DNA of 64,000 nt from Phoronis australis (lineage: Eukaryota; Animalia; Phoronida). How positions within the stretch are numbered: position 1 is the first letter of the stretch; each line of letters opens with the position of its first letter. Shown here in pieces: positions 1 to 64,000 of this stretch. The stretch lies in the NCBI GenBank assembly GCA_002633005.1, contig NMRA01000047.1:312913-376912 (forward strand). The letters are read 5' to 3'. The notes beneath the pieces were generated by a model that was given only the letters and a program-made list of their open reading frames with translations, was not told where the DNA came from and ran no database searches. The position numbers and the translations under genes were made by a program.

Positions 1-1248
1 ATTCTTGAGAAGAATACTAAAGAAAAGAACATTACTGGTGGGATACTCTGAATATTTCCAGCCACTAACAGAAGTCTTGTTTACCAATTTCTTGGCGTTG
101 ATAGTACAACTCAAAATGTAATAATACAAGTTTGACAGCATTACAATGATGAACAACACAGCAATTGGGATATGCCAGGATAATAGGAAATTCACATGAA
201 CTGTTGAACTACATAACTCATATGAAACAACTCAAACTGACACCTCATCTCTTTTGTAACAGTGAAAGAAAAATTCCTTAATATGGGCAGGTCTATTCAT
301 TTGTCAAAAACACTGTTTTTCAGAAAACACACTGTTTTCACAACTTTTGTTAACATTAAAAGTTTTGTACACCATTAGCAGAACAATGACTTAGTGAAGC
401 GGTCCGTCAAAGAAACAACTTCAAATTCAGGCCACTTTTTGTAATTACAAAACTAGTCTCAACTAAACCAGATGTCACTTCTGTGCTAGCATCCATTGAG
501 CATAAGTTGGCCCACCATGACAAGCCAACTTGCAGAGTCTGGTCTCAACCAATAACAAACTGTCAATATTCCTTCCAACTAAATTCCAAGACAAGAAATC
601 ACCTGTAATTTGACTAAGGAACAAACGGAGACGAATTTCACAATAGTATGAGGTTTAAGCACATCATAAGTTATAGTTTCTGTCTGAAGCAAGGGAGTCG
701 CTTCCAGACTCCTCAAACTGCAACTCATTATATTCAAACTGTGACCACTTCAATGTGAAATTACCATACAATACAAATATACACTTGTCAATGAAATGGT
801 AAAAGTCACATTTAAAAATGCATAGCCTTTTCAGACATTACCTCACAGGAAAAGAGATTTATAGAAATTAATAAAGTAAAACTAGTAAAAATAAAACCAC
901 GAGCTTTACAGAAATTATTAACCTTTAAACTTCCACTCACTGAAGCAGGCAAGCTCACCACATAATACTCCTTCTGTGAACTCAAAAATCAGTCCACTAA
1001 CATTTATCAGACACGACACTAAAATACGACCAGCTTTCAAACTTTCAATGCATTTCTACTTAGGTTTACTTACGTTATTACTTCAACTTTTTTCACAAAA
1101 AGGCATGCATGCCAATAGGTAAGAACTCACACCTGGTTCAACCAACATTACACAGCCAGGTGGCACATAGGCAGTGACACAAATCAAGGTAAATCAATGA
1201 AAACAACACAGCAGGAATTTGCTGGTAAAATCAGAATGAAACCATTAC

Positions 1249-1370
1249 CGTCAGTGGGTGACGCAGCCATGATATGTTATTCTTGATTCAGTCGCTATGG
1301 ACACAGACGATATTGCATCAAATACAACACTTCTGTATTGACTTGATCCTTAACATCAACATCCAGAAAC
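1249..1370 (-). CDS. Probable start-codon-containing exon of an unidentified minus-strand gene that continues off the left edge (MAASPTD...)
   Basis: Minus strand shows acceptor gtttgcag| before 1370, a Kozak-like atcATGG with ATG at 1270-1268, codons ATG GCT GCG TCA CCC ACT GAC G, then donor |gtaatg. Strong upstream donors on the same strand (gtaagt near 6928, gtgagt near 6980) could end 5'-UTR exons. Too short to identify. Confidence 0.35.
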
Positions 1371-2454
1371 CTGCAAACAATAAAAAGAGATGAGCCATCC
1401 ATTATGAAAAAGGAGAAGAGCTAATACTCCTTTTGCCTACCTATTGAAACTGAAACCAGACTGACCTATGGTGTAAAGTGAATTCATGTACCATTGAGAA
1501 CAATAACAGTAATTCCAGACCTGAGCCAAAGGTGGAAATAATAAGGCAGGTTCCCTTAAGCTTGCTTTAGAACCAGGAAATAAATACTGAGGCACAGCTA
1601 AACTCTATAGGCACTGCATTCAGTTGGCTTTGAAAAATAACTTAGAATTCCTCAGGAAGTCTATAGGTCTATATTTCATAAATAAGTTTGTCATATATCG
1701 TAAACTCGCAGGCTTAAATTGGGAAACCCTCAGACAGTGGGGGTGGGTGATTACCATAGCAGTAGGTGCTTAAACCTAAGAGTGACAAAAAGTCGGGGAT
1801 GGACGATTACCAGGGGATGGGCGTTAACCCACAAGTTTATGAAAGACCTGCAACCGTACCATAACGTCCACCCATGAATTCAAAAACAGGAACAACTCCA
1901 ACAGACGACCTTCAAAATGGTTTTAGAGGTCGGTGCAACGTTAATGGAAGCTACGAATGACAGACTTCTGGACTTCCAGACTCAGAAATTACCATAAATG
2001 TAATAGTTGTGTTGAAGATGAATGCTTGCTTTTGTGTCAGTTATGAAGCCACATACAGCAACAAAATCAAAAGTTAAAGTTACTGACTTCAAACTAGAAT
2101 AGAAAAGTTTGGCATCAGAATGAATCAATAAACTTCACTCGGATTTGTCACATAAAATTACTAAACTTGTCCTGCATAAAAACACGAAATTGGCTTCCAC
2201 AGTACTTTTAACGATCTTTTTCAAAAGACACACTGTATGTTGTGTCAAATGATTTAATGCCGTAGCGAATAATTACTGTCAACATTAGATCTGATACAGA
2301 CATCTAGTGACTTCAAGAAGGAACACTACAAAAAACTTCTTTGATCCATTTCTCAAGTATACAAAAGATTGATTGTTTTAATATTGACTTAGATATTCAC
2401 TGCAGAGTATTACAACATGTACTTTGTACAGACTGTAGACTGAAGAGGCCATAC

Positions 2455-2580
2455 AAAACACTGCTTTAACATCCTGGGGGTGCTCCCACAGAACAGATTG
2501 TAGAAAACGCTGCTTTATCAACCTCGGGGGTGCTCCCACAGATGAGACCATAGAAAGCACTGCTTTAACATCGCAGGGAT
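2455..2580. repeat. Degenerate tandem repeat, about 3 copies of a 50-nt unit
   Basis: Recurring ctgcttta..a..c...ggggtgctcccacaga unit at about 2461, 2509 and 2560. Confidence 0.6.
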
Positions 2581-5500
2581 GCCTCATAGAAGACATGCCA
2601 TTACAAAGAGTGGCTTTAGTACAACCTGTTTCCCAGTGAAAGGGTATCCTTTTCAATGTGATTCCCTTCTACACAATCCATTTTTGACAGCAACAACTGC
2701 CAAAAACTTCGAAGACACCGAATTGAAGTGCTCCTATCATAGTGACGTAACAACCCTTTACTAATAAATCCACCTGTGTGATAGCGAGGTAAACTTGTAC
2801 CTTGTACTTTCAACTGCCATACAAGATAGAATTCAAGCATTCCCACTTACCAATGCCAACTCCTAAACACCAAAACCATGACTCTTGATAAATGATCACA
2901 CTTATGACCTAGTCAAAGCTACACCCATGAAATCTCTCCAGTTTCAATTTACATTTCTCAAGCAATTCCCTTATTGTTGCAGGTGCATAGAAACAGTGCA
3001 TATTGTAAATTGACAGAAATACACTAAACTGTTATCAATTTTGGACAAATTTATAATTTTCACAATTGGTTTTTCTTAATTTTAAAAGGCTTCTAAGTTC
3101 TAACAAAGCAGCTATGAATGCCCAAAATTTCTCAGAACTAATTTTTTTATGGTAGCTATGGTATAGATATTTAAAACTTTTTCGACATTTGTTTTGTACT
3201 ACTTATTTTTTTGAAAAAGTAAAGATATAAAATTTCACTTGTCAGCCATATTACATCCTAAATTGGTGAGAATTTTACCGCAGCCGTTTCTCTACCTTGT
3301 CGATAAACACAGGAGCATCCCCACACACAAATACAACCACTGCAATCTCACACTCAAAGACACGATTTACTGCCAAATACGACACAACGCTGCTGACAAT
3401 GCAGAATGGCATAAAACTGTTACTGGTTTGTTGGTCGAGGGATTTATGAGGCATGAAAAACTATTATTAGTTTCCATGTATAGATGTTAGAAACATGCAA
3501 TTCTAATAAACATGGGACTCAAGAGAAAACTATTCAATATGCTGAACATAGGTCATTAGTCTCAGCCATCATCCAGGGGAACCTGAGATCTGGTAAAACT
3601 ACAATGACTTGTCTTATGTAAATATTGAGTAAAGGCATCCAGTTAGCCCAATATGAGCCAATATACAAGCAGCCAAATCAATAGCATGACATCCAGAATG
3701 CAGCACTGGGTATATTGAGAGCTAGTGGTTTGTGTGGTAAACAATATCCAGGGTTAAAATGTTGGTACTGACTTGGGCTTTTAAGAAAGATATGCCACAA
3801 CAAAAAGCTGTTGAAACAATTTCTTTCGAAAAACTGATTGGTGACCCCCTCTTTGCTCCAGGTGTAAAATGACTGTCATACAGTCAAAACAAACAAGGAT
3901 CTTCAATCTCTAGATCCTATCTAACAAATTGGCAATATGGTGACCTAATTGTATAGCCACTAAATTGAAGAAATGGTAATTAATGACTAATGAGACATTC
4001 AGAATACTTACTTAATGGTAAAATCACCCCAGCTTTGATTAAACATTATTGTCAAAAATGGCACTTTTTCATTTTACAAGATTTCTAGCGTTGTTGTTCA
4101 AAATATGTTCTGTTGATAGCTATGGCACAGAACTAAGATATGACAAAGCATCATTCTGGTAATGTATATCATTTATGAAAATTGAGAAAATAAAATTCCA
4201 TCTGTCTGCAATTGGTGCGGTATACGCACTGTTCGTGTGTATATATTTAGGCCATGTGCCTAGTGTCCAGAATAATGCATTTGTTCAAAAATTGATTTTG
4301 AGTGTCTTTTGACCATTCTTAGAATGGTGCTATATTCCATAATACAAACACAACATCTTGCGCTATTCTGTAACGAATTGGTCAAAAAACTTCTTTTTTA
4401 GCTTAATGTACATATTTCACACATAGCTGCAATAATTGTGTCTTATTCATAATGTTGGTACGTCATCACACAACCGTATACAGATGTAAATACCTGCATA
4501 TAGGCCTGCACATGGTGCGAATGCCTTCAGACAGTACTGCATGCCTTCAGATCTTGTATTCATTATCCATTTATATGTATCTATTTAAAACATACATTTG
4601 TCATGTTTCCAGTTTCTCAATTAGCAAATGCATGATCTAGGCAAAAATCAATAAAAGTTCTACGAAACACTCAATAAGGTAATCAGGTACATGCTGAACC
4701 AAACGAAGATGTTATTGATGAGTTTAAAGGAGTAGGATCAAGGTAAACCATCCTCAAATTATGATTTAGGAAGTTGCATGCATCACGGTAGACAAATCTC
4801 CTCACAACAACGCAATAGCTCAACAGCCATGAATTCAACCTAACAGATTCCCGCCATATGACATCATAAACAGACAAGAATTTAGATTAAAGAACAGACG
4901 TGTATGTTGCAGCAGTTACAGGGCTGACAACTCCGCATAAGCCACACTTCATGTTGAAAATGTATGACTTGGAATTGAAAACATGTACGACTTCTAATAT
5001 TTTAGAAAATTTAAATTTCAATCAAAAGATGGTGCCATAAATCCATAAACAATAATGCTAAGTTTCATATTGCGACGTAAAAACTCGGCTCATCACATGG
5101 ACACTTTTTAGCCTTACTGTTGCCATGGTTGATTTCTCCCCATCAGACTACGGCCCAGCAAAACTCAATATCTCGCTGTAATTTCATGATCCACGCCAAT
5201 AGTGTAGGTGCCACCGTGATGAAACGTGACGAATTTGTTTTTCTCTTTTCTAAAACTAATCCAATTCCTTGGAACATTCTGCTTTGATAGACATTTTGAC
5301 ATAGCTTTCATTTGCATTAACGATATCCCCCAATGCAAAGTCATGTAAGGGCATTTTTCATAGTAGACTTTGACAATTTAACTGGAATTGACCAATCATG
5401 TAACGGAAAGTTGAATCTTGAGCTCCTGCTTATTTGCGTCATTTTCCCGTATTCTCTGCCTTTCGTCACTGACATGTACCCAGCCAAGCAATTTTACAAT

Positions 5501-5908
5501 AAACTTTTTAGGACTCTTGACAAATACAGATGACCCGCTGGTATTTCAAAACAGACAGCTGAATTCATGAGATTAAATTAAATGGACCACCTCCTTCTGG
5601 AATTACATTTTTTAAAATGAGGCAATTGGTTTTTGCTTCAATTAATAACTCAGCCTAATGACTTGGAGTCTGACTGTTAATTTAGACCGTACTCACAGAA
5701 ATAATCAATATCATACATATTAGCTAATGTCAGGTCAGGAACACTAAACTAGCTATTATATCACCTGGTTATTCATGTAAAATTACAATACTTGGCCTGA
5801 CTTGCTTGGTGAAGATCTAGAATCAGTATTTCTGACAAGGTATGGATATCAGATGTATTGAACAATGAGAATATAGAAAAATCTGTCATGGTTTCTGCTT
5901 CTTTAAAA

Positions 5909-6033
5909 GGGCACTGGCCAGATATAGCGGTCCCTGGTTAAAAGAGAACCAGACAATCACTGTATAACAGGCTAATTACAAAGTGGATGAAACTGGTTCT
6001 CTTAATAAGGGACCGCTATATCCGACCAGTGTC
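5909..6033. mobile_element. Short palindromic MITE (gagaaccag/ctggttctc family)
   Basis: Inverted arms cactggccagatatagcggtccctggttaaaagagaaccag and ctggttctcttaataagggaccgctatatccgaccagtg. Relatives with the same internal inverted core occur at about 6081-6168, 20050-20110 and 30832-30955; the last is bounded by ttaa at both ends, which is Kolobok-like. Confidence 0.6.
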
Positions 6034-7450
6034 CTTCATAAGGTCAAAGAGGTATTAGTAAAGGATCGCAGTGAGAAGACGTAATGGTCGGATAAAACGT
6101 CCCCGGATTTTGAGAACCAGTTTTCTCTTCTAAGTAATGGGTATCAAACTGGTTCTCAAAATACAGGCAAGTTATATGGGACTATTGCCGAGGAGAGACC
6201 CACTTTGTGCATGACAACAACCGCCATGACACAAGGCTTATGTGCAAAAATAATACAGTACCTCTTTTGAAAATTGTGTTTGTGCCCACACCATGTGACC
6301 TTTACCAACCAGCGGTGTTCGTAAAAGAAAAATAAAATAACACATACCGAGTTCGTTGATGCATTACCTTGGACACAAAACACAGTTTTGATAAATAGTA
6401 AAAAAATAAAAGCAAGGGAATTAAGTTTCATTCCTCAGGGTTTTTTTCTTGTATTTTCCATTGATGATTCAGTATCATTATATCTGCCTCATTTATTCAA
6501 TATACCCAGCATGCCATGCAGCGGCAGTGTAATTTTACTGAACTCTTTAGTCTTTTTCTAGACCCCAAGAAATTGAAATGGATCCCAACATTTTTAGAAG
6601 GTGTGTCCACTGCCATAGGCTAGCCATGGCAATGATAGGCCAAGTGCCCCGTGTTTGTACGTGGAATGGCATATATATATCTATATATAAAATCAGTTGT
6701 AGTGCTTACTCCATTATTTTTAACACTTAGGTGTGAGGCATAGACGCAACAATCCCAGTCAGAAATGACAAGAGTCAGGTCAGACAGATGAAGATTGAGT
6801 CACTTGTCTTAATTCACACTTGTCACAATTCCATATTGTTCTTCATCACTTTTCTTATATTCCCGTTGAGATTATTTTGATTTCTTAATCTTGGTTTTTC
6901 CATGGAAACAACACATAGTATCACTTACCCAGAAACAGAGACTATAACCCCACAAATGTCACCTGGGCACAAACACTCACTTCCTCAACTTTACATAAAT
7001 AAAAGAAACAAAAGCGTAATGGAATTCTTCTTTTAAGATAATAACTTAAGTATTCTTTGGAGCTTTATTGGTACACAATAAGTCATATTATTTAAATTAT
7101 ATAAATATATGCGGTTTAAATTTGATTTATTTTTTGGAAATAAGGGCTTTTTATGGAAAAGTAAAAAGTGTTTAAAGTATGTTTATGAAGGTTGTAACCC
7201 AGAATGCAACAGCAAGTGCGAGATTTGAATTGTATTCGCAGTCACATTCCGAAACGTCTGTCGTCGACCAGAAAGGGTCCTAGGCATGGTTTGTTCACTT
7301 TATGTTCTGAACTATTATTATTGCTGCTAATTTTTGTATTTAATGCCTTCGTGAAATTACGAGGAAAACCAAAAATCTCAGGAAACAGGATAGCCTTGGT
7401 ACAAAGGTCAAAGCTGCCTGTATACAGCTTTGCACCGATGTGGGTAAAAA

Positions 7451-7714
7451 CACAGGCGTCCTCAGCTTCTGATCGTCCCCAATACACTACATATAATACT
7501 ACAAGGTATGACACTTCCGACCAGAAATTCCACGGGTGCTTCACTTCAGCCGTCCATAGCAAACATAAAACTCAATAAATTTACACAAAACAGAGGTTCA
7601 ACAAACCATGAAGAATTGTTCTTTCTCCCATGAATACCATTCACGGTGTCCTGTTCCGGCGACTTCGTAAGAAATTCGCAGTCAAAGAACAAAAATGTTC
7701 ACAAAAAAAACCCC
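7451..7714 (+). mobile_element. Solitary arm of the foldback element found intact at 26354-27021
   Basis: Starts cacaggcgtcctcagcttctgatcgtccccaatacactacatataatactacaagg and follows 26354-26610 with only a few substitutions. No partner arm is visible. Confidence 0.85.
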
Positions 7715-7883
7715 AGCAGTATAAATAAAAGAAACATTCGAGCAACCATAAAACTGACAAATCACAAGGCACAACAGAAAGATCAAGGACAAATGATGTG
7801 GACGATTACAACAACACTTTTTATTTTTTAGCCGGTGCCCACCTTATTGATTGTGTTGCCACCACATTTGGTTTATCCTGTCC

Positions 7884-8570
7884 GTAGACAGTGACCACCG
7901 TCTCTTGCTAGCTCAGTAGAGATGGTGTAGCTCCTATAGGAGCTTTATCAATGCCGGAAGCTTTTCGGCAAATTATGCCTCACAGAGTCACACTGACTAA
8001 AACATCAAAGTCACGTTGTTATAAATACCTTTGCGCATAGAGGGACACCTTAGGAGGCCGTAGGTGGCTTTAATTCCTTCCAACTCAAACCAATAGTGCC
8101 GTTACCAAACTTTCTTCCAGCAGTCCCTCGTTCAGTTCCCAAAATCGGTTATTGGCCATTTTTAAACTGCGCACGCTAGGGGATATGATGTTATACCACC
8201 TGCTGCGTGCAGTGTTAAAATGGCCAATTTCCGATTATGGGAACTGAACAAAGGACTGGCCTCAGTAGACAGTGACCATCGTCTCTAGCTGGCTCACAAA
8301 AGACGATGTAACTCCTGTTGGAGTTTAATATGCCAGAAGCTTTTCGGCGAATTATGCCTCACACTGATTAAATAATCAAAGTCACGTTGTTATAAGTACC
8401 TTTTGCACATAGAGGTACACCTTAGGAGGTCGTTGATGTCTTTCATTCTTTACAATTCGAACAATTCACCTGTTATCAAACTTTTTCTTCGAGCAGTCCT
8501 TCGCTCAGTTCACAAAATCGGAAACTGGCCATTTTTAAAACTCAGTGCGGCAGGTGGTATGACATATCCT
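7884..8570. repeat. Diverged ~300-bp direct duplication with an inverted segment at the junction
   Basis: gtagacagtgacca... begins both 7884 and 8265 and the copies align for about 300 bp. 8183-8260 is the reverse complement of the copy tails (8121-8180 and 8494-8570). Confidence 0.75.
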
Positions 8571-8879
8571 GACGGGGCAGTTGAATTAGTCTTTAATATT
8601 ACTCCCATGAAATCGGTATCATTACATGCTTTACAATGTTGTAATTTTATTTCCGGTTCAACAAGAACATCAAATCCATCAGCGACCCAAAAAGACAATT
8701 CAGAATTTGTTGGAATTGACCAAACCTAAATTATTGTACTTAAATTGACATTTTATTCCTGCTAGAAGTCTGAAGCCACATTATTGAACATGAGATCATG
8801 AATGTTCGGTGATTTTAGCTTTAAATACCATGACACTTAGTTAGGCCATAAGTTAAAGTTGTTCATTTTACTTTCAGTC

Positions 8880-11800
8880 ATGGCTGCAGTTGGGGATCCA
8901 GATTTAGATGACCTATTTAAAGACGTTGGAAACAAACTGGGCTGGTTTGAACACAACGATCTCGCAGACGCTATCAATAAGGTAATAGCATGCATGTGTT
9001 TCTCAAAAAATGAGCAAACTGAGTGTACTATAATTTTCATTCATTAAAAATGTATTTGTATGCTCCTAACAATTCCAATGTATAGCAGGAACTTAAAACG
9101 GCAGTGTTATTTGAACATCATCTACCCTAAGCAAGGTGCAGTTGTATTCATCTTCAAATAGGTGACCTTTGTACTAATGACGTACTAGCACCTTGGGGGC
9201 TCACATAGCCCACATCATACAGTTTCATTACCCAGCACCACGTCAAGATACTTACTGAACATTGTTGAGGGATTTATGGCGGATCATTTTCGACACAAAA
9301 CTTGTTCTTACTTCATATTCACCTCGGCACTATATGTTCTGTTTCTAACTAATTTGACCAAGCAGTCACAGAGATAAGAAATTAGCGTGCAAGTTCCACT
9401 TTAAGATTTTGATGTGTTACTAAAGAATAAAGATTCATCAAGAGACAATTACATGTTATTTGTCCATAACTGAAATGAAAATGATTTGCTGTTCTTATTG
9501 AGAAAAAGCTTGCCTGGCATTAAGTGACTTTTTCTTTTTGAAATTAGGTAAAATGAAAAGTATATTTCCTTTTTTGCAGCTCTTGATCTAAACTAGATAT
9601 TGTTGGTGTGGGACTTTTTGATTGGCAGATTATGAAACAGGCACAAGCAGTTAGACTATGCCATACCACCATTTTATTAAGAGTTTAATAGTGCAATTCT
9701 ATTGTGTTTAGTTACCTTTGTGATGCTGAAAAGAGCACAACGATCTTCTTGTTACAGTGTTTAATAAAAGGGGATTCTATGTGCTGGGGAAGTGCGCTGA
9801 GAATGCTTTCTAGGTATTCAGGCGGTGCTCTAAAACCAGTATTGTCACACTAAATTTATTTACCTAAACATCATTCAAGAATGAATGGTCTCACCGGATA
9901 CAGCCCAAGAGTTATTATCTCTGCAGCGAAAGATTTTGAAGTTGTGTCTCCGATGAGTTGCCAGCAGTCACTGGTACGGTGCGCGGCTTTAGATGCTCTG
10001 CGGCTGGGTTTAAGATCTTTTATAGGCCTAACTATCCCCAATTCCCATACCAGGATGAATTTCAAAAATATCTTGACTTGTTTGTATCAGATGTGATGTG
10101 CGACGTCTTTGTTGAAAGTGCGCCATATTTTTTAATATCGGGGATGACGAAGTAGCTAATCGTATAGGGTTCTCTGTTGAGTCGTGTGTATAAATAGTTT
10201 CACCTCTTCTTTGCATTTTGATCACTGGCTTAGAAAGGTTGCAGAGTTGCCATTCCGTAAATACTTAATTGCATCATATTTTTATTTGGTGGAATAGTTA
10301 TGATCGTGTTGAGTAGCAGTATTGTAGCAAATAGATCTTAGTAACCGATATCAAAGCTGTCTGCTATCAATTTCAGTTGTCTATACTGTCGGAATCGAAG
10401 ACATCCAGGACTAAGAAATCATTAAACAGAAAGGAAAACATCTATGGTAAGTACATGAGGGTGTTTTGTAGCGTGAGGAAAGTAGATGTTGGATCCTGAC
10501 ATATTTGGGTTGTTTATTACATAAAGATAAGTATAATATTGCGGAGTGACGTTCTGGTAAATATATTTATTACAAGGGGAATGGTATTCCTTCTTTATAA
10601 TTCACTTTTCCATTCCTGAGTATGAGATTTGATGTTTTTTGACTGCAAACATGGTCTATTGTAGGCACAAGTAAAAAGAAGTCTAAATCAATTCGTAAGT
10701 TACCAAATGGTCAAGTAAAAAGCAAGGTGAGTGACTGAAATAAAGACAAGTGTTAATTAAGATCAGTGTAGAAGGGCTAATTAATAAGTACGCTATCGGT
10801 TCACCAAAAAGTACCCTTAGTGGTTAACAGTTTCAAATTGGTATATTGGTGTAAAATGTAATGACATGCAATGTCTTTTCCCAATAACAACGGCTTGGGC
10901 GATAGTACTTTTGCCCTCGCTTTTAAAACACTGTATTTTGAAGCCCTCGTCATTATTATTGCTGATACATCAGATTCGTGCGTCAGTTTTTTTATGTCTC
11001 TAGTCTCTAGAAGCTTACATGTGACCTTTGTCTGATGTGCATGCAATGTAATTCATTTTCTGACTCTAATGTATTTTTCATTGTATTTCTATGTGGCATA
11101 TTATAATAATAGCTTCTATTTATGTTCCTGTTTGGTTTCAGTTAGAAACTCCCTCCAGTCAAACTGTGCAGACAAGTTCAAAGGAAGCCAATGTGTGCCC
11201 AACTGCTCAGAATCCCATTCCGTCCATTACTAGCACACCTATCGTTACCAAAGATCTACCTCCATTAGAAGACAACTTCATTAAGACCAGGGTCTCTCTT
11301 ACTGATCTCTCATCACTCTCAGGTAGCAGTGAACCTCAAGGACAATCGTTCGAATATGGGTACTCGCTAACTAAACCGTCTTCTAGGAACGACATTGTTC
11401 TTGCAACTCAGGTGTCACATAACGTGTCTCTGTCATGTCAGTCAGCGCAAAGTCAAGTTTCGTTTGACAACAGTTTTGGGAAATCCAATGAGAATCTTCT
11501 TTCTCCCACTCAAGACATCTTAAGGTTGTCAAACGTGGAAAATGCTTCTCTACATTCATCCCAACCAGATGACATTCGCAGTGGCTCTGATGTCTCCTCG
11601 CATTCCCAGAAGTCCATACAATTGCAAATGTCCCTCAATTCCTGTAAAGAAGAAACAGAGATGTCTAGTAACCATGAGTATGTGAATTCACTATCTAAAG
11701 TATCTGTCTCTGTTGTTCCTGATTCTGCATCACCTACGGACGATGTCACTCGGAACAGTGTGCAGCTTCAGGTTTCCCTCCATGAGATAGGGGATGAGAA

Positions 11801-14800
11801 AATAAATGTGGAGGATTATGGGAATGTTGCGGGCAAAAACTCCTTCATATCTCCACACGATTCACCAAATACATTTGAATCTCAAGATATCTCTTGTCGT
11901 TCTATGCAAATCCAGGTTTCACTATCATCAGACATTGATAGCAATGACCTATCAAACTCTATTGTTGAATCAGATGCCTCAGCAGCGTCAGAGGCCTCTG
12001 CAGCGAAGGCCGCCACTGAGTCCAGGGTCTCCAGTGAGTCGGGGGCCTCTTTTGAGTCCCTTTGCGAAGATGAAGCTACATCTCCTTTTGCCAGACCAGC
12101 CAAACAGTCCTCTAAGTCAGCTAAACAGGAGCCCAGTGGTGGTTTATACAGACTTGTGGAGAGGAGTGGTCACTGTGATTTGTCACTGGGATCTGATGAT
12201 GAGTTTGTTAGTCGTAATGAGAAGATGGGATCGGTGTTGGTATCATGTGGTGAAGATGAACTTACAGGCTCTGACAAGAAAACTAAGGCCAAAGGTCACG
12301 AAGTGGTCTTGAAAACTGAGGTCAAAAGTACGGAGGTAGTCTTGGGGAGCTCTGAGGATGATGAGGACTTTGTCACGGTCGCAGAAACATTGGATGACTT
12401 GGCTGAGAAGAAAAGTATTACTCAGTCTAACTGTCAGGTCAACTTTGAGTCGACTGGGAAGGCAATAAAAGATAGTGAATGGTACAACTTATCATCAGAT
12501 AGCGAGCAGGAGTTGCCAAGTTTGGATGAGGAGGCCTTACAACACCATCGAGTGAAGCCACGGAGATTCACCAAAACTGGGTATTAAAGCATCAATGCTA
12601 TACTAGTTGTCTTTAGTTTAACTGTGTTTCGGAAAAGCTGTTTGAAATGGACAAAACAAGTTTTATTTTTCACTTGATATATGTACGCCTGTATATTTTG
12701 AAACTTGTATGGTATTGGTGCAGTGCGATGGGAGGAATGGCTGAAGATTCAAAAGAACTCGCTATTTTTTTAGCCAATTTGTCCTTTATACATGGAGTCC
12801 TCAAAGCTTGTTCTTAATCATGTCGCATATTCTGCCATCTTTGACAAACACTTTGCATTTATATTCACATCTGTGTTATCATCTAATACATGAGAATATT
12901 TTTCTCTAAATTCTTTTACAGAAAGCAAACTCCGCACTCTGCTAAGAAGGCATTTGATGATTCTGATTCTAGTGATGATGATTTTGAAAGCTGTAAGTAG
13001 TTTCTTCATGAGTTATGATAAATTTTCTACACCAGGGTTCTCTTTCGTGTTATCAAAAACTATCTCCAAATCTATCAAGGTGTCCATTCTTTCTTAAAAT
13101 ATATTTCTCTGTGGTATCTTGCTGTTTAAAAATATTCGCAAAATAAACAGATGGTAAAGTGCCCCCAATCTTTGGCAGTATATGTGATAATTTACTGAAT
13201 CAAAATTGAATTTGTTGATGAATATGCATCATTTACTCCAAAAAGAACATTCGTTATTGTTTCACAATTATCGTTGAAGCAAAGTTTAAAAACATCTTCT
13301 TAAAAATTTCAAATAAATTCACAATATAGAAACAAAAATGTCAAAGTTTCTGGGGCTTGTTTACAATATGTACATTAAGCAGAGAACTCCTATACGCCTA
13401 TTTTATAAAGATATGAATTTGTACATAATATTCTGTGAACTAGTTGGGACTGAAACCATCTTGGTTTAACATCTAGAGAAAAATTAAGACTTAATTACTA
13501 AAAATGATTTTACCCCAATTTCATAGTCTGTGAAAATATACACACTAGCAAGTTGCTCAGATGTTTTTCATGAATTATTTCTAAACTGTGGTACCAACTA
13601 CACGGCAAAAACTTTATTTGTAATTGTGAAGTCAGAAAACAAGCCCAGGGAAAGGTTACTTTCTCTGATAACGTGGACTGTATTCAAATGCCTACTGACA
13701 GTGGTATTCTACTGTACACACAGAATGATTCATGACCACACAGATCAGTTTGTTCAGGCTCTGAAATCCATTTAAATATTACAGCATTCACCTGTTTACT
13801 TAAACACAAATCAAATTTGGGTCTGAGGCTCTATTAAACACTCCATAGTACAATATGTGGTGTCCTTTCTCTTAAATAGTTCTCACGATGATGAAAACTC
13901 CAGCAAAACAGAAGAAACCTGCAAGCAATGAAAGGTAGGGGTAATGAAACAGAGCTAATGTAGTTCGATTATGAACTTAAAGATTGATACCACGTGCCTT
14001 CAACCACGTCATCAGTTTCAGATGACTGATCCAGTGTGTCGTGTTTTGTCAGTGATGTGGACAAGACTAGCTGGAAACATTTACGGTCATTACGTCTCTG
14101 TGCAACGAATTCCTACCGTGAGACTCAACAGTTGAGAAACCGACAAAACTGAGACGACTCAAGTGGAGGGATTTCAAAAGTTGTTGAGAAGGGTCGACCT
14201 AATACGTCATTGGCTTTTTGAAAGTCATATACATATGTCCTCATTGTCTTGAAATCTGATGCACTGTTTCTCTGTGACCTTGTTTTCTCACTTATTTTGT
14301 TTTCTTGTTTTGGCATAAAATTCTTGTGTAATAGAAATTCTGTTTACGGACAAACTCACAGAAGTGCAGTGAGTTGGCACCTTTAGAACAAAACGTGATT
14401 GATGTTGATAGCATTACTGGTGGTGAGTGACAAATTTTTTGTGATGGTAAGAAGTCACTCATTATCCAAAGGGTATTTGTTTCCTTAGTGGAAAGGCCAT
14501 ACACACTTTGCAACTGGTGGTCAACTTTCCAGCAAGTAAACATGTTTGCATTTTTCCGTTACAGTCTGGAAGATTTTCTCGTCTCTGACTCAGATGTAGA
14601 GCAAGACGACAGTGTTTTTTACCTCAGCACGTCCAATCAGCTGTCGAAGTAAGTGTCTGAAATGAGGGATACTGCTGTGCTGTGCTGTACTGCACCTTTC
14701 AAAATGAAATTGCATTATTATTTCAAAAACTGCTGTTGAAATTTGTAGTTCACACTGTGTGGCATAGGCGAACAATTGACATTCTGAATAATCAGGTGGT

Positions 14801-17800
14801 GGTAGTAATTCCATGGTCACTTCTCTTAATGCCAACCGTCATCCTCTAAACCCCAGTCCTGTTCCAGCAAACACCAAACTTGCAGCGCAAATCCCAGACC
14901 TGCGTACTTTAACTACATACGTGCGCGTACCTAAAATGCTCCATACTCGGTGACCAAACTGTACAGGTGGATCAAGCTCCATTCTCAGGGACAAGATTTA
15001 AGGGGCTGTAGCTGTGGAATCTTTTCCACCCCTGATAATGCCTTCTGTGTTATTTTGCTTGAAAGTGAAGTTATTTCTTTCTCGTAATAATATTTTTATA
15101 GATCAAGCCTTCTATTCTTTATGAACTTGTTCGTTTTAATGTGTTAATTATTATACTTTAGACTTGTTGTTACATTTTGAAATTAAACAAAACTTCACTA
15201 AGTTGAAGTTTGTTTGTAATTCTGCGTAGGAATATTAACATAATAGAGGTTACATGCCTACGTCATAGGTTTCCCTCCCATGCTGGTGAGATGTTTGAGT
15301 TGGGATACCGGTATGTATTTTGGGGGCGGTGTAGAGCTGTTAATTTTGATCTGATGCATGAAACCTTATTAAGCGTTTTTCTACGCAGAACTATCTTTAT
15401 GATGTTACATTCATACACGAAAGTGTGTCCAAGTACAGGTGTCTGTTTTGTGCTATGTAGGCAGTTTATACAGTTTTTTAAAACAGCTTTGTTTCCACTA
15501 CTGTCAATTCTTTTAGGGTTAATGAAACTGTACCACTATCCCAACGTGTTGGTGGATCACTCACTATTCTCAAGTCAAAGGGTGATATTAAGCCAAGACT
15601 GCCTCCCAAATCTAAGTGTGAGTAATTGTGTCTTAATAGCCTGGTCCATAGCTTACCTGCCCGTGCCATCAAATATGTTTTAGACCATGTTCCACATTTC
15701 AAAAAAGGGAATCTGAAACAGCTGGTATAGTCTAGACATTTGTGTGGAAAAACTGAGAAAATAATCATTTGTTGTACAAACTAAATGTTATAAGTTACTG
15801 TTTTGTGCGAAACACAATACTTGAAAAGTGAAAACTTTCCTCTAAAATGTATGGAAGTTGAAGATACAATGAGTGGAAACTCTTGAGTTGGAGGCGGACC
15901 TGGGCCTGTCAGCGAATATCCATCATAAACTGAAAACTGTTGTTGGACAATATCATTAGCTGTCGATTGTGAAGTATAAAAAAATACCCGTGATTGTAAT
16001 GTAAAAAAAGTCAGCGACACGGCATGTTAAAAAGAAATTTAGTTTGAAGGTCTTTGTTGATACAAATCTTGACATCCTGTGCCATTTATTATGTCTTGTA
16101 GCCATTGGTGTTCTTAAGACTGTCGTCAACCCCAAACCTCACCCTGAGCCAAGTATCCGCTCTGCCAAACATTCGTCAGCCTCCGCATTTCAGTATAGCT
16201 TCATAAAGTCTCTGTCAACCAATATCCCCGAGGACAAATGTCATCTAGAGGCCAGAAGGTAAACCAGAACACTGAGTGTTTTGATTTTGTTCACTCTTTG
16301 TTTGCACACTAAGCAGTCGCACAAAATTTATTTTATATTATACTATCGGTAGGTGAATTGCACAAAGGTTGTGCTTTGATATAAGTGTAACCTGCCTTGC
16401 TTTTATTTTTGTAAGTTTTCAATTACACCTTTTTATTTTGATTGCAGATTTGTCAAGTCATTTAGTGTTTACAGAGAAGAGCTGACCAACAAGTTATTCA
16501 AGCTCTACAATGAGACAGTATTTGACAACCAAGTATGATCATTACCTGTTTGTTTTTGTCTGAAATAGTGGCTTGCTAAGTAACCTGTTTTTGTCTGAAA
16601 TAGTGGCTTGCTAAGTAACCTATTTCACCATCTTCAGTGGCTCAGTGGGAACTATGCTCACCAGGTGGTGTTAATGATGAAATATGCTTCTTTTTACTTC
16701 TAAATATTAGAGAGCAAAAAGCAGATCATCAACACAGGGACGTTCTTATAATGAGGACTCCATGTGATTTATCTGATTGCAGGCTTTGCAATGGATAGTA
16801 CCCTTTCTGCACTAGCACTACCTTTTGAATTTATAGTCACCCATTCTGTAACTGTGGTTCTTGATCACTGTCTTCATAATTTTCTATTCCCGTATCGTTG
16901 AAGTTGGACAATACTGCGTAACTGACCACTGTGCTCCTTTACTGGACGTTTGGAAGTTTTCTGTGTCTGATTTTTCATTTCTCTTTGATGCAACGAAACA
17001 TACAGATACATAACCATGATAATAAGCTTGACAAACTTAATTGAAAACACGACTGTACTTTTTTGTTGGAAAGCTTGATATTCACTCACTCATACTCTCG
17101 GTGTGGCATTTACTTGCTTTGCACACCGGAAGATCGGAAATCGTACAAAGTGTGAACGAGAGTACATCAAGCTGTCCAACAGAAAGTACAGTCAAGTTTG
17201 TGTTGATGAATTGCTGCTACCCAAAATACTGATACATAAACATTGATAATTTCCAAACATCTGTCTTTGCTTTAGATGAACAGTTGAAGACTTAGTAGAA
17301 GCCTGTGCTTAAGGAACCTAATGATGTTTTGAATGATTTAAGCAAAGTATTACACAGCCAACATTTTAGCAGATGTGACTTAGTTACATTAGTTTGCCAA
17401 AAAAAATTGTCAAATTTCATCAAAATTCATGTATTTCAATCAAAGTTATGGTGAAAATGGATGCAAATTAAACTACATTTAGTTAACTGGACACATGCCC
17501 AATAATTTTTTGCTGTTTTGTTGCGTGTTACAAGTTTTTATCATTTTTGAAATACATTATGTCTATGGTCGTTTTAAAAATTTCTGGTCGTCGTTGAAGA
17601 GACCACTCCTGCATGCTGTATCTAGTCATTTTGATTTGTTACACCATGTTTTTAACGTAGCTCAACTCACAACTTGAAGTGAAGTGGAACAAACGTCTGC
17701 TCAAAACTGCTGGCTACTGTGCCTACAAAAGAGACAGAAGTGGGTTGTATACAGCCAGGATAGAACTATCGGATAAAGTTTGCGACTCGGCAGGTAGTCA

Positions 17801-20498
17801 CCTTCTTCTCAAAGAGTTTGTATTTTTAACATTAAAAGTGTATTCCCAGAATTTTTTTTTTTAATTACATACAAGTTCCAAATGTTTTCAAAACATAAGG
17901 TCATCTCTCTCTGTCTCTCTGTTACTGACATTCTGGTGATGAGTGTACAAATGTGAGATGAGCTTCTGATGTCATTACCGGGACATGACATTCACAGAAT
18001 TTGGGAAAACAAAACAACTGACAGACAAACGCTGAAATGTTGAAATCCTCCAGCAACCAATTACAGATACAACCCGAATGCCACATACAATAGCTCACAT
18101 CGTCTGCTTGGGTTGGTTTCTGGGAGTGATGTCATGGAAGGATTTAGGTCCCCTTTACACTGTTTAAAGAGGTTCATCTTTCAGGGATATGACTTCCCAA
18201 GTCATAATTTTTAGTGTGAACTTGAGAGTACACAATGCTGAAAAGTGCTTTTTAAATACAAACGTTATTCGCACTCTTGCGCTGTTGCATGACACGTCGT
18301 GGTGTGTATATTGCAGTTTGTATATTGCAGAAAGAGTTCGCGATACTTTGATACACGAGATGTGTCATGCTGCAGTCTGGTTGATAAATGGAGCAAAAGA
18401 TGGCCATGGACCCTTGTGGAAATATTGGTACGTACAGTTCTCTCACCAATAAGTATCCACATCAAGAAAGTCTCAAAAGTGGGGAACAAAAATCACTAAA
18501 AATTGGAGATTTACATTAAACCAGTTGCTCACATACTGGTTGATTAGTTGAAGACACCTCAGGAGCTATGCAAGCATCAGTAGATAACTGGAGGAACGTG
18601 AGCAGAGAAATTGCACGCAGTTTTGGAGCGAGATTTCACAGATTTCTGGCATTACGAAATATTTGAAACTACCCCATTTGTCACTCTCATAATTGCTTAA
18701 ATTTTACAAGTGACAATTGACCAATTTCTGGCGAGATGAGATTTCAAAAGCTCGCGTATATGTCAGTTTCATAGTTTCCATGGTTACTTTTGCAGGGCTA
18801 AGAGGAGTACTGTAGCTCATCCAGACCTGCCAGATATCAAAAGGTGTCACAGTTATGACATCACTACCAAGTACACGTATAGGTGCACAAAGTGCTCCTA
18901 TCAGTAAGTGACACGAGATGAGAAAAATTGCATCAATCCAAGTGGGGTATCAACAATAAGACGGACTTCAAGTAACATCTTTTAAGTCAAGCCAACCAGT
19001 TTTTTGGATGCAGCCATCTGGTTTTGGGATACTGGTAAAACCCGTTTTGAGGTCCGAGCACCAAGTAAGAACACCGGTCATAGTTTTGCGGTCCAGTCAG
19101 CCGGTTTTGAAGTCCGACCAATTGTTGATTCTCCCCCTTGTTATCATTGGAGTTAAGTTCTTAAAAGGCAAGCAGCTCCCTGTCATGTTACCTTTACTGA
19201 AAATACAGGTCCCTGGTTTGTGTCTGTTGGTTTTTCTCTGGTGTTTGTGTGTTATCGACTGGAGCAGACTGTGCTTTTCATGCCCATCTCTCAACTTTTT
19301 TAAGTCTAGGTACTTTCCAATTTTTACCGGGTAGAAAAATGCAGGGATATTCCTGGACCGTGCCTTTGCGCCATTAGCGCATAAAAAATATAAAGGCGCA
19401 AGTACATTGCAGCAGTGCGCCCCCGGGCACATCTTTTAAAAAAAATTACTCTTCTAAAAATGCAAGATTCTAGTCAACTTACAGCCAGTCAGGTAAAACA
19501 TGGCTGTTATTTCGATTGCCCCTTGGGTTTCTGTTTCATGTGTTACCACTTTAATTACACTAAGTCTGCTGGCCACAACTTTTTGAAATAAGGCACACTT
19601 TTTATCATCAGGTGCACCCCAAAAGGCACAGGTTCAAACTTGGTCAGGAATATCCCTGGAAATGTATTTCCTTTAAAATATGCAAAACAAACAATTTGAG
19701 GATAATTGTAAACTTGCAAATGCACCAATCACTGGCCTCACTGTTATATAACATGACCTCATTTTTCATGCACACATGTGCATGTACTTTTTCTGATTGT
19801 ATCTGTATACCTGAGCAGCTGTGTTAGTTTTGTTGTTCTCCTGGTTTTGAAAATGGAAATTAATTTTGTAAAAAAACAACAGCTTGGTACGCCTCAGAAG
19901 GTCCTATTTTTGATAGCCCTAATGCTTCAGTTGTTTACTTGGACAATTGTCTTCCAGTAGCAAGCAATTCTGTCGTTCAATTCAAACATCATTTAAGGGG
20001 CTTTCATGATTTTATCATAGTATCAGTAATAATCACTTACAAGGGTCCTGAAGTTTGAGAACCAGTTTTATCCACTGGAATAGCGTGCATCAAACTGGTT
20101 CTCAAAATCCGTAATCCCTGTAAATGCTGTTGTATCAAGCCATCAGCTTCGGGAATATTTTGAAGAAGATAAACTGGACAGTGCTTCTGAAAATGAGCTC
20201 ACTGCTTCTTTTGCACGATGTAATTGTTTTTGAAACTTTCTGTAGGTTTGGTCGCCACTCCAAGTCTCTGGATACTTCCAAGAAAGTGTGTGGTTACTGT
20301 CGTGGCACTTTTGAGCTCCTCGTCGCCAAGAAAGATGGCACCTTGACAACACCTCGCAAAGCCCCTGCAACACCAAACAGGTTTGCGCTGTTTGTCAAAG
20401 AACATTATGGGTCGGTGAAGAATTCCGGCAAAGGACTAACACACAAAGACGTCATGGCGGTACTCAGTGATAAATTTGCACTGGCTAAAATTAGTTGA
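8880..20498 (+). CDS. GCNA: Germ cell nuclear acidic protein GCNA/ACRC (SprT-like metalloprotease), about 938 aa, 14 coding exons
   Basis: Phase-consistent GT-AG exons: 8880-8981, 10377-10446, 10665-10726, 11142-12580, 12922-12992, 13880-13934, 14565-14648, 15517-15617, 16102-16258, 16448-16532, 17661-17793, 18331-18427, 18796-18903, 20246-20498 (2817 nt). Long Ser/Asp/Glu-rich disordered region, then LFKLYNETVFDNQ-LEVKWNKRLLKTAG-ARIELSDKVCDSAERVRDTLIHEMCHAAVW-DGHGPLWKYW (SprT HExxH), RCHSYDITTKYTYRCTKC...RHSKSLDTSKKVCGYC zinc ribbon, and NRFALFVKEHYGSVK...HKDVMAVLS HMG-like end, which is the known GCNA architecture. Confidence 0.93.
16543..16621. repeat. Two-copy ~35-bp tandem duplication in a GCNA intron
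   Basis: tgtttttgtctgaaatagtggcttgctaagtaacct occurs twice in tandem. Confidence 0.75.
19342..19658. mobile_element. hAT-like MITE in the last GCNA intron
   Basis: 14-bp terminal inverted repeats CAGGGATATTCCTG / CAGGAATATCCCTG; flanks aaaatg and gaaatg are a possible TSD with one mismatch. Confidence 0.6.
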
Positions 20499-22225
20499 TC
20501 ATAAAGATGTAATTGCTTCCACAGCCAACCGACCCAATTTGCAAACATATGATTCAGAATTTTCCAAAAGGTGGCTGCGGAATGATCTGCATTCCATCTT
20601 TATCAAATTCCTTAAGTTTGGATTAATATAAAAAAATATAATGACCAGTTGTAACCATTGCAAAAGTGATTAGGTGCAAAGTGTATTGATGAAAGAAAAT
20701 AACTATTTACACCTTGATGCTGTATTTTATTATCACTGCCTACAGTCATTGAGCAATCCGTTTTCGAGGCAAGATTTCAGAATTGTTGTAGAATTGTGGC
20801 TGTGTCATTGTAATCCTTAGTGAATGAAGCTTTATGGTTAGTCCACAAGTTGTTTTATGGCAACTGTGAATACAATGTGTTCTTTTGTTGAATGCTCTTT
20901 ATTCCATAAAAAATGCTTTAAAAAAAACCTGAAGTTTTATTTCACACGACTTCTCGCATACTTCTATTCAGGACTCAGGGGCACGTAATCTGGTGGAACT
21001 GGTCAAAGCCAGGCTCTCATGACAGCTTTGAATGGTTTGAACAGAGCAGATTCAAAAACAGTCCAGTCTTCTATAGACACTCACAGGGAATATGGATAAA
21101 TGAATTGATATAAATAATATGAATCTTTTGGCCTGAAAAATATCAATTTATACACCCATAAAAGTTCACAAGATTTATCTAGTGTTCCAGGGGTACATGC
21201 ATTTGCAAATGGGATTTGCTCCTACGGTGTTTCATTAGATGTTAATTAAAGCAACAAATGAATCTTGGTACATCTGTTTTGTTTAAATTGTTAATCGTTT
21301 GTGTTTCCTACATCGGGATGTAGCTACTTTTCCCTACATTTGGGACATCATCCATAAGCTATTATCATTGGGTATACTGGAATGACTTCACAGGTTCTGC
21401 CAGGTCAACAGACTATGATATCTGATGACAACTTCCTACTTAAACCGGTTAGTATTGGCCAATTGATTGGGAAGGAACCAGCAATTTGAAAGTAAATCAA
21501 GTGAAGTCATTGTGTGCTCATCTTATGTAATAAGGCGCTGAATATGTCCAAGCCAGTATCATTTTACTGATGATTTATTTTTTTTCTTGCATGATCATTG
21601 AAAGCCCGGATGCCCTTTATAACTTCTGGGACAGGAACAGTTAACCCAAAGCTAAGCTTTAGCTTCAGTTTGGCAATGAAACCGAACCACTTCATAAGGG
21701 ATCAGTGAATTTAAAAACATATTTTTTACAAAAATGAATTGAACATGTAAGTTTGTTCTTTAAACCGTTTAAAACAGGGCACCAAGTGTTATCTTATATA
21801 ACTTAAGCCCATTTCAACTAACAGATCCGTTGGGGACGAGCGGTAACGGGGAAACGTTGGCCAAAAACACGTCCCACAATGTCCATGTGTTTCTTACTCG
21901 GATTGCACAAGCTTTCAGTTTTTGCCTCGTTTTTGATTGATAACTTGGTGTAACAGAGACGGTTAGGTCGGATAGAAAGCGTTTCTACTTGAACTATTCA
22001 ACTACGTTACGTAATGCCGACTTGACCTGTGATTTTGCGGCGGGTAATATAAGTTCATTTGATGAATAACTTTTGATATTTGTTAACGTTTTTTTTTTGT
22101 AGAAGGTACGAAAACGTAATTGTGTGCTGAAAACTGTCGGGGCCAAAACTTGTGAACCGTTTAAACACTAATCTGCCGCAAGCAGGCGGTAGATAGTGTT
22201 CTATGTAAAATAAGTCATTTATGTG

Positions 22226-22461
22226 CATGCGCGCACCCAACCTAAAAATTTGGTGGGGCTCGTACTTTTGAGAATGCCAGTGGACCCTGTACTAAAAAAC
22301 CGGGTACCTTTCAAAGCTATGAATTGTGCATTCGCCGAAATGTCTCGTGTTCTACTTTTTCGGACTTTTCGTTTCTCTGAGGCAGACCTCTTTGCCCACT
22401 TCTCCGAATGGGGGCTCATTTGAGCCCCCGACCCCCCCCCCCCCTCCTGGGTGCGCGCATG
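22226..22461. mobile_element. MITE with CATGCGCGCACCCA termini and a poly-C tract
   Basis: TIR catgcgcgcaccca / tgggtgcgcgcatg. The internal sequence matches 37185-37446 in opposite orientation. Confidence 0.7.
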
Positions 22462-23053
22462 GTTTGTCAAGACTAAAATCTAATCGTGAACCATGTTTTG
22501 CGTCAAATTTTTGGGTGGTTGACGTAACAGCATGTGCTCTATTTAAGCAAATTCACGAACCTACAGAGTCTATCCTGTTGAAGACTGAAACTTCTGACGT
22601 AACTGAATTCTTAAGTCCATTGTTTATTTAAAAGTTCATAAAAGTCTGCTTTGTGTCATACTTGCATCGATCTTAGCTCTTATAACAAAACTGCTCTTAC
22701 TCCCGGTGGTGTACACTCTCTCGCTATAGTTTTGTTAATCCGAACTCAGCGTGAAAATCCCCGTTTGGGTCACAGTAGTAATGTTTGGCATGCTATGGTC
22801 ACATGTTAGGGGAATCGTTATTTAGAAATATATGTACAAATACATTATTCAAATCATTGTTACTGTACAGCCTTTGCCCTGACGGTCTGTGGAAGGGGAA
22901 CCCGATTTCGTGGCCCCCGACAAGTAAGTAGATTTTCAGTTTCGTGGCTAATTCACATAAATAATTACGTGCACATTATTTCTTTGACTCACTATTATAG
23001 TCTTTTTGTGACTGGAGGTTTAGTTTCCAAATCAAGCTGGTTTGTGTTCGTGC

Positions 23054-23165
23054 CAGTCCCGGCAGCTGCGACGGGCCTAATCGGGTTCCGAGCCTCTGGC
23101 CGGGATAACGAGTCAGTCCCGCCGCGACGGGCCTGATCGGGTTCCGAGCCACTGGCCGGGATAAC
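23054..23165. repeat. GC-rich two-copy ~55-bp tandem repeat
   Basis: cagtcccg...gcgacgggcct(a/g)atcgggttccgagcc(t/a)ctggccgggataac occurs twice. Confidence 0.7.
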
Positions 23166-24597
23166 AAGCGTTTTGTACGTTTAGAACTCAAAAAATCAAA
23201 AGTCTGAACAACACAGATCTAGGTATTCCTGTCTGTTTTTCACGAAAGAATACTTCGAATTTATCTCCGAACAGACCCCAAACTCCTGCTACGGACCTTG
23301 GTAACTTGGCCTGCCGAACTTTGTAGGCTACGGTGTGTCCAAATACCAATAAATCCGTAAGAGCGAAATAAAACAACACGTTTTTACAAGAACTCGATGT
23401 ACTTTTAAGGGTTTTAAGCTGACACCAGTAACACGGGTTGTGAAATGCTGAACAGAGTGCGTGTGAAACCAACGACGTCATTGGATAATTTCAACACCTC
23501 CGTCTGCCGTCAGGTAACGCAACCGAACGTGTCGTTATCGAGTAGAACTACTCGATCTAAATTTATACAAAATATGTTTTTGGGTGGCATTCTCCTTTAA
23601 ACTCATTGTTTTTTGCTCGACAACCTTGCTTTGCATCAGGGCTTGGAATTTTCCTATTTTTTGTTTCAATTTCCGCTTGTTCGATTAACAATTTCCTCTC
23701 CTTGGTATCTTTTTATCACTTTTTTTACTTTATTCATGCAAAAACGTTTATTTCAGTTGAATTTCACGACACAAAATTTATTTCTATCACCCAAGCCTAT
23801 TTATTTGTGAAGCGATAAATAGCCTTTAAATTTTTCCTCCTTTTTTGTCCTTGGTCATTCCAAGCCCTGTTGTATCCCCCAAGCGTGAATTTGGGTCTCC
23901 GTAATCGCCACCCACCAGAGTGGTGTTGACGCAAGAATCTTGCTAATGTCATAGTGTACACGTGCTTCACTTGTAATACATGGCGATTACTGCGAAGTCG
24001 GTGCGAGTTTTTGCTTTTCGCAACTAAGTATATGCAGAACGCACGCAATGTATTCCCAGGAATTTCAGTCAAATGTAAAGAGTACGTCAAATTAAGTAGT
24101 TGACCCAAAACAATTAAATTGTTACTGTGTGTAAATGGAGAAGTGAATGTTTTTACAGGTGACTTTATTTGACAATCACACCTTTAATGCACATCGAAAT
24201 CTTAATCGTGAAGTTACACGTTTTAAAACTAATAGTACATTCTTAAACTATGATAGCCGGTAACAACCGAAAGGGTCTCCTATTTCTTTAAAAAATATAA
24301 TTTCAAACTTAATAAGGGTAAACAAAAACAATATCAATTTGATTGACATTGTAATACTTGGTCTAATCACACTGGAACGCATCAAAGTAAACGTACTAGA
24401 CGTACTATTTACTTGAAACCAACTTTACATCAACTATAACAAGCCTATTTTAGGAGAAATTAACTACATTTCAGAGAAACTACCACCATAATCTGAGAAA
24501 TTTTACCATAATGCTTGGTGAGCAAGTCATAACTAAGTGAAAAGCGCTTAATATATTTCTAGCTCATTCCCCATTGTATTATCTTGCTTCCACCATT

Positions 24598-25803
24598 TCA
24601 CTTTTTACTACCGCTTTCCAGGGCCATCGGTTCCTCTTGCTCGATTGCCAGCGAGCGCCCACTTTCGGGTAGGGCAGCAATTGCCGGGGCGGAGAAGGTC
24701 AAGACACCATCTGGCGAGAGAGACGACTTCAGCGCACTCTCGTCCATTCCCCGTGGGAGCAACACGTTCTGACGGGACTCGCGGAAGCTATGCTCGTCCT
24801 CGTGTTTTGCGTGCACTTTGAGATGATGGTTGTCAACTTTAACCGCAATTTCGTCAGGTTTGTAGGCAGACAAATCCATCCTCAACTTGACTTGATCGCC
24901 CTCTTGTTGGAAACCTCGAGGGAAGCTGCCAAAGATGTCTTGGTTGCCAAAGAAACCTTCGGCGAGGTCTTGCTGGCGTGGAGCAGTTTTCAGCGGAGCC
25001 TGAATGATCAACTGACCGTGTCGGTTCAGGCTAGTGGTCACGTTTTCAGGGTCAACATTCTCTGGTAAGGCGACCTATTACAACAGTTAATTGTAGAAGT
25101 GAAAGATGTTTACTTAACTAGTGGAGTAATGCTATGTCAAAGATGCAATGGGTCAACAGTAGTCAACAAAATGCAAGTTTGACTGACAATTTCACTATAT
25201 CTTTACTTTGCATTTGTCTGCAATAATTGTTTAAAATGCTCTGAATTCTGGTCAAGTATTTATTTCATTATAACATTGTTACATATATAATTTGCTAGTA
25301 ATAGTCTCTCTTGAGAATACATGTTCTTATGTCTAACAGAAAAGCGCGTGCGTTGCGCCAGCAGTTTACTCTTCCTCCTGGTTTTCAAATCAAAATAAAC
25401 ATCTCCGAGTCAAAATCGTACACACAGGCATCTCATTTTAATATCATGTTCATCAGAGTCCTTAATCTTAAAGAACCATGCTTTCACAAATTCGAAAAAC
25501 TTCGAAACGAATGCTACAATCATAACCGTATTTTACCTTTCTTCGTCTCTCCATTTTCTCTATGTTGTCACCATCTTTAAACTCGTGCTTGCCGTATACA
25601 ATCACGTTGTTTCCTTCCATTTTCACATTGACGTCTTCGCTGTTAAATCCGCGCATATCCACGGCCTGCGACCATCTTTCCTCCTCTGGTTGACGGCGCC
25701 GATGACCTCGACCCCTACTCCACTGAAACCACGGATCAACGGGCCACGAAGGCCACAAGTCATCGTTGTCGAACTCGCGAGGCCAAAGTCGGAGGATTGA
25801 CAT
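24598..25803 (-). CDS. Small heat-shock protein (HSP20/alpha-crystallin family) with two tandem alpha-crystallin domains, about 247 aa
   Basis: Exons 25803-25537 (donor aag|gtaaaa) and 25074-24598 (acceptor taatag|), phase 0. Domain 1: VDMRGFNSEDVNVKMEGNNVIVYGKHE...VALPENVDPENVTTSLNRHGQLIIQAP. Domain 2: MDLSAYKPDEIAVKVDNHHLKVHAKHE...VLLPRGMDESALKSSLSPDGVLTFSAP, followed by an IxI-like RSLAIE. Confidence 0.92.
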
Positions 25804-26353
25804 TTCTGCAACTGGAGAAACAATTCGTGCCGGTTTTATTTTTTACGTCACTAACTGATGTTTAAGATAAAGATGAGGTCTGAAGAGGTTTGTTTTGCAC
25901 AGCAGCAGTTAAAATGTATATTAAGTAAATATTTTCCTAAAATTAAAATCAGTCTTTCATAAAACTCGGAAATACATTGACGGACAGCCAAATTCTAGCG
26001 CTAACGACCCCGTGATTCTCGGTCACTGAGACGAGTATTTCATCCCAGCAAAGACGTGCTTTACCGTGTCAGGGGGTGTGGGCGGCCGGGAGCGGTTACG
26101 GGAGGTAGGGGCCCTGCCCTAATTGTACTAAGCAGGAGGACACCCCCGGCCAAACCGACGCGGATAGCAAGCTCTTAAAAGCCGTGTTAAAGCCCCATGT
26201 GAGGTATGTACCATACAAAGCCATCTTTGAAAATCGGTATTTTAGTCCACGTTTTGGGATACAAACCAGTCGTTTTTTAGTACGGTAGGCCAACAGTTAT
26301 CGTTCGATCCCACTGAGCTAGGCCACGGTGATACACTATAACCGCATTCAAGT

Positions 26354-27021
26354 CACAGGCGTCCTCAGCTTCTGATCGTCCCCAATACACTACATATAAT
26401 ACTACAAGGTATGACACTTCGGACTTGAAATTCCACGGGTGCTTCACTTCAGCCGTCCATAGCAAACATAAAACTCAATAAATTTGCACAAAACAGGGGT
26501 TCGACAAACCATGAAGAATTGTTCTTTCTCCCAATACCATTCACGGTGTCCTGTTACGGCGACTTCGTAAGAAATTCGCAGTCAAAGAACAAAAATATTC
26601 ACAAAAAGCCCCCACACACGTTTCCCCTAGGCCCGTCGAGGTCAAGGACGGTACGGAAATTGCCGCTTTGTCGCGTAAAGTCACGATGTCGCTACTTCCG
26701 TAACTCACCGGCAATTTCCGTAACCGTCCTTGACCTCGACGGGCCTAGGGGAAACGTGTGTGGGGGCTTTTTGTGAATATTTTTGTTCTTTGACTGCGAA
26801 TTTCTTACGAAGTCGCCGTAACAGGACACCGTGAATGGTAGTGGGAGAAAGAACAATTCTTCATGGTTTGTCGAACCCCTGTTTTGTGCAAATTTATTGA
26901 GTTTTATGTTTGCTATGGACGGCTGAAGTGAAGCACCCGTGGAATTTCAAGTCCCAAGTGTCATACCTTGTAGTATTATATGTAGTGTATTGGGGACGAT
27001 CAGAAGCTGAGGACGCCTGTG
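26354..27021. mobile_element. 668-bp foldback non-autonomous DNA transposon with 8-bp TSD (P-element-like CANRG termini)
   Basis: Arms of about 312 bp (26354-26665 and 26709-27021) are near-perfect reverse complements around a ~43-bp spacer. Termini are CACAGGCGTC...GACGCCTGTG. The exact direct repeat ATTCAAGT flanks it at 26346-26353 and 27022-27029. The superfamily call is an inference. Confidence 0.92.
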
Positions 27022-27407
27022 ATTCAAGTTAGAAGTTTGTAACGTCGGATTAGGTCTTTTTATTGTAAGGCGAAGGTTATAGTACTTGGTTGGTACCCCT
27101 CGTGGATATGCCACACAGAGCCTTGTAGGTCTTCACGCCACATATCACTATTGCGCTATCACACAGACATCGAGTATGATGTGTGCTGGATTGGAAGTTT
27201 ACGAGAATCCTAGTTGGCCTATTGCTAAGTAGAGGCCTGACACGCACTCCCGCCGACCGCGGGGCCCCTTGCCATAAAACGAAACACTAAAAACTAACTC
27301 ATGCAAGCTTACCTCACCTGGAGTAACCACAAACACTAGTAAACTTCAAGTCGACGAAGTCTTCTAACAAACCGTGAATAAAATGTCGGTTCGGTGTCCC
27401 AGCTGCC

Positions 27408-27459
27408 TTATGTAGCGTTGCCGCCCGGCTTTCCAGCGCGTGCGAGAAATTTCTAGAAC
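27408..27459 (-). promoter_or_regulatory. Heat-shock element plus TATA-like box of the small HSP gene
   Basis: aGAAa-tTTCt-aGAAc at 27445-27459 is a perfect three-unit HSF site, with an in-phase tTTCc at 27430-27434. TACATAA lies on the minus strand at 27414-27408. A donor cag|gtgag at 27318 and acceptors ccag/gcag just before the ATG at 25803 define a 5'-UTR intron. Confidence 0.75.
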
Positions 27460-28646
27460 TCTTGCACTTTATCAATAGAAAGCGTGACGCGGTAAACGTG
27501 CCAAGGGCTTCTCAGTCGACAGAACAATATAGTTCGCACATTGGGTTAATGTTGTCGTGCTTTTAGAAACAAAATTACACTCGTAGATGAATTTGACGGA
27601 GTAAATTTACATTTTATTGATATATTTATCCATTGCTCTGTCTTATAAGGATTATTCGACTAAAACTTGTTTTGGAACTATATCGACAATAGCCTGGCAC
27701 CTCCGCTTTGACCTCGATAGTGAACTATCTGGGTCATTTTTTCTTAGGTAAACAGTTCGCTGCTTGTGTTTATTTAGGTCATGAGTTTCCAGAGAATTTA
27801 GGTTAGCCGGTTGGAGTAAACATCGAACGTTATAGAAGTTTCTGGAAGTATTCGGGCAATTATATAATGTACACGTACACGTAATTAAGCGTTTGATAAA
27901 AGGGTGGTCGGGTGCCGTATCAGTGCGGAACACGGCAGCACATTGCTTGTGCAGGCAGGTGAAAACTGCTCAGTCGGTTTCAGGAAAATCACACCCGGCC
28001 CGACGAGTCAAAAGCCTTTTTTAAAAGTTCTAAAAGATCTAATGTTTTTAAACATTAAATGTTACCGAAGTCATCTTAAAAACGACATACCAAGTTTTAA
28101 TTTTAGTATAGAACTTTTAAAAGTCTTCATTGAAAAATGTAAATAGTCTGATAGACCTAAGCCGTCTGAGGATGTTAAGTGATCATTCCAAAACGTTTTT
28201 GTTGGTTTTATCGACCTTGTATTTTTAAGAAAGGGCTTTTGTCCCGCCGTGGCCAGTCTTTGCCTTATCTGTAGCTAGTCATGATATAATTTAATGTCAG
28301 ACTCGCCATTGTATTTTGTAGTCAGATCGATCCCATGCAGTTTGGCTGTGAGCTGGTCCGCGCTGCGCTATGACCGCTGAATGACACTTACGGGTATTCT
28401 AATGCCAAGAAAACAAGAAACATAGACGGAATTCGAGGGAGGCAGGGGATCCTACTTCCTATGGAAGGAACACCATCAGCATGCCGTTGTTTTAAGCTTT
28501 TCCGGCTGGGGACACCCACAAAATTTTGAGCGTTTATTGATAGGAAATGCAAAGACTCGCGGCTTCGTTCATATGTCACACTCATGTCCGTTTATGGAGA
28601 TAAGAAACTTTCAATTGAAGTCGCTTTTTTCCATTTTGTCGTTTTT

Positions 28647-28714
28647 GGGGGATATTGAATTCACGATTGTGATATGCACTGGTGCATATCACAATCGTGA
28701 ATTCAATATCCCCC
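28647..28714. repeat. 68-bp perfect palindrome (33-bp arms, 2-nt centre)
   Basis: gggggatattgaattcacgattgtgatatgcac-tg-gtgcatatcacaatcgtgaattcaatatccccc. Confidence 0.9.
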
Positions 28715-28840
28715 TGCTATAAAGGAAAGGTTAATGATGCCGAGTGAAGATAGTCACTTGTCAAAACAATGCAAATGGTAGTTTCAAACACTTTCGACGG
28801 ATTTCTTAGTGTCTTAGTCAATTTTCATGAAACAGACCTG

Positions 28841-28928
28841 AGGCCCGTTCCAACGAAACTGACGTGGAGCTTTCAAATTTTGAAAGTCAGTCAAAAATTA
28901 ACTCAAGTCAGTTTCTTGGAACCGGCCC
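28841..28928. mobile_element. Small PIF/Harbinger-like MITE
   Basis: TIRs aggcccgttccaacgaaactgac / gtcagtttcttggaaccggccc with a 3-bp CTG duplication on both sides. Confidence 0.6.
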
Positions 28929-30587
28929 CTGGCCTGGCTGGAAGTGGAATCTGTACCGTTATGAGGGTTAAAACACCGCGGCAGGAAAACACTTGCAAAA
29001 GTGGTTTCGGTAGAAACAACGCCAGCAAATGAATTCAAGTAAAAACACATTCCTTCAAATTAGCATTTAGTCTGTATAAATAGATCACATGATATACTTG
29101 CAATTACAATAATGGTAACAGAACTAAAGAAAAAATAACTATAAAATAGATTCGTATGTAACGGGCGTTAAGGACGCCAACTTTTTCTTATCACACAATA
29201 TCCCAAGTTCACAGCTGGACAAAATCCACCATATTTTTTTTAAATTGCTCATCTCGTCCACGGATTCTGAATCAGGCGTTATTAAAAAAGACAAAGTTGC
29301 TGTTCCCGCTGTCATTCTTTCCATAACGCACATGTACATTGGTATAGGAAGCAAGGGAATGAGTGCCCCCTCAACCAAAATGTTGGGGGCACAGATATGT
29401 TTCTACCCCCCCCCCCAATATTTCTGCTGTTATATGTATCAATTAAGTAACAATAACGTACCAGGAATTGCCCAAAGTAAGTCCACCCAAAAGTACGCCC
29501 GTGGTTGTGTTTTCGTAAAGTTTCCAAAAATTTGATGTATTGTTCTAAAATACGCATGTACGTTTGATGTACAAATTTTTGTTTATTTTGGATTGCGATT
29601 TCACTCAAATGCTATCATTTAACGAGAGATTGTGCGACTTTGTTTGTATCTTACCGCAATAGCACAGTGTGAAGGACAGTTTTATTGACTTGGGTTCTAA
29701 AAATACGCCCCTATTACCAAAAATACGCCTGGGCGTATTTTCGGTTTCATATGACGTTTTTGAAAGGTCGCTTTACGAATATTCGCCCCTGGGCTTATTT
29801 TCGGAAACTGCCAGTATTAAAAGTTTGTGACATGCAAACTTTGATTTAAAATAAAATAGAAAATTGAACAGACTACCCCCCCCCCTCATCAAATGCTTTC
29901 TACGCCTATGTTGCATAAAAGCTGATAGATCAGCTTCACACATTTTCACCTCTCTTTTATATTATTTTCTTTACGAACAATTCGTCCGGAATTCGCACTA
30001 TTAATCTATCAGCATCCATATGCCACTGCCATTCCATTCATGCTCAAATCTCTCCGTGTCAAATGTCAATTTCGAAACAGCGCCACCTGTGTTCTGACAA
30101 TGGACCTCGCGAGTAGTTACGTATGGGCCTATAGAATGACATAGCAGCACTCTTCATGCAAAATCATTTTCAACCAGTTCAGAATCCTTTACACTCATGA
30201 CGCACGAAACGATGACTCCGCAACATATGACAAACAAACTGGATGGTCTTTATACTAAAAGCTTATGTCGAATTCTCACATCAGCGCCCCCAGTCTTCAT
30301 TTCCTTAGGATCGTCTCCAGTCATTTTTTTCAGATGGAACTCGCCGTGCAAACTGTCAAGTTACACTCGTTTCCAAGAAAGCATCTTTCGGCCATAATGA
30401 TATGGATAGCTGCAGCTTTAAAAAAATCTTAAAACTGCGATATACGCGTCATTGTCTGTACAAAATGTTCATACTCATCTCCGAAATGTCCAGGTTAATT
30501 TGACGCCACCGAATTCGTTGGTTTCTTACGGCAAGCGTTTTCTCCATCCTCAGTTTAAACATTTTCGTTTAAATACTTCGCACTTTT

Positions 30588-33500
30588 TTACACATCTTCA
30601 ACAATGTCCCGTCTGTGGCGAGCAATTCCGAACCATCCTTTGCGGTCGTGTTTTCTCTTTTGCCGTTTTTTTCGGATTGACCATTTCATCTCTAAGCAGC
30701 CCAGCTGAGTTTTATTGTACCAGTCAAATAGCTCTGCTTCTATCTTGTAATCTCCCTGTAAATGAACATAAGCAACGGCTTCAACTAAAAATACGCCCTG
30801 ATAGCTAGTAAGTTGCTTTGTTGGCAATTCCTTAAAGGGGAAATACTCGGGGAAATAGCGGGCCCGTGTTTTGAGAACCAGCTTGATGCCCGTTATTCAG
30901 TGGAGAAAACTGGTTCTCAAATTTTGGTTACTTTATATCCGACCATTACCGTTTAAGGGAATAAAATGAAAGAAAAACTAAAATGGACATTTTTTCAGGT
31001 AAATGTGTGTCCGAATGGGTTACCTTTTTTCGTGGGTACTTGACTGTTTTGCGCAAACAACTAGGAATTCGTATTGGTAATTCGGCTGTAGACTTCTTGC
31101 AGAGTTTACAAAAATTAACACACAAATGGTCTTTAAAATATTGCCTAAGCCATGAAAATGACCAAGGAATTCATAGATGTGTGTAAGTATAACTCAATGC
31201 GCGTTTTTGCAGTTGATTACACTTTTGTCCGAGACGGCAACAACGAAATCTTCATAACAGTCTAGTTTAAAAAAATGATGACGAGATAATCTTTAAAAAT
31301 CATCTTGCATCAAAACTGATTCACAACCACCTACCTGGACGACATATCCCAAAAACCCGTGTAATTTAGGTATATGCGCCTGTATTCCTCGTAGGTTGTA
31401 CTCTCCAGAATCGAGAGGACATGTGCACGGGATGTTCTTGTCGGCCAGGGTGGATGGGCAACCATTGTTTTCGTCCAGCTGAGCGGACAACTTCTCGCAT
31501 ATTCTCTCATAGACGCTGCGAATAGATTAGGATGCACATGTAAGGCAAAATCCCAGAAAAAAAGTACTAAGGCCTACATAATGTGTAGCTAACGTAAAGT
31601 TATGTCTTCTGAAACACCGTATGTGCTGAATGTAGAATAGGCTACGTCTGCACGGTTTGTTTTTGCACTTCAGCATTCAAAGGCTTTTACGATGTCCAAA
31701 ACTGACAGTTGGTGTTTAAATACACATACTCTGAAGGTGTGTGTAAGTCAGACTCGGGTTCAGTACGTCTGGCCTTCCTCGCCAAAGAGAGCCCGACGGT
31801 AATGGTCCAATGCAAACGTACCATGGGTATTCCAAATATTAGATTACGGTGAGAAACTTCAACGTTTTTATCCATCTGAGTTTGGAATTAAAGAACCACG
31901 TGAAATCAGCAGATGTCAGATGAGAGTTCCATATTTTTTGAGTTCCTGGCACTGTTAATCCAGTCGGCATGCGCGTGTTTCGAAACTATCGGTATGTTGG
32001 CGAAATTTTTGGAAAAACTTAAAAATGCAACACACAAATGAGCTTATGTGCGGAAGTTTAATGTATACATAGTGCATATCAAAATGACTTCGCAATACGG
32101 AAACCAATACATACCACGAGCCAACGTTAATCCCGCCATAACCACTAGATATACAAGGCATACTGAACGGGATGCCAAACAGGTATCGGCTGAGGGTGAC
32201 TTTCAACCCTAATTCGCTCAATAGAGAGCGCGTCACGTTGAACTTAAGTGAAATGGACACTCGGCCAGGGACGACTACCGGCATGGGTTTGACATCAACA
32301 CCATGGAAGTTCATTGGCCTGTCAGGGTCGCCACCTGAAAATACGAGCACTTCTTCAGTTTGTTATTGTAAAGCCTACCTGTTGTTACGGCTTCACTGGA
32401 ACACGTCCACTTCATTCTTAGCGACATAATAGTGACTTATAGCTGATTTTTCGTCCCTAACAAATCTAGTGGCACGAGTCTCTGAGCCAAAGAAGTGAAA
32501 ATTAAATTAACGCATATAAAGGAACCGGAGTACTGGGTCGCTTTACGCCATGCATGTTTTCGCTTCGTTGGCTTCCAATCAAATTCGTTTATTCGAAAGC
32601 CATGAAAGCAATTTTTCATCGTTGATGTAGTCTACTATGAATAAATTTCTCAGTTCGCTTCTCTTCTGAACTTATCTTATATAAGCGGGCGTACATGGGA
32701 AAACACTGTGCGGACTAAATGGCTTGCACAAAACACGGTGGCCCTATATGGCGTCACTCAAAATTTTCCATGGGCAGTTACCAGATGTGTTGACAATCTT
32801 TTTTTCAGTTCGTACCTGTGACCCGTGTTGAATTCAAAAGGCATTTTGTATTCTCCTAATTGGCCAAATAACTGACGTTTAATTCCGGATATTTCGTAAA
32901 ATGGTGCGGCGACACTGTTTTTTATTTGAAGCAAAGTTTTCTAATTACCGTTTAGCTGCATGTCTATGATTCAAGTCATTTGACGCCATTTTATTTTAAT
33001 ACACATATATTCTTTTTTCAACACATTGGTGCTAAAGACTTCAAAGGGACATTATCGGTTTTACAGCTGAACACGACTCATTTTAGGATCACCGTTGGAC
33101 GGGATAGACTTCTTGAAGTTACTAGCTTTAACAAAAGTATTAAACAACAAAATCTGTTGTGTTTTTATGATTTTATTACCAATCGCTAATTCTCGAGGCT
33201 GTCTGACACACATTCGGTGACGTAAGGCATTTCCAGTACTCTGCCATTTCTCAAATGAGATTTAGATGTGCCAGCAGAGCGCTGACTGCGACCGCAGGAA
33301 ATTCAAGATGGATTCCGTGCTGAGGCTGACTTCTGAAAATCATTTTTCGCCAATATTGTCTCTTTAAAAAGCGAGGATAAAGACCATATCTTAAACTTAT
33401 TCCAATGTTCGACATCGAAGGGAATGGTTGACTGAAAATGCAATGTGAAATCAAATTCTAAAAGAAAATCCGGTGACGTATTTTAGAAAATTGATAAAAA

Positions 33501-34567
33501 TTCATGTTCTTCTCAACCGTCTGTTCACCAGATGCGCACGCAGATCAGAATCGACCACTTTTTAACCCGACAAGAGGAGGAAAGGGTGCCTTGCCGTTGG
33601 CAGATGTCAGGTGTCCGCACATTTAGGCACTATGTGTCAACATATGACAACGTCGATGACATGCGGACATATCACAACCGGAGGACGTGACGTATTGGGT
33701 GGCATCAGACTATTGTTGGGGGCGCCATTTCTGTTCTGACTTTGATGAGAGGCAAACACAATTATCTCGCCGATGTTACTAGTCGCTCGCTTGTAATTGC
33801 TGACATTTTCAAAAGCGTATAAAGTGTTCTCTTTTGGCAGACTCCCTCCGTTTCCCGTAAAGAGTAGCCCAACTGCTAAAAACGATAATTTTTCTCACAC
33901 ACTAGATAAAATTTACCGATGATTTTGGAACGGCAAAACCGTACACAGGCTGTTAAACTTCTCCTTGTAGCGTCGGAAACAATGAACATACCTTGTGCGA
34001 AACAATAAACCAGTAACTGATTTCTGGTGCGAAACGAACTTGTGCGAAAAATTCCTTCGCAGAGCCCTTGAGTTCAGTAAGACTGTGCTCACGTTTCACT
34101 GAGGGACATAAAATTTCCAAAAATATTTACAAGCGTCGGATGACAAGTTGACTCAAACACCAACAAAAACAAATTTAATCGTAACAGCACTTAAGACCAA
34201 CGTTTCCTCTCAAGCAAATCTGTACCCTAAACAGCTGGAGTGTCTCCTTAAATTTATAAAAAATTAAAAATGTTCAGCTTAAGATAAAATACATAAGCTC
34301 GCTTCCATAGAACTCAAATCGCCTGCGAGAAATAACAAGAATTATTTTGCTTCATAGTTGGTTGACATTTATTCTTGCCCACTTACCACAGTCGCTGAAC
34401 TGAAGACGAGTGAATTCCCGTTTCAGCCTCCTTCTCGATGACTTTCTCTTCTTTTGTCTATTCTTTGATTTTTTACAAACGCATTTTTCAGAATCGTTCG
34501 TTTCCACCAAAGTCATGATGCAAAACTGTAGAACTAGAACTAAAAGTAGTAAATATTTCAGATCCAT
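30588..34567 (-). CDS. GM2A: Secreted GM2 ganglioside activator-like protein (ML/MD-2-related lipid-recognition domain), about 249 aa
   Basis: Exons 34567-34387, 32334-32115, 31515-31335, 30755-30588 (750 nt, phases consistent). Signal peptide MDLKYLLLLVLVLQFCIMTLVET, then FSDCGG...VKPMPVVVPGRVSIS...MPCI...VGSCVYERICEKL...CPSTLADKNIPCTCPLDSGEY...GDYKIEAEL...LGCLEMK, the Cys pattern of the GM2AP family. Orthology versus paralogy to GM2A is not resolved. Confidence 0.88.
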
Positions 34568-34569
34568 AA

Positions 34570-34673
34570 TGAAATATCCTGCGATGATATTCAATTCAAT
34601 AACGTTCCTGTCTTCTACTGAAATATCCTGCGATGATGTTCAATTCAATAACGTTCCTGTCCTCCACTGAAAT
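34570..34673. repeat. Two-copy ~49-bp tandem duplication immediately 5' of the GM2A-like ATG
   Basis: gaaatatcctgcgatgat(a/g)ttcaattcaataacgttcctgtc(tt/ct)c.actgaaat occurs twice. Confidence 0.8.
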
Positions 34674-35196
34674 TTCCAACTTTGAATTAGGCTGTTCTTT
34701 CCGAATAATGACTTGTGGATTTTACATGTTGGTCCACGGTCGATACGTCATAATTCTATGATCAACTGTTCTAGTAAATCCACGTTCTCAACCTGTAAAA
34801 CACCAGAGTGGAACAATGAACAGTCTTAGCATGAAATTGAAATAAAAGCGCGATTTGAATTGAAAATAGTTAATAACCTGCCTCACAGCCAATACTGGAG
34901 CATTTTACAGCACATGTTCAGCACCAAAGAAAGACCCATCCGCCAGTAAATGGGCGCTGAAAATAAATAGTACACTAATTACCTTCAAAAAGGGAAACGT
35001 TTGAATCTCAGGAAACTTCAAATAAGTTTTACTCTGCTATAGGACATAAATACCCCGCTTAAAATTACATTTTAAAAGACGAAATGGGTTAGACTTCATA
35101 ACTTCGCACGTCCTTACCTAACCAACACGAGTTACTCGACGAGATAAAATATGATTGGCAAAACTGTTTGCGTCGCCAGTTGGCACGTGCCCTTAC

Positions 35197-35248
35197 CATC
35201 TGGTATTTATAAATGACTACGATCGTCCCAGCGCACGGCTTTATATAG
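35197..35248 (-). promoter_or_regulatory. Candidate TATA box and short first exon of the GM2A-like gene
   Basis: cTATATAAAg on the minus strand at 35248-35239 and a strong donor g|gtaagg at 35197. Confidence 0.4.
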
Positions 35249-37184
35249 TGGGTGGTATAAAGCTCAGCTCGTCTGCCACTCGCTCGACAATTATAATCCA
35301 ATTAAATCGCTCTTCTAATGGTGACTGGGGATAATGATATTTGCCCGGGGTGTCTTCAGAGGACGCGCACTTCTTGGAAGTTAAACTCGCAACAATTCCT
35401 CCAGGTAAATGTGGCTTCGCTGTTGCAACGACATCCAAATCCGTGATTATAGTAAATGAGCAGTTTGACTGGCTTTTGAAACCAGTCCAATCGACGAAAC
35501 CCTACAGTAAATAATCCCTTCTTCGGTTGGTAGAAAATGAAAGTTAGCGATATTTGAATGAACTTTTTGCGAAAAGCATCCGTAGATTGGCAGCTGTCAT
35601 GTCAAAGCGGACATGAACCGGCGGAGTATCACTGAGAAACACTTGTACTAATATTTACTACAAATTAGAACCTTGCTTCGTGGACCACACACGTCGATTG
35701 AGCGGGATCGGGCAATACACAATAGCTACCCTCCCGTGACCGGAGCCCAATCGGCCAAATGACAAGAGGTCCTTGAGCAAATAGATAATAGTTGCTTGAT
35801 TTTTGACAGCCGGTAAAACAAGAATTTGTGGAAAACATCTTAAAACGAATTTATGCTACTTTTGAAAAACTGTAGCAGATCCTTAATCTACTCACACTCT
35901 CTATCGCTGTTACAGCATATTGCAAAACCATAAAAACGACAGCGCACTCCCAGCTGTTCTCGGTAACGAGTATCTCAATCTTTTTACAGCTAGATAATCG
36001 CTACTAACATGTCCACTTAAGAGGATTAGAACTACCATCCGATATTTCTAAAACATGAAGCCTGAGGGCATAGACTAATAGAGAGTGACTTTTTGTTAAA
36101 TTTTTAGTTCTTCAAAATAACGTCTGCCGGGCTTCTTTTCTGGAAGGAGACATATGAAAAAAAAATAGTGCAGATATTAAATTCTCTCAGGACTTAAACT
36201 GGCAGACCTGGCGTTGACGCAAGCTCTAAAAATGGCGTGCGGGGATTTCTTTGCTCGTTTCAGGACAGGGGGTGGTCCCCTGCCCCCACCACTAAATCCG
36301 CACATGGTGTAAGTAAATGGAAAACGCAAAGCAACGTATGTCATGCAATGGCGTAATATGTTTCAGTAGGCATTTAAATAATTTACGTGTAACCAAAGCA
36401 AAACATTTGTCAGGATATGCTTGCTGAATATTTTTTGCGAAAACCAAGTTTCCCCCATGAATGATATTCGATTTATCAAACGCTCTCCGTTTTTTGCTTT
36501 TTGAAGCCACAAAAACATCAAGTATTATAAAATATGATGCCATCAAAAGTAGACGCCTGTTTATTTTTAGCTCCATGTTTCGGGTGGTCTTGTTTTCATA
36601 GATTTCTGATATGTTTTCAAGTGCAGTGAAAATTTAAAAAGAAGAAACCGACGCCCATGACACTGGTTTTCTGAATGAAATAAAAAATGACAGTTCGTGC
36701 GCAGAAACAAATCTTGCTCACGGCAGTCTTTAATTCTCGGTGCGAACACTCCCGGCATTTTTGGTGAGTTTAATGGAGCTAATTAAGTGGTCATTCCAAC
36801 AAAAATATTCCAATAATTCAATTTGGTCCAAAAAGCTCATGAGAAATGCCAACGCCAGGGACTACCTAGTGAACCATTGCCAGGTGCAGGCCAGCTGTAG
36901 AGGATGGCAAGACAGCAATAACAGCGGGGAGTGAAAGGAAGAAAATAACACCTGTACGAAACATGCTGCGGAAACGTGGGGGCACCGGAAGTTGAAATGT
37001 GATGGGCGAAAACAGAATGATGATGTTTAGAGATCGACGAAATCGAACGCAGTGGGTTCGTGCTACTCCAGAGGTCCAGCGCGATCAGTGAGCTATAGCG
37101 ACTTGCCATGCCGGAGGGCGTGTGCACGCCGTGATCTCAGTGGCCTCAGGCTGAGAGCAATGTCCTAATTGGTTTTTAACCTTG

Positions 37185-37446
37185 CATGCGCGCACCCAGG
37201 GGGGGGGGCTCGGGGGGCTCCAATGAGCCCCACCCCCATTTGGCGAAGTGGGCAAAAAGGTCGGCTTCAGAGAAACAAAAAGTCCGAGCAAACGAGACAA
37301 AAGTCCACTAAAAAAGCCGCGCAGAGGTACAGTTCACAGTTCTGAAGGTGGTACCCCGTTTTTTAGTCCTCCCGCTTCTTTGTCAGCAAATGGTCCACAT
37401 CGCCAGAAATTCGAGCCCCCCATGTTAAAGGCTGGGTGCGCGCATG
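37185..37446. mobile_element. MITE with CATGCGCGCACCCAG termini (same family as 22226-22461)
   Basis: 15-bp TIR and a poly-G tract; flanks ccttg/ccctg are a 5-bp TSD with one mismatch. Confidence 0.75.
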
Positions 37447-40400
37447 CCCTGTATAATTTTTATCAGAAAATAAAAATGCTCATTTGATCCCGAATTAAGT
37501 TTGTCTTTTCTTATTTTTAAAAGTGTCTCGAAATTGCATTATGTTTCGCGCACTGCCTACATTCCAAGGATGGTTTGTAATGGTTCTGTCTGGCCATGGT
37601 GATACAATGTTCACATGGGGAATTTTTATAAGGCGGTTGACAGATCAATGAAGACTGTCAGAGTGGACCGCGTTCAGATTTGAAATTTTTAGGATATGGA
37701 CGGTAGTCAGGAGGTCGAATCAGAAGGTAGATGAGACGCTTAAACCGAGTGTTCTGTCTGCCGCTGTGCATCTCGCGATTAATTAGTATACTAAGTATGC
37801 TATTACGTGTGATCACTGAGAAAAGAGTCTAAACAAAAATCACGTTACGAATGTAGGCATTTACGATAAACACTGTTATGGAGTTCAAGTTTGGAGTTGG
37901 GCCATAAGACGGCAGATCAGACGTCTGACGTGAATTTTCAGACCTCAGATATGCCCTGTTTGAACGGCATGTGGACGCTGTACGCATTTAAAAAATCTTT
38001 GCCATGATAATCGCTTTCAACGTTTTGTTGCAATGGTGAAGCAATCAGCGATTATATTGAAGCAGTAAATTGTGGAAGGGCTGGACCAGCATTTGATTTT
38101 CTGGTCTGGAGTATTTTTTACGTTCAGAGCTTTTGAAGCGACGGAGATGTGTTCCGTAAACGCAGAAATTCGTGAAATTGCAAAATCATGCAAATCCTTG
38201 AGAGATATCACCATGCAGTTACCAGGAAGTCACGTGATCACAGTACCCTTTTATCTGTATTTTCTCGTTATAATAGCTAGAACACAGCCCGGTGTCACGG
38301 GGGTATGTCTAGATGTATTGATTAGGTTTTTAGTTGCCGAAATGCAGTTGCCGTTAGTAACCGTTGTCTCTGGACTGTACGCAATATTAGAATCGCCGAA
38401 AGCATTGTCAATCGCGAGCCAGAGATGCTGGTGTAATGGGAGCCAAGATAATTTCGTCACAATAGCCGAATTATTGCAAACAGATGAATAAAGCTTAACA
38501 TCTAACGTCGCATTAACACGCATTTTCTCCAAAGAACCTTTCTTTTTTCCAAAGACTGATCTGTTTTATTTTTGAAAACGATTATCCCTCATTCTTTAAA
38601 TATATGTGCACTAGGCGCGCACAAATTTCACGGAAGAAAGACTTGCATTCTTGCTCTGAACGAATGAGAATTGTTTTCATAATCGCGTGAGTTACAGAAA
38701 ATATTTCAACTCGTTTACGAGTCGGACCACCCGCGGCCACATTAATTACATGAGAGGTTAAATTGCTTAATAGTCCAACAGTCATCAAGAGTCAGAATAA
38801 ATGGACACAAGTAAAGAGTTGGACTGACACTTCGATATGGGTATCTATTTTGTATCCACGGGGTGGCCGTATCTCGAAGTGACGAAAGAGCGGCGCTTCA
38901 AGCTTGCTGACGTCATGGTCATTATCTACGCGTCTGTCAAATACTTCACAACAAAACTACTTTCATGATCAAGGAAAATGATAAAAGCATGATCTGCCCA
39001 GTAAGTCGATAGTTGAAAAGTCTGCTGCCTGAAGGATCTATAGCTTGACGGGCTGATAAGTCATTTTTCTAATCACTACCTGTTACCAAAAAACAAGCCT
39101 TACTTTTTGACTTACTAAAGGAATATAATCACTTTTACGACCGAAAATGCATTTTTGGTATGAGATAGACTTCTTCGGGTTATTAGCTTTGACCAGAGCT
39201 GTGAAGCAACAAAATCCGTTGAATTTTTGCGATTTTGCTGCAAAGCGCCAATTGTTGCCGTTGTCTCCCAAACATTCGCTGAAAACCAGGCTGGTAATTT
39301 AACCCATTAAAACGTTCAAAAACTTAACGAATGGGTTTTATTTCCGCCAGCAGTTGAATGCGACAGCAGGGTTTGCAGTTTGGATTCTGTCGATGATGCC
39401 CCTTAAAAGTGTTTCCATCGAAACTTGAATAACCGATTCATAGAGGCAGAAAACTCTTACCCTCGGCGCACTGACCATATCTGGTTATCACAAGTTCGCA
39501 TGAGGGCGCTGATGTATACTTATCATCCATGTTGCTATTTTTGTGAATACTTTAATGTTGCTATTCTGTTTTATTTTCACTACAAGACTTTTAAATCTTT
39601 TAACTTAAAAGTTAATAAAGTGCACGTTATGAAGTTAAAAAACTATTGAACTCCACCCAAAAATATGTGAATGATGCACTTCTATACTTTGTAGTTGCTA
39701 AATCGATGAAAATAACAAGTGAGTTCGATTTTTACTGTGGACACAGTTATTTTGAATCTACATGTAAAACCCGTGACTGTTAGCAGATATTCCCGCAAAT
39801 GGAGATCCAATAACGTGAAGGCTTTCAGACAGGAGTCTCTGTTCCAGGGCGCATAAAACTGTCCCATCCGCTAAGTTCCTTAAATCTACTGCGTATTTGT
39901 GGACTTGTGAAAATACTGATTGTACTTTCTTATGCTGTTTGAGTCTCATAACTTCAATTTTTGATTTTAATACAAATCGAGAGTGAACATTACGTTGAAG
40001 TCTCAATATTAGTGAAAGTAAGTAAGGATCTTTTCGTGCAACGCCTCAAACTTAATGACTGAAGTCCCTAAATATTTTGACTGAATCAAGGGTTTAGTTA
40101 TTAGCTATATTATTAGAAAATGTCATTAGTCAAAGAGGACCTCATAATAAAGATAAAATATTACATTTCTGAGTAAAGAACGAAACAAATACGCAAAAGA
40201 TTTAGGGAACTTAGTTGGGACTGTTAAGTGCAACCGGACACTGCAAGGGGGAACCAACATTTTGTCCGGCTGTAAGCATTTGCGCAAACCGCGACTGTAG
40301 ATGCGCATAGCACCGAATGGAGGGAGGGGGGTTTGCCCCGATCTCCCACCCAGGAAATTTTTCTGTTTTTTCCTCTAAAAATCAAGCATTTTCCTTGATT

Positions 40401-40484
40401 TCTGATGTATTATCCAAGAAAAAAGGCAAAAAATACAGAAAAAAAAAACACGAATAACGTGTCACACGGGAAAAAGTGCGAGTT

Positions 40485-40550
40485 CCACAGACCCGAACTC
40501 ACGACCTGGCTGCTTGGACGCGCATGCTTTACCACTAAACCAGCACGACT
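40485..40550 (-). mobile_element. tRNA-derived (SINE-head-like) fragment
   Basis: Minus strand reads agtcgtgcTGGTTTAGTGGtaaagcatgcgcgtccaagcagccaggtcgtgAGTTCGGGTCtgtgg, with A-box-like and B-box-like motifs but no intact cloverleaf. Confidence 0.45.
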
Positions 40551-43500
40551 TCACTAACACACCTCACACTAAGAAACCTACTTGTTTATGGTCCACAGCG
40601 TTTGCGCGCCAAACCTACTTCTTTCTGTAATGCTTATTACACGTTTTATATTTTGTGCAATCGCTTCTTAACAAATTTGTTGTATTTAAATTTGTCTTCA
40701 AATACCCAAAAGACCAAATCCGTTTTTCGTGATGACGGGATTGCTTTGGAAATCGTCTTAAGTTAAGGTTTGACAAAGAGAGAAATAATGAGTTTCTGAG
40801 GGATTCACTAAGGCTTCGATTAAAATTCACATCTTACCAGCAACTTCTGTTTTTTCATCGTCACTCAGGTTACATTTTTTTTAAATGAAGTAAATTTTCC
40901 TCATTGCACAGTGGAGCAGACGACGGAAACGGAGTCGTATTGCGCAGCGCCACTGCCGGTCGCCTGGGATATCGCGGGAGAGCCTACATTTAGCCATAGT
41001 TACGTTACGAATGCGCCGTGTTCCGGATTTGACACTTGAAATTGGATCTGAGCCCCCCCCCCCCCAAACACCGACACTGCACAAATATAAACCTTTTTTG
41101 ATCCGTATAGTTTTAATTACTGGGGCAAATTAATAAACTCAGCATTTCCCTACGCTCTTGCTGTTTTATTTTTTTTTGCGGCAGCCAAGGGGGTGGGGCC
41201 CGGGCCCCCTGCCCCCCCCCAAATCCGCCTATGCACTGGTACCCTCGGTAGATATATCACGCACATCAGGGAACTCAGTAATTGACTGGCGCGTGCCAGC
41301 TTTCATATATGCGCCTCCGTGACCTATTAATGCAAATTAATTGGTCAAAATAAAATAGAGGCGTGGTTAAATACTCCGCCCGAATACCCTCCCAGTACGC
41401 GAAAAAATGCATGACTGAGCCGTCGGTAAATGAATATGCAACAGAATGTATATCATCAGCCTGAAATAGAACAATATTTTTTCATAATTTGCATCTTATT
41501 GTGCAGTTTTACTTACGACAATCTTACAAATTCGGCATACGCCCGCAGCTTTGTGCTGTGTACAATTCAAGGCTTTTATTCATCAGACCAGTCACGATTG
41601 ACGTGACTAAGCAAAAAGACAACTGAATTACTTCTTAAACGAATTTGGGAGAAAATCTTTCAATTATTTTCAGTTTTGCTCTTCAGCTTCGCTCTTCAGC
41701 TTTGCTTTTCAGCAACTGTTAAATGGAGCTTGACGATTTACAAGTTTTATCTTAAAAACACATCAATAAAGAAAGTAAGAAAAGTACACGCCTATAAAAA
41801 TTCATGCTAGAAGAAAGGGAGCGTACACTTTGTAGAGCAAAAGAATTTTGTGTTTTTACAATCCAAAGCTGGAACTCCGCCGCAGGTGTGTTTCCGAGAT
41901 CAAAAACATCCTCAAGATTGTCTGCACATGGCTGCGCCCCCGAGCTATGGCAGGAGCTCGTTCGCCCTGACATTTCCATTCATCTAGAAATCGATGACGT
42001 CATTCGAGGTGTGCCACCGCCGAAATTGTACAATATAAATCGATAAGTTTGTATATGGTGTGAAGACTAACTTTGATCTATTGGGTCGAGCAGTCTATTA
42101 CAAAAATGTCAACACCATCCACAAGTCAGTGTTGTTTGGGCAAGCAGTCGCCTGCAAATTCCATTCATAAAATATGATCGGCCACAGTGTGCTGCTATTA
42201 TGAAAGAAAATTCGCGCACCAATGCAAATTTGTTTTCTGAATGAAGTCCGATTGTGCGCGTGTGAGCAGAGGGACACCGCGCGTGGCCCGTGTTTCACAG
42301 CACGACGTCTGGGTGGGTATGTAAGCAAGTTTAACAGTGGATTAATGGTTGACATAACAAACACGTTTAGGAGAACTATACCCCACACAGAGTTCGTGTG
42401 AATGACACTCAATGATTTGTAATTACAACGATAGCTTAATATAGCGCCTACAGAATCACCCTGAAACTGTTGACTGATAGTATTCCTAAATTCTCAGTTT
42501 TTCATTATGACTACCACCTGTTACGTAGTTTAAAAAACGACTGAAAATCCATAGATTATTATATCAACAAACTTCTGAATTTTTGCGCAAGGACAGCCGT
42601 ACGTCTTGGAGACAAATATTGTTAAAAACTTAACGTGACCGGGGCCTAGATCAGATCTTTCCGCCTGTAACTCTGGCAGATCTCACTTAGGCGGTCGAGG
42701 TCTATCTATCGAACAAAAAATTTTCAGAGAGTCATACTTATAAACCTAAAATCACAATCACTTCTCGCTTCTGTTGACTATATTGAAGAACAAACAGAAA
42801 ACGTGATTTCCCGCCAAAAAGGGCATGGTCATGAAATTAACATAATTTTGCTTCCATTATTTGCATCTGAGTGTTACACACAGAGATGAAAAGTCATTTG
42901 ATGTAACAGCAGAAAACATTGTTTCGTATAGTCATCAAATTTTCCTACAATACACCGTTCACAATTTATGCTTTTTGTGAAATGAGAGTTTACATAGTTG
43001 AAAATGAAAAAAACAAACGCAAGAACAACGTAAACGTCGAAAAAGTTGTAAAATTTCGGACCGTCCTCTTCTTAATAAGTTGCGTAATTTCTGGTGCTGA
43101 GATTCTTTACCGTTTTATTCTTCAAATCTGACTGATCGAAAAGGCTGGGCACAAGAGTCTATCGGAGTTGACGTTTAAATAATATACCATACTTATAACA
43201 AGAAGCAAGAGATATTCCAAACTGACGTCTCTATACAATATATTAAAATACATCCCTCTTTTCTATAGAGGCTTCTAAGGTGCCACGTGGCCTTCGAATA
43301 ATGACGATATGCTCATTTGAAATGACAGAGCTATTAAGAAATCGTTCAATGGCATGGGATTGAGCAGTCGGTTCGAATCTAATCTGAAAGGCGCAGCGTA
43401 GAGCACCTCTCCACCGCGTGTGTGTGGTCTTTTATAACAACCTGGCTACTGATTTATACTCGCCTGCTATGTATTTGTAAATAGGAATGACGAAAGCGTA

Positions 43501-44547
43501 CTGCTCAAGTAAATATTGTTTCAAAATGAGCGCCAACTCTGGGTCCGGCCATCTACAGGCTACGGTCACTGGCGGACGGTGAGGTGGGCCGCCGGCAATC
43601 CTGGCGACAGTGGCAGCAGTGAAACAGCTTGAAATTATGGCAAAGTGTCTGGGAAATGCCGGATTGATACCGATCAACTGACAAGACAGCATAAACCTTA
43701 ACTGTTGTGAAAAAATGGACTTCCTTGTCCTCCATCATTTTATACACGTGAACAATGAGAGCCTGTACACGGAGTCGTCTGTACGAAATGCCCATAGCAG
43801 GATCATTTTAGGCACCCGAACAGTATGATCAATCAGAAGAAATCGTTGAAATTGGAACATTTCGTAAATTATATCATTGTATATGTATTTGCGTATTTTT
43901 ACCATTAAATTTCTGGAGATTGTAAAAAGTGTTTATTTATCAGGCAATTTCAATGACCATTTTCGGGATCATCACAAAAATAAACGTAAAAAGACGGTAA
44001 TAATTATTATGTCAGATTGAAAAAAAATATTTTGAAATTAGAGCATTAGGTTGTGACTCCCACGTTAACTAAACTGGCTAACGTTGAAATTATTGACATA
44101 AACATTTACCCTAAAATGAATCGTTAAAAATAATCTTTACGATTCATTTTAATTAAAAAGTTAAAGACTAATTTCTACACAATACCAATTTAGTCAAAGA
44201 TTATTCCGAAACAATCCTCCTAATTTTCACAATACGCCATTTTTTCATAAGAGGCAACATTTAATATTTTAAACTTAGTTGGTTGTGAAGGGACACAAAC
44301 TGGTCAGGGAAGATGATTCACATAAATTATATACATATACACACTTCTTGTTAAACTTTAGAAATTTTGCAAAAAAACATAAAAACACAAATATCTTAAT
44401 GGCTGTATTGGAAACGAGATTCATTTCATGTGTCACTGCCCTGTCCTTGGTGATGTGCGCCGAAATTTGCTGACGCCATACGGCAGATGATGCCAGGGTA
44501 GTTCGATTATTCCAAAGCTATGATCTTTGTGAATTAAAAAGCCTGGC

Positions 44548-44716
44548 CAGTGGCGGATTTAGAGGGGTGCCAAGGGGCCATGCCCCCCCCCCCCCCCCCC
44601 AAACTCTCCAAGATTCCATTTGGCAGTTCGGGGGTGCAAATGACTGTCTGACTGGCAAAATCCTGGCTAATACTCTGCCCTGGCCCCCCTAACTAAAAAT
44701 CCTGGATCCGTCCCTG
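44548..44716. mobile_element. MITE with CAGTGGCGGAT termini and 5-bp TSD
   Basis: cagtggcggattt ... ggatccgtccctg with an internal poly-C tract; CTGGC duplicated at 44543-44547 and 44717-44721. Confidence 0.75.
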
Positions 44717-47065
44717 CTGGCGTTATATATTTCAAGAGCAACGGTGCCAAGAGCTGAACAATGCAAAGCTATTATGTAAACTGCATTATGAGGCCAAGGC
44801 CTACATACAATACATGTTTCTGCTTCTGATTGTATAAGGGCTGTACTATGGGTGCTGAAAGTTTCTATTTAAAGTCATCTTTCAATTGATTAAACTTATA
44901 TATTCTAAACCGATGAAAGCAAATGCTGGAGGAAAGTTCTAAAAGATTCGAATCCTTACCCAGCAAATGGAAGTCAGAGTACGTTGCGTAATGATAACAC
45001 TGTTTAAGTTTGTTTTAACTCATCCATTCAATAAATGTCGCACTAGAAAGTAACCATATTCTCACATGGGAGAAATCAGTTGATTTTGACAAAAAAGAGA
45101 GAGCCCAAAAGCCCGTCTATTTTCAAATCTTGCAAACCGCAATTTTCAATAAATTAAAAGTTCCGTGGAAACGAATGGAGCATTTCTATGTAGGCCCCTA
45201 GAAAAAGTGTTCAAATTTGGATAACCTCGTATCTCAGAAATGACCGACCACAGTCCTGTAGTGGTAAAATTAGAGGCAAATAGGCGCCCAAAGCCCACCG
45301 CATCACCTTGAGCACTGAACGTTACTTGCGGTGCGTAGGCGCTACGTTCAAATGCCAAAAGGATGTTGGCTGCGCCTACGTGCGTCTACGCCCCACTACA
45401 GCACTCGCTGACCGGATTCACATGAAAGTTTCAGACATCATGGTGTTTTCACTGTTCTCCGAAACGGTGTTAGGGTTTGTTCTTAAAATGTTCCGCTTTT
45501 GCACGAGGGTCTATCAAAAATAAGACTGCAGATTTTGCAGACATTTGACAAAATGTACAGACCTGTCGATAAGATCCTGCAGAACCTTAACGAATCCATA
45601 CATGATCAAGATATTGGGTATGCAGGTTTGTATGTATTAAAGACAATCTCAGTTGGAAATGGGCAGAACAGCAATAGTATATTATGTGTTTAAGATAAAA
45701 AAATCTTTTTGTAAGTATACTGGTTATTCATTAAACCATTTCAGTTTTCAAACCTAAATGTATTCGAAATCGCAATTCAAGAACAGCCTACGCACCGAGT
45801 TTGAGAGAAAAAACAAAATGGAAACTTTTTATTTCATCCACACATAAGATCCGGGTGACGGGTGAATAACCGAGTTTGTGTGCAGCACTTAGACGCAGAG
45901 TATAAAAGTTGTGAAATTAATTAGAAATGTTATAGCTAAAATTTATTTTGGTCATAGCGAATACTTTTTCCATGTACAGGAATCGAATGGTACATGTACT
46001 CTGCTAGAATTCAGACACAGCCATTAAGCAAGATTTCAAACTCTCCAGGCTGAACAAAGTTAGTAATAGTCATTCAGAGGGGTCCCACATTTTGAGAATC
46101 TGTTTTTCCACCAAACTGATTCTCAAAATCCAGAATCCTATTAATGACTATTGCCCAGATTTCGTTGTTGAGAGTATGCATCGTGCGTGAAATACAGATC
46201 TTGGTTATTTCTACATAAGGAATAATAGATAATGTACAAATAGGTACCGACAGGGCGTGACAACATTGAGTCAATAAATCATTGAGACGCGTTTTACAAC
46301 TGCATACGAAACATGATTCTTGTGCCACCACACAGGCAACGTATTTCACACTTTATATATACACAGCAATTTTCATGTTTTATATCCTGACACCAGGATC
46401 GCCATACGCCTTGGTTTTTCGCTCGAGGCACGCCTCTCTCACGCCGAGAGATGATGTAATACAGTAATTCTACGTTTTTCAAATCTTTTTCAATGTAAAC
46501 ATTCCCAAATTCATGGTCAGCAATGTACATTGAGAACGTTCCAAATTATTCCCCAACTGTCAAACTTTGAAAGCGGTTTGGGATGCACTGAAATGTGGAC
46601 TTCAAGAAAACTTTAAATTTGCCTAATACTATTTCAGGTACCTCACTAAACAAACACTTAAATCATACAGTAAATACAAATAAAAAATGTCGTTATATGA
46701 TATGTACAAGTGTCTCGTCTATATACAAAATATAGGGAACTCAGGAATGATTATTCTTTCCCCATTGAGTTAGTTTCGCACATTAACCGATAATGTCCAT
46801 TTTTCGGTTTTGCTGACCACAATGTTCACAAATAGTTGAAAATTACTCAAATGCTGTACTATAACAGCTATTTTCCATGCGTTTGCAGAAAGGTGCCTCA
46901 CATCAAGTTTACAGCTTTCTGTTAGTCAGCATGTCAACAAAAGGGTTAACGTGGGCATTGTTAGTGGGTGAGTGGTAGCAACAACTAGCACCCTCTTTTG
47001 GCAACTAGAATGACTTTTAACCGTATGATTCGTTGGCAGTTTTCGCCTCGGAAATTTACCATACA

Positions 47066-47159
47066 CATTGGCGGCGCACCATAGGAGGCTAGGGGGGGGG
47101 GGGGGGGGGGNGGGGGGGGTATAGCCCCCCCCACTTTTTTCAGTGCTGCACCGCCCATG
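47066..47159. mobile_element. Tiny poly-G MITE with 5-bp TSD
   Basis: cattggcggcgcacc ... gctgcaccgcccatg; ATACA duplicated at 47061-47065 and 47160-47164. One ambiguous base (n) at 47111. Confidence 0.7.
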
Positions 47160-47507
47160 ATACAGTACATGACAACTTAACCCCTAAATCATTTCTGGAT
47201 ACGTGTTACGCACATAGCACCATTATCGTAGTTTGGTCACTTGTTTCCAAAGTAAAATTCCCCCACATATCTGCCCATTGATTCAAAATAATGGCACACA
47301 TATTACACATGTGAACGCGGCTTTGACAAACAACTACAGTAAGGAGTTAAAAAACCATGGCTTTCAATTTTGTTTCAGTTGACGCGTGACTTCATTCTTT
47401 TTTTAACTTAGCGAATTAAAGCTTAGAATGAACACTATCGAGAACACATATTCTACTCAACTTACTGTAATAAAATATCAAAACACTCCAGGACAATTCC
47501 TTTGTGC

Positions 47508-50500
47508 CTAAATATAACTTTCCGACATTTCCTGTTTAAAAGTAAACTGTTCTGTTCCAGAATTGTATCCAAGATGCTGTCCGTACCCAGGAGATGCGTT
47601 CCCACGGCTGGTCGGGGATCTATCGTAGGCTGTCGGGCTGGAGTAATTTCGTCCGTAACTCCGGTCCGGTTGATCATAACTTGGATTAGATTGGTATCCA
47701 GGCGATCTGTCGTAACCTCGATCATAGCCTGGCGACCTGTCGTAATGACTGGTTGGGTTGTAACCACGTGATCTATCACCATAGTTATGTGATGCGTTTC
47801 CATAGTCACGTGCTGCGGTGTGATAACGTGTTGCGCTGTGTACTGCTGCAGTGTCATGCGGATTGTCGTTTGCAAACGCAGGGTTGTAATGACCTTGGAC
47901 ATGTCTTGGTCCGTTGTTGCGCTTTTCTGGGACTTCATCGTAGTTTTGCAGCGACTGATAACGACCGTCGTAATCGTTGTCCCTTGCTTCCGGATACTCG
48001 TAGCCATAGTGTTTGTTGTCGTAACTCACTCGCGAATTTTGCCTAGTGTCGAATTCTGCATCACGCGCATTCGTGTTGGAGGGACCGTATTGTGGCGATT
48101 GATTTCCTGGATTTCTAGCATATCTTTCCTCAGGCTTCTCCCACTCTTCGTTGTAAGCTGGTGGGTCTTCCCTATTATTTGAAATCGACACTCGGCTGAC
48201 GTTTGCTGCTTCCCCAGGTTGCGCGGTGGAGAGGGGTAATCTTGATGGTCTGAACACAGGGGGCGCCTCTTGCCCGCCCCCATTACCGTCGTTGTAGGGG
48301 CATTCCAGAGATGATTCGCTGTGATTCTCTTGAACCTTATTGAGTGTCCAGCATTTTTGGCAAATGTGATAAAGGGTAGTCTTCATACCCGCTTTGTACC
48401 CTTCGTGGTCGCTGGCGAACGGGCACTGATTCCTTTGGAACATGACGCATATACTAGGCGCCGGTCTTTTACGTTGCTTCTCTCCAGTATATGAGGGGTT
48501 TGTGATCGCCGACATGTGGGCAGGCTTACCAGGGGGTTCCCCGGTGGCTCTGCTTTTATTCCTTCGAAAAGAGTTTCGTAGCGATCGTCGGCCTCGTCTG
48601 AACGACCGCCTGGCCGTGTCTCTAAACGAACCCCACGCCCTTGACAAAGTTATACCTTCTTCGCCACGGTCTTTCATTTCCTGTATTCTCAACACTAATC
48701 CAATTAAAACGATAGTGCCAACTATGACCAAAATTGCTCCGATAATTCCTAAAATTATCCATAGTGGTGTCAAATTTGTTGTGATTGCTGACACAGGCTG
48801 TGGTTTAGATGACGGCGCCTGCGACATGACTGAAATAAAAAACATTAGTTGTTTAGAACCAAAATTCATCTTACTTGAAAAAATTATGTGATGACCAATA
48901 CTTACAGTGATACTAAGTCCTGTTTTAGCAACAATTACATCCCTTGAAGCTTTGACAAAGATAATGCTCTGTAACTCTCGCCAAACTTTAGAAAGTTTTA
49001 TGCAAGTTAAATACTTCATTTTGCTTATTTGTAAAGCGTGACTAAGGCTTTGAGAGTTAGAACCTGCCTTGTGGAGAGACGTCCCACAAGAGGAGTCATC
49101 TTGTGTATCAATGGGATGTGTTTACGTTGAGCAACGCCATTTGCCATGGCAGGTAATACCGGAAATTACCAGAAAGAGGTTCTCCAAATGCACGCGCACG
49201 ATCCTACATGAGACATTTCCCGCGTATTGGCCCGCAGGCTAATTTTAGAGCCATCATATATCTCACTCGGGCTTTGCAGGGTTTCGGAAAATGAACAGTG
49301 TCAGCGAATGTCACGTTTGTAGTTGGTCACTAGGCTAGCCCGCTGTTTTATCGTAATATTGTTAGTAAGCAATTAACTGAGCAAAAAGTCCACCATCTAC
49401 TATGTATTTTCCGTTTAGATCCACCGCTTGCCGAATGAACGTCCGGGGGATTCCAACTATCAGACAACGACTACGCTACAACAGGTTGCAGAACCAGTTT
49501 TGACTTGGGTGATTTTTATTTACTAAAATTCAATTTTCCCCTGTTGCAGAAAATTAAACCTGTATTTTTGATAAACAATATATACATTCTCCAAACGCGT
49601 TATTTATACGCCAAGTGTTGCAAGATGTTAGGGACGACTTCGTTAATTTCAGGTTATTTCAATGGCAAACGTTTACTGGCCATTGTCAAGCCTGTTGGAT
49701 TTCGACGCTTTTAGTGTGTGATTTGATAAAATTTTACCCAAGTAATTTTGGTCTATGGCCGAGGGAACTGATTCAGAAATTATATACTTCACTTTTATTG
49801 ATTTAGGACGGGCAGTCGGACAATTGAAAGTATTTGATGAATTGTAAAAAGGACTTCACGATGGCTTCTAATTACCAACAGGGTTTATTACGCACTTGCT
49901 GACAGGCATATTCTTTGTGCTATGTCATATAAAACAACACAAGTGTAATGAACGCAGGACACACAAATAAAACTCTTGCGCTTGATGTGCTTTACAATCC
50001 TTACTAAATGAAACGTATTATAAGGTTGTAAACATAACATGCTGTGTTCCAGACAGTAAATATTTCAGACAAACTTTGTCATTGTTGAACAAAACCAAGG
50101 AACCAACTTTTTGGCTTCTGAACAAAAATGACAAGGCGGCTGGCCATATATCATTTGATGAGGAATTAGTGTGCAAAGACCTGTCTCCGTTAGAACGAAA
50201 TGCATCCGTAATGCCTGATGAGTGTTGCGTAACACGTTTAAATCGTTTTAGCAATAAAGCAGAAGAGATTGTTCTGACAAGTTCCTGAAGGTAAATGCGT
50301 AATGCCAACGAAGCATGAATATTTCGCAAGAAATATAATGCATTCGTTTGTGCTAAAATAAAGTGTAGCTGACTGGTAAAACTATATCTGATGCTCTTCT
50401 AAAACGTTTATCATAATGCTTATGTTTTGTAGCCTATTGCTGATGTATGTCCGTGCAATTTATCTCTGACCGATACTCGGACAGGGGATTGTTATGCCAT

Positions 50501-50954
50501 CTATTGAGTAACAATGAAACTGGCAATATCCAACGCCATTAACTTTGTTCAGTACGTAACCTGCGAAGTAACCGATAAAGAAGTAACCAATAAATATCTC
50601 AAGATCTCAACGGACAAATGTAATCTAGTGAAAAACTCAATACGGATTTGAATAGAGCTAACAAAGCAATCGTGTGAAAAATAAAGTTCGATGTCTCTTC
50701 ACGACGTCAACAGTTAGGTAATGCGAAACGGTTCGACCCAAGTCTTTTGATTTGGCGCAGTTGTTACTCAATAGAGTCAATATTAGAATTCTTAAAGAGC
50801 CGACTTGTGGGTCGACCTGTGACTCGACCGTTTACACACACCTAATTCTACTAAGTTGAATGACCTATATTTAAGATAAAAGAAAAAAATATGCCTCACC
50901 TGTACCAATCGACACACTCATCAATATCACGATCATCAGAAAATTTCTCATCAT
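47508..50954 (-). CDS. Uncharacterised single-pass type I membrane protein (about 458 aa) with cytoplasmic Cys/His zinc cluster and Tyr/Pro/Arg/Asp-rich tail
   Basis: Exon 50954-50900 (MMRNFLMIVILMSVSIGT, signal-peptide-like, donor g|gtgagg) splices in phase to exon 48829-47508 (acceptor tttcag|), total 1377 nt. TM helix LWIILGIIGAILVIVGTIVLIGLVL. Exon 2 is a 440-codon open frame in otherwise stop-rich DNA. Additional small exons in the intron cannot be excluded. Confidence 0.8.
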
Positions 50955-52375
50955 GATTTCTTTCTGTCAGGCTGTCGTGGATATTCTCGTCGTCCTTCTG
51001 GTCACGAACGTCTACTGCTGCAAATTAGACTTCCTAGCGGTAGGATCGGGTAGGCAAACAGGTGTTGTCTGTTATCATGCCAGAAATATTTACCGTAGAT
51101 TGACTCATTGCGTTTTACCTGTACCGCGTTGCATTATGGGTTGATTGGTGAGTCACACTTGCTAGAGTGCCACCTGTTGTGAGCACATTCGGAATGAATT
51201 TTACCACGACGGCGCCCCACTGGCCGGATGGGTGCTAGAGCGATAACAATATTCAGTACCCTTCTGTTAAACAAATTCCTCTTGTGAAAATACCGGATTC
51301 GTCTCTTACTGCCACAATAAATAAATAAATCGAAGCTCATCAGCCCAAGCTCTAGCTTGACTGAGGACCGGTGTCGGATGGGGTGGGGGCTGACTCGAGG
51401 AGGCGTACATGAAGAATAGGCTCCGGTGCATTACCTAATAGTCTTTGTGGGTACTTGGAGAGCTTGCTTTGAATTCGGCTTGAGTGAACACGTAAACTCG
51501 TCCAGGATTGTGCAAGAGGAACGGCCCCGGAGCGCGGGTCCAGTCAATGCCCGCGAAACAGCGTGATTAATGATAGACTAAATTGTCACGTGGCCCAGTT
51601 TTAATAACAGTATTGCTTCCTACCTTTTCAACCGTTTAGAACATTTCAATTGAGTGAATTTTTATCAATTGAAAGACGTCCATATAGAAACACTTCGTAA
51701 ATTGTAACCCTCTTGAATATTACATTTTCCATCAATTTTATGTTTTCTCACTAAATAATTTCATCTGAATGATGAGCCAACGAATTTCATGAGATACAGT
51801 CGAGTACTTACAATAAATAGAAAGTTTTGGCTGTAATGACTTTGGTCACCATGACGCCGCAGTAGTGAGATGAAGTTCCTGTCCTCATCGGCACTAGGTT
51901 ACTAACCCGTACGGTAAGTTGCAGGCCAGGACCAGGTCACTTGCTTTTCTAAAGGATTTCGCATCTCATACATTACATAATGAGATTGTTGGAATTCGTT
52001 CTTATTACATTCCACCTATTTTGTTTTTTGGGGTTCATCGATCTGTAAACAACGTTTCGGAACCGGAACGGCTAAAGGGAGTCCCGTTTCTCCTATTCTC
52101 GCAAATTTATACACGGAGTTTTTGTAGCAACGGGACATAGCTGACGTCTCAAGTTTTCAGTTTTGTTTTTTTTCACGAGCTTTTGAAGGACATTTAGCTT
52201 TTGGTTGGCAATGTCCCAGACTTGTCCATGGAAACTCAGCGATTATAGTTGGCGAATAAAAGGTCACGGTGCTTTGAATTTCGCCAAACTAACTCGGTTA
52301 GCCGGTTTACTAACACGAGGTTATGATTTCCTTCTGTGACTGTCGCAATCATCCTTCACCACACTGTTCTATTTC

Positions 52376-52510
52376 ACCCGTTCCTTACGCAGTTACTTGC
52401 TTAAACCAAAAAAAAATTGTGCGCAGTTACGCTCTGAAAGAGTGTCCAGTACGCACTGCTAACGCTCTAGCAGGTACAGTTACTGCTTCACGCAGCCTCG
52501 CAGTTACAGT
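52376..52510 (+). mobile_element. Candidate left end and subterminal repeats of the KDZ element
   Basis: (c/a)(g)CAGTTAC is repeated four times (52388, 52422, 52476, 52499) about 110-230 bp upstream of the transposase ATG, preceded by cacccgttcc. The right end is outside the window, so no TIR or TSD can be confirmed. Confidence 0.35.
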
Positions 52511-52907
52511 GAACGCCAGAATGTTGCATGCTATCTCGCGAGATAAACGAGAACGTCATTGGGCGGACATTTTTAAAATCATCAGAAGGAAGGAATTTGG
52601 CTTCCACAGTCTGAGAGACAATGAGCGAAGTGAGTATATTTTTAAAGCAGTGCACTTATCGAGTTTTCAGTAGTAGTATGTTAATGTTTCGCACGATGTA
52701 TTTTGTTAAAGGTGTAATCCAGTAATGGGTAATTGACAACTGCCAACATAGCCAATCCAGTCATTTCAATGTCAGCCTCAGCCAAGCCTCAAAATTCAGT
52801 CGGTGTCGAGTCTCGACTGTAGGTGTAGACGTTCTTCCAATAAATCATTTGAGCTTCTGCTAATCATCTAATGGACTATGCCAATAAGCCAAATGCCGAA
52901 ATGGTTA

Positions 52908-53529
52908 TGTAGAAAATTTCGTGATGACGGGGACTTGAACTCGGGTTGCACGAGCGACAGTCAAGGCTTCATCTAAACCATTTGGCCAAGAGGCAATTGC
53001 CACTTGGTAAGCAGCTTAGGCTTTATCTGACTGTACGTGTCGTGACAACCGGAAGTCACTCTTCACAACACTACTCCCCCTTCCGCAGAACAGGCACGCT
53101 CCCTGGCTTTTAGATCTCATCAACACCTAGGTAGCGTCCTGGAATTCGACCTCAGCAACGCTCTCTTTTGTGTTCTGAATCCACCAGTGCCACCAGTACC
53201 AGGTCTCACCCTCTCCATCTGCCGCTCTTAATCTCAGGGTCGTGGGTTCATGCCCCACGTTGGGCACCAATGTAGAAAATTTCGTGATGACTGGGACTTG
53301 AACTCGGGTTACACGAGCGACAGTCAAGCATCTAAACCATTCAGGTTGGGTGCCAATTAAGAAAATTTCGTGATGACTGGGACTTGAACCCGGGTTGCAC
53401 GAGCAACAGTCAAGCATCTGAACCATTCGGCCAAGAGGCAATTATAATTGCCACTTGGTAAGCGGCTTAGAGAGGCTTTATCTGACTGTATGTGTCGATC
53501 GTGACAACCGGAAGTCACGCTTCACAACA
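52908..53529 (-). mobile_element. Miniature non-autonomous LTR retrotransposon (TRIM) with tRNA-like LTRs, Helenus-like
   Basis: TG...CA ends with a 4-bp GTTA TSD (52904-52907, 53530-53533). LTR copies at 52908-53070 and 53357-53529, plus a partial copy at 53271-53342. Minus-strand PBS complementary to tRNA-Lys(CTT) at 53269-53225 and PPT gaagggggagtag at 53083-53071. A box TGGCCGAATGG and B box GGTTCAAGTCC lie inside the LTR. Confidence 0.9.
53225..53269 (+). other. 3' half of tRNA-Lys(CTT) including CCA, acting as an extended primer-binding site (not a tRNA gene)
   Basis: ctCTTaatctcagggtcgtgggttcatgccccacgttgggcaCCA matches the conserved metazoan tRNA-Lys(CTT) from the anticodon loop to CCA with about 3 mismatches (compared from memory). 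The 5' half is absent. Confidence 0.85.
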
Positions 53530-56500
53530 GTTACAGCACGATTTCCAGTTTAATTTGGGCTAGGAGTAATATACATTTTGATATTGGTCCTAGATTTGGG
53601 TGGCTGGTTTCCCAAGCTGGGTAATCAGGGTAATCTCGACAATGTACTGCAATCAGCATATTTAGCAAAGGGATGATCTTCCCATAGAGTACTTCTGGTT
53701 ATTGTTTACAGTTCGACTCTATGAACCATTCCCAGGTTGGGAATTACTAAATTATATATTCTACTTTGGTCATGGCGAGGGTACCACACAATCATACATG
53801 TGAACTTCAATTCAAATCTAGACATTCTATATATCTGATCAAACCAGAATTAGTAACCAAGTGTTCCCTTTAAAGCCTAAACTTCAAGTTATACCTAACC
53901 TGGTCATGCCCAATGCATTGTTACATGCCTATACTACAGTTATTTATAATATCTACCCAAGATTATTCCCAAGAGGCAAAAATATCCACCCAAGTAAGAT
54001 GAACATCCCCATCACTCTTTCAAGAACAGCATTTGCTTTCTTCTGAAATCGAAACAACCGAAAACGAGGCAAACATGGTCACATAAAATTGTCGATTCGG
54101 AGGAACTACGAAAGCGTTCTTGAAAAGTTGTTCAGTTAATTTGGATTGTGTAGTGCTTGGAAAATCCCTGAATCTGATATTTGTTGCAAAAATCTTTTCT
54201 GCTCGAGTGCATTTATGTACATTTCAGAAAGTCAAAATAGGCCGCAAGAGAAAACTACCAATACTTTTCACCACTACAGTGGTGTCCGGAGGCCGTAAAC
54301 GAAATAAAGGTGTGCGTATTCCATCACGTGCTCTCCCTGCTGATTGCAAGAGTGTACAAACAAACGACTTGCTCATCAATACAAATGATGAAGAAATGGT
54401 ACTGGAAATGCCGGAAGGTATATCAATGGTATTTCCTTAGTTCACAATATTCTTAGCAATAAGCTTGTGAAGGAAAGTCTGTCTTTATATGATTCAGTGT
54501 GTAATTCTAGCCTTCCGCTTTTGGATCAAACTGAGGAACCCCATCACAACAGTGTTTAAGTTTAGTCTAATGATGAGTTTTTACAACGGTCACTAGGTTA
54601 CTTAGCCTTTCCACTTTGATTACTGAGTTAATGAGCTATACCTACATAATTTCTGATTTTATCGTTTGTTTTTCCAGGTGTCTCAAGATATAGAGCAAAT
54701 AAAAGAAAGTTGGTCGAAGCGTGGGACTCTGTAAGAGATCACATGCTCAAAATATACACTGAGACAGTGTTTCGTCCAGCGTCATATATATGTGTTTTGT
54801 GTGGCATTCATGAAGACAACATTATTTGGTGCCAGGATTGTTCCCACAGAGCATATTTCTGTAGTGATTGTAATATCAAACACCACAAAATAACACAGTT
54901 CCATGCTCCGATGAGTTGGTCTAAAGAGGTTTGTACGCACTCGACAACTCGCCAGTCCCAGCTGTATAGGATTAAGATTCAGAATGGTGCAGCATATTAT
55001 AGTTTTGTTCAGTATTCAACTCAAACTGAATTAGTGTACATTAAGATGTTCATAAATACTTCAATCAATGTTCCATACGGTCCAGGGCCATAGATCTGAG
55101 CTGACCTGGTATTCCCCCATTCGGTTCTTCCCCACTCAAATTTCCCCAACTGATGTTCTCTTGTTGGGATGTTTTCGATTCCCACTGTACTTTTGTCCTG
55201 GTGTCACCCTGTCCCAATATTTCACCATTCTTTTTGTCCAGTTACATGAAACTCCGGTTGGGGAGCAACAGAATAATGTAACAATGAGACGGGGGAACAG
55301 CAGTGCAGACCCATCAGAACACTATCAGCATAAAATTCGACAGCATCATTTGAAAAATAATCATTTGGCAAATATATCACAATCTTAAGTGACCTACAAC
55401 TAAACAGATACACCTTAGGGCATAGAGCACAACACAACAATGATGGATTGTGGTTTACATGTTTTATGATATCAACTGTTTAATCCAGAAACGTACTACT
55501 ATCACTGAAATTTGTAATTATTTGAATGTTTTACTGGATGTAATTTAAGATGTCAAAGTTCAATGGCCCTTGGCTTGAGACAATAGTCCATAGTTGTGAA
55601 AGACAGAAAGAATGCACTGTAATAGAACACAAACATTGGCTAATCAGAGACCTAGAATGCCAAAAGAGGTATAAATAAAGGGCAAATTGTCCTTTTTCGT
55701 TTCATACATGAACGTGGTTGTAGTGGGCTACTCATTGTCTATAGCTGAAACCCTGTTTTTAATCCAAAATTGGATTGAATAGCATTGAAAACAGGATTTC
55801 CATGTATTTAGTTTTGATTCATTGTCATATTTTAGTTTTTAACTTGGAAGGAAACAAATTGTAATTTTCAGATTGGAATGTACCTGTACATTCAACCAGA
55901 GGAAAGTATCCAAGGAGTGGGCCACATCTGTACAAGTCACCAAAAGACTGGAACCATTGTAGTGGTGGACTTAACAGGTTATATTGTTTCCAGTACAAAA
56001 ATGTGTAATCTTATTCATCAAATTGCATGCTCGAATTTTGGGGAGGTACCGTTCATTGTTCAGTCACATTTAAAGACACACATAATCTGGTTTTTAATGG
56101 AACAGTAGACTGAACAATCTTTCTCACTCACAGCCCCCATTGTGTCTCATTCTCATTAAAGCCTATCTTCAACGGTAATACCTGTAGATTTGGTTCCAAC
56201 AGTATGTTAAGAGCATCCCTCTGAGCCCACTAGTGCCATAAATTGCCAAATGTAATGGAGTGTTAGACGTTTTGCTTTTGTCTACGTCGCCGCGAGAATC
56301 ACCTTTTAATTCAAAAAGCTGCCAATAATACCCGCACGCAATGGTGTTCTAGTCAGTCCCCTATTCAATACGACCTTTTGTTGTTTGTGATGGAATCTCG
56401 CGGTGACGCAATGTGGCAAGAAAAGGCAGCTTCACTTATCATTGGACAGGCTTACATTTGCCTGATTGAACTCACGTTTTCTTATTTTACTATGGAATTG

Positions 56501-59500
56501 CTAGGACTTATCTTGTTAGCCCAATACATCTAAAATAACAAAATTCCGTTTAAGTTAAGCTTTAACACATTTTTTTAAAGAAGTGAAGTTCTTTTCTCAC
56601 CAACCGTAGTTCATTTCTTAGAAGTCATGGAAAAGTATATTGACGTCTGTAAGCCTGAGTATGTCAACATAAATTTCCTGTTATATCTTCACATAGTTTT
56701 TGAATCTTAATGATCACTTGGAAGTGCTAGTCTTCAAGAATGCAGAGGAAATAATTCAAATTTGACCATGAGCTCCAAGTTAACTCCTCAAAAACAATGA
56801 ATTTAAAGATGTCTAAAAAACAACTGCGTAAAGGATAATCTTTTGTTTCAGGGAGACATCACCACAAGGAATTTGTATTTTGCGAATGTGAATCTGCTGC
56901 AGTTACTTTAGTGAGATATGGTCTCTGGCCTTCCACACCTACATCACCAAAAGTTGCATTTACTATCCCAACAATGGAAATGCTAAGAGTGTTGCTGATG
57001 CAATGTCAAGTACCTGTGTCTGGATTTGGAACTGTTTTGGATTTGCTTGGAGAAAACTCATCTTTACCTTTTAAATTGGTAGTTAAGTTCATTATTGCTA
57101 TCTTTACTCTTTGTTATAGATTGATTAGGATCTTACATTAGAGCAGAATGAATACACGCTTTTATTATACATGAGTTATTGAACAAGCAGGTCAAGGTTT
57201 TGGTGAGTTTATTAAAAATTTGTGTATGCCACTCGGAAGTGAGTCCCGTTTTATCACAGAACTTTGGTCAAATGTGAAAATGGGGGTCGGGGTGTGAAAT
57301 CGAGTCATAAAAGTAAAGCATGATGACCATATTTTTATTAACTTCCAGGTGAGTCAAGTCAATAAGTCACTGAGCAGAGACAGTTTTGAGGAATATCGTT
57401 ATTTTTCATACAGGCAACGGTATCTTCAAACTGTTGATGGCAGATGTGATGATGGGACACAATGTCCAGCTTGTCCACAGGTATATTTCAATGTTTTTGT
57501 GTACAGGCAAGAAACAATAGTCCTTTTGCGAAGTTTATAACAGTAACGCGAGATTGTGTGAGACTTAACAGTGACGTCAACAAGAGTGCAGCAAAAGCTT
57601 GTCGTTGGCCATTTGCCTGATACGGGAGCAGAGTGTATTCCGTTTTTTACTTCGAGTTCTTAACCTTTTAGTATGACTAATGCCAAACAAACATATCTGT
57701 GATGGCAAATGAAATTCAGATTCGCACTACAATACATTCCATCGCGTTCTGTACTAATTTCGTCCCGTGTATTTAAAACGGGCAGTAGGTGAAATGCGCT
57801 CACTGAATAAGTTTTCACCTCATCAAAAATACTATTTTACACCTGAAATTATCACCTAAAAAGGCACTTACTTTCTTCAGTGATCCTTTCTGCTTCTAAA
57901 CATATCTTCAATGAAGCATAGCTACGGGAATTCAGGTGACTTTGGTGAAGAATTCCAACTCCACGTTTTGGTTACTCTTAACTTTGACTGCGCGCGTGAT
58001 AACCACAAAGTATTTCAACCGAGTCGGGCGAGTATAAGGCAAAGGCTAGCGTGAGATTGAGCAAAGCACGTGACCTGGCGTGTGACAATTGCGCAATAGC
58101 ATGGGAAAATATCCAGTGAAATTTGTAAGATTTTTGTCCCTTGGACTTTTTGTTCGTCAACAGAAGTGATTTAATGTAACTTCCTCGTAGTGGCGCCCGG
58201 TGAGAGAAACACGAGGGAACCACGAGGTTTTCATGGAAATGTTTGAGTTGTTTGAAGACTAAATTGTATCCAGTGTAAGAGTATGTGCTAATTATAACTC
58301 CATGTGCACATATGCATGTTTCATTTGATGTTTTGCTGTATTTTGAAATGAGTTACTTTTTATGGGGATATGCTATCGCCCCTGTATGCCTGCGGCATTC
58401 AGGCATAGATTGGGTCGAGTTCCAAGTTCAGTCCATTCACAGCTTCGCACAACATAACAAGTTCATATTTTCTTCGTCCATTTACAGTTATTCCACGATC
58501 CTTCTACTATCCCTTAGATCGTGTTAATGTTTTAAGTGTGGAATTAACCATAAGAACTCCAGTAAGATTTGCGTGTATAGTAAAGACTCACAGCAAAACA
58601 AGAACAATATGGCGGGTTTTGCCCTCCTTCTGGTGACGTCACATTGACTAATTGGAAACTCGCAAGTGAGCTATTCCTTATGATCAGCTCATGACAGGTG
58701 GTTATCAATGTCATAATTCAGCAAAGTAAGGTTAAAATGTGAAATTGGACAAATCTCAAAATGTATTTTTGCTGTTGTCTAGGATTTGTGTATGGTTGAA
58801 CTTGTGTGTTGCTTATGTTCAGTTTATTTATTTTGATTTTTTATTATTCTTTTTTTCACCATTTATTCTTCAAACACATTACAAATTAATATGAAAAAAT
58901 CTTTTAAAGTTGCGTAAAAAATAATAGTTTACAAAACTAACAGTGTTTTTGAGATGTCATCATGACTTTTTATGCTTTAGAAACACAAGTTTTATTGATA
59001 CACAGCTAATTACAAAGACTTGTTGATAAGGTACTGTAGGCCAGCATTTTTTTAATTGCATCTGTGGTTTTTCATCAAAAAGTGGGGACGCCACCAATCC
59101 GCCTGCCCTAGTCACTAACAACTTTGCTCCCTCCCTAGTGTTTGCCAACAATTCCACATTATTGTTTTCCATTTCTGAATTTCAGGATTGTGATAATGCA
59201 GTCTCCATGTATTCAATTGATGGTAACTTTGGCCTAGTTCGTAAAACATCAGCTGGTGAAAGTGATGTACCTCCCAAGCATGTCAAGAAATTTTTCATTG
59301 ACCAAGTGTGTGTGGATACCTATATAAAAGATTACTCTGAAGAATGCAGTCCTACTGTGAGTAATGTTTTGGTCAGTTTCAATATATTGTACCTATATGA
59401 TGAATTTTCAAGGTGCAACACACCATTACCTTTTGCCAGAGAACAACTTCTGATTCAGGCCATTTACCGTTGAAAAAGGTTTCTCGCCACTCAAATTGGA

Positions 59501-62500
59501 TTTATTATTTCCAATTCTTAGCATGTAAATTGAGATTTAATTCATTTCCGATGGTTGTTAAATATGCCAAAACATTTCTTTGCATCTTCTTTCAAATGAT
59601 TGTTGATTTTTGATTGACTATGAACATATACACAATACGTACCAAGAGTGGCGTTGATGAAGGAATATCCCACAAGACATTATTCCACCTATCGACCGAG
59701 ACCGAAGTTTCTTTCATTTTTTCGCCAGATTTTTCCGAAAATTTGATGATCGAACCATCTATTGATGTCGAGTCGACATTGACCTACCTTTTGAACTTGC
59801 CGTGTCAGAGGTCATTGTTGAAGTAGTGTGGGAGGTGAATACGGAAATCATTGTAACATGGCCATATTTCCCTTGACTGGTTCAACGCGTATGGGATAAA
59901 CATATATATCTCTCATCAATATGTAAATTTGGTTATTGTTTGTGACTTATGGTGTAATGTTTTTATTGCCAGGACTGTAGTGACTTTCATGCAGGAAATA
60001 TGATCCGAGCAAAAGGAAGGACAGCAAAGTTAGATGAAAAAGGTTTATTTGGAAGTGTTTGTCGTCATGAGTACCCAAAGCTGTTTCTGAATTTAAAACA
60101 TGGTGAAAGGTAAGGTTAGTTTAGTTTTAAGCAATACAGTCTGTCAGTGTATAAATTAAACCCATACTTTTTCTGAATTGCTGTGGTGTAGTACCAAGGC
60201 TTAATAACTTTCTACCTCCTGCAAGTACTTGTCTGAATAGAAAATACATGTTGCCATGAATTTCAAATTTTGTTGGTGTTAAATTAAACAATTTGATGAA
60301 AAATTTCAATCTCTTTCTAAATTTTTATGAAAACTTGAATGAAATTCAATAACAACGACATTCGGTAAAAATTCTATAGGCCTTCATGTACTCAAGTCAA
60401 GAAGAAAATGCACTCTGACATCAATCAGTCTGTCAATCAAACTGTGACCTCCACTAAAATGATGGGTTCACCTAGTGATGTGTTCAAACAAGCAACCCCT
60501 TATTTTTGCTTGCCCGTACATAATTTGATCCCAATTGTGGTAGGCAAGTGGGATGATTTTCTATGCTCACTTGCCTGGCCTGGCAAGTGATTCCCAGGCC
60601 ACACTTGCTTAACTTTGAAATCTACTTACCCTGGGTGATTGGGCAACCATTAATGAGCCCTGTGTGGTTAAAGTACTACATTAAGAATCCTAAGATTCAT
60701 GTTTCGACTCCCAGGGATGAAAAAATCTAGCCACTGCATCTTGAACTTCACAGTAACCACTAAATAATAACAAAAATCTGTTTACCTTGTATTTATGATT
60801 TTATTACAAATTATTGAATCTGCTTTAAAGCTTCTTTATTAATACCTTTAAACGATTTTTGAGCCTTACATCACTGGGTACTTTTGATAACATGTCTGCT
60901 GCCTTGGCACACCCGTTTCGTTCAGTGGTTAGGTTGATTACTTGGCTGATATTTGACCCACTAATGTAGGGCTCAACATGTCGTTAAAGCATTGGGCTAC
61001 TTGCTACAGCGCATCAGACTGCAACTGCAGAGGTCAAAGCTTGGATCTGCCTTTTGGCTGTTCTCAACTAAGCAATATCTTTGCTTAGTATGTCATTTGT
61101 TTGATTAAAAATTTCCCTGTATAATGTGTTTCTGTTTTATTTTTTTATTATGTTGGCTAAACTAAATGTGAATTTCTTGCAGACTTGGATATGCTGTGAA
61201 GTTGTTAGAAGAAATATTGGAACAGAAGCAGCAGCCATCAAATATCTTCTATGATATTGCTTGTGTCTTGGAGACTCACTTGAAGGTTACTTTTGCTAAA
61301 TAAGTATTTCAAGAATAATATCGTATTTCAACTTGCTATTCCTGTTATATCATTTCACAGCTCTTAGGTGTTTCTGTTCATTTATGATAAGGGTACTCCA
61401 CAAAACATTCTGGCCCAAGCTTAATAATGATCATGGTCTTGTTACAAGAAGTGATTTTACTATAATTGTATTGTGCATTTTTCAGCTAGTAAGCAGCATA
61501 TTTTGGTCTATAAATCATTCTATGCTTAATAGTTATTCAACTTTAAATTGCTTATTGGTTATTCAGTTTGTTTGCTTGCCAGTATGAGTGTACTTTTAAT
61601 AAGAACACATTACACAGGTAACTAGGTTCACCATTAGTTATATCAAATTTTGTATTTCAGAAGAGAAATAATACAGATCTACTAACTTAAGGAAAATGAA
61701 CTTAGCCATTCCAATTTTCCATTCTTATGGTCACAAGACTGGATGTCAGGTAAATAAGCAGCTGTGAGAAAATGTTTTTGATTTCATGTATTTAAGTGTA
61801 TACCAGTGTGTTTAAAACATACGTGATACAGTGAATTAGAAAGATTGGTAATATGTTTATCATTTCACACTTACAGTGCCCTGACAATTGTGCAAAGAAA
61901 AACTTAATGCAGATAGGTGTTGTAACACCATTGAGTAGTTGTTGCTTATGAATTGAATGTTTTCCAATCCAACATGGCATGACTGCTTGTCACCCTTACA
62001 CACCTTTAGTATTTTTACTCATAACGTAAAATTGCCGTGAGGAGTTGACAGGGACCTCAGGGGTTTCACACTCCACTGATTTATCCACAGTATTTTGAAA
62101 ACGCTTTGCCCAGTCGCACATTGTGTGTCATAAAAGAGATAAGCATACCAGCAGCTGACGCAGCAAGTAAAACTACTCTCGTTTATCACATTGGTGTAGA
62201 CTCACAGTTGATCTATGGTTTTCTGTAGACCCCAGACCGTCCCGAGTTGCACCACATACCAACTCGGGACGGTCTCTCACGACGATTAAGCGTTATGTAT
62301 GAGGCCCATTTATATGTGAGGTGCTTTGTAGGTTCTGTACAACCCGAGGAAACTTGGGACATTTGGCCTAACAGATGGGGAATCAACAGAGCGTTTGTGG
62401 TCCTATTTACGGCGATTCTCAAGAATAACGAAAGAGATGACTGCTTCTCACAGACAGGATGTTTTAGTAGATGCATTGATGTTTTATGGGGAACGCCTAA

Positions 62501-64000
62501 GGTCTAGTTTTGGTAAGTCAGCAGGGTCTCATTTATGCGGATTAAGCACATTTTAGCATTCTCGGCACATAGGTGAGCCTTTGTCTGACAAAGAATATAT
62601 TTGTTTAGTTTGAAGTTAATATTAAAATTAAAATGAATTTTCAAACATCATCAGTTGTTTACAATATAATACAAACCTTGTATTACTTATAAACTGGTAT
62701 ATGTATTGTGTGGTGACTTTTATTGAACTCTGTCCTTGTGCGTCCACATATTTATGTGATTGTGCTCATTGTCGTCATCTCTGTCTGGGTGTCTGGCGTT
62801 CGTAGCTGCATCTCCTACTTCCCTCACAGGATTGTAATGAAATTTTCCGACTGATCTCTGTGGTGCTATAGAGATCCAACAAGCGCTGTGCCTAGTGGCA
62901 ATTTCATTTTTTCAGGTTCCATCTGTTTCTCTGAAGTTCCTTGGCAGTTTTTTATGAAATTTAAGAAATAGCTTTCTTTTTAAGAAACAACATCTTTTGC
63001 TTTTGGTTGGATTTGGCATATTTTGTGACATTTAGTGGCTATTTTATAATGCAAATGAGCACCCCTAGATGCTAAATGTTCGCTGAGCATTCTTAGGTGC
63101 ATTTCAATGCTCTGCGTTGCTTTTGTTAATAATATGGAATGTGCCCAATACTCTTTCTTTGATTTTTCTGAAACTTGTTCAATGAAAGTTTTTATTCATA
63201 TTCTAATAAAAGATCTACTATCTAATATTCATCTGTGTGCTTTAACTTTTGTACTCATTGCTTGTTTCTCAGGTAAGGGCTTGTCATCTAAACTGCAAAA
63301 GGCACAAGATACTCAAGCATTGTATGATTCAGAGCTGAGACAGTTGGCAAGTCTTGTACCAGGTACACCATTGCTTATCAGTTGTGGGTTTGTAAAAACT
63401 TAATTGTTTTTTATACACTTGGAAGTTTTTACTGTGTTTTCAGGTATGTATAAAATCTAATGCTGCATGTTTTATGGGCAATTGCCATCAGTGTTTCCCT
63501 TGTACAAGTTTAATAGTAAGAACGAGCTCAGAGAAGGAGACACCTCTCCAATGCTCAATTGTCAGCCATTAAAACCAAGATTCAAACCCATGTTTCCCAA
63601 ATGGGAGCCTAGAGCTCAAACCACTGGGCCGCACTGTCTAATCATTGAGAGTTGGTATCCTCATGCTCATAAATGTGTTAACAAATTTCTTCATTGAGTA
63701 ACGATTTTTCAGGAGGTGTCACTAGTGAACAAGCTGAGCAATGGCACGAAAATGCAAGGCAGTTCCATTTGAACAGTCATGGAACACGTTTAGGTATATA
63801 TTTTTAACAGTAAACCCCTACCTGAAAGCATCGTAACTTAAAAATCGTCTGTAATTTATCTTAAATTTTACTTAAAGCAAATTTGTATTGTGTTCCACAA
63901 AACTGAGATAATATCTATTCTTATCTTAACTTTAAAACAGCTCAATCTTATCTTAAGTTTGCCTTAACTAACTTAAGAATATGTGTTCTGCTTTTGCCAT

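What the first reader, a model, noticed from the sequence alone, without database searches (positions are those of the whole stretch)
52908..53529. Complete tRNA-built miniature LTR retrotransposon: Pol III boxes in the LTRs, Lys-tRNA PBS, PPT, 4-bp TSD
Seen: a 622-bp non-coding unit with TG...CA ends, a GTTA duplication, ~165-bp direct repeats carrying a tRNA-like A box (TGGCCGAATGG), a T-arm/B box (CCGGG-TTCAAGT-CCCAG), a PBS and a PPT. Known: plant Cassandra TRIMs carry 5S-derived LTRs, and from my recall the Helenus TRIMs carry tRNA-like LTRs with 4-bp TSDs in animals. Inference: this is a SINE/LTR hybrid that is probably Pol III-transcribed and copied by a helper Gypsy-like element. It may be an undescribed family in this lineage.
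Basis: partly seen in the sequence, partly recalled or inferred. Interest (0 to 1): 0.8.

Follow-up and report, generated by a model that had tools for sequence, protein, structure and literature searches.

The report
Helenus-type mini-retrotransposon with overlong primer site
This is a real, repeated, 622-base non-coding jumping gene of the published Helenus kind, whose end repeats carry tRNA-style promoter boxes that likely let RNA polymerase III copy it for a helper retrotransposon's enzymes; this copy also matches its likely primer tRNA over 45 bases instead of the usual 18.

Summary
On the minus strand: 5' LTR (173 bp), lysine-tRNA primer site, 200-bp non-coding interior, polypurine tract, 3' LTR (163 bp), TG...CA ends, GTTA duplication. 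A/B-box pairs occur only in the two LTRs in 64 kb. Public DNA runs show many diverged LTR and interior copies, with ends at the LTR termini. It meets the sequence-level definition of animal Helenus (Kojima 2024) and matches no family in the supplement parts read: a new member of a known kind, in a lophotrochozoan-like host. Whether other copies share it was not examined. Pol III transcription and the helper are untested; RNA reads look like host read-through. The scan noted Helenus-like elements on other DNA before (18 notes), none alike in sequence.

The parts
52904..52907 (+). Target-site duplication, left copy (GTTA)
52908..53070 (-). 3' LTR, 163 bp, TG...CA; A box 52988-52978 (one mismatch), B box 52941-52931, T4 run 52916-52913; private 4-bp insertion
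   Evidence: multi-copy and ends at 52908/53070
52986..53007 (.). Palindrome just upstream of and into the A box (also 53431-53458 in the 5' LTR, with a 6-bp insertion at its centre); the most deeply covered bin of the LTR in run X4
   Evidence: I1/I2; (114-nt region z -2.61, 1 of 200 shuffles as good); table 2
53071..53084 (-). Polypurine tract abutting the 3' LTR (13 of 14 purines)
53071..53270 (-). Internal region, 200 bp, non-coding
   Evidence: longest stop-free stretch in any frame of the element 104 aa; no Pfam match for 53130-53222; multi-copy over 53075-53200
53225..53251 (-). 27-nt extension of the primer-binding site, complementary to tRNA-Lys(CUU) positions 58 to 32 (T arm, variable loop, anticodon stem 3' strand and loop)
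   Evidence: by eye, against the printed human tRNA halves: 24 of 27 match
53252..53269 (-). Canonical 18-nt primer-binding site for tRNA-Lys(CUU), including the complement of the CCA end; 17 of 18 match, the mismatch at a CpG; 1-nt spacer to the LTR end
   Evidence: by eye
53271..53341 (-). Extra copy of the LTR 3' part (71 bp, from the middle of the A box through B box and T4 to the CA end); half of the 86-bp duplication
53342..53356 (-). Truncated, decayed second primer-binding site (14 nt plus spacer); other part of the 86-bp duplication
53357..53529 (-). 5' LTR, 173 bp; A box 53433-53423, B box 53390-53380, T4 run 53365-53362; 3' end decayed; three small insertions relative to the 3' LTR
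53530..53533 (+). Target-site duplication, right copy (GTTA)

Best explanation
This is an aged, multi-copy, non-coding LTR retrotransposon (TRIM) of the Helenus type, which likely is transcribed by RNA polymerase III from the tRNA-style boxes in its 5' LTR and likely borrows Gag, reverse transcriptase and integrase from a Gypsy-type helper. Steps: (1, shown) it has LTR-PBS-interior-PPT-LTR anatomy, a 4-bp duplication and dispersed relatives. (2, inferred) Pol III starts a dozen bases before the A box, reads through the weak T4 run of the 5' LTR and stops at the T4 of the 3' LTR, so the tRNA-like piece is the repeated R region. (3, inferred from the PBS) host tRNA-Lys(CUU) primes minus-strand DNA, the PPT primes plus-strand DNA, and a helper integrase makes the 4-bp duplication. 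(4, match shown, cause inferred) the 45-nt primer match most likely arose when plus-strand synthesis in an ancestor ran past m1A58 of the primer tRNA into the anticodon loop and the over-long copy was fixed; the mismatch at position 58 fits misreading of that modified base, and the copied CCA shows a mature tRNA template. (5, shown) this copy later or at birth gained an 86-bp duplication and has decayed, including CpG loss on opposite strands in its two primer sites; it is probably not itself active.
For: Anatomy and statistics. Dispersed family: (run X4: 51 contigs differ at 53060, 10-15 contigs at four interior places; 10 contigs leave the LTR at 53070 into sequences that agree only 0.48; RNA run X5 has 43 reads leaving at 52908; 2 of the 16 listed pieces bridge the LTR-PPT-interior junction by 31 letters or more with 15 and 17 differences; 2 contigs go from interior back to an LTR end as a 5' LTR junction would; one X1 contig reads by eye as a solo LTR with a 4-bp CTAC duplication). 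Helenus definition, 4-bp TSD and Lys PBS shared with Gypsy elements in animals. tRNA match: (41 of 45 to the printed human isodecoder; differences at 41, an isodecoder position, 57 and 73, both CpG, and 58). Stop at m1A58 and minor read-through to the anticodon loop in retroviral reverse transcription: review passages.
Against: No sign of Pol III unit transcripts: RNA reads lie on both strands, 75% (X5) and 91% (X7) of those laid run on into unlike sequence, and no start or end pile-up was found; these libraries are ill suited, so this is weak. No helper was found: no genome is held, and 0 notes on Gypsy in this genome. No full LTR-to-LTR second copy was seen; no listed piece spans the stretch and reads were laid only on 52300-53200. 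T4 runs in the 5' LTR and in the duplicated piece would have to be read through. In the review, products that stop in the anticodon loop are said not to be productive templates, and the stop is at 37, not 32. Many Lys-primed Helenus keep a short T-arm-complementary patch a few bases after the PBS and the coelacanth families a looser long match (by eye), so the extension may be an inherited, selected feature rather than an accident.
Confidence: 0.8

Rival explanations
1. An ordinary Pol II-driven TRIM whose LTR carries a dead tRNA/SINE relic; the A and B boxes no longer matter.
For: No tRNA call by ARAGORN or Rfam; no cloverleaf; RNA signal is read-through on both strands; sister LTRs diverge from this one between the boxes (loose ends at 52970-52972).
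Against: Both boxes at tRNA spacing followed by T4 in each LTR, as in Helenus; by eye the sister LTRs keep the A-box side and resume a B-box-like end while the middle changes, which is what promoter-only constraint predicts (table 7).
Confidence: 0.15
2. The 45-nt match is a functional, family-wide extended primer site: the element pairs with the whole 3' half of tRNA-Lys(CUU), or is primed by a 3' tRNA half cut in the anticodon loop, which would help it win primer and enzyme from its helper.
For: The match ends in the anticodon loop, where tRNA halves are cut (3' half printed from U35); apart from two CpG sites and position 58 it is intact while the LTRs differ by 6%; partial T-arm matches recur in known Lys-primed Helenus (by eye); extra primer contacts are known for retroviruses.
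Against: One copy only; the second primer site in this element is cut at 14 nt and says nothing; no known family in the parts read keeps a contiguous match beyond about 20 nt.
Confidence: 0.25
3. The 86-bp duplication is the remnant of a tandem TRIM (three LTRs, two interiors) that lost the first interior and the U3 of the middle LTR, rather than a one-step local duplication or a faulty strand transfer.
For: The extra piece is closer to the 3' LTR (2 substitutions in 71) than to the neighbouring 5' LTR (6 in 71) and shares one non-CpG change with the 3' LTR against most relatives (52941); three-LTR arrays are the commonest tandem TRIM form in maize (PMC4717578 passages) and arrays occur in zebrafish Helenus.
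Against: Needs two events; the counts are too small to reject three equally old copies; the extra piece lacks the 3' LTR's 4-bp insertion.
Confidence: 0.35
4. An ordinary tRNA-derived SINE (or two nested SINE copies) that only looks like an LTR element.
For: tRNA-type boxes; LTR-like part is far more repeated than the interior.
Against: TG...CA ends, PBS one base after the LTR end, PPT abutting the other LTR, one 4-bp duplication around the whole unit; the boxes lie at the 3' end of the repeat, not its head; relatives break off exactly at 52908 and 53070. Excess of LTR over interior is expected from solo LTRs (Table S3).
Confidence: 0.02

Closest known systems
Helenus (TRIMp3), animal families; Kojima 2024, PMC10886601 (main text read whole except the end of the reference list; supplement parts 1, 5, 6, 7, 10, 11 of 11 read, whole file searched for 5 motifs)
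   Same: TRIM size (311-1263 bp reported; 622 here, 536 without the duplication); tRNA-like TRGCY...YGG and GGTTC boxes near the LTR 3' end followed by a T run; PBS and PPT; 4-bp TSD; Lys(CTT) primer, common in bivalve, wasp, nemertean and coelacanth families; LTR tRNA-like piece not complementary to the PBS; solo LTRs.
   Different: No sequence match to any family read; A box of the TGGCCGAATGG type whereas the animal families read mostly have TAGCTC/TGGCTC (by eye), which fits a separate origin; contiguous 45-nt primer match against about 11-20 nt; internal 86-bp duplication in this copy.
Cassandra TRIMs of land plants (known here only from the description in PMC10886601; the original paper was not held)
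   Same: Small-RNA-derived Pol III promoter inside the LTR; transcript would run from inside the 5' LTR to inside the 3' LTR; tandem forms.
   Different: 5S-derived, plant, experimentally shown Pol III transcription; here tRNA-derived and untested.
Primer over-extension sequence of lentiviruses and spumaviruses (review PMC13191261, passages)
   Same: Sequence just after the PBS complementary to the primer tRNA beyond m1A58.
   Different: There it covers read-through to about position 55-54; here the match runs to position 32.

Membership tests
Helenus (TRIMp3) | TRIM: two LTRs, under about 1 kb, no coding capacity | tested here: met
Helenus (TRIMp3) | tRNA-derived sequence in the LTRs with conserved box A (TRGCY...YGG) and box B (GGTTC) | tested here: met
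   both boxes 43-47 nt apart in both LTRs, 2 hits per window vs 0.07 by chance; parent tRNA not assigned (no Rfam or ARAGORN hit)
Helenus (TRIMp3) | PBS complementary to a host tRNA 3' end just after the 5' LTR, and PPT before the 3' LTR | tested here: met
Helenus (TRIMp3) | 4-bp TSD in animals | tested here: met
   GTTA/GTTA; a second 4-bp case read by eye from one solo-LTR contig; no genome-wide tally
Helenus (TRIMp3) | Dispersed multi-copy family with solo LTRs and full copies | tested here: met
   LTR and 3' interior multi-copy; a complete second LTR-to-LTR copy was not seen in one piece
Helenus (TRIMp3) | LTR tRNA-like piece is not the element's own primer | tested here: met
   self-BLAST of the element, word 7, E up to 1, shows no inverted match between LTR and PBS, only the two palindromes
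Helenus (TRIMp3) | Transcription by RNA polymerase III (proposed, not shown, in the paper) | tested here: inconclusive
   RNA reads on both strands, mostly running into unlike sequence, no start pile-up; standard RNA-seq
Helenus (TRIMp3) | Mobilisation by a Gypsy element sharing the PBS (proposed in the paper) | not testable with these tools
   no genome held
A described Helenus family (Data S1 of PMC10886601) | Sequence similarity to a listed consensus | tested here: not met
   0 of 5 exact motifs found in the whole file (misses line breaks and diverged matches); none alike by eye in parts 1, 5, 6, 7; parts 2-4, 8, 9 not read; Repbase and Dfam not available
Cassandra / Ajax | 5S rRNA-derived sequence in the LTR | tested here: not met
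   no 5S match in Rfam at E up to 10; boxes are tRNA type
tRNA-derived SINE | tRNA head at the 5' end, LINE-like or simple-repeat tail, variable TSD | tested here: not met

The most novel reading that the evidence does not exclude
An independently born Helenus-type lineage, with several sister families, in which the RNA pairs with the entire 3' half of tRNA-Lys(CUU) (45 nt, to the anticodon loop) and is primed by, or captures, 3' tRNA halves: a retrotransposon built from two different tRNAs, one as promoter and one as an over-long primer dock fixed from a reverse-transcription read-through.
Probability: 0.2. Interest if true: 0.65.

Novelty: new member of a known kind. Interest (0 to 1): 0.38.

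Why it matters
Helenus rests on one computational paper (only 1 of 6 papers holding the term TRIMp3 concerns it) and its Pol III promoter and helpers are untested; a further family with a different A-box type supports repeated independent birth of such elements and gives another system to test. The 45-nt primer match is the part a specialist would look at twice: as a one-off it is a genomic fossil of reverse transcriptase reading through m1A58; if family-wide it would point to priming by tRNA halves and make the element an unusually large target for host tRNA fragments.

Tried and rejected
No genome held, so no genome-wide search, TSD tally or helper search. The window holds no second copy. 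Metagenome scan with a 24-nt LTR pattern gave 1 locus, L001; it matches only the pattern in GC-rich unrelated DNA and was dropped as chance. Rfam: 3 weak unrelated matches, no tRNA or 5S; ARAGORN 0. No RNA holder listed (not used as evidence). Self-priming by the LTR piece, a lead from earlier notes on diatoms, rejected. Small heat-shock protein search did not place the host (best 42-52% identity); the GCNA exon did so only roughly (best Lingula 64%, then octopus 60%, 14 hits); the phylum is not settled, so 'new phylum for Helenus' is not claimed. Pfam scan of 102 of 234 further stop-free stretches for another marker gene gave only a KDZ transposase piece. Literature searches for an extended PBS fixed in a retrotransposon found nothing on point: 24 papers, tRNA reviews; 1; 1; 0; 4; Ty1 and HIV structure papers, listings only; 0; 0; older virology papers are largely outside the searched library, so this is not proof that it is unreported. 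Earlier notes: no look-alike by sequence, none near, none on extended PBS or Gypsy in this genome; the 4 same-genome notes concern LINEs. Read depth was not used as a copy number.

Full report
Observation. The window at 52908-53529 holds, on the minus strand, an LTR of 173 bp (53529-53357), a short decayed primer site, an extra 71-bp LTR end (53341-53271), a one-base spacer, a primer-binding site from 53269, a 200-bp interior ending in a 14-nt polypurine tract (53084-53071) and an LTR of 163 bp (53070-52908), between two GTTA copies. The LTR pair aligns at E 3.7e-52 and nothing else in the window resembles it. A-box and B-box patterns at tRNA spacing occur twice in the window, once per LTR, against 0.07 per shuffled window. 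Each LTR end carries a T4 run after the B box. The piece is not a tRNA gene: ARAGORN finds none, Rfam gives three weak unrelated matches, and it folds no better than shuffles (z -0.61). The longest stop-free stretch in any frame is 104 residues.

First, an 86-bp tandem duplication (family D1) that repeats the LTR from the middle of the A box to its CA end plus the first 14 nt of the primer site. Second, age: the LTRs differ by 10 substitutions in 159 bases and four indels, and the CpG of the primer site has decayed on opposite strands in the two primer copies (seen), so both descend from an intact Lys site and were probably methylated (inference). Third, the primer match is long. Against the human tRNA-Lys(CUU) halves printed in PMC12140204 (methods passage) the element matches, by eye, positions 76 to 32, 41 of 45 letters. 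The differences are at 41, where the element fits the other isodecoder whose 5' half is printed in PMC6049508 (passage), at 57 and 73, both CpG sites, and at 58. The 27 letters beyond the usual 18 match at 24 places; by simple binomial arithmetic at one in four that is about 4e-12. The host's own tRNA was not available, so human sequences stand in.

Is it a family? No genome is held. Four DNA runs of the same organism hold the region. Laid on 52300-53200 at 85% likeness, 45 contigs of run X1 and 319 of run X4 fit. In X4 the summed depth is 216-426 over 52672-52888, 2162-9908 over the LTR and 439-1146 over the interior; depth is not a copy number, but 51 contigs differ from the window at 53060 and 10-15 at four interior places (40 of 133 variant rows shown). 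Ten X4 contigs leave the LTR at 53070 into sequences that agree only 0.48, and 43 RNA reads leave it at 52908: relatives end at the LTR termini. Two of the 16 listed pieces (of 375) bridge LTR, PPT and interior by 31 letters or more on each side, with 15 and 17 differences, and two contigs pass from interior back to an LTR end, as a 5' LTR junction would. One 2661-base X1 contig reads by eye as a solo LTR with CTAC on both sides. One X1 contig matches 52600-53047 exactly, so the left junction is not an assembly error. Loose ends at 52970-52972 in three runs show sister LTRs that share U3 and the A-box side and differ between the boxes. Limits: the sample behind X4 may be pooled; no piece spans a whole element; the primer site, the duplication and the 5' LTR were not covered by the lay, so whether other copies share the 45-nt match or the duplication is open.

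Expression. In RNA runs X5 and X7, 213 and 43 reads were laid, on both strands; 75% and 91% run on into unlike sequence and no place shows many starts or ends. This looks like LTR copies inside host transcripts. It neither shows nor excludes a Pol III transcript.

Host and setting. A GCNA/SprT exon of the window has its best hit in Lingula (64%), then octopus and other molluscs (exons placed): an invertebrate, most likely a lophotrochozoan, not placed further. The element lies next to a multi-exon KDZ-type transposase gene (CxC at 56839-57138; KDZ at 62332-62553), and its left flank is itself repeated, so it may sit inside a DNA transposon.

Mechanism. Shown: anatomy, duplication, dispersal. 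Inferred, following Kojima 2024 and the Cassandra model described there: Pol III starts just before the A box of the 5' LTR, passes the T4 there and ends at the T4 of the 3' LTR, so the tRNA-like piece is the R region; tRNA-Lys(CUU) primes, the PPT primes the second strand, and a Gypsy helper supplies the proteins (animal Helenus share PBS types and 4-bp duplications with Gypsy). The LTR piece cannot be its own primer. For the long match: plus-strand synthesis normally stops at m1A58 after 18 nt, with minor products reaching the T loop or the anticodon loop (review PMC13191261, passages). A copy that ran on to position 32 and was fixed would carry the CCA and a wrong letter at 58, as seen. Against: the review calls anticodon-loop products unproductive and puts the stop at 37. 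The rival is a selected long dock, perhaps for a 3' tRNA half; by eye many Lys-primed Helenus keep a short T-arm patch after the PBS and the coelacanth families a looser long match, which the paper does not discuss. The duplication could be a local tandem duplication, a faulty strand transfer or the remnant of a three-LTR array (PMC4717578 passages); the extra piece is nearer the 3' LTR (2 of 71) than the 5' LTR (6 of 71), too few changes to decide.

Comparison. Every sequence-level feature that defines animal Helenus is met; Pol III use and helper are untested here as in the paper. It is not Cassandra or Ajax (no 5S) and not a SINE. It matches no listed family: 0 of 5 exact motifs in the whole supplement and nothing alike by eye in parts 1, 5, 6 and 7, which hold all non-wasp animal families and some wasp ones; parts 2-4, 8 and 9 were not read and Repbase and Dfam could not be searched. 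Papers seen: PMC10886601 main text parts 1-5 of 6 and the supplement parts named; PMC13191261, PMC12140204, PMC6049508, PMC7555719, PMC4717578 passages only; all others as search listings. Searches for an extended PBS fixed in a retrotransposon found nothing on point, in a library that lacks most older virology.

Verdict. A real element and a new member of a known kind. The class is published and widespread, and this scan has met it before on other DNA (18 notes in at least 8 genomes; none alike by sequence). The long primer match is the one feature that could raise it, and it rests on a single copy. Interest 0.38.

Noticed in passing
window 54000-63400 (+), possibly from 52314: Multi-exon KDZ (Kyakuja/Dileera/Zisupton-type) transposase gene: CxC1/CxC2 at 56839-57138, KDZ at 62332-62553, B-box-like exon at 54650-55090. 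The TRIM lies just upstream or in an intron; its left flank 52362-52660 is multi-copy in reads.
   Followed up: partly
loose ends at window 52970-52972: At least three sister LTR types share U3, the palindrome and the A-box side but differ between the boxes; by eye their anticodon-position triplet is CTC where this one has GTC, hinting at a Glu/Asp-type parent tRNA (comparison partly from recall).
   Followed up: no
window 52986-53007 and 53431-53458: Palindrome at the U3/A-box border is the most deeply covered LTR bin in run X4; hairpins just upstream of box A are visible by eye in many animal Helenus LTRs. It could pair the RNA's 5' end with its 3' LTR or serve in dimerisation (inference).
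   Followed up: partly
window about 8900-20498 (+): GCNA/ACRC (SprT) gene with a 505-aa acidic exon at 11070-12587; exons placed by tblastn.
   Followed up: partly
window 24598-25842 (-): Two stretches with alpha-crystallin (HSP20) domains, perhaps one multi-domain small heat-shock gene, distant from all database hits.
   Followed up: partly
window 7448-7707, 26354-26607, 26768-27024: A 257-bp repeat at 95% identity; the two copies at 26.3-27.0 kb are inverted around a short spacer, like a MITE with long terminal inverted repeats.
   Followed up: no
window 47508-49121 (-): 537-aa stop-free stretch with a transmembrane-like segment, a Cys/His cluster and a Tyr/Asp/Arg-rich repeat tail; no Pfam match.
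   Followed up: no
run X1 record 5: Solo LTR with a shortened B-box end inside a short tandem repeat; the same flank appears in 25 RNA reads of X5, so this solo LTR lies in a host transcript.
   Followed up: no
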